A stretch of 63,905 nt of DNA, counting the filler, from Conidiobolus incongruus B7586 (lineage: Eukaryota): assembly GCA_000697335.1 (NCBI GenBank). It is 8 parts of 8 records of this genome, joined end to end, with 100 filler letters (N's around TTAATTAATTAA, not from the genome) between each part and the next. Parts side by side here need not be neighbours in the genome. Positions count along the whole stretch, not along the records: positions 34,630 to 56,732 come from JNEM01006419.1; 7 more parts are not named here. One strand, written 5' to 3'. Both the position numbers and the translations under genes were made by a program. The notes beneath the pieces are model-generated. The model ran no database searches, had not been told where the DNA came from, and saw nothing but the letters and a program-made list of their open reading frames with translations. The stretch's first letter is position 1. Every line of letters begins with the position of its first letter. Below are positions 1 to 63,905 of the stretch, in pieces.

Positions 1-1590
1 TATTTTGTAAATAATGAAATTATAATAAAATAATCTATATATATATAATAGGTTTCTTTGATAGTATTTTTTTATAAAATAATAGAAAATTACCATATTG
101 AATAATTTCTCAATAAAATTATATATTAATAATTTATAAAAAATCAAATCTTGAAGATATATTTTTATTCAAAATCTTTAATATTATTTTCCACCGAATA
201 TACAATATAGTTTAATTATAATTCTTATTAAAAGTGATAATATCATTTATATATGATTTTAAGAAAATATATGTAATATCAAATTTTATTAATTTTAGAA
301 AAATATAGATTAATTTAATTGGGTAGTTGAAATTAAATAGATCATTAACTTAATAATAGTATTATTATCGGAGAATTTAAATACAGAAATGAGAGCTAAT
401 TTCAGATTAAAGTTTGAATAAGTGGATTGAAACAAGTATCAATACTTTATAGGTGAATATTATTACATTAAATTAATAAGATTGATTGACTCTATAGTGG
501 AAAAATCTTTAAACATTTCTATTATCAATCTTATTCAAAGTTATTTAAAATTAATAATGGTGAAAAGTTTTACAAGGCAAGTGGATTATTTACAAAGAAA
601 TGAGAAACAGATTTCATAATATATGAGATTAATTTCAAAGTATTGAAACTATTGAACAAGGTATATTCCAAAGTGCAAGTGTTATTAATATAATATATTT
701 AAGGAGTAATAAGATTAATTTGGTGACTTGATTAACCAATCAAAATTCGAAATTAATTAACAATTAACAAGAATTTATTCAAAGTTTTTTATTTATATAT
801 ATTATTAAATCTATATAGACAATATTTGAACAAGATAATATTTCAGTTGTAATATAAAGCTATGTATAAATTGATATATATATTAAGATTACTAACTATG
901 AGATCATTAACATAAATCAAAATATAATCAGATGAATATTTGATATTTCAACAACCTTTAATAAATTTCATTTAATATAACAAAATAATGAGTTATTTAA
1001 AATTTATCTTGTTTTATATATGAATATAGTTATATTTAATATAGTTATTAATAGCATTTGTTTTACAAATATCAATATAAAATATTATACTCTATTTTAT
1101 ATCCTTGATTTAAGATATTATAGTATATTACAAACCCTTAATATTATTCAGATCCCAATATACTATAATAATATAATACTTAATATGGCATTATTTTAAT
1201 ATCTGAGGAAATATTTAATGATTTAAAATTTCTTGTTCCAAAAATTCATTGTTTTTACTAAATCCTCTAAAATCTCTAAATAAAACATTAATATTTTTGA
1301 TCACTAATATGAATTACTTTCAACAACAGGTAATACCATCTATTATAAAAATAAATTTTAAGGATTAGTGAAATATAGGGGTTTAATTCCGATCAGTTGA
1401 ATTACAGGATAACTAAGCTCGATCAATTGAAAAGATTCAAATAGATTACATTGGATTTTAAACAAATATGGATGTAATGAAAAATTAAAATATTATGAAC
1501 AATAGTCTGAATAAATTTTTTTTAAATTGAATTTAATAAATGGATAATTTTTATTTCTCAGATAAACATGTTTAAATAATTTACTCTGAA

Positions 1591-2907
1591 TTACAATTTT
1601 GCAAATAGATTTTTAGTTAGTTGTAATTTTAACATGATAATACACAAACATGATAACAAATAGCAACAGAATAGATAAAGTTGCATTGGCAAGTAATTAA
1701 CATAAGTACCATCCAAGCTGGTCGAAGCATTTACAATGGCTGTAGAAATCAGAGTTCCGGCCAAAAACCCTGGCGAGCATGCAGTGTAAAAGGGACCATT
1801 AACTTGGGCTAATTTTTGAATTCCAAATAATTGAGGGGCTATTAGAGCTGCAAGGGTGAAGAAGGCACCTGAGAAAAACCCAAATATAATCGAAAATATG
1901 ATCAATGACCAGGTTACAGTTGCAAAATGCCATATGATTATAAATGACAAACTCACTACAAAGTGACTTAAGAATAGGGTGTTAATATTACCAATGTAAT
2001 TGGTGACCTGTCCCATAGCAATGCGTCCAACAGCTGATCCTCCATTCATTAAACCTACTATTAAACTTGATGTGGATGCAGATATACCATAGTATTTACA
2101 ATATATAGGAATTAAAAAAAATGGAGTCCAATATCCAAAACATGAAAAGAAGGCCATCAACCACATCATGATAAATTTTTTATCAAGTATAACTTTTAAA
2201 TCAATCAATTTTTTCTGAGGCGGTGTATGAACTCTAGGCTTAAGAATAAATCCACATGCGGTCAGACCTACAACACCAATAATGGCATTAACACGAAGTG
2301 CCCACCTGATTCCGATCGAATCAATAATAGCTTGAATTAAGGGAGCAAGTACAAGGCCGCCGATACCTGAACCAGCGGCTGAAATGCCCAGTGCAATGCC
2401 TCGATGCCTTTCGAACCACTGTGGGATGATACTAACAGTAGGAATAAAACACAGGCTTATGGCAAATCCAATGAACAGCGCTTGCCCTATGAATAGGTGC
2501 CACACTTGAGTTGCAAATGAAGCAATAACCAATCCAACGCCGAACACAATAGCAGAAATGAATATTGTGATCCTGTGGCCGATTTTACCAACTATGATAC
2601 CAGAGGGAAGGCAACATAATGCGAAAATAGCAGGCCCAAGGCCTCCTACCAAAGACAGTATTGATTTTGGCTCACTACTGAATTCATAGTTTGTATAATG
2701 GTTCAAGTATACACCAAATATTGAAGCAGTTCCGAAAACCATAAAATTAATAGTGAACCCAGCTATTGCTATTAACCATGATCTTCCAGAATCTAACTTG
2801 CCAAAGCATTGAGGTTTGCCTACAGGTTCCATCTGATTTAATAAATCCTGCTGCCTCTCGTTAATTTGACCACATTCATTAGCATTATTCTGTTCATGCT
2901 TTTCCAT
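1591..2907 (-). CDS. MFS transporter, monocarboxylate porter (MCT/Mch-like) family, intronless, ~438 aa
   Basis: About 12 hydrophobic segments. MCT-type N-terminal DSGRSWLI..GF motif, motif-A-like GIIVGKIGHR, and IIPQWFERHRGIALGISAAGSGIGG. First ATG is at 2907 (the track start at 2913 is a TTG). Confidence 0.92.
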   Translation of the reverse strand: MEKHEQNNANECGQINERQQDLLNQMEPVGKPQCFGKLDSGRSWLIAIAGFTINFMVFGTASIFGVYLNHYTNYEFSSEPKSILSLVGGLGPAIFALCCLPSGIIVGKIGHRITIFISAIVFGVGLVIASFATQVWHLFIGQALFIGFAISLCFIPTVSIIPQWFERHRGIALGISAAGSGIGGLVLAPLIQAIIDSIGIRWALRVNAIIGVVGLTACGFILKPRVHTPPQKKLIDLKVILDKKFIMMWLMAFFSCFGYWTPFFLIPIYCKYYGISASTSSLIVGLMNGGSAVGRIAMGQVTNYIGNINTLFLSHFVVSLSFIIIWHFATVTWSLIIFSIIFGFFSGAFFTLAALIAPQLFGIQKLAQVNGPFYTACSPGFLAGTLISTAIVNASTSLDGTYVNYLPMQLYLFCCYLLSCLCIIMLKLQLTKNLFAKL

Positions 2908-4566
2908 GATCAATTCAAATTAATTTTATATGATGTAAAAGCTTTAAGGGATAATTCCCACTATTTATATTGGATTATATTATCCAAACTAAATAATTTT
3001 GGACATCAATTCCGATAAATCCGAATCATCCTGCATTTATATTGGTACTTTTTGCATCACATTTTAATAATTTGAATCCAAGTTTTTTTTTGATTAAATT
3101 ACCAAATAAAGAAATATTTTTTCGAATTAACTGTTTTGGATAATTTTTGAAATTTATAGATCATTATAATAATGACTAAGGAGTATAGCGTGATATTTAA
3201 ATACCTAAAGTTTAGTATATATAATATGTTATATAGATATCAAAATAAATATTCTATTTCATATATCATTACACTCATAATAACTAATTAAATTGGATAT
3301 AATGGTGATTCTAATTTTATTTATTAAATTATTTAGCTTTAATAATATTATTAAAAACTCAAAAATGAAAAATTAATACCATGTATTAATCACCAATAAC
3401 CCGGTTAAATGTTTTGCAACTTATTTAGCTATGATATTTGATTGTATCCGAATAATTATCGTAGGAGTAGAGCCTTAAAATTTAAGAAAATTCTAATCAT
3501 TTTGAGGTTGTTTTTGATGAGTTAAAATTTACTTGAGTATTTTGAAGTGTATATTTAGAGATTTGAATTAATTAATTTATGGATATTGTTAACTGATAGG
3601 TATATTTATTGTTAAAAATGCACATAGTGCAAACTTACAAGTAAATATATATCAATTACATTTTATATAACGACTATTTCTAAAAAATCATGAACTCAAT
3701 ATCTAAATAATTTTTTTAATTATTTATTGTAAATATAAATTTTTAGATATTATGTTTATTTTTTACTGTCAGTCACTAGATAGTTTATATATACTTTTAA
3801 TTAAAATATATCAATTTCATTAATTTTTTATATTTGCAAAAATTAGATTTTATTGATTAAGAATTGATATTGTGATAATTATTTCAGGAAATGGTTTAAT
3901 AAGGAGAATGTTGGGATTATTTTTATTATTAAATTCTTTGAAGTTATAAAAAATTTGAAATATAATTTCAAAATATAATAAATGTTTTTGAGATAATAAT
4001 ATTTATATAATTATTAAAATATAACAATTTATATGACAAAACATTGTGATTTAATTTAATAACAATTAATCAATTTAATATATAATTTTCTTTATTACAT
4101 GTAATTGTTTCCGATTTTTAGCGATAAATTTTACATCATTTTGTATAACATTAAATTATGATATACTAATTCAATTGGAAATTATATTATAAAAATTTGA
4201 TATCAATCATTTGGAGTTATGTATTAAAGCCATGAATTTCAAGTTTATCAAATATATAGTATTATTTAAATATTATCCCCTTGAAGAAATGATTTCAATC
4301 ACTATGAACTCTCAAAAGATTTTCAAATCAAATAAATATTATTAGATTTTATGAATTAATAACACCAATAGTAGATAAATTGTTGGTATTTAAACAAAAA
4401 TATTTGTGTTTTTATAATTTCCAATAAAAATTATAAGATAATAAATAACAGATTTATACATAGCATAGTATATAAAGTAAATTTAGTTAAATATTTCGCA
4501 ATCAACAATCACAATCTATATTTTATTCAAAAGCAATTAATATTACACAATGCAGTATATTATAGT

Positions 4567-4967
4567 TGTAAATGTTGGTAGTTTGATATATAATGTGGCT
4601 CCGACGATTGCTAGTAGTACGAAGATATTTGGAAGGAAAGCGACTTACTTATGTTATGTTTGGTAGTTTGGGTCAAGGAGTTTCATTAGGGTTTATTAAG
4701 GGTTTAATGGGCTCCACAGGAGACCGGAGCTGATGATGAAAATGTATCTCGATGATGGTTTTTTATAGAGCTTTCGTCAGCCATTGGTAATATTAAGAAG
4801 TATATCGTGTTTTTAGAAGGATGGGACCTTGTAGTCGTGTGACGGATACTCCGGGATAGATTCTGCATAAGGTAATAGGTTGCTAGGTAAAACTGATCTG
4901 GCAGATTACTATCAATGTAATCGCAAGCATGTATAATAAATTCATGATAATACGAGGTATTACTACA
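4567..4967 (-). mobile_element. Probable solo LTR (family D), ~400 bp
   Basis: Sharply GC-richer island bounded by TGTA...TACA. The minus strand has a TATA-like CTATAAAAA followed by AATAAA. No clean target-site duplication. Confidence 0.5.
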
Positions 4968-5163
4968 TTTGTCCATATCAATATGTTTTGTACACGATGA
5001 AAAATTATATAATCAGATAAACTTATACTTCATCTTAATTTTAGAATATATTTGACTATAATTAAGATTTTAAGGTTATAAAATATTATAATAGTTAGTA
5101 TATTTCACAATATTAATCATTAAAGTTTATTTTCTGTATTATATAGTCTCATATTTACAAATA

Positions 5164-5500
5164 TATTAACAAGAGTTGGGAAAGCCGTGTTCGGATTAAT
5201 TTAAATATAAGTGAGAGATCTGGGGATTTCCAGGTAACTGTTAGGGAGAGTGGAAGGTTATTGGATTAAGGCAGATAGTTGGGAGCTCCCGGATTGGGCT
5301 CGTCGCCTTGAGGATAGCTCTAATTCCGGGTTTTATATATAGTGAATAGGGTAAAGAAATTTATAAGGTTTTCCGGTGACTTGTATTATCAGCCAATTAA
5401 AGGATAGAGCTGAAGTGGCTGGTCATATGAGGAGGGAGTGGCCCTTATATTCAGTCGATGTAAGAATGTTTGTAGGAGAGGAGTCTCCTGACACGTGACA
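5164..5500 (-). mobile_element. Solo LTR (family A), homolog of 60609-60944
   Basis: Reverse complement aligns end to end with 60609-60944. Both start TGTCAC and end TGTTAATA, with an internal TATATA box. ATATA occurs at both flanks (5161-5165, 5501-5505). Confidence 0.7.
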
Positions 5501-6040
5501 ATATATACACCATTAAATATAATACTTTATTAGGAAAATTATGAATTTAGGTTGATATTATATTTGGACATTTTATCGAATTTAATATAGATCGAAATTG
5601 TGAAGTATGATGATATTTCATTTATTACTCTAGAGTGTTTAATATCTTATTTATAATCATTCAATATACTATTTGAACATATTCAATGACTATTTTTTTG
5701 ATCCTCATAAATTTCGCTTAATAAAATAATTATGATTCAGATTACTAATAAACATCAATCTTTAAATTTGGCAAGTTCCGCTCAATTTTAAAAAAACAAT
5801 TGGAATGTTGAGTTTAAATCTTAGAAGTTTCACATATATTTGTAAAAATATAAAATTAAGCTTTGGTAAAAACACTATATAAAATTCTTTCTTCATATAC
5901 CCTCAGATATAACATATGTTCAATGTTCATTTAATTATCAGGTTTAAATATATTGATTAAGTTTCATAAACTATATAAACTGATTAATTTTGAATATTTC
6001 AAATTTCAAAATATATATTTGAAACAAGTTAGCTTTAAAC

Positions 6041-7349
6041 TTACAACTTTTTTGCCAATTGAAATTTGAATAAAATAATAAACAAACAAAAGAACGAATA
6101 ACAAAACAATAAATAGAGTTGCATTGGCAGATATTTTATAAGAACACCATCCCAACTGGTGCAAACGTTGACAATTGCTGTTGAAACCATAGCTGCAATT
6201 GGGAATCCAGGAAATAATGAGGTATAAAATGGACTCTTAACTGGTGCCAGCTTTTCTACTGCGAATAGCTGAGGCGTTATTAGGGCTACTAAAATGAAAA
6301 ATGCTTCTGAGGAATTCAAATACAATGGCGAACACTATCAATGACCAAGCTACAGTTTCAAAGTACGATATGATTATAAATGACAAGCTAACTACAAAGT
6401 GACTTAAGAATAGGATGTTGATATTGCTAATGTAACTGGTGACATTTCCCATAACAATGCGTCCAATGGCTGGTCCACCATGCATAAAATTTATTATTAA
6501 ACTTGATGTGGGAGTTGAAATGCCATAGTATTTAGAGTATATGTAAATAAAGAAGAATGGAGTTCAATATGCAAAACTTGCAAATAATCCCATCAACCAA
6601 ATCATGATAAATATTTTATCGTATTTAATTTACAAGTTAATGAATTTTAGTTGAGAGGATATTTGAACCCTTGGCTTGATAACAAGGTCACAAGCCATTA
6701 TTCCAACAACGCCAATGATTCCATTCAAATGGAGTACCCATCTAATCCCGATGGAATCAATAATTACTTGGATCATGGGAGTAAGGAAATTGCTCCCAAT
6801 ATTGGTACCAGCTGCAAAAATACCGAGTGTAGTACCTTGATATTTTTAAACCATGAATGAACGCTACTGAAATTTTGGATAAAGGAGAGGCTAATATATA
6901 TTCCTGTAAACACAGACTTGCCAATGAAATAATGCCAAAATTGTGTTGCAAAAGATGAAATAATTCATTTAACTCAGGACAAATAGACAGAAATGTAAAT
7001 TGTGACCCTGGGCCAATTTCCCCAACAATAATTACACAGGAAAGATGGCAAAGATCACAAATTATAGGTCCAAGACCACCTAAGAGCAAAAGCAAAGACT
7101 TTGGTCCATAGCTGTAACCATATTCGGTATAATGCGTTGAATACACACCAAATACAGAAGCAGTAAAAAACACTGTAAAATTATTAGCATATCCAGCAAA
7201 TGTAATCAGGCAAGATTTGTTACAATCCAAGTTGTGATAAAATAAAATTTTCCTTGAGATTTGAAGGATTTAACATATCACTTTCATTTGATTAAAGTGA
7301 TCTTATCCATTACAATTATTTATATCCTATTCTAATTTTTGTACTCCAT
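6041..7349 (-). pseudogene. Frameshifted tandem paralog of the MFS transporter at 1591-2907
   Basis: ORF fragments 6041-6325, 6237-6485 and 6757-7230 lie in different frames and match successive parts of the intact protein (GRIVMGNVTSYISNINILFLSHFVVSLSFII, YLPMQLYL). In-frame stops follow soon after the ATG at 7349. Confidence 0.88.
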
Positions 7350-9227
7350 TGGACTTCGACTAATAGAGATTTTAAAGCATCATGACACTTTATACATGTT
7401 CGATTTTCTATTTATGCTCGATAATTGATAACATTGTTAATAGAATATTCATTATCCGTGAACTTTGACATAAAATAATTAAATTATTAATCAGAATGAC
7501 TATGTTGAATTGTATAATTGGGGAATAATCTGTTAAATTTGATTATAAAGCAAGAGGATATGTCATTTGTATGTTTTTGAATTAGAAATAGTTTAAAGTA
7601 TTGAGATCTAAATCTAGATATATTCTTAAAAATAAGTCAATAAAATCTAATCTTGGAATGGTTCCGCCTTGATCTTTAATAATTTAATTTAATAATGTGT
7701 TAGATCTATAGCAATAAAAACAAACCCTGTACTGAAAAAATCTCAAACATCAATATGCTTCATCCTTATTTCTAACTCTATGACATCTTTTTTGACAAAT
7801 GTGCGAGAGAGTTTGGAGTATTCCCTTCAGTTGAATATAAAAATCAACAATCGTATCCATAATCAATACATAACTAAATACAATAAATCTTCTTAGATTC
7901 AATCCCAAGCAAGCTCAAGAAAAAGTTGAAATGTATAATAGGTATTCTTATTCATAGTATAAACTCCAAGATTTAGTTTGTATTTTGGCTATTATAGATT
8001 TTTTTCATCAATTTAATATAATTATCCAAATTTATTTACACTCTTGAAATAAAATATTTGCATTATTGTATCTAATTTTTATAATTTACTGTTTAAAATA
8101 TTGATTAAAATTATTAGATCTTAAATACCTTCTATTTAAACAAAATAACTCTGCTAATATTATAAAATGAATTTTTTGTTTTTTTCTATAATATAAAAAT
8201 TTAAAAATTTAAAATAATGAAAATTAATTATTATATAATTACTCCATCATCATATGTCTCAAGTGACTAATATATTCAATTACCAAAAGTTTTTAAATAC
8301 TTCTGCAATATCTTTTTATAGGACTAGGTTTACAAAATTTTAAATGGCATAAAATATAAATTAAAAATCAACGATATTTTCGGTGGTAATTTACATAATA
8401 CATTAAGTATTAAATTAATATTATCATTACTTTATCCTTGATAATTATATATATATATATTATTATCATTCCAAACATACATTAATATCCATTTAATTAA
8501 GGCCATATGTTTAATTTCTAAATCAATATTGAGTATTGTATTATTTTTCATTTTTGAGGTATAAATTTATAATTTATTTATTTTATCAGTCAAACCCAAA
8601 TATGATTTTATTTTGAAATTTGATAAGCCAATTATTTTCAACACTATTACTATTTTAACTATTTTTTATATAATAATAAAAAATCCAATTATTCTGATAT
8701 TTAACTCTATAATCAAAAATAACATTATTAATTTTAAAAATATAATTAAGGATTAAATTTATAATAAGAGATGTTTTTCATATTGTCCCATATTCTGTCT
8801 TTTATATGCTAAGCATTAGTTATTTGAAAATATATTAATAATACATAAAGTAATTTTAATAATCTCAAATAAGCAATTCATAAAACAAAATAAAAAACCA
8901 TCTATAACACATGTTTGAATAGTAAATTTGAGGAGATTTGTTGTTTATTTCTTATTTTCGATTATTTCTTAACTCTTGTTTTTTGTCAACTGGTTGAATC
9001 GGTTCCATTATCGTGTTTGAGCAGTAATAAAAAATTTATGTTATTATTTAAAATTAATGGGTAATTAATATTGTTATCTGAGAGTGACATTAGCCAATAC
9101 AATTTTTCTGTCAATAAAATTCAAAATTTCTAATATTTATTTTTCAAGTTATAACAAATTATGTATAATTTTATTATTTAATATCAATATATTATAATAA
9201 AATTCTATAAAGCTATATTTATAATTA

Positions 9228-9665
9228 TGATGAAGAATAATCTTGTCCATCACTCAAGAAACTCTGACTATTGCACTAATGCAAGAAGTCACATTGGAAG
9301 TACTTCATTTTATGAACTAGTCTAACTTAGTGCTTTCCACCTGAAGTTATTCATAGCCACCCAAACTCAACAATTGAACCTATTATAAGATCATCACAAG
9401 CCAATCAATAAACCTATCTTTCCATCTTCATTCTCAAAAGTATCCAGTCTCTAAGTTTTTCTCGTAACACTCACAAAACGTATTGAGTTGTGACGAGCGT
9501 GAGATATTTACTTTATTCGAAGACCTTGATTTGCAGTAAGCTATTTTCACCCAATTTGGTGAACCCTCTTAATTTCCCTTAACCTTGTGGTAATCTATCA
9601 TTTACCACTGGCGATTCCCCGTTTAAGCTCTAAAAGACTACTTCCTCCCACGTTTACGGTCGTCA
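9228..9665 (+). mobile_element. Solo LTR (family B), homolog of 33232-33661
   Basis: Termini TGATG...CGTCA, 4-bp ATTA duplication on both sides, internal TATAA then AATAAA. Collinear with 33232-33661. Confidence 0.7.
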
Positions 9666-10147
9666 ATTATTACTAAGCTTTTTTATATTAAAGCAATTGA
9701 AATTATATGCTATATTATATAATTTATAAAGTGATATTGTTAATAAATATATGTTTATATAATACTCACTAATATTCAAGTATTTATTGAAATATTTTAT
9801 ATAAATAGTTTTTATAGATTATCAGATATATAAATAAAAATAAAAAATTAGTAATAATAATTCAAGAGTTATTAAGTTAATATAATTATTTAAAATAATT
9901 AAAACTATATTATTTATAATAAAAAGTATTTAAAAAATTAAATTCCCTAATAAATTATATTTACTTACATATTTTATTTTTATCAAAGCCTATTATAGTA
10001 TATATCAAAATTAATTTATAAATAATAACCTATTTAATATAAATATTAAAAACTAATGAAACCGATTAATATATATATATATTTATTAAATATATCTTTA
10101 TAGATTTTATATAATAAAACAACATTTAATAAAAAATTATAAAATTA

Positions 10148-10247
10148 NNNNNNNNNNNNNNNNNNNNNNNNNNNNNNNNNNNNNNNNNNNNTTAATTAAT
10201 TAANNNNNNNNNNNNNNNNNNNNNNNNNNNNNNNNNNNNNNNNNNNN
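10148..10247. other. Artificial contig linker N44-TTAATTAATTAA-N44
   Basis: Identical 100-bp structure occurs seven times. The 12-mer gives stops in all six frames. Confidence 0.97.
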
Positions 10248-10468
10248 AATATTAAAATAAAAATTTATGAATATTATTATATAGTTAAATAAGATTAAAT
10301 TAAACAATATATGTTAAAAAATCATATTTTAATCAAAAAATTATATATAGATATATATTATTTAAAATTATATATTCTCCTATTTATTTTAAATATAATT
10401 TTTTTAAAACTTAATATTTTTGAAAAATCAGAAATTAAAATTTTTTCTATTTATTTGATCCTAAGATA
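10248..10468 (-). mobile_element. Mariner relic, terminal fragment cut by gap
   Basis: TTGAAAAATCAGAAATTAA block matches the element end at ~54484-54530 and ~22484-22529. Confidence 0.45.
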
Positions 10469-13227
10469 ATAGTAGTAGTTGAGCTTAAGATAGTTACTCA
10501 TTTTGATTTGAAATCAAAGTTAATAGATAAAAATATAAAATATAGGTTTAAAATAATAATAAATAGCAATTTGGACGTTATATTTTTAATGGTTATATTA
10601 GCTTGATTTTTACTTTAATTTATAATTTTGCTTATTTAGTATTTTTAGATATAATATAAAATACTTACAATAATATACTATTTTGATTAGTAATATAAAT
10701 CGAACTCAGTTAAATTAAAAAAGGCTTACAAATAAACTTATATTGGTAAAAATCAGTATAAAATCTCTTAAATACTTTTATATTAAATTACCTTAAATTG
10801 AATAGTTGTTGCCTAAATTATTTTAATATGTAAAATTAAACTAATGAAATAATGTAATAAATATTATACATTCATTGATTATAGATATAACGTAACAATG
10901 TAATATAACTCGAATATTGTTTATTAAATTATTATTGTTATTCATTATTAATTTCAATAATATATTATAAAATATGAATTTAAGTTAATAATATATTTCA
11001 TCTTGTATTAGTTTTATATTAACATTTAGTACTTATTAAATTTTCTACTGTAGTCATTGTCATAAATAATATTGGATTAAAGCATAATACACAGGACCTT
11101 AGTAGGTCCTTAAACTGCTAACTTGATTTCATACCTCGTTATATCATTTACATTCTTCCTCACACTCTTAAATACATTGCTCTTACCTCATCCCTAATCG
11201 CTCCTAATATTAATATGGACCTAAAAGACTGGAATCTTATCTCTTGGGTGGATCCCACAAGTTGCCGATCAATATATTCTCAAAATATCGCTTTTATTGA
11301 TTATATGGTCTAGTAAAATTCTTCATTCATACATAATATACAATTTCAGTATAGTAAAAAAGTTGAGCCATATATATTTGTATATTGGCTGTGAATATCC
11401 CAAATTTTATATATTGATGATACTTATAATATTAGTATCAAACTATTATTCTAATCGGATTGTATTTATGGAAAATTAAAAGTTAAATTTAACATTATCA
11501 AGGACACTAGAAATTAGTTTGGTAAATAATGAATGGTTTATCATATTAATTGATGATAAAATAGAATTAACATAACTTTCCAATATCTACAAATACCTTG
11601 ATGAAATATTCAACCTGATTTATTATTTGCAAAGAATTAAATAATATATTAACGAATAGAATTACCAATTACATTAATTTTAAATAATTGGTGATAAATT
11701 TCAGATTGAATAATATATTATGATTATTTTTCAATAATAGATTCCTTATACTTCTATATAAATAAAAGTATTGGTTAAATAATATAATCATTTTTATTGA
11801 TAAAATTCCAACCCAAAATCATTAAAACTCAAAAATTAATATTTGATATATTTAAAACAATAGTCGCAACCAAGAAATAATTGTAATTTATATCTTTATT
11901 TAGATTTTAAAATAGTGGATTAAAGTATAACTTTATTAACATTCTCAGATAAAGATATTTTCATAAGTTTATTCGATACAATCAAACTGGTGATATCAGT
12001 TTCTTTATTATAAAAATTTAAATAATATTGATGATCAGTGTAGTTTATATAATTAATATTATAGTTCTTTCATTTTGAATTATAATAATATTTGTTTATT
12101 TTTAGATTTTTCAATTACATTTTGTATTAAATTCAATTTTTTAACGTAGGAACTTTCAATTTGAAAATTATTCAATTTAAATTTCAATCTCAATTTTTTC
12201 AACTGGATAAAAATTTTACGTTTTGAATTAAAAAAAATATACATATATGGTTTTTTATTATATTAAACAAAAATGAAACTCATAGTACCCTTAATATTTC
12301 TATTTTAAACATATTCCAAATTAATCAAAAAAAGCATTTTCTGGTTAAATTTTCGCATATTTCACAAAGGTTAATTTAATCAGACTAAACAATTAATATT
12401 AGTCATCCAATCAATTGAAATTGATTTTCTATTAAAATTCATTCCAGTATTAAATTTTTTTATCAAATACTTGAGAATTTAAAAATATTTGATTAACTCA
12501 AAATTATTTAGTAAGATTAATAATTCTTAAAATAATTAATATCATTACATTATTATTATATGAATTATAGGAATTAATGATATGAGTATTATTAAAGAAT
12601 TTTCAATGGATCTTCAATACTATTGTATTTAATGAGTTCAATATATTACTAAATATAGAAATTTGTGATTTGATTAAATTTAAATTTAAAATTACATTGA
12701 ACAGGCTTTATAACTAATAAATTTGAAAGAATTATGAGATAAAAAAGTTTAATAATATATTGACGTGTTTTTTGTCAAAGTTATTTCATAAAGGTATTAA
12801 AGTTATTAAATTCTACCTTTCTCTTGTTGTATTGAGTATTGAGCTGGTCTATCTATTGTACTTTTTATTAGATTTTATCTTGATTATTGACCTGTTGTTT
12901 GTAAGTTAATTTAACTACTGCTATATATATTTCTAACTATAGTTTAGTTTGTATATTATCTAGTGCCTAAGTTCTGTAATTCATGTTCGGTATATTTTAA
13001 TTTATAAGGTAATGTACTAATTTTAAGATCTCTTTAGTATTTATATCTTTATTTATTTGGTGATCACTTTGTCAAGTAATATTAAATTTCTAATCTTTCC
13101 TGGTTTTTGTTTGATATAAAAATGCTTCCTTGACTGTGTTTATATCAATTATATTAATTCTTTTGAATATTTAGATAATTATTAACTTTATTTTCAAATC
13201 CATATATTTCTAATTTAAAATACTAAA

Positions 13228-14589
13228 ATGAGCTCTTATCACACTGAAAAAACTTTATTGGATCAAACGAATAAAAAAGATCATAACAAGGAGAATGAGG
13301 TCAAGCACTCAAATCTTAAACTTACGAACCGTTATGAAGTCGTTAAATCCAATTTAAATGCGAATTTTAATAAGAATAGTAGCAAGACTTTGAAAATTCA
13401 CAGTAGAGAAGATGAATTAGAGGACCTACCAGCGAAGCAGATCAGACACGGAGACAGCAAAAATCCTTTAGTCACTGCGAGTCAGCTTCGTCATAGTAAA
13501 GAGCCTATCAAATCAAAATATGAACCTTCCCAAAAGAGTTATACTGAATCAATAGCTGTGTATCAGGATGATGTGCCATCCAAGCCCTCACATTATTTAC
13601 AATCACAGCGTCCAACTAAACCCCCAGTTTCTGCCATATTAAGAGCCATTTCCTCTGAAACAAGAGCTCTAACTGAGTTATTGGATGCAACTACCATTCA
13701 AAAAGTTGAGAAAGAATTAGAGAATCAGAACCCTGACGAGGTTAATGATCCAGCCATGGAGGTAACCTATGCCCAGGACATCATTACCAACTGGATGGAT
13801 GCCGAAACTACCTGTCTTCCATCTCCCAACTTCTTAGATAAACAGCCTCATATCACCGAAGCAATGCGCGTAAAGCAAATTGATTGGATGATCGGTTATC
13901 ATACAATGGGAAAATTCAATGGTGAGTCCCTCCATCTTGCTATTAACATTATGGATCGCTTCCTTAGCGGCTCTACAATCACCGCGAGTAAGCTACATTT
14001 AATCGCTTTCACTAGTTTGTGGCTTGCGTTCAAGTTTGAGGAGACAGCTTATCCCCTTATTGATGATATGATCCCCTATGCACTCGAGCCAATTATGAAA
14101 GAGGATGTAATCAAGTGTGAGATGTTTCTTGTGACTGAACTTGAAGGTAACTTAAACTATCCTAGCCCTCTTCTATTTCTCCGAAGATACTCCAAAGCAG
14201 ACAATTATGATGTTAAGGCTCGAACTTATGCCAAATACTTTATCGAATTATCCCTATTAGATTACGAAATGTGCCAACATCGCCCAAGCATCATTGCCGC
14301 AGCCAGTCTATATATGGCGCAGTATATTTTGGGACGTCGTGAGTGGACCTCCAAGCACATTTACCTCAGCAGCTATACTGAAAAACAATTAATTCCATTT
14401 GCCAAAGTACTTGTTAAAATTTTAGTCGAAGACAAGATCCAAGCAACAAATTTTGCAGACAAGTTCAATAATTCCAGCCAATTCTGTGCGAATGAATTTT
14501 GCAGACAATTCATCAAATCTAAAAAATCTCAAATCAAAAATCACAATACTAACAAATCTAAGAGTCATAGTACTAATCCTAGTCATTAG
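13228..14589 (+). CDS. B-type (Clb/Cdc13-like) cyclin, divergent, 453 aa
   Basis: Cyclin box MRVKQIDWM..YH, ESLHLAINIMDRFLS, AFKFEE and the fungal B-cyclin signature PSPLLFLRRYSKADNYDVKARTYAKYFIEL. N-terminal NKEN box. Confidence 0.92.
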   Translation: MSSYHTEKTLLDQTNKKDHNKENEVKHSNLKLTNRYEVVKSNLNANFNKNSSKTLKIHSREDELEDLPAKQIRHGDSKNPLVTASQLRHSKEPIKSKYEPSQKSYTESIAVYQDDVPSKPSHYLQSQRPTKPPVSAILRAISSETRALTELLDATTIQKVEKELENQNPDEVNDPAMEVTYAQDIITNWMDAETTCLPSPNFLDKQPHITEAMRVKQIDWMIGYHTMGKFNGESLHLAINIMDRFLSGSTITASKLHLIAFTSLWLAFKFEETAYPLIDDMIPYALEPIMKEDVIKCEMFLVTELEGNLNYPSPLLFLRRYSKADNYDVKARTYAKYFIELSLLDYEMCQHRPSIIAAASLYMAQYILGRREWTSKHIYLSSYTEKQLIPFAKVLVKILVEDKIQATNFADKFNNSSQFCANEFCRQFIKSKKSQIKNHNTNKSKSHSTNPSH

Positions 14590-14969
14590 GATACATGTAG
14601 CTTTATCTTATCACTATACATTATATCTAAGCTAATAAAAATATATTTTCATTAGGAAGCATACTATAACAAACTAGTACTAAATGTATGAATAAACTAA
14701 ATTATTCTAATAGTCCAATAAAATTACTATAAAATATTGTTCTTATTTCACTAATAAATTGATTGGGCCATTAAGTTTATACCGAATATATTCATGATTT
14801 TATCATATGATATCAATATGATTCCAAATCAATTCAAAATTGAATTCAATTCAGTTTCAGATCATCAACAATCCCATAATGATAATTATCTTCCAAAATG
14901 ACATATATTTCATCACAACTTTTGAAATTTGGAATTTTAATAGCTTTATATTAATAAACATTCATTAAT

Positions 14970-15508
14970 ATGCCACCCAAAAGAAAGACAAAAGCTTCTA
15001 GCGAAGACGAAGTTAGCGGTAGCGATAGTGAAGTTAATTTCAAAAAGACGCATTTTGACAAGGATAGCGAAGAAGTAATTTATTTTCAAATTATAATTAA
15101 TTTCCAAATTAAACTGTATTATTTAGACTACAGCTATTGATACCAAAGCTAAAGCCAACTCTAAAACGGATGATGATGACGGTACTTGCATCCCTGTAAG
15201 CTTTTTAAATATTTCCAATTATTGAATATTCATTAATTGATATTTTATTACAAATTTAGCTTGGTAAAAATAAGCGCGTATCCGTTAGAAAGTGGCGCGA
15301 TTTGATTATGGTCGATATTAGAGAAACTTATAAAGATGCGGCTGGAAATATTAAACCTGGCAAGAAAGGTAACTTAATTTTACTATATTAAACAAACTTT
15401 TTTATTTATAATGGATTAGGTATTGCTTTACAATTAGACCAGTGGGAAGCTCTTAAAAATAATATTGAATTGATCGATAAAGAGTTAGAGAAATTGAAGA
15501 ATGAATAA
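14970..15508 (+). CDS. SUB1: Transcriptional coactivator PC4/Sub1 homolog, 4 exons (14970-15074, 15127-15195, 15260-15368, 15420-15508), 123 aa
   Basis: Hand-spliced across three GT-AG introns (52, 64, 51 nt). Gives MPPKRKTKASSEDE...LGKNKRVSVRKWRDLIMVDIRETYKDAAGNIKPGKKGIALQLDQWEALK, the PC4 ssDNA-binding domain. Confidence 0.93.
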
Positions 15509-16494
15509 ATGATTATTAATTATTTATATTTTATTATTTCAAATAGATTTCTATTTGTATTATTAAAAAGTTGAATTCTTATGTTGTCGATACTTTGTTC
15601 AAATTCTAAATTTTATTTTGATATCATCTTTGATTTCTTTTCTTTTAATTGAACTGCATTCGATTATTAAAAAAATTAATAATATAAATGATACTAGAGT
15701 TTAATATTTGTAAATATAATTTATACAATTAATAATATGATTGATAGCATATATAGTAAATTGAATTAGTGCTATTTGAATATATTTGAGTAAAGTGACA
15801 ATTGAGTCAAAAGTGTATGCAACTACATTTATTAAATTAAATTTTTGAATCACAAGTCTTGAATAAAGTTGAATTTTAAAAATATAATTCAAAATTTATT
15901 AATTATTTTTATTTTCATTGTTAAATAAAACTTAATATAATAATGAATAAAAGGTGTTTTAATTTTCTATAATATTAATTTAAATCAATACTTAAAATTT
16001 TTTACTAATATTAACTATTGAATAAAAACTTATAGTTTTCCACATATTAAGTCATTATTTAGTCATATCTTTGACCTTAACAATTTAAATATAGAAATTT
16101 TATTCAACTTTAATATTTTTTCAACAAATAAATTTTACTAATAGCCTAATTGAGCTATTAATGTACATAATAAGCTAAATATGGAATATAATATTCATTT
16201 TTGCTGAAATAAAATATTTTCATACTAAATATTTTTGTAACATTAAATGTACATTAATAGTATTAAGACAATAGTTATGATATATTACACATTGAATTTA
16301 TTGAATCGACAATTTAAAATAATTTACATTGACAAAAAAGTTCTCAGTATATGCATCCGATAACGTTTTCAAATTCGAATTGAAAATCTAATTAAATAAT
16401 GCTTTACTTCTGGAAGAATATTATATTAGCATTAATAATAAACTTCATGATGAATAATTAGTATTATACGAAAGATCCTGATCAACAGTTAAGT

Positions 16495-18429
16495 CTAAGA
16501 GGAAGGGGATGAGGAGTAAGCCTGCGATATTTGTTGTAAAGGTGTTGGCTTGGGTGAAGCTTCTGTTGGAGTATCGAATTTTTTGCCAACTTCATCTCCA
16601 TAATTGACAAACAATTCATCTCCTTTATTGATGTGTTTAGTTGTTGAACATATGATTTGATTAATTTGGTGACCTAACAGAAACTCGACATTGGATAATT
16701 CAGAAGAGTGATTCATAAAGTGGAATGGACAATATATCTCTCCATTGGGATCTGTGAATGGCATTCCCTTGTCATCAGTGGCATCCAAAACTGTGTATCG
16801 ATACATAATTGAATATTGGGAGGCCTGGCCTAACTTATCTTTGGTTTCATCAAAGAAATATTCAGCCATCGGTACTCCAAAATAGAAGCCGAGGTAAGTA
16901 TATTGAGGTAAATCCCTGCGAGCAAATAACCCATTACCGGCGTTGGGTATCGTTGAGGGCTTAACCTCGACAATATCGCTCCAATGCTTGGGTATTTCTT
17001 GAGAGGATAAAGAAGTGGGACTAGGTAAAAATTGAGATGTCCCATTTAGTTGATCTATAGAGAAAAAGTTAGAATAAGATGATATTGCAAAGAAGTTAAG
17101 CATACCTGGATTCTTAATTGCATGATCAGATGTACCTACTTCAGCTGGAGCTACGCCATTTGTTTCTTCAAGCTTTGGGGGTTCAGGTGGTTGAAATTCG
17201 GAGGATTGTTGTTGGGATGTAGGTGCGGAAGGTTGATCTATAATACATAAATAAAAAGATTTGGATATGCTGAAGATAGAGTTACCTGATTCAGGATTAT
17301 CAGAAAAAAATATAGGCCAATCTTTATTATAAAGTGTTTGTTCCCATTGCCTGTACCTTTCGATTGCTTGCTGTCGGTCATTGGGCTTAAAAGTTAGTCT
17401 AAAGTGTTGTAAATTACTATCTTCAGGGAAAAACATTTCAAAATAGCCATCTGTATTATGCGTTAAATTAGCACTAGCGCTATTTCTAGGTGTTTTGCCA
17501 GAAAAAGCAAGTGGCAGTCCTTTCTGCTTGGATAAGGTTTGATCTAACTCCACTGCTCGATCAATAATATCCTTTCGATTTCCAGTACAGTTTGGAAGTT
17601 GACACAGTGCCATAAAGACATAATTCATCTGACGTTGCCACCTTGGTTTGTCTCCATTTCGTGTAGTAGCCGGCATTAATGCAAAACGCTTTTTTTGACC
17701 AAAAATATCAGGGAGAGGTTCATTTTGCTTGGTTTTAATTCTTTTGGCACTAGGTTTAGGTCCTGAAGCTGTGTTAACTTTCTTAGTCTTAGGTTTAGTA
17801 GGCTTTTTTGAAGAGCGATTAGATGGATGAGCAGATGGCTTCAGATTTAGGGTTAGTTTAGTTGACCGGATAGGGCTGGGAGGTGCTGAAGAGTTGGAGG
17901 ATGAAAATAATGGTGATTGGGAGCGATAATTCGACATGATTGAAGAATGATATTTTTGATTAGTTGGGCTAGAATATTGGATAGGCTTATAATAAGGTGT
18001 ATTGTACTTTCGATATGAGTTATAAGCTTTCATATTAATAACTACAAACACTTTCTCTTGTTGTTCAGCACCCTTAGGTAAATCTGGATTAGCTACTACA
18101 CAACTATAGGCAAAAAGAATCTTTCCGTTATCTTCCGAATTTGAATCGGATGAATTGGGGGAACTTATCGGAGAAGCTTGTACAGGGGAGGGGGAAGGAG
18201 GAGAAAGAGAACGGGAAGGAGAACGGGAAGAAGCTACCGAGGAAGAAGAAGAAATATATCGCTTATGATATTCTGGAGGTGCTATGGACGATCCAGAATC
18301 AGAGTCTGAGTCGGAGTCCGAGAAGATATTAGCATTGGCCTGTAGTTTGGGAGTTGAAAACGATTGAATAGGCTCTGTATCTGAAGAGAATGAGGATGAG
18401 GAATCGTCAAAATTATACTGGGAAGCCAT
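16495..18429 (-). CDS. SET-domain protein with Ser/Pro-rich N-terminus and central winged-helix (HARE-HTH/GDS1-like) domain. Probable introns at 17238-17285 and 17055-17105.
   Basis: SET motifs VKPSTIPNAGNGLFA, FMNHS and INKGDELFVNYG. Central helical domain ends FSGKTPRNSASANLTHN. Two stopless 3n GT-AG segments are read through by the ORF track. Confidence 0.85.
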   Translation of the reverse strand: MASQYNFDDSSSSFSSDTEPIQSFSTPKLQANANIFSDSDSDSDSGSSIAPPEYHKRYISSSSSVASSRSPSRSLSPPSPSPVQASPISSPNSSDSNSEDNGKILFAYSCVVANPDLPKGAEQQEKVFVVINMKAYNSYRKYNTPYYKPIQYSSPTNQKYHSSIMSNYRSQSPLFSSSNSSAPPSPIRSTKLTLNLKPSAHPSNRSSKKPTKPKTKKVNTASGPKPSAKRIKTKQNEPLPDIFGQKKRFALMPATTRNGDKPRWQRQMNYVFMALCQLPNCTGNRKDIIDRAVELDQTLSKQKGLPLAFSGKTPRNSASANLTHNTDGYFEMFFPEDSNLQHFRLTFKPNDRQQAIERYRQWEQTLYNKDWPIFFSDNPESGNSIFSISKSFYLCIIDQPSAPTSQQQSSEFQPPEPPKLEETNGVAPAEVGTSDHAIKNPGMLNFFAISSYSNFFSIDQLNGTSQFLPSPTSLSSQEIPKHWSDIVEVKPSTIPNAGNGLFARRDLPQYTYLGFYFGVPMAEYFFDETKDKLGQASQYSIMYRYTVLDATDDKGMPFTDPNGEIYCPFHFMNHSSELSNVEFLLGHQINQIICSTTKHINKGDELFVNYGDEVGKKFDTPTEASPKPTPLQQISQAYSSSPSS

Positions 18430-20029
18430 TTGACTTGAAAGATTAGAATTAAATAATTCAAATGGTATGAATACCTATATATATGATCGTTTATTGATAT
18501 TATATATTAATGAATACGAATATTCAATTGATGTTGAATTAGCTATTGAATGGGTAAATCAAGTCCCATATTAGTTCAGCTATTTATTTATATTAATCAG
18601 TGAACCATTGAATACTTCTAAAAATTATGGGATGATCACTAATAATCATTTTATAATTTCTGTTTTGGGAATAATTGACAATTGAAATTACTCATATCCA
18701 CATAAGTCATTTCTCAATAACTTTGAATTCTAAATATTATTAAATTTTTATTAAATTTATTTATATCTTTTTTGGTTAAATATTGAAACTAATGATGGAT
18801 GGATTTTGTTAATATCGATTATTGAATCCTGATTTAATAATTTCACTAAGATATAAACATTAAGACTTAATATCAATTCAAAATACATTTTATTAATTTT
18901 AATTTATACAATAAATTACATTATTTACTGAATTTATTTAATTTTAAAATATTTTTGATGCATATTTGTTGATTCAATAAATGCCTTACTTAAAATTGCC
19001 AATTTTAATTAAAAACTCCTGAACACAAAAGAACTTAACATTTGTGATTCAAAATTGCATAGTTCGTTCTCATTAATACATTTTTGAATTAATTTTAGAT
19101 TCGATTTACCCAATTCCATTTCAAATTGTAGTTAATTATCATTCATATAGAAACTGCTTTCCTTACTATTAGTTACAAATACATTGAAATTAAAGCATTG
19201 AGTCTTTATATAGTTATTAGTATTGATATTTAACCTTGACTTATATTCAAATCAAACAATAGACCACTTTCTATTCAAGTATTCAAATCTTATTATTCAT
19301 ATTACAGTAAATGTTAAGACTGACAGTGATATAAATTTTATATAGAATCAAAACTATTTTAAATAATAACTTATTGCTAAACCAATAATGATAATTAATT
19401 ACAGCACACTCAGATATTGAGCATATCATTTCATGCTATTTTTTACTGCAGATGAAATATACTATACCAAAATTTAAGTAAATTTATTATTTTTTCATTA
19501 TTGGAAATAATTTATGATAAAGAAAATGATAAAAATATCACTATCAAATAAAGGATTCTTATTAAAAGTACTCTATTAACCTTATTGAATTTGTATTTGG
19601 AAATTTCAAATTATTCAATAATTAACACAATAGGAAATTGAAAAATAAATAGCTCCAAATATAGGAATTAAACAAATGTTACTTTTAATTATTAATTTAA
19701 TCAATTACTACTAATCAAATTTTAAACAAATTCACTTTAATAAAAAATTAAATATTTAAATCCAATAATATATATATATATATGTATTTCAAGTTAAGCC
19801 TGGACATAATATCATTATATATACAATAGTTATTATTATTTCAAAGATTTTAAATATATATTTTTATTGAATATAATTAATAATTTTATATTTATTCCTA
19901 TATTTCATTTGAAATATTTATGAAAACTTTAGAAATAATTAAAACAAGATCCTAAGTTTGATATCACTGCTAATTAGTAAAATATAAATTAAAAATTAAA
20001 ATTGAAAAGAATTATAATAATATATAATT

Positions 20030-20541
20030 ATAGTTTTATATATTAGTTTAAATAAAAAAATAATAAACTTTTTTATTTTTAATTTTCAAAAATATTACTA
20101 GTTTTAAAAAATAATATATATATATATATATACTTTATAAATATTTTTTTAATAAAATATTTTCAATTTAATATTTAAAGTTAAATTTAATTATATTTAA
20201 ACTAGAAAATTATCATCAAAAGTTTATTATTTTAATATTATTAAAACTTAACCATAAATCCTCTGGAATCATTTAAAATTTATAAAATACTTATAAAACT
20301 TAACTTTATTTAAATTTATCATTTATCATTACATTTGCTATTTTAAAGTTAAAAAGGATATTATTTAAAATTTAATTAAATTAAACAAACTAATTTTAAT
20401 TGTAATTTTATATAAATTGAAAAAATAAAAAATATATATTAAAAATCACTTATTTATTTTAATTAAAAAATTATCTAAATAATTTAATATTAATTATATA
20501 AGTGTTTTATATATATTAAACTTTAAACTTAAATTAATTAA
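20030..20541 (+). mobile_element. Mariner relic (5' part), cut by gap
   Basis: AACCATAAATCCTCTGGAATCATTTAAAATTTATAA (~20250) is the reverse-complement match of 58175-58210. Boundaries approximate. Confidence 0.5.
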
Positions 20542-20641
20542 NNNNNNNNNNNNNNNNNNNNNNNNNNNNNNNNNNNNNNNNNNNNTTAATTAATTAANNN
20601 NNNNNNNNNNNNNNNNNNNNNNNNNNNNNNNNNNNNNNNNN
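20542..20641. other. Artificial contig linker
   Basis: N44-TTAATTAATTAA-N44. Confidence 0.97.
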
Positions 20642-21262
20642 TTTTAATTTAAAAATTAAAATTATTCTTAAATATAAAATATCTTTGTAAAATTAATAAA
20701 GGAATTAAAACTTGGTTATATTATAATAGTTAAAATAATAAATAAAAAAATTGAGCGATATAAATCAAAGTTATCATATATTTATATTCTTTAAGATAAT
20801 ATTTTGTATTATATTAAAACTTGTATTATTGATTAACTTAAAAAAATTAAATCATAGTTTTCAAGTAATTTTTTAATTATCTAATTTTAACCTAGTTAAA
20901 TATTTTTAAGATTAATTTTAAAAATAATAAAAACTCTCCTATTAATAAAATATTTAATTAAACTCTAAAAGTATATTTAAAAGTTTTAAAATGAAATTAA
21001 TTCTTTTTAATATAGAGGTTAATTGATTTTATATTTTATAAACTTAAGAAAATAGGAAAAATAAAAGATATATATATTAAGTCTTAATATTTATATTATA
21101 ACCAATATACATAACTTTGTAACTTATTTTGTTTGAATTTTAAATTCTGATATATTAGTTAATAACCATTATAAATATGTTAAATATATTTTATTATAAA
21201 GAAATAATTTTTTTGATAATATATTTAACCTTTAATTTATTGGATTTAAAATTAAATTATTA

Positions 21263-22529
21263 CTTTGTTTTTTTTATTATTAGGGATTTTTTCAATTAAA
21301 AATAAATAAACATTTTAATATATGATATATAAAAATAAATATATAATATTAATTTAATAATTTCCTCTATTATTAATAACTTTTTGCTATATCTTTAACA
21401 AACTTCTAACACCTAAAAAACAGTTCTTTTTATTAAAAACTAAAATCTAATATTTTATAAATTAATTAAATTTTTCATAAAAATTTTCTTTCCTATAAGC
21501 TAGTTTTTTAATTGCCTAAAGTAATTATAATCAAATAGGTTATAATCTAAGGAATATACTAGATATAGTAGTTATTTCCAGTTATTTTTAAATAGAATAT
21601 TTTTTATAGCTTTAGATTTATATATTTTATATTTATCATATAAAAAATAAGCCTTTTTAAATTATATTAAAAACACTTATTAGAAATAATTTTATTTAAA
21701 AAAATATAAAGTTATTAACAATTGATTTTCTTATAAGAATTAAATAAAAATAGCATATACTATTATAATCTATTATAATATTTATAAATCATTTATCAAC
21801 AAAATATTTATTGAAAGAAATTTATAAAAAAGGTTGATTTAGCTTTATTTAACACCTTGATTTGTGTTTTAATAAAGGATTATACATAAGGATCCAAGTT
21901 TCATCAATTAAATTGATTAACTGTAAAAGTTTAGGCTTCTGGTAATATTTTAATAAGTTTTGTTTAGTAATAATTATTTTAGCTTTTTTAAGCTTTATTT
22001 GAATTATAAGGTATCTATTTTATTTTTATTTATGAATTTGAATTTAAACTATGATATATACAAAATACTTATAAAATTAATATTAAAATGCTTAGATAAT
22101 TATCTAGCTAAAATAAAAAGATAGTTTTCAATATATTTTTTCATTTTATTAATAATTGAAAAAATAATAATAGAAATTAGTTTTTTATATTTTAATAGAT
22201 TTTAGATAATTTCTTTTTTAATCTTAAAGTAATTTACCTAGCAATAAATTGTTGATTTGGATAATATTTTATTAGTAAAAGTTCTTTATAAATTTTATAT
22301 AATTTTAAAAGGTTTATGTTTAAGTTTTATTGATATTAAAATAAAAGACTTTTGATAATAATTATTTGGTTTAAGTATAATTAAATTAAACAGCGAATTT
22401 TAAAAAATTAATATATATATTAAAAATATATAATTTCCTATTAACTTTGTATATATTAATTCATTTCAAACTAATATTATATTTCAAAAATCAAAAATTC
22501 AAAAATTTCCCATTGTTTCAAATTCAAGG
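21263..22529 (-). mobile_element. Full-length mariner-family (DD34D) relic, ~1.27 kb, hypermutated
   Basis: Minus-strand translation retains IDETWILMYNP, YSLDYNLFDYNYFRQLKN*L.GK and GVRSL..I*QKVI..RG.Y. Degenerate ~30-bp inverted ends with TA on both sides. Confidence 0.8.
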
Positions 22530-23249
22530 TAATATAAATAAAAATATAAATCATTGTAATTTCATTATTTATTTTTATAAATAGATATATATTAAGAGAT
22601 ATTATGATTAAAATCTTTATAATTTTATAGTAAACATTTCTATATAATAAATATAATTAATAATTTGACTTTATAATTAATATAAATTAATTTTAGCAAA
22701 AATATATATTTTATATAAAATTTTTATATATAACCTATTAATAATCAATTATAGAAAAATAGTTTATATAATAATTTTTTTCACTTTATATTATATTAAG
22801 AATCCAAATTAATTAAGAACTTAAACTTTTAAAAAAATAAAATTTTTATTATTATTAATAAAAGCCTATTATATTTTAATATTTAAAAATATGGAAAAAT
22901 ATTAAAAATAAAAAAATTAATGTAATCAAAAGTTTTTTCAATACTAAAATATTTTTAAAATCAATAAATATATCAGATTTATTAATTTATATAATATTAT
23001 CAATTTGATAAATCTTTTTTATAGCTTATTATTTAATTTTATATAAAAATTTAAAATTCCTTTAAATATAAGAAAGTGGTATAAGTTTAGTAATATAATT
23101 TCTGAAGATATTTTATTATAATTAAATTTTTTAAAATTTTTACTTATAACTAAAAATTAATCATTAATATACTTAAGCTTAGATAAGATTAATCTTGAAT
23201 TGTTAAAAATTTTTATATAAAAATATCTTTAATATTAAGATATAAAAAA

Positions 23250-23820
23250 ATTAAAAGGATCTCCATGGCAAAAAATTGACAAATTAAAATATTATCTTAA
23301 GTTATTTATTGCAATTTACTTGCATTTACCCTATAATAAACAAGTTTAATTATAAAACCTCAATAATAGAGGAACTCCTATTTTCCAACCATTGGATTAA
23401 TCAACCCTTTTTTTTCTAGCTTAATATAAATATCCCATCCATTTAAAGTATTAATTTTAAGCAAAATAACTATATTGATTATTAATGAAACTATTTCATA
23501 ATAAACATATTATATTGTTATTATTAGAAATAGCCTTTCTTGAATAATATGGAAATGGTTCTTTAATATATCCATATTTAACATACCTAACAAGTTTAAC
23601 CCTAACTTTCCACCATTTCCTTTGGGATTATATATGATTCTCTATGTTTTATTATTTGTATCAATCTTTTTTTATAATATTTTGGGATTCTCAATTAATA
23701 ATAAGACTAGATTCACATATAAGATATTGATAGTTATGATGACTCTTCATATATTTAATACCCTAGGGAAGCACTATTCCTGACTCCCTGAACCACAGAT
23801 TAATTTATATTTGTTTGGTC
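23250..23820 (-). mobile_element. Possible LTR-retrotransposon integrase remnant
   Basis: GC-richer patch. Minus strand gives frameshifted KHRES..YNPKGNG..(VE), resembling the integrase H..S.PYHPQ.NG..ER motif. One motif only. Confidence 0.3.
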
Positions 23821-24833
23821 TTGATATTACTAAAAAGAATTATTTTTATTATTATATATTTGGTAGATAATTTATTACCTAATATTAAGTAAAAAATTAT
23901 GATCAATATTAGACAAGTTGAATTAAATTTTTCAGAAAAAAATATATAAAAGAATCTTTGATATATTATATAAAATATAATGAAATATCATTTTATATAC
24001 CTTTTTTAAAAATATTTCTATAAATTGTATTTTTATAATATTATTAGTCTAGGGATATTGTCTGATTGGTAATTTTGAAAATATTGAAATATAATAATTT
24101 GAATTAATAATATTAAATATCAAATGTCCAAGCTAGTAACCAATATATTGAATGAAATAAAATTGTAAATATTATCTGGTTAAAAATTCTCACATATATA
24201 ATTGTGATCCTTATGATTATACATCTTTTCTTCCTTGAAAGAATTGACTTGGAGGATTAATTTGCAAATTTGATTCAAGATCAAAACAAGTTTGGTGGTT
24301 AATTACTATTTTGTTTCATAAAGAAACTTTTGGTGTGAGAAAATTGCCTTGAGTTTAAAAAATTCTTATTAATAATCATAGCAAATATTATTAAATATGT
24401 TATATCTATACTTATTTTTTTTTAGTTTTAATAAATCATCGCAAGATATATCTTTTATTTGTTGATAATTCAAATCGAGAATATATAACTTAATATCAAA
24501 AGCTCTAAGTGTATATGGTTTGATATTGTTTAATAGAATGACAATATAAAGCGATTAATCACTACAAGTATTTATATATATATATATACACGCTATTTTG
24601 ATGACAGCATTTTTTATATTATATTTTTTATACAAGTGCTAATAAAGATTTTATTAATTTTGAAATCCATAATAGTTATTTATTGTATACAAGTTATTTT
24701 AATGAATATTATATATTCGATCAATAAATAATTAGTTTTGCTTATTGTCATAAGCTAATTAACTCTTAATTACAGTCTACTATATTCATTTTATTGATAT
24801 CTTTATATCACTGAATTAGGATATATTGATATT

Positions 24834-25778
24834 CTAAAAGCGGAATATACTTTGTAGAATTGATTTACATCTTGCTTTAGACCTAACCAATAGGAATAAA
24901 AATTCATTATTTACCTCTGGTTGAAACGAAACAGTAATTAATGGATTTAGGCAGATGGAACTATTAATCATAGTAAAAACAGTAGCATCTAAAAATGGAG
25001 TCCTTTTGAATCCAATAGCAAATTTCAATATCATAGTGATATAGGATAACATAAAGCACACATTATATAGTACAAACACCATGAAAAGCTGAAATGATAG
25101 TTTAAATTTTTGATTCCTAATCATTTTCAAGCTGACCCTATCTCCATTATTAATTGCTTCCCTTTTCATTATATTCAGTTGCTGATTAACTCTCCATCCA
25201 ACAGCAAAGTAACAATAGGTGGTAGTCCAGCAGGGTATAACAAAACAAAAAGCCAAGACAAACATGATTCGAATCGATGTTGGATCAGATCCAAAAAATG
25301 AGTGGCAGTGAATGAATGATAAAGATGGTTTGGCATCATTGGTTATAGCACCATATAAAAATAAAGTAGTGCATGGAGTACCACCAATTAATAATACGCA
25401 TATCCAAAATCTTAGGCTTCGCTCAAATTTGTGACAAATCATAAGATATCTCAGTAGCGCTAATATCATAACAATGACAATTTCAAACCGGAGGAACCAT
25501 TGCATCACGAAGCCAAATATCTGGCACTGAATACTGTCTCTTGCTAAAAAACCATAGCCATAAATAAATTTGAATATAGTTAGAAGAAGCACCTCACTTC
25601 CCTCACAAATTTCAAAGCAGCATAGCAATAATATTAATTTAATTTCTGTAGGCTTTTTATCACATCTGGTAACAATTAAATATACTAATACTATATTTAA
25701 TCCAATGTTGAATACAGATGAAAATGATAATATAGAGTTAAAAGTGATATGAATGAAATTTAAATCATTAATATCCAT
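24834..25778 (-). CDS. Class A (rhodopsin-like) 7TM GPCR-like protein, copy 1, 314 aa
   Basis: Seven hydrophobic segments, TM1 Asn, TM3 Cys (IQCQ) with ECL2 Cys (FIHC), ALLRY at the DRY position, LNPLIT at the NPxxY position, then a helix-8-like tail. Confidence 0.88.
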   Translation of the reverse strand: MDINDLNFIHITFNSILSFSSVFNIGLNIVLVYLIVTRCDKKPTEIKLILLLCCFEICEGSEVLLLTIFKFIYGYGFLARDSIQCQIFGFVMQWFLRFEIVIVMILALLRYLMICHKFERSLRFWICVLLIGGTPCTTLFLYGAITNDAKPSLSFIHCHSFFGSDPTSIRIMFVLAFCFVIPCWTTTYCYFAVGWRVNQQLNIMKREAINNGDRVSLKMIRNQKFKLSFQLFMVFVLYNVCFMLSYITMILKFAIGFKRTPFLDATVFTMINSSICLNPLITVSFQPEVNNEFLFLLVRSKARCKSILQSIFRF

Positions 25779-26792
25779 TAGTAATAAAAATAAAATATTT
25801 CAACTCAATCTTTTTCTATTAAATACTTATTAAATGTAAGGTATTTATAAGTTTGATTAACTAAATATTTTTATAATATGTTTCATAATAGTTATAATCA
25901 AAACTATTATATTTATTCATTAATATTTAGAATTAAAAATGATATAAAAAGTTTTAAATTTTTTCGTTTAATTTTCTATGAAATGATTGGATTAATTAAA
26001 TGGCAATGAGAAAATAATTTTCATTTTGTACCATTATGTAGTAAAATGTTATATATTCGGATCCTGAGGTTTGTATATTAGAAAAAAATTATAATGATAT
26101 GAAAGATATTTAATTTTGTTACTATTATAGTGATAAATAAATAATATTTTACATTAATAATATAAAAATGGATTATTTTTAATAAACAATATGAATAAAT
26201 TTGACGTTGATATAAATTTGAATTTTCATAAATCTTTTCATACTCAAAAAAAAACTACATTTTAATTTTTAAATTTCAAATTTTAAACAATTTGATAATA
26301 CAATATCTAATAAATAATCTTAATTATAATTTATTAATTTTTTTGTTTTTAGTGCAACAATTGTAAATATATTATCTATTATACATCATTTCTGAATTCA
26401 CAATATTGAATTATATAAAATGTAAAATGAATTCTTAAATTAAGATAATTGAATTGTATATTTATTAGCTATATAGTACTATTTTAATATAAATAAATAT
26501 CATAATTACATCAAAGAGAATTATAAAAGTATTTTTTATATAGTTATCAGCTTAATTTTCCTCTATTATATTATTAAAGTCATAAATAGATATTGAATTT
26601 CGTAACTTTGAATTACTTCAACTTAGATATTATCTAAAATATATACAAATAATTTTCAGTTTTAAATTGTAAAAAGAAAATATTTAAAATATTCTTCAAC
26701 GTCAGACTATTTTTTGGTTTCATTGATTAATAATTATATTTAAAATGATGTTTAATAGTAACATCTATCATTATATAGTTTGTAAAAGTAGA

Positions 26793-27317
26793 TGTAACTG
26801 TCAAGGTTGTCGACTGGTCAACCCATCGAATCACCACATGATAATGAGAACCATCTGTCAAAACAAATGGATGCGAACCATTGCGAACCTTGCTCTCCTG
26901 GAGACTCATTTTGTGCGACTCAAGAATACGATTGCGGCTGTGGGCTTAGAGAACCTAATAAAAGGGTATAAGCCATCGCAAATGCAAGTAAGAGAGTTTC
27001 ATGGTAGAATCAACATAATGTTAGGTCCTCCAGCCGCCACACTACCTTAATATCTCATTAAATCCATCATTAAAGTTTAACTACTTGAATTGATTTATCA
27101 TTTTTATTTCCATTACTTGGCCGAAATGAACTCAGGCCAGTTAATCACTCTCTACCCTCTCACAGTGGCATATATACCAAATTTACGCACCATACTCGTC
27201 ACTCAGCTAGTCATGTATGCGCCTCAGTTAGTCCGTCTTGTTCTGGACGTACTAGGCGCTCCTGCAATCGGCGACCTGACCATCTTGACCCTGGCCAGCA
27301 TTGCCGAGCGAGTGACA
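26793..27317 (+). mobile_element. Solo LTR-like element (family E), 525 bp
   Basis: GC- and CpG-rich island with termini TGTAAC...GTGACA. Flanks GTAGA and ATAAA differ only by two G/A changes, so they may be a decayed 5-bp duplication. Orientation uncertain. Confidence 0.6.
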
Positions 27318-28985
27318 ATAAAGATATTATTCAAAACATTATTTAATTTCGATAAACAATTATTCTCAATGACCACATGATATGCAATTCTTTTAGTATA
27401 CTATAAAAGAATATAGTGGAATGTAAAAAATATTAAAATAAAATCAACAATTTCCTAAATATATGTTACCAAAAGAAACAACTTAAATAACAATTTAGAA
27501 AAAAAATATAATTAAAAAAATCCAGTAATATTGGAAATATAACTAGATCCAAATTTTGGCCACGTTTTTCGAGTTTGAATAATTCTAATAATCATAAAAA
27601 ATATCTATAAAAATTTAGATTTTAATATCAGTTTTGAGATATCTCTTCCACTCTAACAATTAATATATATTTTAGTTAATACATTTGGATTTCAATATTG
27701 TTCAGGTCACTAATTAATATAATAAATTCTAATACATAGTTTTATCAGTTAAATAATGGGGATTTTTTAATACATTAAAATCCTCATTATACTTAACATT
27801 ATTTTAAAATAATTTAAAAAAAATCTTAATAACCAAATTTCAAAACTTCAATATGAGAATCTTTCAGAATATTCAAAATCAGTAAGGCAACAAAATCAAT
27901 AAGCATATATAACCATAAATTATCTGAAATTTTTCATATTTAATATTCGATAAAATTATTTATGTATTTTATGATATCATAAACACATCATTATAATAAT
28001 TTATTATTATATAAAAATAAATCATTGAAAATTTTCATAAGATAGAGATAAACAAAATTTACCAAAATCGAGTGTACTCAATGTGTAAATTAGAAAATAT
28101 ATTTTAATAAATTTTAAATTACGAATTTTTTAACTCACATTATGAAATTGATTAATTTTAATTTGAGAAAACGAAAATTGAAATGTTAATTTAAATTAAT
28201 ACATTTATATAATTGATTTTATACTTATTCAGTTAATTGTTTTGAAGAATTTATGTGAATTTTATTGAGCGTTGGGTTTAAATATTTTAAATTATAACTA
28301 GGATAATAGATATTAAAAATATTATAGTCCAATTATTCAAATTAAATTGCATTTCAGGTATTATTATTTTTCAACTTTTTCTTAATATTTTTTATCACTA
28401 TTTTCAAGTTAGTATATTGTGAAATTTTAAAATTGGAGTTTATGAAAATGATTAGAATAATATTTAATACTCAACTATATGCAAAAGTCTTTGAACATTA
28501 GAATATGTATAGTAAAATTAAGATGCCATTATTTGAAATATAATTATAATATTTAATTCAACAAATCATCAAATTTTAATGGATTTTTTTTTCAATTCAT
28601 TTGTATTAATTATGGGTAAATAAGTATACTCTTTGAGTTTTGAGATAATTTAATTTTAATATAAGAGTAATTATATAATATTATTTATAAGGTGATATGG
28701 TAAGTTAATATAGACAATTGATTATATACAATATATAGAATTAATTTTAATATCTATGGAACTTGTTAATTATAAAAATAATTATATCAGCACCAGTGTT
28801 GAATGACTCGATATATAATGAATATAATAACTTAGTGAAATATATTATTTTTGATTATATAGACTATCCTTAAGAGTTTGGATATAATAGTTATTATAAA
28901 ATAAAAAAAATTGAAAAATTGGTTATCCTTGAAAATGCAAGTACTATAATATAATAGATGTAATAATAAGAAAATATGTAAATAT

Positions 28986-29939
28986 TTATTGATTTGAAAA
29001 TGTGAATAAATTCTTAAATATTGATTTACATTTGGCTTTCGACCTAACCAGTAAGAAAACAAATTCATTATTTACTTCCGGCTGGAATGAAACTGTAATC
29101 AATGGATTTAGGCAAATTGATGAATTCACCATACAGAATATTAAAGCATCTAAAAATGGTGTTCTTTTAAACCCAATAGCAAATTTAAGTATAAAAGTAA
29201 TATATGAGAACATAAAGCTACCGTTGTATAATATGAAGACCACCGTTAACTGAACAACGAGTTTAATTTTTTGATTTCTAATCATTTTCAAACTAACAGT
29301 ATCACCATTGATAATAGCTTCCTGTTTCATAATATTGAGCTGCTTATTCGCCTTCCAGCCAATTGCAAAATAACAAAAGGTAGTCGTCCAGCATGGGATC
29401 AGAAAGCAAAAAGCGATCATAAACATTATTCGAACAGAACCAGGATCTGAGCCAAAAAACGCATGACATTGAATATACGAAGGTGAAGGCCTTCCATCGT
29501 TAATTATTGCACCATATAAAAAGAACGATGTTGTCGGAGTTAATCCCAAAAATATAATCATCACCCAAAATTTAAGACTTTTTTCAATTTTATACCATAC
29601 CATAACAAATCTAATAATAGAGAGTACGGTAACCATTAGGATTTCAATCCTGAGAAACATTTGCATAATGAAGCCATAAACCTGACATTGAATAGTTTCT
29701 TTATCCAAGAAATGATACCCAAAAATAAATTTTAGAATTGTTAATATTAGAATTTCACTTCCTTCTATTATTTCTATACTACAAAGAATCATAATTAAAA
29801 ATATTTCAGTAGATTTTAAATCACATCTGGTTCTTATTAAATAAACTAATAATATATTTAATCCAATATTGAAAACTGAGCAGATAGCTAATACTGAATT
29901 AAAAGTTATATTAATAAAATCTAAATCATTTATATCCAT
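28986..29939 (-). CDS. Class A-like 7TM GPCR-like protein, copy 2, 317 aa
   Basis: Close paralog of copy 1 (MDINDL.FI.ITFNS, GFKRTPFLDA, SSICLNPLITVSFQPEVNNEF). IRF at the DRY position. Confidence 0.88.
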   Translation of the reverse strand: MDINDLDFINITFNSVLAICSVFNIGLNILLVYLIRTRCDLKSTEIFLIMILCSIEIIEGSEILILTILKFIFGYHFLDKETIQCQVYGFIMQMFLRIEILMVTVLSIIRFVMVWYKIEKSLKFWVMIIFLGLTPTTSFFLYGAIINDGRPSPSYIQCHAFFGSDPGSVRIMFMIAFCFLIPCWTTTFCYFAIGWKANKQLNIMKQEAIINGDTVSLKMIRNQKIKLVVQLTVVFILYNGSFMFSYITFILKFAIGFKRTPFLDALIFCMVNSSICLNPLITVSFQPEVNNEFVFLLVRSKAKCKSIFKNLFTFSNQ

Positions 29940-31359
29940 AATATATTATTAAATAAATTTCCAATTATATTTTCTTTGATTAATGAGAATTATCAACTTT
30001 GAATTAGTTGTCATTGAATCTTTATATAAATACTATTTCAAAGAGTAAACTCATTAATTAGTTTTAAAAGGTTCTATTAATTGTACTAATAATGGAAATA
30101 TATAATAATGTTTAAACAGTATTTATGTTTTTATTAGTAAATTATTAGATCAATTTGATTGGTTTTAATCTGTGGCTAATGATTGACTTGTACCAAAATT
30201 ATTTCTCAAATTTTTGATGATAAAGATTAAAAAATAAGATTGTAAAATTTTATGGTTCTCAATATATAATTATTTAATTATTTTATAAAACTTATTAATT
30301 TTATTCTAATGTTTGTTTTTTTACTAATACTTATTATTTTAAATTAAATGGAATTTTATATGGTCAGTTTAATGATAAAACTGACGATTCAACAAGATTA
30401 ATGATATTATTAAATACATATTTGTGTGTTTGTAATAAAGTGGATTGATGAAAAATACCAAAGGTATATAATTTCAATCAATTTAAATATAAACTTGATC
30501 TGTATATTTTCAATATCGATGATTAGCAATTTTTTCATTATGAAAAATTATTTTTATTGATAAGTTTTTATAATCAAAATAGCCAAATACTATAATTTCA
30601 ATATCTATACTTGATGAATTATAATTTTCAAAAATATTATGATGATTATTTCATCGTTTTTATATTCTTCACCAAGTAATTTTTGCTTATAAAAAATTTG
30701 GTAAAATTTTAATTTTGAAAAGATTATATTTAAACTCTAAGGAATAACTTCAAATTAACTATAATTATTAATATAACAATCATGTCTTTTTATTATCTGT
30801 CATATAAATATTAACAAATAATATTCATTAAAAGTTTTAAGTAAAAATATTTGAATTCAAAGTAGTTATAAATTTATTATCTTATATCGTTTCTGAAAAT
30901 TATTAAATTAAGTGTATATTAGGAGGTCAAGTACAAATTCCTAATAATTTTAAATGACTAATAAGTCAGATAAATCTATTAATTCGAAATTCTTACTAAT
31001 ATTTATTGATCTTTAATCCTCTTGAAATTATATACTGTATTGAAGGATCACTCGATTCTTTGTGTGCATTTTTATTATCAAGTTACTTGTATTTATTCAA
31101 TGAATTAATAGGTTGGATTAAGAAGGAAAATCAGCTGTTATTCAAGTAATAAACTTGCCACAGCTATACTGATAAATATAAAATAACAAATATAAACATT
31201 ATAGCTTTGACAAATAAATGAATCACAATAAATTTTTGAAATTTAAAATTTATAAATTGTTATTGAGTTTAAAAATTGAACATTATTATAAAATAAATTA
31301 TCAGGTTATTAATTTGATTCAATGTATTAAATATTTAAAAATAATTTATAACTTAGTAT

Positions 31360-32260
31360 ATAAATATATTTCGAATAATTTTTTCACAACTTGCTTCCAG
31401 TGTTGCCAAACAGAATAAAAACTGGTTATTTAATTCTGGATAAAGCGACGAACTGATTAAAGGATTTGAACAAATTTAACAATTAATCATTAATAGAACA
31501 AGACCATCTACAAATGGAGTCTTTTTGAATCTGATAGCAAGTTTTAATAACAAACCATTATAGAATAATATGAAAAGAAGGTTGTATATAAATAATACTA
31601 TCGGCAATTAAATAATTGATTTAATGTATTGATTGATAATAATTTGAAAAAGTTGAGTATCAGTTATATTGAGCCTCCTTGTTCATTGAACATAATTGCT
31701 CATTCACATACCATCCCACCAAAAAATAACAATAAATTGGAATTCAATAAGGGAGAAACTATCTTGCAGAAGTGGGAAAAATCATTTTGGCGGAGAACGA
31801 ACCTGATCAGAGAAATTGAATTCACTGAATATTTGATGTTGTGAATTTATAATCTTTTATTATCATCCTATATCCAAATGGTATTGATAATGGAATTGGC
31901 ATTGTAGTCATCATTTACAGGCAAACTTCAATCATCATCCACAACTGTCAACTATTATAAATATCTTAATGCCAGCAAGATTGTAACTATATACTTCTCA
32001 CTTAAAGAAGATCTAGATGAAGAAACCAAGAATTTTTCAACTGATAGGTTCAGATATAAATTTATAATCATTAACTAGTTCTAAAATTACTATTACATAA
32101 TATGACTACTCTCCACCAGTTCAAAGAAGCAAAGGTCCTATATCAATATTGATTTCATTGTTTGTACATCATTTGACAATTAAATAAATCAAAATTTATT
32201 TAACATTGAATATAGATATACACATCAATATAGAAATCTTATGTAGACAACATTAATATC
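31360..32260 (-). pseudogene. Decayed GPCR-like paralog
   Basis: DNA collinear with intact copies: CAAATGGAGTCTTTTTGAATCTGATAGCAAGTTT corresponds to LAI.FKKTPF, and GATTAAAGGATT to NPLI. No open frame. Ends approximate. Confidence 0.75.
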
Positions 32261-33231
32261 TAAAAATTCAATAAATATTGAATTTTTAAATTAACTCAAA
32301 TCGTAGAACGAATAAGAGTTTTAATAGACATTATATTCTTCAATACTATAAGACCCGAGCTGATAGTGGGATTTTAAATAAAAATCCAAAATGAAGTTGA
32401 TTGCTTGATACTGCAGTATATCAATTTCAAATTTGGATCAAATCAAATAATTAAATAAATTTTTTACTACCAATTATAATTGAAACAATAATAAAATTAT
32501 CAAATAGCTTAAATAAATTTCCTTAACAAATATTCTTAATTTGGATATTTTTAAATTAAAAAATGAATTAGACTGATTTGATTGATAACATAATATAGCT
32601 CTTGAATATTTTTCTAAATCCACCAGAATAATGTTATTTAAGAATTTTGTAACTTATTATGTAATGGCAGTTAATAAAGGAATGTCAATTCAAGTGATGT
32701 TAATTGTTTATATTTTTATATTTGTTACTAATTTCAAAATGATTGAATATGATTATCAAGGTTAAATATATGTATATTATTATATATTCAAACTTTTATA
32801 TCAAGATAATTTTTGAACTTTAAATTTATTAAGATTTATTATCCACTATATTAAATTAGTTTAATATTCTCAAATAATTATATTTGCAAATATTTTTTAC
32901 TGATATTTATTAAAATTCCTTAATCGGCGAATGTAATTACTATTAAATAATTGATGTTTATTTTAAAGGATTGAACTCATCCTGGGTAATTATATTTCAA
33001 AATAGTATCCAACTTGAAGAGAATGATATTTCTATTTTTAATTCTTTATTCAATTTCTTCGACCTTGTATTTTCGAATTTATGATTTTTGGAAATTAGTT
33101 AATTTGTTCTAACTTTAAATATTGAAATATAAGCATATATTTAATACCAAATATTTATTTTGATTAAATTACATTTTTTAGAATTAAATTATGATATTAT
33201 TTATGATAAAAAATTGATAATGTCATAATAA

Positions 33232-33661
33232 TGATGGGTAATAATCTTGTGAATCACTCAAGAATTTTCGATTACCACACTGAATCGAGAAGTTACATTG
33301 GAGAACACCCATTTCCTGAACTGAGTGATTGTGTTTCTTTATGTCACTGAGTCATTCCTATCCATAAAAATCAGCAATGAAAACTAATATAAGATTATCA
33401 CAAACGAACTAATAAACACATCTTTTTTATCTTGAAATCAAAAATATCCAGTTTCTACGTTTTTTTAGTAACTCACAAAAGTATTGAGTCATGACGAGTG
33501 GGATATATTTACTTGAAGAACACGATTTACAGTAAGCCATTTTTACCTTATTTGGTGAATCACATTAATCTCCCTTAACTCTTTGGTAACCTATCGTTTA
33601 CTACTGGTGATTCTCTGTTTAAGCTCTAAAATTCTATTTCCTCCCACAATTACAATAGTTA
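33232..33661 (+). mobile_element. Solo LTR (family B), second copy
   Basis: Collinear with 9228-9665 (ATCACTCAAGAA, ACATTGGA, GTATTGAGT..TGACGAG, GTTTAAGCTCTAAAA, TTCCTCCCAC). Confidence 0.7.
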
Positions 33662-34529
33662 ATTTATTTATGATCATCATTATTAAAAATAATATCATTA
33701 TAACTCATACCAATTGATAAATAATATATTTCAATATCCAAATCTAGACAGTATTTTGAAAATTATTATAATCAATCATAATATTTAAATCCATCAGAGA
33801 TGAAACATTATTACTTTTATTATAAAAAAACTGATAATTGATAATTAAAAATTAAAGGAGATATTTAGTTATCAATATGTTTGATATAATTATATTTAAT
33901 ATGATTATATTTAACTGTTTATTATATTTAAAGAATATAATAGGTATAATAAATTATTTAAATACTTTATAAAAATCATTAGTTATATTTCAATAATTTT
34001 TTTAAATTTAATCTATTATTAATTTAATTAAATAATAATTAGTTTTTATTTTATTAATAATACTCAAAATTAATATAATTATATTAATACCAGTGGTTAA
34101 ATTGAAATTTTTTGCTTATATTATAAATTATATATCAGAATATTCATAATCTTCCATTAAATAAAATACACCATTATTATATTTATTTTGATATTTATTA
34201 ATATAATAATCTAAGTCTTATTATTTAATATTAAAGTTTATTTAATATAAAATTTTTTCTTAAATTTATCAGAAATTAATCAAAAATTAATCAAAAATTA
34301 ATCAAGATTATTTTAATAATAAAATAAAAATATGTTTTATATATTTATACTTACTAATAGTAATATTAATAATTATGATCTTGAATAAAAAATTTAATAG
34401 AATTATAAATTTTATAGAATTTAACTTTAAAAAATTTTGATTTATTTTATATAATATTGAACCTATTATATATCTTTAATATTTTTTAATTATATAATAT
34501 ATTCAAATTTATAATTTATTTAATATTAT

Positions 34530-34629
34530 NNNNNNNNNNNNNNNNNNNNNNNNNNNNNNNNNNNNNNNNNNNNTTAATTAATTAANNNNNNNNNNNNNNN
34601 NNNNNNNNNNNNNNNNNNNNNNNNNNNNN
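34530..34629. other. Artificial contig linker
   Basis: N44-TTAATTAATTAA-N44. Confidence 0.97.
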
Positions 34630-37257
34630 TAATAAAATATTAATATAATATAAATATAAACAAAGTTTAATTAAGCTTTGTAAATAAATAAATCAATATC
34701 AATATATTAGGAGTTATATATCATAATATTTATATATTTAAATTAATAAAATATATTTTTAGATTTAAAAATAATAAAAAATTTAAGACAAAATAGATAA
34801 ATGTAAAAAAAGAATTTATTTAATAAATAATATAATATTATCTTTATAATTAATTAAACTTAAAAAATATATAATTTATTAATTTATAATTAAATTTATT
34901 ATATAAAACTATAGATAAAAGCTGAAAAAATAGATCTTTTAATATAATTTTACTAAAGTTTTAAAAAATTAAAGTTTTTATTATTAATTATAATAAATTA
35001 AATACACTGACCTGCAAAAGTGAGTCATAAAATCAAAAATATATATATTTTAATTAATAACTAAAACAATTGTATATATTAGATTACTTGAAACTATAAT
35101 ATATAATTAAGGTATATTATTTAATAATAGATAAATATATTTAGATATATTTAGTAAACTATTAGCAAAAATATTAACCCTTAATATTTAACCAAGGTGA
35201 GTCATAAATTTGCAAGTTTTTGAGATAAGGGGATATATTTAACAATATATAACCATATCTTTTTTCTCTCTTTGCTATTATTTTATATAATATTTTACAG
35301 ATATACTAAATTCTTTTTATTAGTATCATTATACCTAAATCCCTCTCTAAAAAAATCCACTTGTGTATTAATTAACTTTGTAAAGAAGGTAAATCAACTC
35401 ATGATATTGCTAGAATTATTAGTGTTAGCTAGTCTACTATAGCTAGGGCTGTTAAGAATAACAATAAAGAAACATTTAAACTTAAACTTAGGTGTGCTAG
35501 GATCATAGATAAACATGATGAGAAGTATATCTGTAGGTTGGTTAATACAAGCAAGTGTGGTACTGCTGTAGAAATACAGCAGGAACTATAAAACTATATA
35601 GGAATATTGGTTAGCACTAATACTATTATATGTGCTTTACATTAGCATGGATACTACTCACACTTTAAGAAAAAACACCCCCAACTAAAGAAATCCCACT
35701 GTAAAGCTAGGCAAGAGTTTGAATGTTGCTACTAATGTTGAACTAAAACTAATTAGAGTAAGGTTATTTAGTCTAATGAAACAAAAATATACTTTAGTGG
35801 ATCTGATAAAAAAGCTAGATGCTTCAGAAAAGATGTAGAACTACTTTGTGACTATTATGTTAATTCTACCCAAAAGTATAGTGGTGGGTCAATTATTGTT
35901 TGGGGATATATGTTGTCTTCAAGTGTAGGGTATCTTTGTAAAGTTAATAGGAGAATTAATGCTGAGATGTACTAAAGTATTCTGAACAATGAATTGAAAA
36001 AAACCATTGAATAGTATGGGTTAAACAAATCTGATGTTATTTTCCAGCAAGATAATACCTCTTGCTATACTACAGCTTTTACTACCAAATAGCTTAAAAA
36101 TAACAAGATAACAGTTATGAAGTAGCTTCCTCAATCTCCTAACCTTAATCTAATTAAACACCTTTAGGATCAGTTAAAATAAGCTATTAAAGCTTCCCCC
36201 CAGTAAAAAATTTAGATCAACTTTGGGAATATATTCAAGAAGCATAGAACAAGATTAACCCTTCCTAGTGTAAGAAGTTAGTTGATTCTATACCCCATAA
36301 ACTTAAAGAAGTTAGAAAAGCTAAAAGTAGATACACTAGGTTTTAATTTTTTTTTATCACCAAAAACCTGCAAATTTATGACTCACCTTAGGTAAAATTT
36401 AAAGGTTTATATTTTAGCTAATTAATAGCTAAATATCATCATTTAATGATATATATAACTAATAAATATAATAGATTTTAATTATTTATTTTAGGTTTAT
36501 TTCATTAAATATTAATCAAGTTATTAGTAAAAATATAGGTGTTTTTGATTTTATGACTCACTTTTGCAAGTCAGTGTATATCTACAAATTAAATTTTTAT
36601 AATAAATTACTAAAATAAGTGTATTTTAAGTTTCTTTGTATATATTTTATTAAAAAATAAATTAAATAACTAAATTTACCTAAATTAATTCCTTTTAAAA
36701 ATTAATCTAAAAAAATATTAAATATAAATAAATATTAATTATTAAAATATATTATAATAATATATAGTATTTTATAATTAGTTTTTAAGAAAAATCAGTT
36801 AATAATAAACTTTGTTTTATTTTTATAAATAAAAATATTATTAATTAGTATTTTTAAAAAAATATAAAACACCTATTTTTAGTATAATAATTAAAAAAAA
36901 TATCTAAAATTAAAACTATAAAAAATTTTCTAACAAAGATAATAAAAAAATTATAAAATATATTATATTCCCTAAATTATAACCTATGTAATTATAGCTG
37001 TTTTAAGAAATTAAATAACTAGATTAATGGGAAAAAATTTCTATAGAAAAATTTAATTAATTTGTGAAATATCAAATTTTAGTTCTTATAAAAATAAACT
37101 ATTTTTTAAGGGTTAGAAGTTTAATGAAAGTATGGTAAAGAGTTATTAGTTATAGAGGAGAGTATTAATAATATATTAAATACTAGTTTTTTATATTGTA
37201 TATTAAAATGTTTATTTCCTTTAATTACAAAAAATTCTTATTATTTAAATTACAGAG
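34630..37257 (+). mobile_element. Mariner relic interrupted by the Tc1 element at 35005-36576
   Basis: 36965-37170 translates to YSLNYNLCNYSCFKKLNN*INGKKF...GVRSLMKVW*RVISYRGEY*, and the end TACAGAG mirrors CTCTGTA at 57141. The part left of the Tc1 aligns only weakly. Confidence 0.6.
35005..36576 (+). mobile_element. Full-length Tc1-family DNA transposon (DD34E), 1572 bp, IR/DR ends. Transposase pseudogene ~35331-36346.
   Basis: TA-CACTGAC..GCAAAAGTGAGTCATAAAATCAAAAA and its inverted copy ending CAGTG-TA. Decayed motifs *SKVI*SNETK, GGSIIVWG, FQQDN, *LPQSPNLNLIKHL*, with 34 residues between the second D and the E position. Confidence 0.95.
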
Positions 37258-39689
37258 AAAAAAAATAATCTCTAAAATATCAAGCCTTTTTCCTTCTGAT
37301 GAGATATTATTAAATATCTCAATAACACTATACTCATAGCCATATTTATTTCTAATCACGAACACTAAAATATAAATGTACAATATTAATATAGATAACT
37401 TCCTTAATACAGGAAATATTATACATAAACTAATTTTAATACTTTATAATAAATATATTAATTTCTATAGATATATTACTTCAGCATAATAAAAGGGCTT
37501 AATTACCGAATTTGGTGGTAAAACTAGCGTATAATAAATAACTTAAAAATATATATTCGAACCAATTGTAAATATCTACAAGATTAAAACTATAGACTGG
37601 ACTTTTGTTTGTAAATTAATTATATTTATAACCAGCCATCTTTGAAAAAATATAATTATAAGGTTGTTATTATAAAACCAACTATTTAAATAGTTAATAG
37701 ATTTTTATATTCAATTTGGTTTAAATTAAATAATTGATTAGTTATTAAATATATTGATATATTTTATTCAAATGAATTAATTAAATATAAATATCAGGTT
37801 TGTTAGTTGATAAATTAAAATCATTATATTCAATGATATATATAAATGAGATTAAAATGGCGAAATATAATTATATTTGTTATATTTAGTAACTACTTTA
37901 ATTTGCTAAAATTTTGAATTTTAGGTTTTATATAAAGTTGAGATAATTGTCCAAAATTTAAAAAATAATTTCTTTATGGCCAATAACTTTATTATATACT
38001 TTGAATTTAAAGGAGCAATCTGAGATATTTGTTTATCTAAAAGTGTGATATGTAACAAAAACGATAAAGAGTATTAATGAATGCTTTAATATCTTTCCAG
38101 TTTTTATCGTTGTCAAATTAATTAAATAAAAGCTTTTATATATTTGATATAAAATATTTTTTATAAATCAAACCCAATGTATTAATATATGCATCAAGTA
38201 TATCCTGTCAACCCTAATTAGCATTAAATAAAATTATATATATTTTGCATTTATTTAAGTTAAGGGCATTATTTAAAAATTATATTTTACTTATAGGCTA
38301 GTTTAAAATTACATTTTCAAAATTCTTAAAAAATTCAATATAGTTGGATTTTTTAAAGCTGTGAATAATTATAATATTATATTTTGTTTAATTGATATAT
38401 TTTTGTAATAATCAAGACAGAAATAATCATGATAATTCATTCATATAATAATATGTTGTTCCAATTTAATATATCTTTCTCTTTCAATATTGATAATATA
38501 GCTTTTGCAATCGAATACCAATGTTGACTTTTGAACTTTATTTTTCAATATAAACAAGGTTTAGTTAAATATTAATATTTTAATTTTTACTAATTGTAGT
38601 CATACAATTATTGATATAATGATATTCTTGTATTAAATTTATTATTTAGTTATTTGATTATACAATAACATTCTGGAATATAATCAAATTATAAAATTAT
38701 ACTTAGATAATATTTTTCGAATAAATTTCAAGACTAGGTCACAATAATTAGAAAGTGAGTGTATAATATTAATTTAAAATTATTATATTGAGAAATCTAG
38801 TTCAACATTACGATCAAAATTGATTTTTTTATCTTACATTGTTATAAAATTGATAAAAATAATATATTATCAATCCTCTTTATAGATCTTGATTTCAAAG
38901 GATGAAATATTTTAATATTCATCATTTGAACTAATTATTAAATCAATAAATATTATATATTGATTTAATTAATTCCATAAAATATACTCCATTAGCATTT
39001 TGGATTTTATTAATATAATGATTTTAATAAAAATTATTTTGAAAAATGTAAAATTGTAAAAAAAATGGTAACAAGTACTTAGCTTGGAAAAAAAATTTAT
39101 TTAAGGAAATCTTTTAATAGGAATGTATGATTCAATTTTCAATCCATATTTATATATTTTTAATAGACTAGATTCCCAAAATAATTTTCAACCAGTTTTG
39201 TTTATGGCATAGTGACTTAAACAAACTTCAAATTTGGATATGTATTATATTGTTCCAAAATAACTTTTCCTTTCTAGAGTAAAATAAAATATTTGATTTA
39301 TTTAATCAATGAGTTATTCCTATATGTACCAAATCACAAGCTGTTTATGTGGATAATATTTACCAACGATTCAATATTTCAAATACACTCAGTGTGGTAC
39401 AGGAATTTGAAAGTGAACTTCTAGATTTATTGAAAAAAATTATTTTTTTGAAGTAATTAGATAATTGAATAGTATTACTGCTTGACTAATTATTTTAAGA
39501 TTTTTTATCCAAATTAATAAATAATTGTTGTATAAAAACTATTTTTGAGCCTAATATGAGATAATGTATTAAGGTTAATTTTTTAAATTAACATCATTAT
39601 AAAATACAAAGTTAATTGTTATTAAATATAATAATTTATAAATATTATCTTACAATCAATTTATTTTAGTTTAAATCTATATATTGTAA

Positions 39690-40643
39690 TTATGTATTTC
39701 TCCAATTAATCATCTTCATAATTAAATATTTACATTTGATTCGAAAACGTAATAATAACACCAAAAATTCACTATTTACTTCTGATTGAAATGTAATGGT
39801 CATGACTGGATTTACACCGATAGTAATATTAATCATAATAAAGATTAAAACGTCAAGTAAAGGAGTTCTTTTAAATCCCATAGTGATTCTCATGATCGTT
39901 GTAACATACGATAACATAAAGTTCGCGTTATATATTATAAACACACACATCAATTGTGATATTAATTTCAATTTTTGAGATTGAATAGTGTTCAATAAAT
40001 CTTGATCTTGAGAATGATCTGCCATTTTCTTCATTGCATTCAAGTTCTTATTGGCCTTCCAACCGATAGCGAAATAACAATAGGATATGATCCAACAAGG
40101 AATAGCATAGGATAATGGTATGATATATACCATAATATATGAGAAAGCGCTCGGTGTTAGAAAAGCTTGACAGCTGAAATATGAAACAGTAGGTTTTGCA
40201 TCGAGAATTGCTAGACCATATAAAAATATTGAAGTCATAGGTAAACACTCTAAAATTACTAATAAGATCCAAAAAGCTAAACTCTTTTCCTTTTGATGGC
40301 ATACTATCAAATATCTTAACAATGCCAAAACACCTACTGTGATAATTTCCAATCGACATGACCATTGAATGAAAAACCCAAAATAATAACATTGAATAGT
40401 GCCTTGATCGAGAAAATGGTACCCGCAAACTAGTTTAGATACTTGTAAAACAAACGTATTAATTCCCAATAATATCTCAATCCCACATAAAATTAAGGTC
40501 AGTTTCATCTCAGTAGTTTTCGTAGTAAACCTTGTGTATAATAAATAGCTCAATATAGCATTAAATCCAATCATAAAAATTGATAATAATAAAACAATAG
40601 AATTAGCTACAGTATTTAGTACTGTTAACTCTTCAACAGCCAT
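39690..40643 (-). CDS. Class A-like 7TM GPCR-like protein, copy 3 (most divergent), 317 aa
   Basis: Same architecture: IQCYYFG, ALLRYLIVC, GFKRTPLLD, VNPVMTITFQSEVNSEF. Confidence 0.88.
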   Translation of the reverse strand: MAVEELTVLNTVANSIVLLLSIFMIGFNAILSYLLYTRFTTKTTEMKLTLILCGIEILLGINTFVLQVSKLVCGYHFLDQGTIQCYYFGFFIQWSCRLEIITVGVLALLRYLIVCHQKEKSLAFWILLVILECLPMTSIFLYGLAILDAKPTVSYFSCQAFLTPSAFSYIMVYIIPLSYAIPCWIISYCYFAIGWKANKNLNAMKKMADHSQDQDLLNTIQSQKLKLISQLMCVFIIYNANFMLSYVTTIMRITMGFKRTPLLDVLIFIMINITIGVNPVMTITFQSEVNSEFLVLLLRFRIKCKYLIMKMINWRNT

Positions 40644-43049
40644 CTTTTCAAAAAAGAATATAAAAATGAAGTTAACATTTTAAAATCTAATGTCAAAGTA
40701 GATCTTAATTTTATATAGCTCATTGAGTTCAAATTTTGTCATTCGTTTGTGACTAAATGTGTTAACTGGATTCATAATGCGACGAATTAATTCAAGCTAA
40801 GTTTTAGCCTGGATGGTTGTTTAGATCATCAAATAGAAAAACAGGATATTACATAAATTTATAAATCACGAATTATTAAAATTTAAACAATTCTGAATGA
40901 TGTAAACAACAATAAAAATTATCAATTCATTCCAAAAATATTTAAATTAGACTTAAGTATTGTAATAATCCATTGAAAAAAGTAATAAATAGTTCAATAT
41001 GAATTATATTTAAAATTAATTACTTTTAAAAAATACTAGTTTAAATAATAATTAAATTTTATAAAGTATTTAATGGAATAATTTAATACTATTAAATCAC
41101 AAGTAAAAGATAAAAACTTGAATTATAAATTCTTCTCTATCAATTTAAAATTTATTGATATATTATTTTAAATATCAAAAATAAAATTTGAAATTTGGAA
41201 TAATTTGAAATAAAATTTATGAATTTGAATGTGAAAAAATTCAAAAAAATTCTAAACATAACTCAAATAAATAATTTGAATAATCATTATTTTTATTATG
41301 GAGTCTTTTGTTTGAAAATATCTCTATTATTTCAATTTTATCATAATACCAGCCAAAATCTTCTGAATTTTATTTCGTTAGATATCAAATATTGAACTAT
41401 ATTAAAAGTTAGGTTATAAATCAGATTAGAAATAAAACTATATATAAATTTTTAATCTAGTAGCCTTCATTATTAGAAATTATTTTAGACCGCTCTCTTA
41501 GCAGCTGTCTAGCCTCACACAATTTTCCTTTGATTAAGGATTGAAATTATAAAATCTTATATTTGAAGGTATATCAGTTATATTTGAATACATGTGCTAT
41601 CTGAGTTACAATTTGTAACATCCTGAAGCAGCTATCATCGCAAAGATTAAGATCAGAGTGTTTAGTGAATATGTAGACTTGTATAACTCTGTTTAAATAA
41701 TAGTTTTTAATTAGTTTAAAATTATGGCTATTTACCTCATAATGCAAAATTGCGAGTTTTTATATTTCATATAAAAACAGCCAACTTGAAATGTTAGTGA
41801 ATAAAAGTGATATAAAAGCATACTATTTTTTTAAGTTAATAACTTATGAAAAATCACATCCTTATAGTTAGTATTAACAACTGTCATTTTTTCTGAATAG
41901 AGTTTGTTATTGCAATATATATAAGTGGTTGATTATGGATAAGTTAAAAATATGCCTTATATTGTGGTATACATTTATAAGAATTCAAGATTTATCCATA
42001 TCAGAATGTAAAATGACGGCACAGAATATCTATTATAATAATCAGGACTTTTCTGTGTTCTATTTTTTTTAAATTTTTGGTTAAGTACTAGAATATACAG
42101 TACCTATTTTTTTGATCAATTTAATTCTATTTTTGAGTGTAATCAAGATGGTTATATTACATACTTAAAACTTATCAGCTAATTTCCTGGATAAACAGTT
42201 AAATCATATGACAGTTTTTATTTTTTTTCATGACTGTTTTCCTATATCTACTGATAAAGTAGCCAAATTTAGATATTATTTGATTAGGGCATCTCCCCTA
42301 ATCAAAATGATTGATCCAGAATCGTACAGTAAAGCAGGATAGAGCCTTGTTTTGACAAGCCTTGAGTAAGGTTTGATGGATCATATATAGAGATAGTTTA
42401 GTAAGATATATTACAGTGATGAAATATCGTAGATAGATAATGCAAAGGTTTGCAACATTATTATTTTTGTTCATATTTTGAATAAAAAATAATGTTATAA
42501 AAATTATAAGATTTAGAGTATTTCAAATTCAAAGAATTAATATCTTAAACATCACTTTTCGAATATATTTAAAATAATATTAAATATCATTTAATTGAAA
42601 TTAAATATAAATCAGATAATTTTATATTTGTATAATTTATATGTAATCATTTGTGATAATTTTAATAAAGAATGCCAAATATAAAATTAACAATATTTAT
42701 TAATGTGTGAGATTATATATTATGCTTAGAAAAATACACTATAAACTCACTTTTTAAATCCAATAAACTATTTGATACAACTGAGTTGGATATATTTGAT
42801 CGCAATGTCAAAAAATGTAGCAATATCCTAAAATTTAAAAATATATGAAAACACCATTTCCTTTAAAAGACTCTAGTTTTGATTTATGTTCAATTTTTTC
42901 TTATTTTTTAAAATATACTTGAAACCTTTTTTGTGCAAAATATTATTTATCAATCAATAGAATTGTAATTAAATAAGAGTTATATTAAAAGATAGGAAGA
43001 AAGTGTAGATTTAAACTTAAAAAATGGTTGAAAGTTTGTCCATGAATAA

Positions 43050-44208
43050 TGACATTATATACTAGTATTAAAATTATATTAATATACAAACTAAATTTAA
43101 ATATAAATACATTATTTTTAAATATCAATAAAGGATATAAAATCAACACTCTTTTTGATTATTCATAACTTTTTGCCATACTTTTGACAAATTTCTAATA
43201 TTTAAAAAAAGTTCTTTATTTAAAGATTAAATTTAATGTTTTATAAACTAATTTTTTGTAAGATTTTTTCCTTCAAGTATATTTTTTTATTGCTTGAAAC
43301 AGTTATAACTACATGGGCTGTAATTTAGTTAATATACTAGATATATATATATTATTTTTTATAAAATCTTTTATAACTTAAAGTTTATATATTTTATATA
43401 TTAAATAATTAGTTTATATTGTAATAATGTACTAAAATAATTTACATCTCTTGATAAATATTGTACTTATCTATTATAACTAGTAATATAGGCTATTTTC
43501 ACTTAATATTTTATTTTTTCATTAAATTGAAAATTTTACACCCAAGCTTAAGATTTATTAATTATATTAATTCAAACAAGAATCTTTTGATTTTAGGTTA
43601 TATTTTAATAAGCTTATTTGGCAATAGCTACTCTAGTTTTTTTCTGAACTTTGTTAATAAATAAGGTATTTATTTTATACTATTATTAACTAAACTAAGT
43701 TTGAACTCTAATATATAATACTAATATAATTGATATTTTATTACCTTGATCATCCTCTAGTTAAATTGAAAATGTGATTTTAGATATTTTTTACCTTATT
43801 AATATATGAAAAAATAAAAATGAAAATTATTATTTTAGATTTAAGTAAATTTTAAATAATATACCTTTAACCTTTAATGGCAAATTTGTTAATAAATAGT
43901 GAATTTAGATAAAATATTATCTTGATAAGTTGTCTATAAATCTTAGATAAGATTAGAGGGTTTATAATTTAGTTTTAGTAATTCTGAAATAATAGGCTTC
44001 TAATTATTAATATATAAGTATGATTAAATTTATCTTGAAAATTTAAAATATATATTTTAATGAAAAATTTATTCTGAAAAATTAGATATATAATGTAAGA
44101 ATATTAACCCGCTTACTTATTTTGTAAACAATCTATTTTTAAAAACTAACAATATGTTTGAAAAATCAGGACTTACAAAATAAGCCATTTTTTTCTTTCT
44201 AAACTAGT
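43050..44208 (-). mobile_element. Mariner relic, strongly decayed
   Basis: Blocks collinear with 57141-58330 (AATAGCTACTCTAG at ~43623, TTAGAGGGTTTAT at ~43953) and end block TTGAAAAATCAG at ~44158. Ends approximate. Confidence 0.65.
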
Positions 44209-45089
44209 ATAATTTTGGTCCTTATATTTTGTTTGTTTTATCTTAATATAAAACCAATACTATACAGTCATTTGATTAGTGATTTTGAAAAAAAATAATT
44301 CAATTTATTTAGATTAAAATGTAACTAACTCCTACCGGTTCCATAACGATACCAAACTTCAATCCTTGGATTATAATCTCTCATACATTAAGGAATAAAT
44401 AATTATATATTAAGTTTCAAATCGATAGCCAGTCTCTTGATGAAATTATTTCAAAAAATGACCACTAATTAACGTTCAATCTACTTACAAAATTCAAATG
44501 AAATGAAAAAATAATAATCAATTCAAGTTTTTTAATAATATATTTTCTATTTCTAGCTTTAAGATCTGTGATCATGGTATTTCAATATATTAATGTATTT
44601 TAATTTACAATATTATATAATTAATATATTAAATTACAAAGATGTAATTATTAAAAGATGCAAATTCTGATCCAACTAACCAAGATGAAGTTAAATTCGA
44701 ATATTCAAATATATGCTTTTTGTTTAATAACTCATTGGTATTCAATAATTAATATAATTTATTCATAGTTCAATTTGCATATTGTTTAATAATTATTCTA
44801 ATCTAATTTTGAATATATGTTTTAAAATTAATAATAAAATAGTTGAATGAATGATATTATCCCACCAAAATAATCTTAAATGTTTTAATCATTTACAAAT
44901 ATGTATTTTTTAAAATGACGAGTAAAATAAAAATTGAAAGGTATAGTAACTATGATATATTTTACCAAAATTAAAAATAGTAGATAAGTGTTTAAATTAA
45001 ACTAAATTTCATTATATAATTAATAATCTGATCTCTAATGTTTGCTTAAACACCTCTCTACTAATATAATTGTTTGTAAAATTTATTAT

Positions 45090-46034
45090 TTAAATCTTAA
45101 ATATATTTTTTAATGCTGATTTACATTTTGCTCTTATCCTTACCAAAAAGAATAAAAACTCATTGTTCACATCAGGCTGAAAAGATACTGTAATTAGTGG
45201 ATTCAAAGATATCGAGCAGGTTATCATGGTAAAGACTATAGCATCTATAAATGGCGATCTTCTATACCCAAACTCATATTTTAATATCATTGTAATATAT
45301 GATAGCATAAAGCAGCAATTATACAGTACAAACACAACAGTTAGTTGAGCAATTAACTTGAGCTTTTGTTTTCTAATTTGCCGTAGACATTGAGTATCTT
45401 GATTTAACTTTGCCTCATACTTTATCGAGTTGAGCTGTTTATTGACTTTCCATCCAATTGCAAAATAATTAAAGGTAGTTATCCAGCAAGGGATTAAAAA
45501 ACACAAGGCCATACCCAGATTAATATGAGTTGAAAATGGGTCACCTCCTAAGAAAGAATGACATTGAATATAAGACGGCGATGGTTTTACATCGCCCATA
45601 ATAGCACCATACACGAAAAAACAAGTAGCAGGAATTGCCCCAACCGAAATAACTAACACCCAAAATCTAATTCCTCTCTCAATTTGAAAACAGACTATCA
45701 AAAATCTCAATAAGGAAAGGACGCATACAATAACAATTTCCCCTCTATTTAACCATTGCATAAAGAAACCATAAAAATGGCACTGTATCGTATTCTTATC
45801 AAAGAAATGATACCCGTTGATGAATTTAAAAATTGCTAAAATGGCGACTTCACTACCAATTGTTAATTCTGTAAAGCACAAAATTAAAATCAATTTTATT
45901 TCAGTTGTTTTGTTATTAAATTTGGAAAATAATAAATAAACTAATATAATATTAAATAGTATATTAAATAAAGAGGAAAAAAGCAATATAGTATTGAACA
46001 ATATATTTATCACATCCAAATTATCTATGTCCAT
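45090..46034 (-). CDS. Class A-like 7TM GPCR-like protein, copy 4, 314 aa
   Basis: Start placed at ATG 46034 (MDIDNLD) by comparison with paralogs. SLLRF, YIQC and LNPLITVSFQPDVNNEF present. Confidence 0.88.
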   Translation of the reverse strand: MDIDNLDVINILFNTILLFSSLFNILFNIILVYLLFSKFNNKTTEIKLILILCFTELTIGSEVAILAIFKFINGYHFFDKNTIQCHFYGFFMQWLNRGEIVIVCVLSLLRFLIVCFQIERGIRFWVLVISVGAIPATCFFVYGAIMGDVKPSPSYIQCHSFLGGDPFSTHINLGMALCFLIPCWITTFNYFAIGWKVNKQLNSIKYEAKLNQDTQCLRQIRKQKLKLIAQLTVVFVLYNCCFMLSYITMILKYEFGYRRSPFIDAIVFTMITCSISLNPLITVSFQPDVNNEFLFFLVRIRAKCKSALKNIFKI

Positions 46035-48923
46035 ATTATATTTTGTCAGTGTATTAAATTTTTTTCCTTTGTTATGAATATAAATTTTAGTTAACGATAT
46101 TAGATTTATAGTCAATTAATGAGTTTGTATTAAACTGGGTTTATAAATCACCAAAATATTATTCTAAAAACTATCTATTGCGGTTAATATATAGTTGATT
46201 TATATTTGTATTACTAATCTAGAAGATTTTTATTTAATTTAATTTAAAGGCTGAAAGCATTTAGAACAATATTAACATTCAGAAAAAACTATTACCATAT
46301 TTTATTATTACCATCTAAAAATACAAAATTGAAAAGTTTTATTCAAATATATATATATATATATCCTTTTTTGATATTATAGTGAAAATAATAAAGATAA
46401 TATATTATGAATATTTTCTTATATTATTATCAAGTTAATTAATTCACTATTCATTAAATGGTAGTTTGATTATATAAAAATATTTTGATTCATGGCCTAA
46501 TATATTAAGATATAAGTATTTAAAATTTTGTTTTATGATAATTATTAAGACTTTATTTCCAAATATTTCCAAGTATCTTTATACTGATACAGTACACTTA
46601 TAAAATTTTTTCATATAAGTGTTATAAATTGAAGCAGATTTGCAGGTTGCGCAGGTTAGATAAAACTACTATTGATTATATTTGGCCATTACTCATATAT
46701 TTTCTCCTTAAGTCCAATTGACATTTTTATCAAAATGATTAAGTATATTATATAAAATTTATTAAAAATATAATTTGAATTATTTTATCTTTTGAAAATT
46801 TAGTAAAATAGGTAATTCACACCAAATTATCCTGGCTCTAACTTTAAAATAATGTAAAATAATTTTTGTGAATTGATTTTTCGAAGAGTTCAGAAGTTTT
46901 ATATGCAAATACAAAAATAAATTATTTGATTTTAAATTATTTCAAACAGTCTATAATGAAAGATTTCCTATTTTTAAGATTTTAAAATTTCTCAAAATCA
47001 ATTTAGAAAATTTTAATTAATCAATTGATTTGATGTGTGTTTAAATATTGTAATACCTGCTATTGATTTAACCAGTAGCATAATGTTAGATACAAGAAAT
47101 ATTTTTTATCAAAGTGTTATATATAATATAATTTTTTAAAATCTGAAAATTGGCAATAAACTTGATTTATTCTCAATAAATATATCAATTTAAAAATATA
47201 AATCTATATCTTATAAAATTGGATAATTTTATCTGAATATTAAAAAATATATAAAATTTGGTAACCCGAATATTTTCAATAAAAGAAGAAATTTATTATT
47301 AAAAATGAAATCAAAAATTTAATTGAATTTTTTTCTATTGAAGGTATTGTATTAAAAAACTCTTTAATTATAAGCAAAGTTTGCTTTGATGTTATGCATG
47401 ATTATGATGATTCGAATTCTCAAAATAATTTCTTTTGAGCGATTTAATATTTGTTGGTCGTTTTTCAGTATCGAAATATGTTGATATCAGGAATTAAAGC
47501 AAATTTTATAGCTATAACTAACAAATTTGTAAATATCAAATTTAGTACTGAAACATATATTGACGCAAGTCATCAGATAATTCATTATTTTTTGAATTTA
47601 GAAACGAATGTTTTAATAGACATTAACCTATTTAAAAACAATCTTGAATATACATTTAAATATAAAATTTTTAATATTTTTTCCAAGTATATGGATATTA
47701 TTAAAATTATCTATCATAGTTACATATAATACCCATTCATTACATTTCTTTATTTAAAATGATATATTAACAGTATTTTTAATAAAATATAACTCAATCA
47801 AATATAAAATAGTATATTATTAGTAATGTTGTAAAATTATCATTGAAATAAAAATATCAATAGAAATATATTCATGGTATTCATTTAACTAAATGTTTTA
47901 TATAAAAATAATTCATTTATATATTACAATTTTAACATAATTTGATTGTTCTGTATAGCCTATTTATTAAACTATGAATTAAGATTTGCCATCTTTATAT
48001 TAATTCATAATATCATATTTTCTATTTTGAATTTTATCAATAAATTTCTATATGCTTAATTTTTTACAATAAATTATATATGAGTATAATATGTCATTTT
48101 ACAAATATATTTTACAACTTTATTTAAATGAAGTAAAAAAATATTACTCAAATTCTTTCCCAACATACCAAAATATCATAAATAATAATACCAATAAATT
48201 ATACTAAATTCAAACTAAATACTAACTAATTTTTGCAATAGATTTTTATTCATAAATTTATACTTAAAATATATCCTTGTTAATAAGTTAGTAATATATT
48301 AATATGAAAGTGATTACCACTTGATAATCCCTTATTGTATCTAATTTCCAAGTTTTAATACTTAAAAATAAACTTAATATCTCTATAATGAATAATTTTG
48401 AATGATGCTAATATAAATATTATATATAAAAATTAGATAAAAACATGGTAAATATTATAACAGTGGGTAGGTTGAACCAAATTATATGCATGATTTAAAT
48501 AAATTTCAATATATAATTTTAGTTAGTATTTTAAAATTTAAAAAAAATGAGTCAAAGATGTTTGATTAATAAAATAACTAACTAATTTTATATTTAGTTG
48601 AATAATTTTATTATTCAATTTATAATTATTAATGTACAAAATCAAAATTCAATTTTAAATTTTGAATAAAAATTGACACCCTAATATATAATTCTATGTA
48701 AATAACTAAATAATATTACTTCAATTGATATTGTTCTCTCATTTTTATACATTTGAATGATAATATATATTAAAAATAGAAATTTAATCAATAATATTAT
48801 ATTGATTGAGCTGAAACAGCATCCATTGTAAAGTCGCTTATATTCTATTTCATTATCAAATTACATTGTTTCTAAATATTGTATAATAAAATTATATACA
48901 TTGATTGTAAAATCATTTATTAG

Positions 48924-49865
48924 TTACACTCGAAGTATACTCTTAAAGATAGTTTTACATTTTGCTTTAAATCTTACTAATAAAAATAAAAATTCGTTAT
49001 TCACTTCAGGTTGAAAAGAAACAGTTATCAAAGGATTAAGACAAACAGAAGAGTTCACCATAACCAAGATAAGAGCGTCCAAAAATGGTGTTCGTTTAAA
49101 TCCAATTGCGAATTTTAGAATCATTGTGATATAAGATACCATAAACAGGAGATTGTATATGAAGAACACCATAGCCAATTGAACAAAGAGTTTAATTTTT
49201 TGATTTTTAATCATTTTCAAACCTTCTAAATTTTGACTACATTTGGCCTCATTTTTCATCTTATTTAATTCATGATTGACTTTCCATCCAACAGCAAAAT
49301 AACAAAATGTTGTTGTCCAGCAAGGGAGTAAAAAGTTCGTTGAAGTAATTAGCATCATCTTAATAGAAAACGAATCTGAACCCAAATACGGCAGACATTG
49401 AATATAAGACGGTGTGGGCTTATAATCTTTGATAATAGCTCCATATAAAAATATAGTAATACAAGGAATAGATCCAATAAATAATATCACTAACCAAAAT
49501 TTCAATCCTCTTTCAAACCGGTAAAAAATCATAAGATATCTAAGTATTGATAATATTGTAACAATGAGTATTTCCAACCTGAAAAATATATGCATAATAA
49601 AACCAGATATTTGGCAACGAAGCTGATTGGTTAAATAGGTGTACCCATATATTGATTCTAAAGTTGTCAATATAATCATAAAAGTGCCTTCACCAAGTTC
49701 AAAAAAGCACAATCCCAAAATTAGTATAATCTCAGTAGATTTAAAATCACATTTTTTAATTAATAAATATATTAATATTACATTCAAACTGATATTAAAA
49801 ATAGAGGATAGCGTTAAAAATATTGTAAAGAATTTATGAACAAAAGTTATGCTAGAGAATATCAT
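48924..49865 (-). CDS. Class A-like 7TM GPCR-like protein, copy 5, 313 aa
   Basis: LRCQISG, SILRY, YIQC, GFKRTPFLDA, LNPLITVSFQPEVNNEF. Confidence 0.88.
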   Translation of the reverse strand: MIFSSITFVHKFFTIFLTLSSIFNISLNVILIYLLIKKCDFKSTEIILILGLCFFELGEGTFMIILTTLESIYGYTYLTNQLRCQISGFIMHIFFRLEILIVTILSILRYLMIFYRFERGLKFWLVILFIGSIPCITIFLYGAIIKDYKPTPSYIQCLPYLGSDSFSIKMMLITSTNFLLPCWTTTFCYFAVGWKVNHELNKMKNEAKCSQNLEGLKMIKNQKIKLFVQLAMVFFIYNLLFMVSYITMILKFAIGFKRTPFLDALILVMVNSSVCLNPLITVSFQPEVNNEFLFLLVRFKAKCKTIFKSILRV

Positions 49866-52309
49866 ATTCCTTTAGTGTATTTAAAATTTAAATACAGTTT
49901 AAAAGTAATTATTCAATTCTTAATTTATATATAATTTGATTACTCACAAATAAACCCAAAATTCATCAAGTTTTAAAAAGTGACAAAATGAATTTAATTT
50001 GACCTATTATCTTCGATATTCAAAAAATGTAAATCACACTTAGTAGAATTGCTGAAAATCATCAAATACATTGATTTAATAAACTATCGGTATTGGAATT
50101 ATATATCTTATATATTTTCGTTTTAAAAATCATCTAATGTTTATTATTATACAAAGTCGTGTTAATAATTTTAATTATAATAACAAAGTAATCAATTAGA
50201 TTAGATATGCATCGATTTATAAAAATAATTATGCTTTACATATTATATTATATAGTGTATTTGAATTCAATAATAATTAATTACTGTATTGAATAATATT
50301 AATACATATTTATCAATTGTTAATTATTACTCTTGACTATTTAGTAGTATAAAAAAGTTGACTTTTTTGATATTTTTTAAATACCATAAAATAGTATTAA
50401 TTATAGTATCAATTATTTTATTAGTGTCCATTATATTAATTTTTTATCGGTGTTAATTAGTGTACTTAATATTTATTTTAAATACTAAGCTTCAAGCATA
50501 AAAATTCAGTATTCAAAAAATTAAATATATTATATTTTTAGCTATACTAGAATTTAATCAAATTTTTCATTATATATAGTATAGGTAAAATCAATTTTAT
50601 TATATGCTGAAATTATTTAATTATATTATATACTATCTATTCAAACTCAGCTTATTTCAAAAAATTAAATTGTAATGTAACATACACACGAATATTTCAA
50701 AATGAATATTTAACATTAAAACATTCTGAAATATTACATATCAATTTATTGATGACCAAAATATAGTGATTTAATTTATGAAAATTCCAATATCAATGAA
50801 TAAGTTTTAAAGTAAATATATATTTTATAATGAGATCTAGAGTGTAAATCATTTTAAAATTTTTTTGTCTCAATTTTTTGATTAATATTTCAAAATATAA
50901 TTCTTATTAGGATACAAATCAAATATTGAACTAATATATAATTTAATGATTTACAATGGTTCAATTATACCTGATTGTATTAGAGAATAATTTCATAAAT
51001 TAATTACCTATCAACATAAAATATAATTAACTATAGTTTAAAAAAATTTTAAATATAAATTACACCAAAAAAATTTATGATGTATTTTTCTAAAATATAA
51101 TTTGTTGTGAAAGTATCACAATTCTGAACTGATAATTGAATTCATTTAAGATCAATTTTGTAATTTAGCAGTAAAAATTTCATTGGTTATATTATTTTTA
51201 ATAACAACTATTATATATATGTAATATTTGCAATTAACTTTGTGAAATTCGTTCATAGTTTATTATTATTAATCATCATAATATTATTAAATTTGTTAAG
51301 AAACTTAATAATATAATCGAATATTTTAGGAATATTCGAGTAATTTTTATCTAATCTGTATCAAACAAAAATTTACAATGAATTGAAAAAATCTGGAAGA
51401 TATTTTACCTTTTTCAGGTTATAATATAATCCTTATATGGCCTGGATTATTGATTGTTTAAGGTAAATCAAGTCAAAAAACCTTAATAGTGTGAATATCA
51501 ATTGGATTTAGAAATAAACTGTGAAATTGTAATTCAATTACACCAATTTTCATTTCCTAAGTACTTAGGCCATCTTAAACACAGAAATATATGAATTAAT
51601 TCGATATTAAGCGATGTAGTTATTTTTCAAAATTGATTTCATATTCAAAGAGTTTGCCAATTGAATCAAAAATGATAATAGCAGTAAAGGGGCTAATATC
51701 AAAAGGAATCGAATTTTGTATTTTTATTTTAAACTAACCATTATGACAATTTTTCTGTCGTTATTATATTTTAGTTTTTAAAACAAAATGAGATTAAATA
51801 AAAATATATATAGGTATAAAAAATACACTAAATTAGCACTCAAACTGAAATATAATTTGAAACTTATATAATAGTCTGGCATAATTAAGATCAAAAGAGG
51901 AAATTATCAGCATAATATTTGATTAGATTAGTAGAACATTAGAATATTTGAAAGAAAAAAAATACTATTTTATAATTTTGAATATTATATATACTTTTAG
52001 CTTTAAAAGTGATTTTCATATATTTTGCAAGATTCCAATGTCCAAATAAAGATTATAAGCTATTAAAATGTAATTTTATATAATTAAAAAGAGATATTTA
52101 ACTCTTAATCCTTTTCAACTCATTTAAAAAATGAAATTGGTTAATACAATAGTTATTATTCTATAGAAGGCAAAATAAAATTTTAATTACAATTATGTTT
52201 TGGTTAAAACATTCGAAATATATTAAACCGTTATTGAATCTATAAAACTAAGTTAAATCCAGTAGATATGATGAATATAGTTGATATATAAATGTGTTCT
52301 CTGATTAAA

Positions 52310-53200
52310 TAGTGAATAAATTTTTTATCATTTTTAAATATAGCTTATTTCAAAGTTAAAATATTATTCCGCCAGTTGGAAAGAAAGTGCGACCGAAGAA
52401 CTCAAGCAAAAAAAAGATTTAGGCAAGATGGTAATAAGTACTTCAAGCTATAAATGACCTGTGAATCCAATAGCAAGTTTTAGTAAAAAAGTGATATTCA
52501 AGAGAATAAAGATAGAGTTATATATAATACAGGTTATTAACACTGATAAATAATCGAACGCTTGTTACCTTGTCATTTTTAAAATAGTAATATCTTTGTC
52601 CTTTCTCAAACTCGACGCTAAAATTAATTGAACAAATACTTTCCTGCCAAAAGTAGAATCCAAAAATATGGTGGCTCGGTATTGAAAATAATTAAAAAAT
52701 CAGAAAAGTAATCAAAATATAAAATCCATTAAAGTCTGTGAATGCAAGGTATTGTATAAATTATTTTGGAGGTTTAAAATTTTGAAGAATAGCAATATAT
52801 AAATATAGTATTTTAATATTTTGGTCGATCTAATAATAATGATATTAACAATTTGAGTTCTTTTTAAAGTTTGAAAACAAAATTTCAATATTGATAATAG
52901 AATTATTAGTATTTCCTACCTGAAAAATAATCTTCATTGCAAGCCGAAATATATAATATACCAAATTCTTATTGAGTACTTTATATTTAAGGATGAATTT
53001 AGAAAATGAAGTTATAAATTCTTCAGATTCTTCTCTTGGATTGAATATAAATATAAGAGCATTTTGAGTTCGATCAATATTTTATAATAGTTCTTTGTGA
53101 TTGTATATATGTTTATATATTATTGCCAATATCAGAAACCTTTATAATGGTAAAATACATTTTAATCAGAAACATTTATACTCGAAACTACTTGAAATTG
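52310..53200 (-). pseudogene. Decayed GPCR-like paralog
   Basis: GAATCCAATAGCAAGTTTTAG corresponds to LKLAIGF and GTTGGAAAGAAAGT to the T.SFQ region. Collinear but interrupted. Ends approximate. Confidence 0.65.
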
Positions 53201-53259
53201 TTTTCTTTTATAATTTATACTATTTATAAAAATAATATTTAATTTTTGAATTAATATTA

Positions 53260-54530
53260 TTAAATAAATTAGGTAATGGCAAAATTTTAAAAATAAATTG
53301 AATCGAATTATTATATTCACGATAAGTATTAATAGAGAATATAAAATTAATATTTTCTTTATTATTAATACCACTTTGTTATACTTTTAGTAAGCTTCTA
53401 ACACTTAAAATACTATTTTTTATTCAAGACTTAAATTTAATATTTTACAAAATAATTAAATTTATTTATGGCATTTTTTGTAATTGTACTTTTTAATTAC
53501 CTAAAGCAATCATAATCAAATGGTTTGTAATTTAATAAATATTCTAAATGTGGTAACTTTTTCTAATGTGTTTAATACTAATAATCTTTTATAACTTTAA
53601 TTTTATAAATTTTATAATATAAAATAAAAAGCATCTTGATTTAATTATAAGAAAACTAATTAATAATAATTTTTTTTAAAAATTAATATAAAAACTGTTA
53701 TTAATTGACTAAACTAGAAAAACTTAATAAGGAAATTATTTAATTATATCAAATTACAAAAATTACTTCTTTAATATTTATTAAGTAGCTATCTACTTAA
53801 TTTCATAAAAAAGATTATTTTAAATTAACCATATATTTTATTTCTTTTGTAAAAAAGGATTATATAAAAATATTTAAAATTCATTGATTATAAAGATTAA
53901 ATTTACTCACCTTAGTTATTATCTAAAATATAATAATTTATATTTCAATATATTTATTATAGTTTTTTAAATATTTATTATTTTTAAGGTTTTTTTATTT
54001 AATTAATAAATCTATATTTAAATTAAAATATATATATAATATACTGATTTGACGATTATTAAATAATATTGATAATTTCCTATCTAAAATAAAAAAATAG
54101 CTATTAATATGATTTTTTAATTTTAATAAAAAATGAAAGAGTGATCATAAAAATAAGTTTTTTAAATTTTAATAAATAATCAATAATATCCTTTCTATAA
54201 AATTAAATATTTAGCAATAAAGGGTAATTTTGGATAGATCGCTATCTTTATTGCCTATATATAAGTTTTAAAAAATTATATATGGCGTATGGTGAAGTGT
54301 TAAAGATACTAAAATGAAACTTTAAATTCTCGCTATTTAAATGTATTTGAACTAAAAATTAAATATTTTATAGCCAATATTTTTATGAAAGAACCATTTT
54401 AACTTAATATTTTTATAAAATTCTAAAAATATTAGGTCTATTATAGATTTTTTAAGCAATATTTTTTTAAAATAATATGATCCTTGAAAAATCAGAAATT
54501 AATAAATTTGCTATTTTTTAATTTATATAT
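53260..54530 (-). mobile_element. Full-length mariner relic, ~1.27 kb, strongly decayed
   Basis: Collinear with 21263-22529 (AAGCTTCTAACACTTAAAA, TTACCTAAAGCAATCATAATCAAAT, end block TTGAAAAATCAGAAATT). Confidence 0.7.
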
Positions 54531-54599
54531 TAATAATATTTAAGTATAATTTTAATATATTAATAATTCTATATAAAATGTATAATAGGATTTTCTATT

Positions 54600-56203
54600 T
54601 AAAAATAACTAGGAAAAGCTAATATATTGAAAAGATCCGATATATTATAGCTTATTAATTAACTTTTCTTTAGTTTATTAAAGATTATAATTAAAATTCT
54701 TTTTATATAAATTTATGTTATAGGGAATTTCAACTTAATATTTAATAAAAACACAATTTTAAATAATATAAGTTTAATAAAAATATAATAATAAAATATT
54801 CATAATTTAAATAAGTATAATTTTTGAAATATATATCTATATAATTATATTATTAAAAAACTAGTTTTTTAAAATTTTTTATATAATTCTATATAATTCA
54901 ACTAACTATAAATTATATAGTTAATTTATACTTTTATAATTATATTAATTGTATAAATAATATTGAATTATTTAATTAACAAGGTTTTTCTTTTTCCTTT
55001 CAATTCATACTTTTTTTAATCTTTTACACTATTCTTAAAATTGAAACTATACTCTATTAAAATTATAGTATATTAATATTATCTAATATAAATCTTAATA
55101 TATTAGCAACTTATTTTAATTTAAAGCTTAACTAAATTTTGTTTATATTTACACCTTATATTTTATGTTATTTTATTATATTTTATATCATATTATTTTA
55201 TATTAATTTTTCTTTTATATTATATTAATTTAACTACTATTATAATTATATAGTAATAATAATAAAATTATTAAAATCTTATTAGAAAATTCATAACTAT
55301 TTGTGTTAATTTATTTATTACTATTTTAAACTTTATCTATAATTAATTTTATTTAAATTTAATAATATATATTATAATACCATAAAAATAATATCACTAT
55401 ATTATTTTAATGATGATAATAGTTTATTTACTAAGTGAGTTTAAGATTTTAATCTTTAAAAACTTATTATCCTTTAAAAATCTTATATTAAACAACTCTT
55501 GTTTAAGAAAAATATAACTTAAAAAGCTTAAATTTAACAAACTAGTTATTTCACTATTATTAATATATTAAATTATCTTTTTAGTATTTTTAAAGATAAA
55601 TTAATTACTTATAATAATTTTAAAAATTTTCAGAAACTTGAAAACTATTTGAAAAATATAAAAAATTATTTTAATTAAATTCTTAATAAAGATTTAAAAA
55701 ATATCTTTAAATTAATTATTTTTTTAGAAGAATCTACTTATATTTAATCTTTAACTTATTATAAATTTAATCATAAAACAACATTAGGGGGATAATTTAC
55801 TGTAAAAATATAAACTCTTAAATAATTAGAAAAAACCATTAAAGAAAGATATTACTTAAAAAATTAAGTTTGATTAATAAGAGAAAAGCTTTTTTAACTA
55901 AAATAAAAACCTTTTATAAAGTAATTAATTAAGAAACTTAATGGGATATACTTAAATATATTCAAAATCACTAAAGAAAAATAAATCCATAAGTTATTAT
56001 AATATTTTAATTTTTAAATAAAACTTTAATTAATTAATAGTGTTAATTTTAATAATATGTTTTTTAATATTTATAATACAACAATTATAATTGATAATAT
56101 CTTTTATTATATAATTAAATGTTTTTATCAAAAGAAATAATCTTTTAAAACTTATTTTAACTTATTTTAATCTTAAATAATAAATGTTTCTATTTTAAAA
56201 CTC
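54600..56203. repeat. Unclassified hypermutated interspersed repeat (family C), copy 1
   Basis: ~55340-55800 is collinear with 61814-61960 joined to 63537-63905. Outer boundaries not resolved. Confidence 0.55.
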
Positions 56204-56205
56204 TA

Positions 56206-56732
56206 CACTGACTTGCAAAAGTGAGTCATAAAATCAAAAATATATATATTTTAATTAATAACTAAAACAATTGTATATATTAGATTACTTGAAACTATAA
56301 TATATAATTAAGGTATATTATTTAATAATAAATAAATATATTTAGATATATTTAGTAAACTATTAGCAAAAATATTAACCCTTAATATTTAACCAAGGTG
56401 AGTCATAAATTTGCAGGTTTTTGAGATAAGGGGATATATTTAACAATATATAACCATATCTTTTTTCTCTCTTTGCTATTATTTTATATAATATTTTACA
56501 GATATACTAAATTCTTTTTATTAGTATCATTATGCCTAAATCCCTCTCTAAAAAAATCCACTTGTGCATCAATCAACTTTATAAAGAAGGTAAATCAACT
56601 TGTGATATTGCTAGAATTACTAGTGTTAGCTAGTCTACTGTAGCTAAGGTTGTTAAGAATAGCAATAAAGAAACATTTAAACCTAAACTTGGGTGTGCTA
56701 GGATCATGGATGAACATGATGAGAAGTATATC
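56206..56732 (+). mobile_element. Tc1 copy, left end plus transposase 5' (ATG 56532), cut by gap
   Basis: Ungapped match to 35005-35531, preceded by TA. Confidence 0.95.
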
Positions 56733-56832
56733 NNNNNNNNNNNNNNNNNNNNNNNNNNNNNNNNNNNNNNNNNNNNTTAATTAATTAANNNNNNNNNNNN
56801 NNNNNNNNNNNNNNNNNNNNNNNNNNNNNNNN
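56733..56832. other. Artificial contig linker
   Basis: N44-TTAATTAATTAA-N44. Confidence 0.97.
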
Positions 56833-57140
56833 TTTAAAAACATTTTAATTAATGAAATTTTATATTTAGTTAAAAATTATTTCTATTTATAGAAATAAAG
56901 TTTTTAATATAATTAATATATATTTTATTTAATATCAAAATTTTCTTTATTTAAAAAATTCTTAAAATTTAAAATTTTTGAAAAAAATTTACCATAATTT
57001 AATTAAAATAAATAAAAACTATGTATTTTATTTAAATAATAACTATAATTAAATTATTAAGTTTAAATATAGTAAAAATTCTATCAAGCACAAACTTAAA
57101 ATTAGTTATCAAAAGTCAACTATTATTAAATATAATATTA

Positions 57141-58330
57141 CTCTGTATTTTTAATAATGGGAATTTTTTGCAATTGAAAATAAATAAATATTTTAATATA
57201 TAATATATAAAAATAAATATATAATATAAATTTAATAGTTTTTTTTATTATTAATAACTCTTTGTTATACTTTTAGCAAAAATCTAATATTTAAAAAATA
57301 GTTTATTTTATTAAAGATTGAAATTTGATATTTTATAAACTAATTAAATTTTCTTGAAGAAATTTTCTTTCTTATAAGCTAGTTTTTTAATTACCTAAAG
57401 TAATTATAATCACATAGGTTATAATCTAAAGAATATACTAAATATGGTAGTTTTTTCTAGTTATTTTTAATTAGAAAGTTTCTTATAGCTTTAGATTTAT
57501 AAATTTTATAATTATCATGTAAAATAATAAATCTTCTTAAATTATATTAAGAATACTAATTAAAAAATTTTTAATTGAAAAAACAATATAAAGTTTATTA
57601 TTAATTGATTTTCCTTTAGAAACTAAATAAAAGTAGAATATACTATTATAATCTATTATAATAATTAATATTTGTTTATTAACAAAATGTTTATTTAAAA
57701 GGATTTGTAGAGAAAGTTAATTTAACTTAATCTAGCATTTTAATTTTTGTTTTAATAAAAGATTATATATAGGGATTTAAAATTCATCAATTATAATTAT
57801 TTGCTGTAAAAGTTTAGGTTTCTAGTAATATTTTAGTAAGTTTTATTTAGTAATAGCTACTCTAGCTTTTTTCTAAGCTCTAGTTAAATTATAAAATATT
57901 TATTTTATATTTTTATTTATTAATTTGAGTTTAAACTTTAATATATTTAAAATACTTATAAAACTAATATTAAAGTGTTTAGAAAATTTTCTAGCTGAAA
58001 TAAAAAGGTGTTTTTCAATATATTTTTTCACTTTATTAACAATTAAAAAAAATAACAGTTGAAGTTAGTTTTCTAAATTTTAACAAGTTTTAGATAGTTT
58101 TTTTTTAGCTTTAAAGTAATTTACCTAACAATAAATTGTTAATTTAGATAATGCTTTATTATTAAAAGCTACTTGTAAATTTTAAATAATTTTAGAGGGT
58201 TTATGGTTAAATTTTACTAATACTAAAATAAAAAACTTTTAATGATTACTATTTAGTTTAAACATAATTAAATTAAACAGCTAAGTTTAAAAAGTTAATT
58301 TTTTAATCAAAAAAATTAATATATATATAT
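57141..58330 (-). mobile_element. Mariner (DD34D) relic, cut by gap
   Basis: Minus strand gives IILHDNYKIYKSKAIRNFLIKNN*KKLPYLVYSLDYNLCDYNYFR*LKN*L, with exactly 34 residues between the HDN Asp and the CDY Asp. TA-CTCTGT end. Confidence 0.85.
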
Positions 58331-58430
58331 NNNNNNNNNNNNNNNNNNNNNNNNNNNNNNNNNNNNNNNNNNNNTTAATTAATTAANNNNNNNNNNNNNN
58401 NNNNNNNNNNNNNNNNNNNNNNNNNNNNNN
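58331..58430. other. Artificial contig linker
   Basis: N44-TTAATTAATTAA-N44. Confidence 0.97.
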
Positions 58431-58669
58431 TTAAATTAATCAAAATAATAATAGATATATATGCTATAGTCTAATTAATATATTAATTATGATTATTTTT
58501 TCCAAATATTTTATTTAGAAAATATTTATAACTTATGTTTATATTTTGACATTATTATGAAGAATGATATATATTAATAAATTTTAATAAAAATACAAAT
58601 TGAAATAATTTTATTTAAAAAATAAAACTTAATATTAATTGATTTAAATTTTAAAATTATGTTAATATA

Positions 58670-60063
58670 CATTAACCTATAAAAGTGAGTCATAAAATCA
58701 AAAATACTTATATTTTTATTAATAACTTAATTAATATTTAATGAAATAAACTTAAATTCAATAATTAAAATCTATTATATTTATTAATAATATATATCAT
58801 TAAATGATGATATTAAGTTATTAATTGGTTAAAATATAAACTTTTAAATTTTACCTAAGATAAGTTATAAATTTATAGGTTTTTGATGATAAAAAAATTA
58901 AAACCTAGTGTATCTATCTTTAACTTTTTTAATTTCTTTAAGTTTATAGGGTATAGAATTAATTAACTTTTTATACTAAAAAGGGTTAATCTTATTTTAT
59001 ATTTCTTAATTATATTCTTAAAGCTGATTTAAATCTTTTATTAAAAGAAAAGCTTTAATAACTTTTTTTAACTAATCCTAAAGATATTTAATTAGGTTTA
59101 AGTTAAAAGATTAAAAAAGCTACTTTATAACTATTATCTTGTTATTTTTAAGCTATTTGGTTATAGAAGCTATAATATAATAAAAGGTATTATCTTGCTA
59201 GAAAATAATATTAGATTTATTTAACCTATATTATTCAATAGTTTTTTTCAATTTATTATTTAAAATACTTTAATATATTTTAATATTAATTCCCCTATTA
59301 ACTTTACAAAGATATTTTATATCTAAAGATAACATATATCCCTAAATAATAATTAACCTATTATTATACTTTTGGGTAGAATTAACATAATAGTTATAAA
59401 GTAATTTTATATCTTTTTTAAAATATCTAACTTTTCTATTAAATTTACTATAATATATTTCTATTTTATTAAATTAAATAACCTTACTTTAATTAATTTT
59501 AGTTTAATATTAGTGATGATATTTAAAGTCTCATCTAGCTTTATAATAAGATTTTTTTAGTTAAAAGTGTTTTTTCTTAAGATATAAGTAGTATCTATGC
59601 TAATATAAAATATATATAATAATATTAATGCTAGCTAATATTCTTGTATAGTTTTATAATTCTTGTTATATTTTTACAATAATACTATACTTGCTTATAT
59701 TAACTAACTTATAAATATACTTTTTATTGTATTTATTTATAATTTTAATATACTTAAGTTTAAGTTTAAATGTGTTTTTATTATTATTCTTAATAACTTT
59801 AATTATAATAAACTAACTAACACTAGTAATTCTAGTAATATCACAAGTTGATTTATTTTCTTTATAAAGTTGATTAATATATAAATAGATTTTTTTAAAG
59901 AGGAATTTAAGTATAATAATACTAATAAAAAAATTTAGTATATTTATAAAATATTACATAAAATAATAACAAAAAGAGAAAAAAGATATGGTTATATATT
60001 GTTAAATATATCCCCTTATCTCAAAAACCTATAAATTTATAACTCACTTTAGTTAAATATTAA
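58670..60063 (-). mobile_element. Tc1 copy, heavily hypermutated, left end lost in gap
   Basis: Reverse-complement collinear with ~35185-36576. End CACTGACTTGCAAAAG reads CATTAACCTATAAAAG. Confidence 0.92.
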
Positions 60064-60163
60064 NNNNNNNNNNNNNNNNNNNNNNNNNNNNNNNNNNNNN
60101 NNNNNNNTTAATTAATTAANNNNNNNNNNNNNNNNNNNNNNNNNNNNNNNNNNNNNNNNNNNN
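60064..60163. other. Artificial contig linker
   Basis: N44-TTAATTAATTAA-N44. Confidence 0.97.
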
Positions 60164-60396
60164 GTGGCATTTTTGATCATGACCTCGGAACTATCGACAC
60201 CTATCACTTTATCAAAGTGATCAACTAGTCCTATAGCTACTTGGCCTGTACCAGTACCCAAATCTACAGCAGTTTCCAACTTGCAGCCATTGGATAGATG
60301 ATAGTGAATTAAAGCATCAAATAAACATTTCTCATAAGTAGGACGATAATTGGAATAGGATTCAGAATTGAAATCGGAATCTTGCCAAGTAGTCAT
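60164..60396 (-). CDS. Class I SAM-dependent small-molecule methyltransferase (Tmt1/Crg1-like), N-terminal part, truncated by gap
   Basis: FNSESYSNYRPTY, motif I AVDLGTGTGQ, and VIGVDSSEVMI. Confidence 0.85.
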
Positions 60397-60608
60397 TGTT
60401 TTTCGGTTATTAATACTATAATTTTTAATTAAATCAATTCAATGCTAAGAAAAATTTACATATTTATATCCCAACTCAATTAGTTCTCAAATATTTTCAA
60501 ATTTGTTAATCTCATAACTCAAAAGGATATCATATTAAAAATCTCATTTAATTTAAAATTTTAAATTTTTTAACTGATCTTGGAATATTTTTGATCGTAT
60601 GATTATAT

Positions 60609-60944
60609 TGTCACCAGTCAGGCAACTCCCCTCCCACATAATATGCTTACTTCAACTGAATATAAGAGTCATTCCCCCCTCACGTGACCAACCACTTCAA
60701 CCTGATCCTTTAGTCAGCTAATGATACAACCCTCCAGAAAACTCCAGAAACCCACTACTCTATGCACTATATATAGAATCCAGAAACAGAGCTATTCTAC
60801 AAGAGAAAGAGTTCGATCTTGGTCCTCCCAGCTATTTGGCTTAAACCAATAAACCCCCTATCTCCCTAACATTTACCTGGAATTCCCTAGATCTCTCTTC
60901 AATTGAAACTATTCTGGACACAGCTTCTCCAAGACCTGTTAATA
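60609..60944 (+). mobile_element. Solo LTR (family A), second copy
   Basis: TGTCAC...TGTTAATA termini, TATATATAG box then AATAAA. Homologous to 5164-5500. Confidence 0.7.
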
Positions 60945-61229
60945 TCAATAATAATGAAAAAAATTATTTGAACTGGTGTGATTTTTATTTTGCATGTCAT
61001 AGGGAATCTCTATAAATGTTATATTTATAACTATTGATGATAGGTGACTCAAATTTAACCAATCCTGATATTTAAGTTATATATATTGATATTGCTATAA
61101 TTGCCAAATAAATCATCATTCCAAATCAGATATTCGAATTAAAATTAAAATTTATATTTCAAAAATTATTACATATATATAGATTTGAATGAATAAGTTT
61201 CAATTAATGACATTATCAAGTTTAATAAT

Positions 61230-61609
61230 TAATTAATATAGAAATTAAATATTGTTAAAATTTTAAAATCATAATTAAATAAAAGAATTAATATACATAT
61301 AAAATTAATAGCCTTTTTTATTATTAATAGCTTTTAGCTATAATGTTAACAAGCTTCTAATACCCAAAAAATAGTTTTTTTTATTAAAACTTAATTTTAA
61401 TATTTTATAAATTTATTTATTTATAGGAATTTTTTTATTCTAAAAAATATTATGATTATAAAAGTTATAACCTAGTAAATATATTAAATAATATATCTCT
61501 CTTTTATATTTTTATATAGAAAATATTTTATAATAATTATATAATATATAAGAGTTATTAGAATATTTTTTATATTGAATAATTTAATTAGTTAAATGTC
61601 TCTAATATA
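61230..61609 (-). mobile_element. Mariner relic (3' part)
   Basis: TTATTATTAATAGC...AACAAGCTTCTAATACCCAAAAAATAG matches the GVRSL..WQKVI region of other copies. Ends approximate. Confidence 0.6.
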
Positions 61610-61713
61610 TATTAACTTACAAAAATAAGTTATATAATCAAAAATATATATATTTTAATTAAAATCTAAAACAATTGTATATAATAAATTACTTAAAACA
61701 ATAATATATAATT
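61610..61713 (+). mobile_element. Tc1 left-end fragment, heavily hypermutated, cut by gap
   Basis: TATTAACTTACAAAAATAAGTTATA...CTAAAACAATTGTATAT matches 35005-35110 with C>T and G>A changes. Confidence 0.8.
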
Positions 61714-61813
61714 NNNNNNNNNNNNNNNNNNNNNNNNNNNNNNNNNNNNNNNNNNNNTTAATTAATTAANNNNNNNNNNNNNNNNNNNNNNNNNNNNNNN
61801 NNNNNNNNNNNNN
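61714..61813. other. Artificial contig linker
   Basis: N44-TTAATTAATTAA-N44. Confidence 0.97.
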
Positions 61814-63905
61814 AATTTTTTTATTTAAATTTATCATTATATATTATTATACCCTTAATAAAATATCCTTATATAATTTTAATAAAGATAATAGTTTAAT
61901 TACTAAGTAAATCTAAGATTTTAGTTTTTAAAAACTTACAACCCTTTAAGGAACTTATATTATATATACTAGCCTATAAAAGTAAGTTATAAAATTAAAA
62001 ATATATATATTTCTATTAATATCTTAATCAATTCTAATTTAAATAAACTTATATTAAACTATATAATTAATATAAATTTTTTAATTATAATATAATATAT
62101 ATAGTTAAATTTGATTATTTATTAATTGACATATTAACACTAAAAGTATTTTTAAGATGAGTTATAAATTTGTAGGTTTTAGTATTGATAGAAAAATTAA
62201 TATCTAGTATATCCACCTTTTGTTTTTGTAACTTCTTTAAGTTTATAAGGTATAGAGTCAATTAGCTTTTTATATTAAACAAGACTAATATTATTCTAAG
62301 TTTCTTAAATATACTTTATAGTTGATTTAAATTTTTTGCTAGGGAGAAAGCTTTAATTAATTTTTTTAGTTGATCCCAAAGATATTCAATTAAATTAAGA
62401 TTAAGAAATTAAAAAGGTTATTTTATAATAGTTATTTTGTTATTTTTAAACCATTTAATAATAGAATTTGTAGTATAACAAGGTGTATTATCTTGTTGGA
62501 AAATAATATTTGATTTTTTTAATCTATACCATTTAATAATTTTTTTCAATTTATTGTTTAAAATACTATAGTATATTTCAATATTAATTCCCTTATTAAC
62601 CCTATAAAGATACCTTATACCTGAAGATAATATACATCCCTAAATTATAATTAACCTACTATTGTATTTTTGGGTTATAATAACATAATAGTTATAAAAT
62701 AGTTCTTTATCTTTTTTGAAATATCTAGCTTTTTTATTAGATTTATTAAAATATATCTTTGTTTCATTAGATTAAATAACTCTACTCTAGTTAGTTTTAG
62801 TTTAACTTTAGTGTTAACATTTAAACTCTTATTTAACTTTATAATAAGACTTTTTTAGTTGGGGGTGTTTTTTCTTATAGTGTAAGCAATATTTATTCTA
62901 ACATAAAATATATATAATAGTATTAGTACTAACTAATATTCCTATATAGTCTTGGAATTTTTGTTACACTTTTATAGTAATATTATACTTACCTGTACTA
63001 ACTAATCTATAAATATACTTTTTATCATACTTATCTATAATTTTAACATACTTAAATTTTGGTTTAAGTGTTTTTTTAATATTGTTCTTAATAACCTTAA
63101 CTATAGTAGATTAGCTAATACTAGTAATTTTAACAATCTCACAAGTTGATTTATTTTTATTATAAAGTTAATTAATATATAAGTGAATTTTTTTAGAGAG
63201 AGATTTAAACATTATAAAATTAATTTTAAAAAATTAGCTTAATAGTTTTATAATACATATAATATAACAAAAGAAAAAGAAGATATATATAAGTTTTGTT
63301 ATTTATACCCCTTTAACTTATAAACCCACAAATTTATAACTCACTTTAGTTAAATTTTAGGTTTTAATATATTAACCAATAGTTAATGTAATATAATCAA
63401 ATATAATTAGTTATAATCAATTAATATAGGTAAATCATATATTTTAATTTAAATTTATTTAATTAGGAATTGTTTAAGATATAAGTAAATATTTAAGTAA
63501 TTTTGATTTTATAACTTACTTTTGCAGGCTAGTATAGTCTTTAGTTAAGAAAATTATAATTTAATAAGCTTAAATTCAATAAACCAATAATTTAATTATA
63601 ATTAATATATTATATCATCTTATTAATATTTTTAAAAATAAATTAATTATTTATAATAGTTTTAAAAACCTTTACAAATTGCAAAATTACCTTAAATATA
63701 TATATATATATATATATTTATTGAATTTTTAATTATAGTTTAAAAAATATTTAATTAGTTATTTTTTTATAAAAATCTATTTATACCTGATAATTAACCA
63801 GTTTTAAGTACAATCTTAAAGAATCTTTAAGGAGATAATTTATCACAAAAATATAAACTTTTGAATAATAATAAAAAACTTGTAAAAAAAGATATTATTT
63901 AAAAA
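61814..63905. repeat. Family C repeat, copy 2, split by the Tc1 at 61967-63534
   Basis: Removing the Tc1 restores continuity with ~55340-55800 (GATAATAGTTTA.TTACTAAGT then TTAAGAAAA.TATAA.TTAA.AAGCTTAAATT). Confidence 0.7.
61967..63534 (-). mobile_element. Full-length Tc1 copy of a second subfamily, 1568 bp, heavily hypermutated
   Basis: Ends TA-TACTAGCCTATAAAAG and CTTTTGCAGGCTAGTA-TA. Transposase collinear with 35331-36346 and ends KGGYTRY*. Confidence 0.9.

Follow-up and report, generated by a model that had tools for sequence, protein, structure and literature searches.

Repeat-restricted C-to-T hypermutation of a Tc1/mariner transposon family in a Conidiobolus-like fungus

Neurospora-type RIP acts on duplications of any kind in the interval from fertilisation to meiosis and is burst-like, with strand-coordinated mutation at each sexual passage. 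RID/Masc1 is reported solely from Pezizomycotina (PMC5751038), and in Neurospora a DIM-2-mediated form of RIP that proceeds without RID has also been described (10.1101/115501, PMC11969663), this RID-independent route being homology-triggered (10.1101/115501). A Dim2-dependent mitotic C>T process was found in Zymoseptoria tritici (PMC8016269); the Dim-2 mutators of both fungi are strongly CpA-specific, and the latter spares CpG (10.1101/115501, PMC8016269). In basidiomycete transposons the effects are confined to CpG (Agaricomycotina) or to TpCpG (Pucciniomycotina) (PMC3318451).

The existence of a RIP-like defence outside Dikarya is disputed. A RIP index of 24.2% was obtained for Zoophthora radicans and of 2.4–5.7% for three other Entomophthorales, from which it was proposed, with major caveats, that RIP may be active outside Dikarya (PMC11105155, eLife 2024), whereas a 2025 screen of 1,239 genomes placed RIP-like signatures almost only in ascomycetes and classed C. 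coronatus as “no_rip” by k-mers (PMC12543289). The available portions of PMC11258239, PMC7862722, PMC13297926 and PMC10386755 contain no RIP claim for Zoopagomycota, and no alignment-based demonstration of RIP in Zoopagomycota was found in the literature searched, in which the coverage of subscription papers is incomplete. The preliminary description of the locus considered here had suggested that such a defence may be undescribed, which was an overstatement, as RIP in Entomophthorales had already been proposed from dinucleotide indices (PMC11105155).

The host and its dead transposons

The window, i.e., the whole stretch of 63,905 nucleotides that was analysed, is made of contigs chained by seven identical 100-base spacers. 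Most contig ends sit in transposon copies, and young repeats are therefore probably under-represented in the assembly. The host can be judged from the following genes:

39690–40679, minus strand: rhodopsin-like 7TM gene, which lies on the contig of transposon copies A and B and serves as an unmutated control and as a marker of the host
24834–25799, 28986–29945, 45090–46115 and 48924–49871: rhodopsin-like 7TM paralogs

Altogether, the rhodopsin-like 7TM genes of 24834–49871 number at least five intact ones plus a pseudogene (~31338–31863); named relatives of this family are solely from Conidiobolus. The gene at 39690–40679 gave nine protein matches, both named ones being from Conidiobolus coronatus (48% and 44%); a cyclin had its best match at 51% and 415 bits (next 169) and clusters with C. 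coronatus KXN67186, and the top Atlas cluster for a 7TM paralog is mostly Zoopagomycota. These marker-gene matches point to Entomophthoromycotina, not Pezizomycotina, in agreement with the earlier proposal of a Conidiobolus-like member of Zoopagomycota, and by its best matches the host is assigned to the Conidiobolus-like Entomophthorales; the 51% of the cyclin and the 44–48% of the 7TM gene set it apart from C. coronatus NRRL 28638. When metagenomes were scanned with the 7TM alignment, none of 173 pattern matches was confirmed. Elsewhere in the window, an intronless ORF (16495–18474, minus strand) encodes 659 aa with a C-terminal SET domain, possibly a chromatin methyltransferase.

The repeats of the window are as follows:

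35005–36576, plus strand: copy A, a dead full-length Tc1/mariner DNA transposon with flanking TA at 35003–35004 and 36577–36578
35005–35228, plus strand: left terminal inverted repeat of copy A (~225 bp), by sequence comparison
35331–36347, plus strand: transposase pseudogene of copy A (HTH_Tnp_Tc3_2, DDE_3, DD34E spacing)
36354–36576, minus strand: right terminal inverted repeat of copy A, 78% like the left one
56204–56732, plus strand: copy B, left 529 bases, the rest truncated by the contig end, 96.4% like A
58633–60063, minus strand: copy C, heavily mutated, GC 14.9%, by alignment to A
61952–63536, minus strand: copy D, full-length, a more distant subfamily member, GC 17.2%, by alignment to A
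61605–61713, plus strand: copy E, terminal fragment, by alignment
20668–21211, plus strand: copy F, an old remnant from the 3′ part, by alignment
21258–22434, no strand assigned: second repeat family, GC ~13%, nearly CpG-free, by similarity within the window
57136–58320, 36623–37260, 53322–54174, 20065–20541 and 43585–44092: further members of the second family, by similarity within the window

Copy A has a GC content of 26.6% and the lowest mutation load among the full copies of the window. A 12-base motif, read from the sequence, lies at either end of the left inverted repeat (35020–35031 and 35197–35208) and recurs in the right one (36375–36386 and 36550–36561), a layout that is of the IR/DR type. 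The transposase pseudogene matches PF01498 (HTH_Tnp_Tc3_2) above and PF13358 (DDE_3) below the Pfam cut-off; its catalytic positions D149, D241 and E276 have DD34E spacing, with two of the three mutated, and 14 stops in the first 288 codons are followed by a frameshift (a one-base gap near 36193). No near intact version of copy A was found in protein collections. The TA duplication, the inverted repeats with inner direct repeats and an HTH plus DD34E transposase of ~338 aa are as in other Tc1/mariner DD34E elements, from which the family differs in that every copy in the window is dead and the nearest intact relatives are only 45–47% identical. Copies A and B share one gap-free 22-kb contig (34630–56732) with three 7TM genes. 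A search for terminal repeats in the window copies of the second family gave none. Another repeat family pairs 55503–55862 with 63545–63905; the families other than Tc1/mariner, of which there are at least two, have GC 8–14%, are nearly CpG-free and are too decayed for classification.

Direction, context and limits of the C-to-T change

For 35331–35531 and 56532–56732 (201 bases), the preliminary description had reported 16 differences, with C/T or G/A throughout and no indels, nine of them in CpA and five in CpT, with one ancestral CpG resolved both ways. These counts were reproduced, the CpG lying at 35400–35401, and over the full 529-base overlap of A and B there are 19 transitions, 0 transversions and 0 indels. 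Between the ORFs of A and C, 193 of 200 differences are transitions and 7 are transversions; the counts for the whole copies are 226 and 11, and for the ORFs of A and D 194 and 30. With the ORF of A as the reference, C has lost C/G at 174 of 314 sites and gained it at 19 of 701 A/T sites, against 7 transversions in 1015 sites. The reported lack of CpG in the element also held (0 in copy A, 27.9 expected from base content), as did the ATA start codon and, by comparison with intact relatives, the substitutions D149N, D271N, P274L and E276K in copy A. The claim that all stops had arisen by C>T or G>A stood for 13 of 14; the remaining one arose by A>T at codon 284 (36180), and there is the frameshift in addition. 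This A>T is private to copy A, since C and D read AAA, and nearly all of the contig depth placed there has A at that position. The stop at codon 215 is ambiguous because copy D reads TAT.

Polarity was read from codons for residues that at least 70% of 14 intact relatives share. Changes at these residues that are reachable by C>T/G>A stand to the reverse as 23:0 in A, 50:1 in C and 42:0 in D; a further 8, 8 and 6 changes, respectively, are of neither type. The direction of change in the transposon copies, fixed in this way by conserved codons, is C>T/G>A. The load is very unequal, as A has lost 19 of 330 sites and C 173 of 330, and the two are only 7 transversions apart. These copy-to-copy counts come from four copies of a single family. 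The region 34900–36700 was also compared with four runs of one sample, possibly the source of the window; ~20,000–26,000 contig pieces per run were placed on it, and copy number cannot be read from the summed depth. Of the 443 variable places of the transposon family in run X1, 417 are transitions (333 C>T/G>A) and 26 are transversion places; C>T or G>A variation occurs at 155 of 214 C positions and at 178 of 229 G positions. The mutation spectrum is the same in the four runs of this one sample, and the Tc1/mariner family is clearly large, with its members mutated alike.

By context in A, copy C has lost 81/102 CpA, 71/150 CpT and 22/61 CpC sites (79%, 47% and 36%), which corresponds to per-site losses that exceed the transversion rate by factors of 229, 93 and 65, the lower bounds being 111, 45 and 32. 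When three copies were pooled, the losses were 157/309 at CpA, 168/441 at CpT, 52/219 at CpC and 16/27 at recognisable CpG. The order CpA > CpT > CpC is significant (p 2e-9), and CpG, being fully lost, ranks first; the context spectrum is CpG (complete) > CpA > CpT > CpC and is not a clean CpA signature. Among the best 40 of 458 rows, 13 of the 21 C/G sites of A that are lost in most other copies are CpA (p 0.008). No preference for the 5′ base was detected at non-CpG sites (0.38–0.43 for all four neighbours) and no strand bias, with C>T equal to G>A in A, C and D (p 0.16–0.82). The A–B differences alternate between the strands, and there are at least as many strand runs as after shuffling; in saturated copies such comparisons have little power, and several rounds of mutation would erase the signal.

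Six pairs of duplicates outside the transposons of the window, among them gene paralogs, have transition/transversion ratios of 0.6–1.7 and retain CpG. Non-CpG C/G losses per transversion reach 24.9 from A to C versus 0.39–0.67 in seven non-transposon duplicate comparisons (Fisher p 2e-44 against an MFS pseudogene pair), and losses and gains of C/G in such duplicates are balanced (100 vs 82, 38 vs 28 and 27 vs 25). The non-transposon duplicates measured are ~66–76% alike; all are old, with none young among the gene duplicates of the window, and they are therefore uninformative on whether young gene duplicates mutate. Observed against expected CpG is 8 vs 91.5 in transposon-type DNA and 218 vs 336.4 in unique intergenic DNA (p 3e-14), and for this window the observed/expected ratio is 0.65 in unique DNA versus 0.09 in repeats, the substrate index 1.38 versus 0.78. 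The preliminary description had named, as one possible refutation, the same rate and spectrum in unique non-coding DNA; in the window, unique DNA has kept both CpG and CpA. Within this window, hypermutation is confined to transposon-type repeats.

The window is AT-rich overall, with 20% GC in unique intergenic DNA and 21–36% at fourfold sites. In unique DNA the CpG ratio is 0.48 up to 250 bases from repeats and 0.80 at distances above 4 kb (p 0.018). CpG methylation that spreads outwards, or old repeats that escaped recognition, could account for this gradient; the CpA/TpA shift looked for in unique DNA near repeats was not seen. Some unique DNA beside repeats runs for ~2 kb without any CpG, e.g., 22395–24439.

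Transposons of other hosts served for comparison. The 72 metagenome loci with related transposases yielded 90 pairs at 75–99.5% identity. These pairs, which are not independent, have a median transition/transversion ratio of 1.0 (range 0.4–7.0), and for the 31 of them at 78–90% identity it is 0.84–1.8. Intact related transposons have GC 35–60%, with a CpG ratio of at least 0.4 in 35 of 38. Three related transposons (L011, L017 and L037) have ratios of 0.13–0.20, few stops and ordinary CpA content; theirs is a CpG-only decay, in contrast to the copies of the window. The second repeat family of the window has transition/transversion ratios of 0.7–2.3 and old copy F of 1.2–1.6, low values that may come from saturation in GC-exhausted copies.

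Two further duplications were noted. A 340-base sequence occurs at 5163–5505 and 60604–60945, with GC 42% in AT-rich surroundings and copies 76% alike, of which the one amid transposons has 2 CpG and the other 9; it has no ORF and no Rfam match (a search of the whole window gave 0 matches), and is possibly a non-coding RNA or regulatory element. An MFS transporter gene (1591–2919) has a decayed tandem copy (~6000–7269, minus strand), in which mutation is ordinary and balanced.

Candidate mechanisms and comparison with known systems

The C>T hypermutation of repeats in this early-diverging fungus is real, strong and repeat-restricted, and RIP-like in outcome. Of the earlier claim of a RIP-like defence, the repeat-restricted, directional C>T change stands, whereas mechanistic RIP, premeiotic and triggered by pairing, is not established; the spectrum lacks the clean CpA signature. 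It is not filed as RIP because RIP is defined by its trigger and timing, and this case is known from alignments; the spectrum also differs.

The reading preferred here, held at about even confidence, is a RID-independent, methylation-directed and enzyme-assisted repeat mutator. Complete CpG loss would be explained by maintenance methylation at CpG, and the graded loss at non-CpG sites by a second, all-context activity. Transposon DNA would then be methylated at CpG, probably by DNMT1, and in other contexts, probably by a Dim-2-like enzyme; the methylcytosines would become thymines far faster than by ordinary decay, through enzyme-assisted conversion, and C>T changes would gather gradually over many cell generations, not in single sexual bursts. 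These candidate enzymes are taken by analogy from the published gene list of a relative. In the gene table for C. coronatus, DNMT1, UHRF1 and HELLS are listed as present and DNMT4/RID, DNMT5 and Dim2 as not detected, and, despite the Dim2 score of this table, C. coronatus KXN73869 is sister to the Dim-2 clade with support of 99.9/97 (PMC10538959). Precedents are the Dim2-dependent mitotic C>T process of Zymoseptoria (PMC8016269) and the DIM-2 route of Neurospora that needs no RID (10.1101/115501, PMC11969663). Speaking against the preferred reading are the broad spectrum found here versus the CpA specificity of the known Dim-2 mutators, the scarcity of 5mC in Zoopagomycota overall (PMC11258239), and the flanks, since DIM-2 mutation in Neurospora extends into single-copy DNA (10.1101/115501), whereas here they have the weak CpG gradient and no CpA/TpA shift. 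The low transition/transversion ratios of the second repeat family, the “no_rip” class of C. coronatus (PMC12543289) and the basis of the counts in four copies of a single family also weigh against it.

A true RIP analogue, in which duplications are sensed by DNA–DNA pairing at the zygospore stage and mutated in a burst by a RID-like or Dim-2-like enzyme, is rated unlikely, though the weightiest of the rival readings. The near-pure, repeat-restricted C>T change with CpA as the best non-CpG target would suit it, as would the very unequal load of A and C and the missing close intact copy in protein collections; the homology-triggered route of Neurospora that needs no RID (10.1101/115501) and the index-level RIP of Z. 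radicans (PMC11105155) add to its plausibility. It is hard to reconcile with the equal strands, the shuffle-like runs and the alternating A–B differences, i.e., with absent strand coordination, and with the complete erasure of CpG. Moreover, the relative C. coronatus is listed without RID (PMC10538959), and the five intact 7TM paralogs and other duplicates bear no trace, though at 66–76% alike they are under the ~80% limit (PMC8016269). Absent strand coordination and maximal CpG depletion, together with the lack of clustering and the weak CpG gradient into the flanks, would instead fit passive decay, in which silencing methylation covers all contexts of transposon DNA and its methylcytosines deaminate slowly and spontaneously without a dedicated mutator. 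A preference of the methyltransferase could yield the context order seen. Phycomyces transposons do carry CG and CHH 5mC (PMC11258239), although in Agaricomycotina only CpG transitions are raised (PMC3318451). What makes passive decay rather improbable is the size of the effect, with 55% of C/G lost versus <1% of sites with a transversion and non-CpG rates at least 32–111 times the transversion rate. The mammalian CpG effect is roughly tenfold, and the non-CpG rates here are well above it.

A cause independent of methylation, be it a cytidine deaminase that attacks transposons or a C>T bias of the whole genome that selection masks in genes, is very unlikely. The AT-richness throughout the window would agree with it; however, APOBEC-type enzymes have a 5′ base preference, whereas neither this nor a strand bias is present here, and a genome-wide bias is contradicted by pseudogenes and unique DNA, which retain CpG and CpA with balanced loss and gain. 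That the pattern is an artefact, from a Pezizomycotina contaminant, DNA damage or misassembly, is scarcely credible: the assembly is fragmented at repeats and the four runs represent one sample, but A and B share their gap-free contig with three Conidiobolus-type 7TM genes, the TA duplication is clean with both element ends present, the spectrum recurs in all four runs and genes are untouched.

It is a tentative proposition, rated as doubtful, that Entomophthoromycotina possess a repeat mutator which is truly triggered by homology, lacks RID and relies on DNMT1 and a divergent Dim-2-like enzyme alone. If it were true, RIP-type defence would be older than Dikarya or would have had a second origin, and the RID-independent heterochromatin route of Neurospora would be the ancestral form. 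The present copy alignments, with their controls, are much stronger evidence on RIP-like defence outside Dikarya than dinucleotide indices. If the gene list of the relative holds for the host, a mutator working without RID or DNMT5 would leave two methyltransferases as candidates, and some species of the group can be cultured. The case bears on the contrast between small and gigabase-size entomophthoralean genomes. It also suggests that, where a genome is very AT-rich, a mutator of this type can escape k-mer screens.

Compared with the RIP of Neurospora and other Pezizomycotina (RID, DIM-2), the likeness lies in the massive directional C:G>T:A change in repeats, the nonsense-riddled transposases, the AT-rich relics and the favouring of CpA among non-CpG sites; the differences are a host in Zoopagomycota, whose relative has no RID listed, the erasure of CpG, the heavy mutation of CpT and CpC and the missing strand coordination. 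The Dim2 mitotic mutator of Zymoseptoria is similar in that >95% of its mutations in methylated repeats are C>T, compared to 193/200 transitions here, and differs in that >98% of its C>T changes are at CpA with CpG spared (PMC8016269), whereas here 81/174 are at CpA and CpG is gone. Basidiomycete transposons share the CpG loss in repeats (PMC3318451), but in the present copies all contexts are raised and non-CpG sites have no 5′ preference. Closest in subphylum and proposed process is the index signal of the Entomophthorales, which consists of dinucleotide indices in 1-kb windows (PMC11105155), whereas the present evidence comes from copy alignments in a Conidiobolus-type lineage, with direction, context rates and controls.
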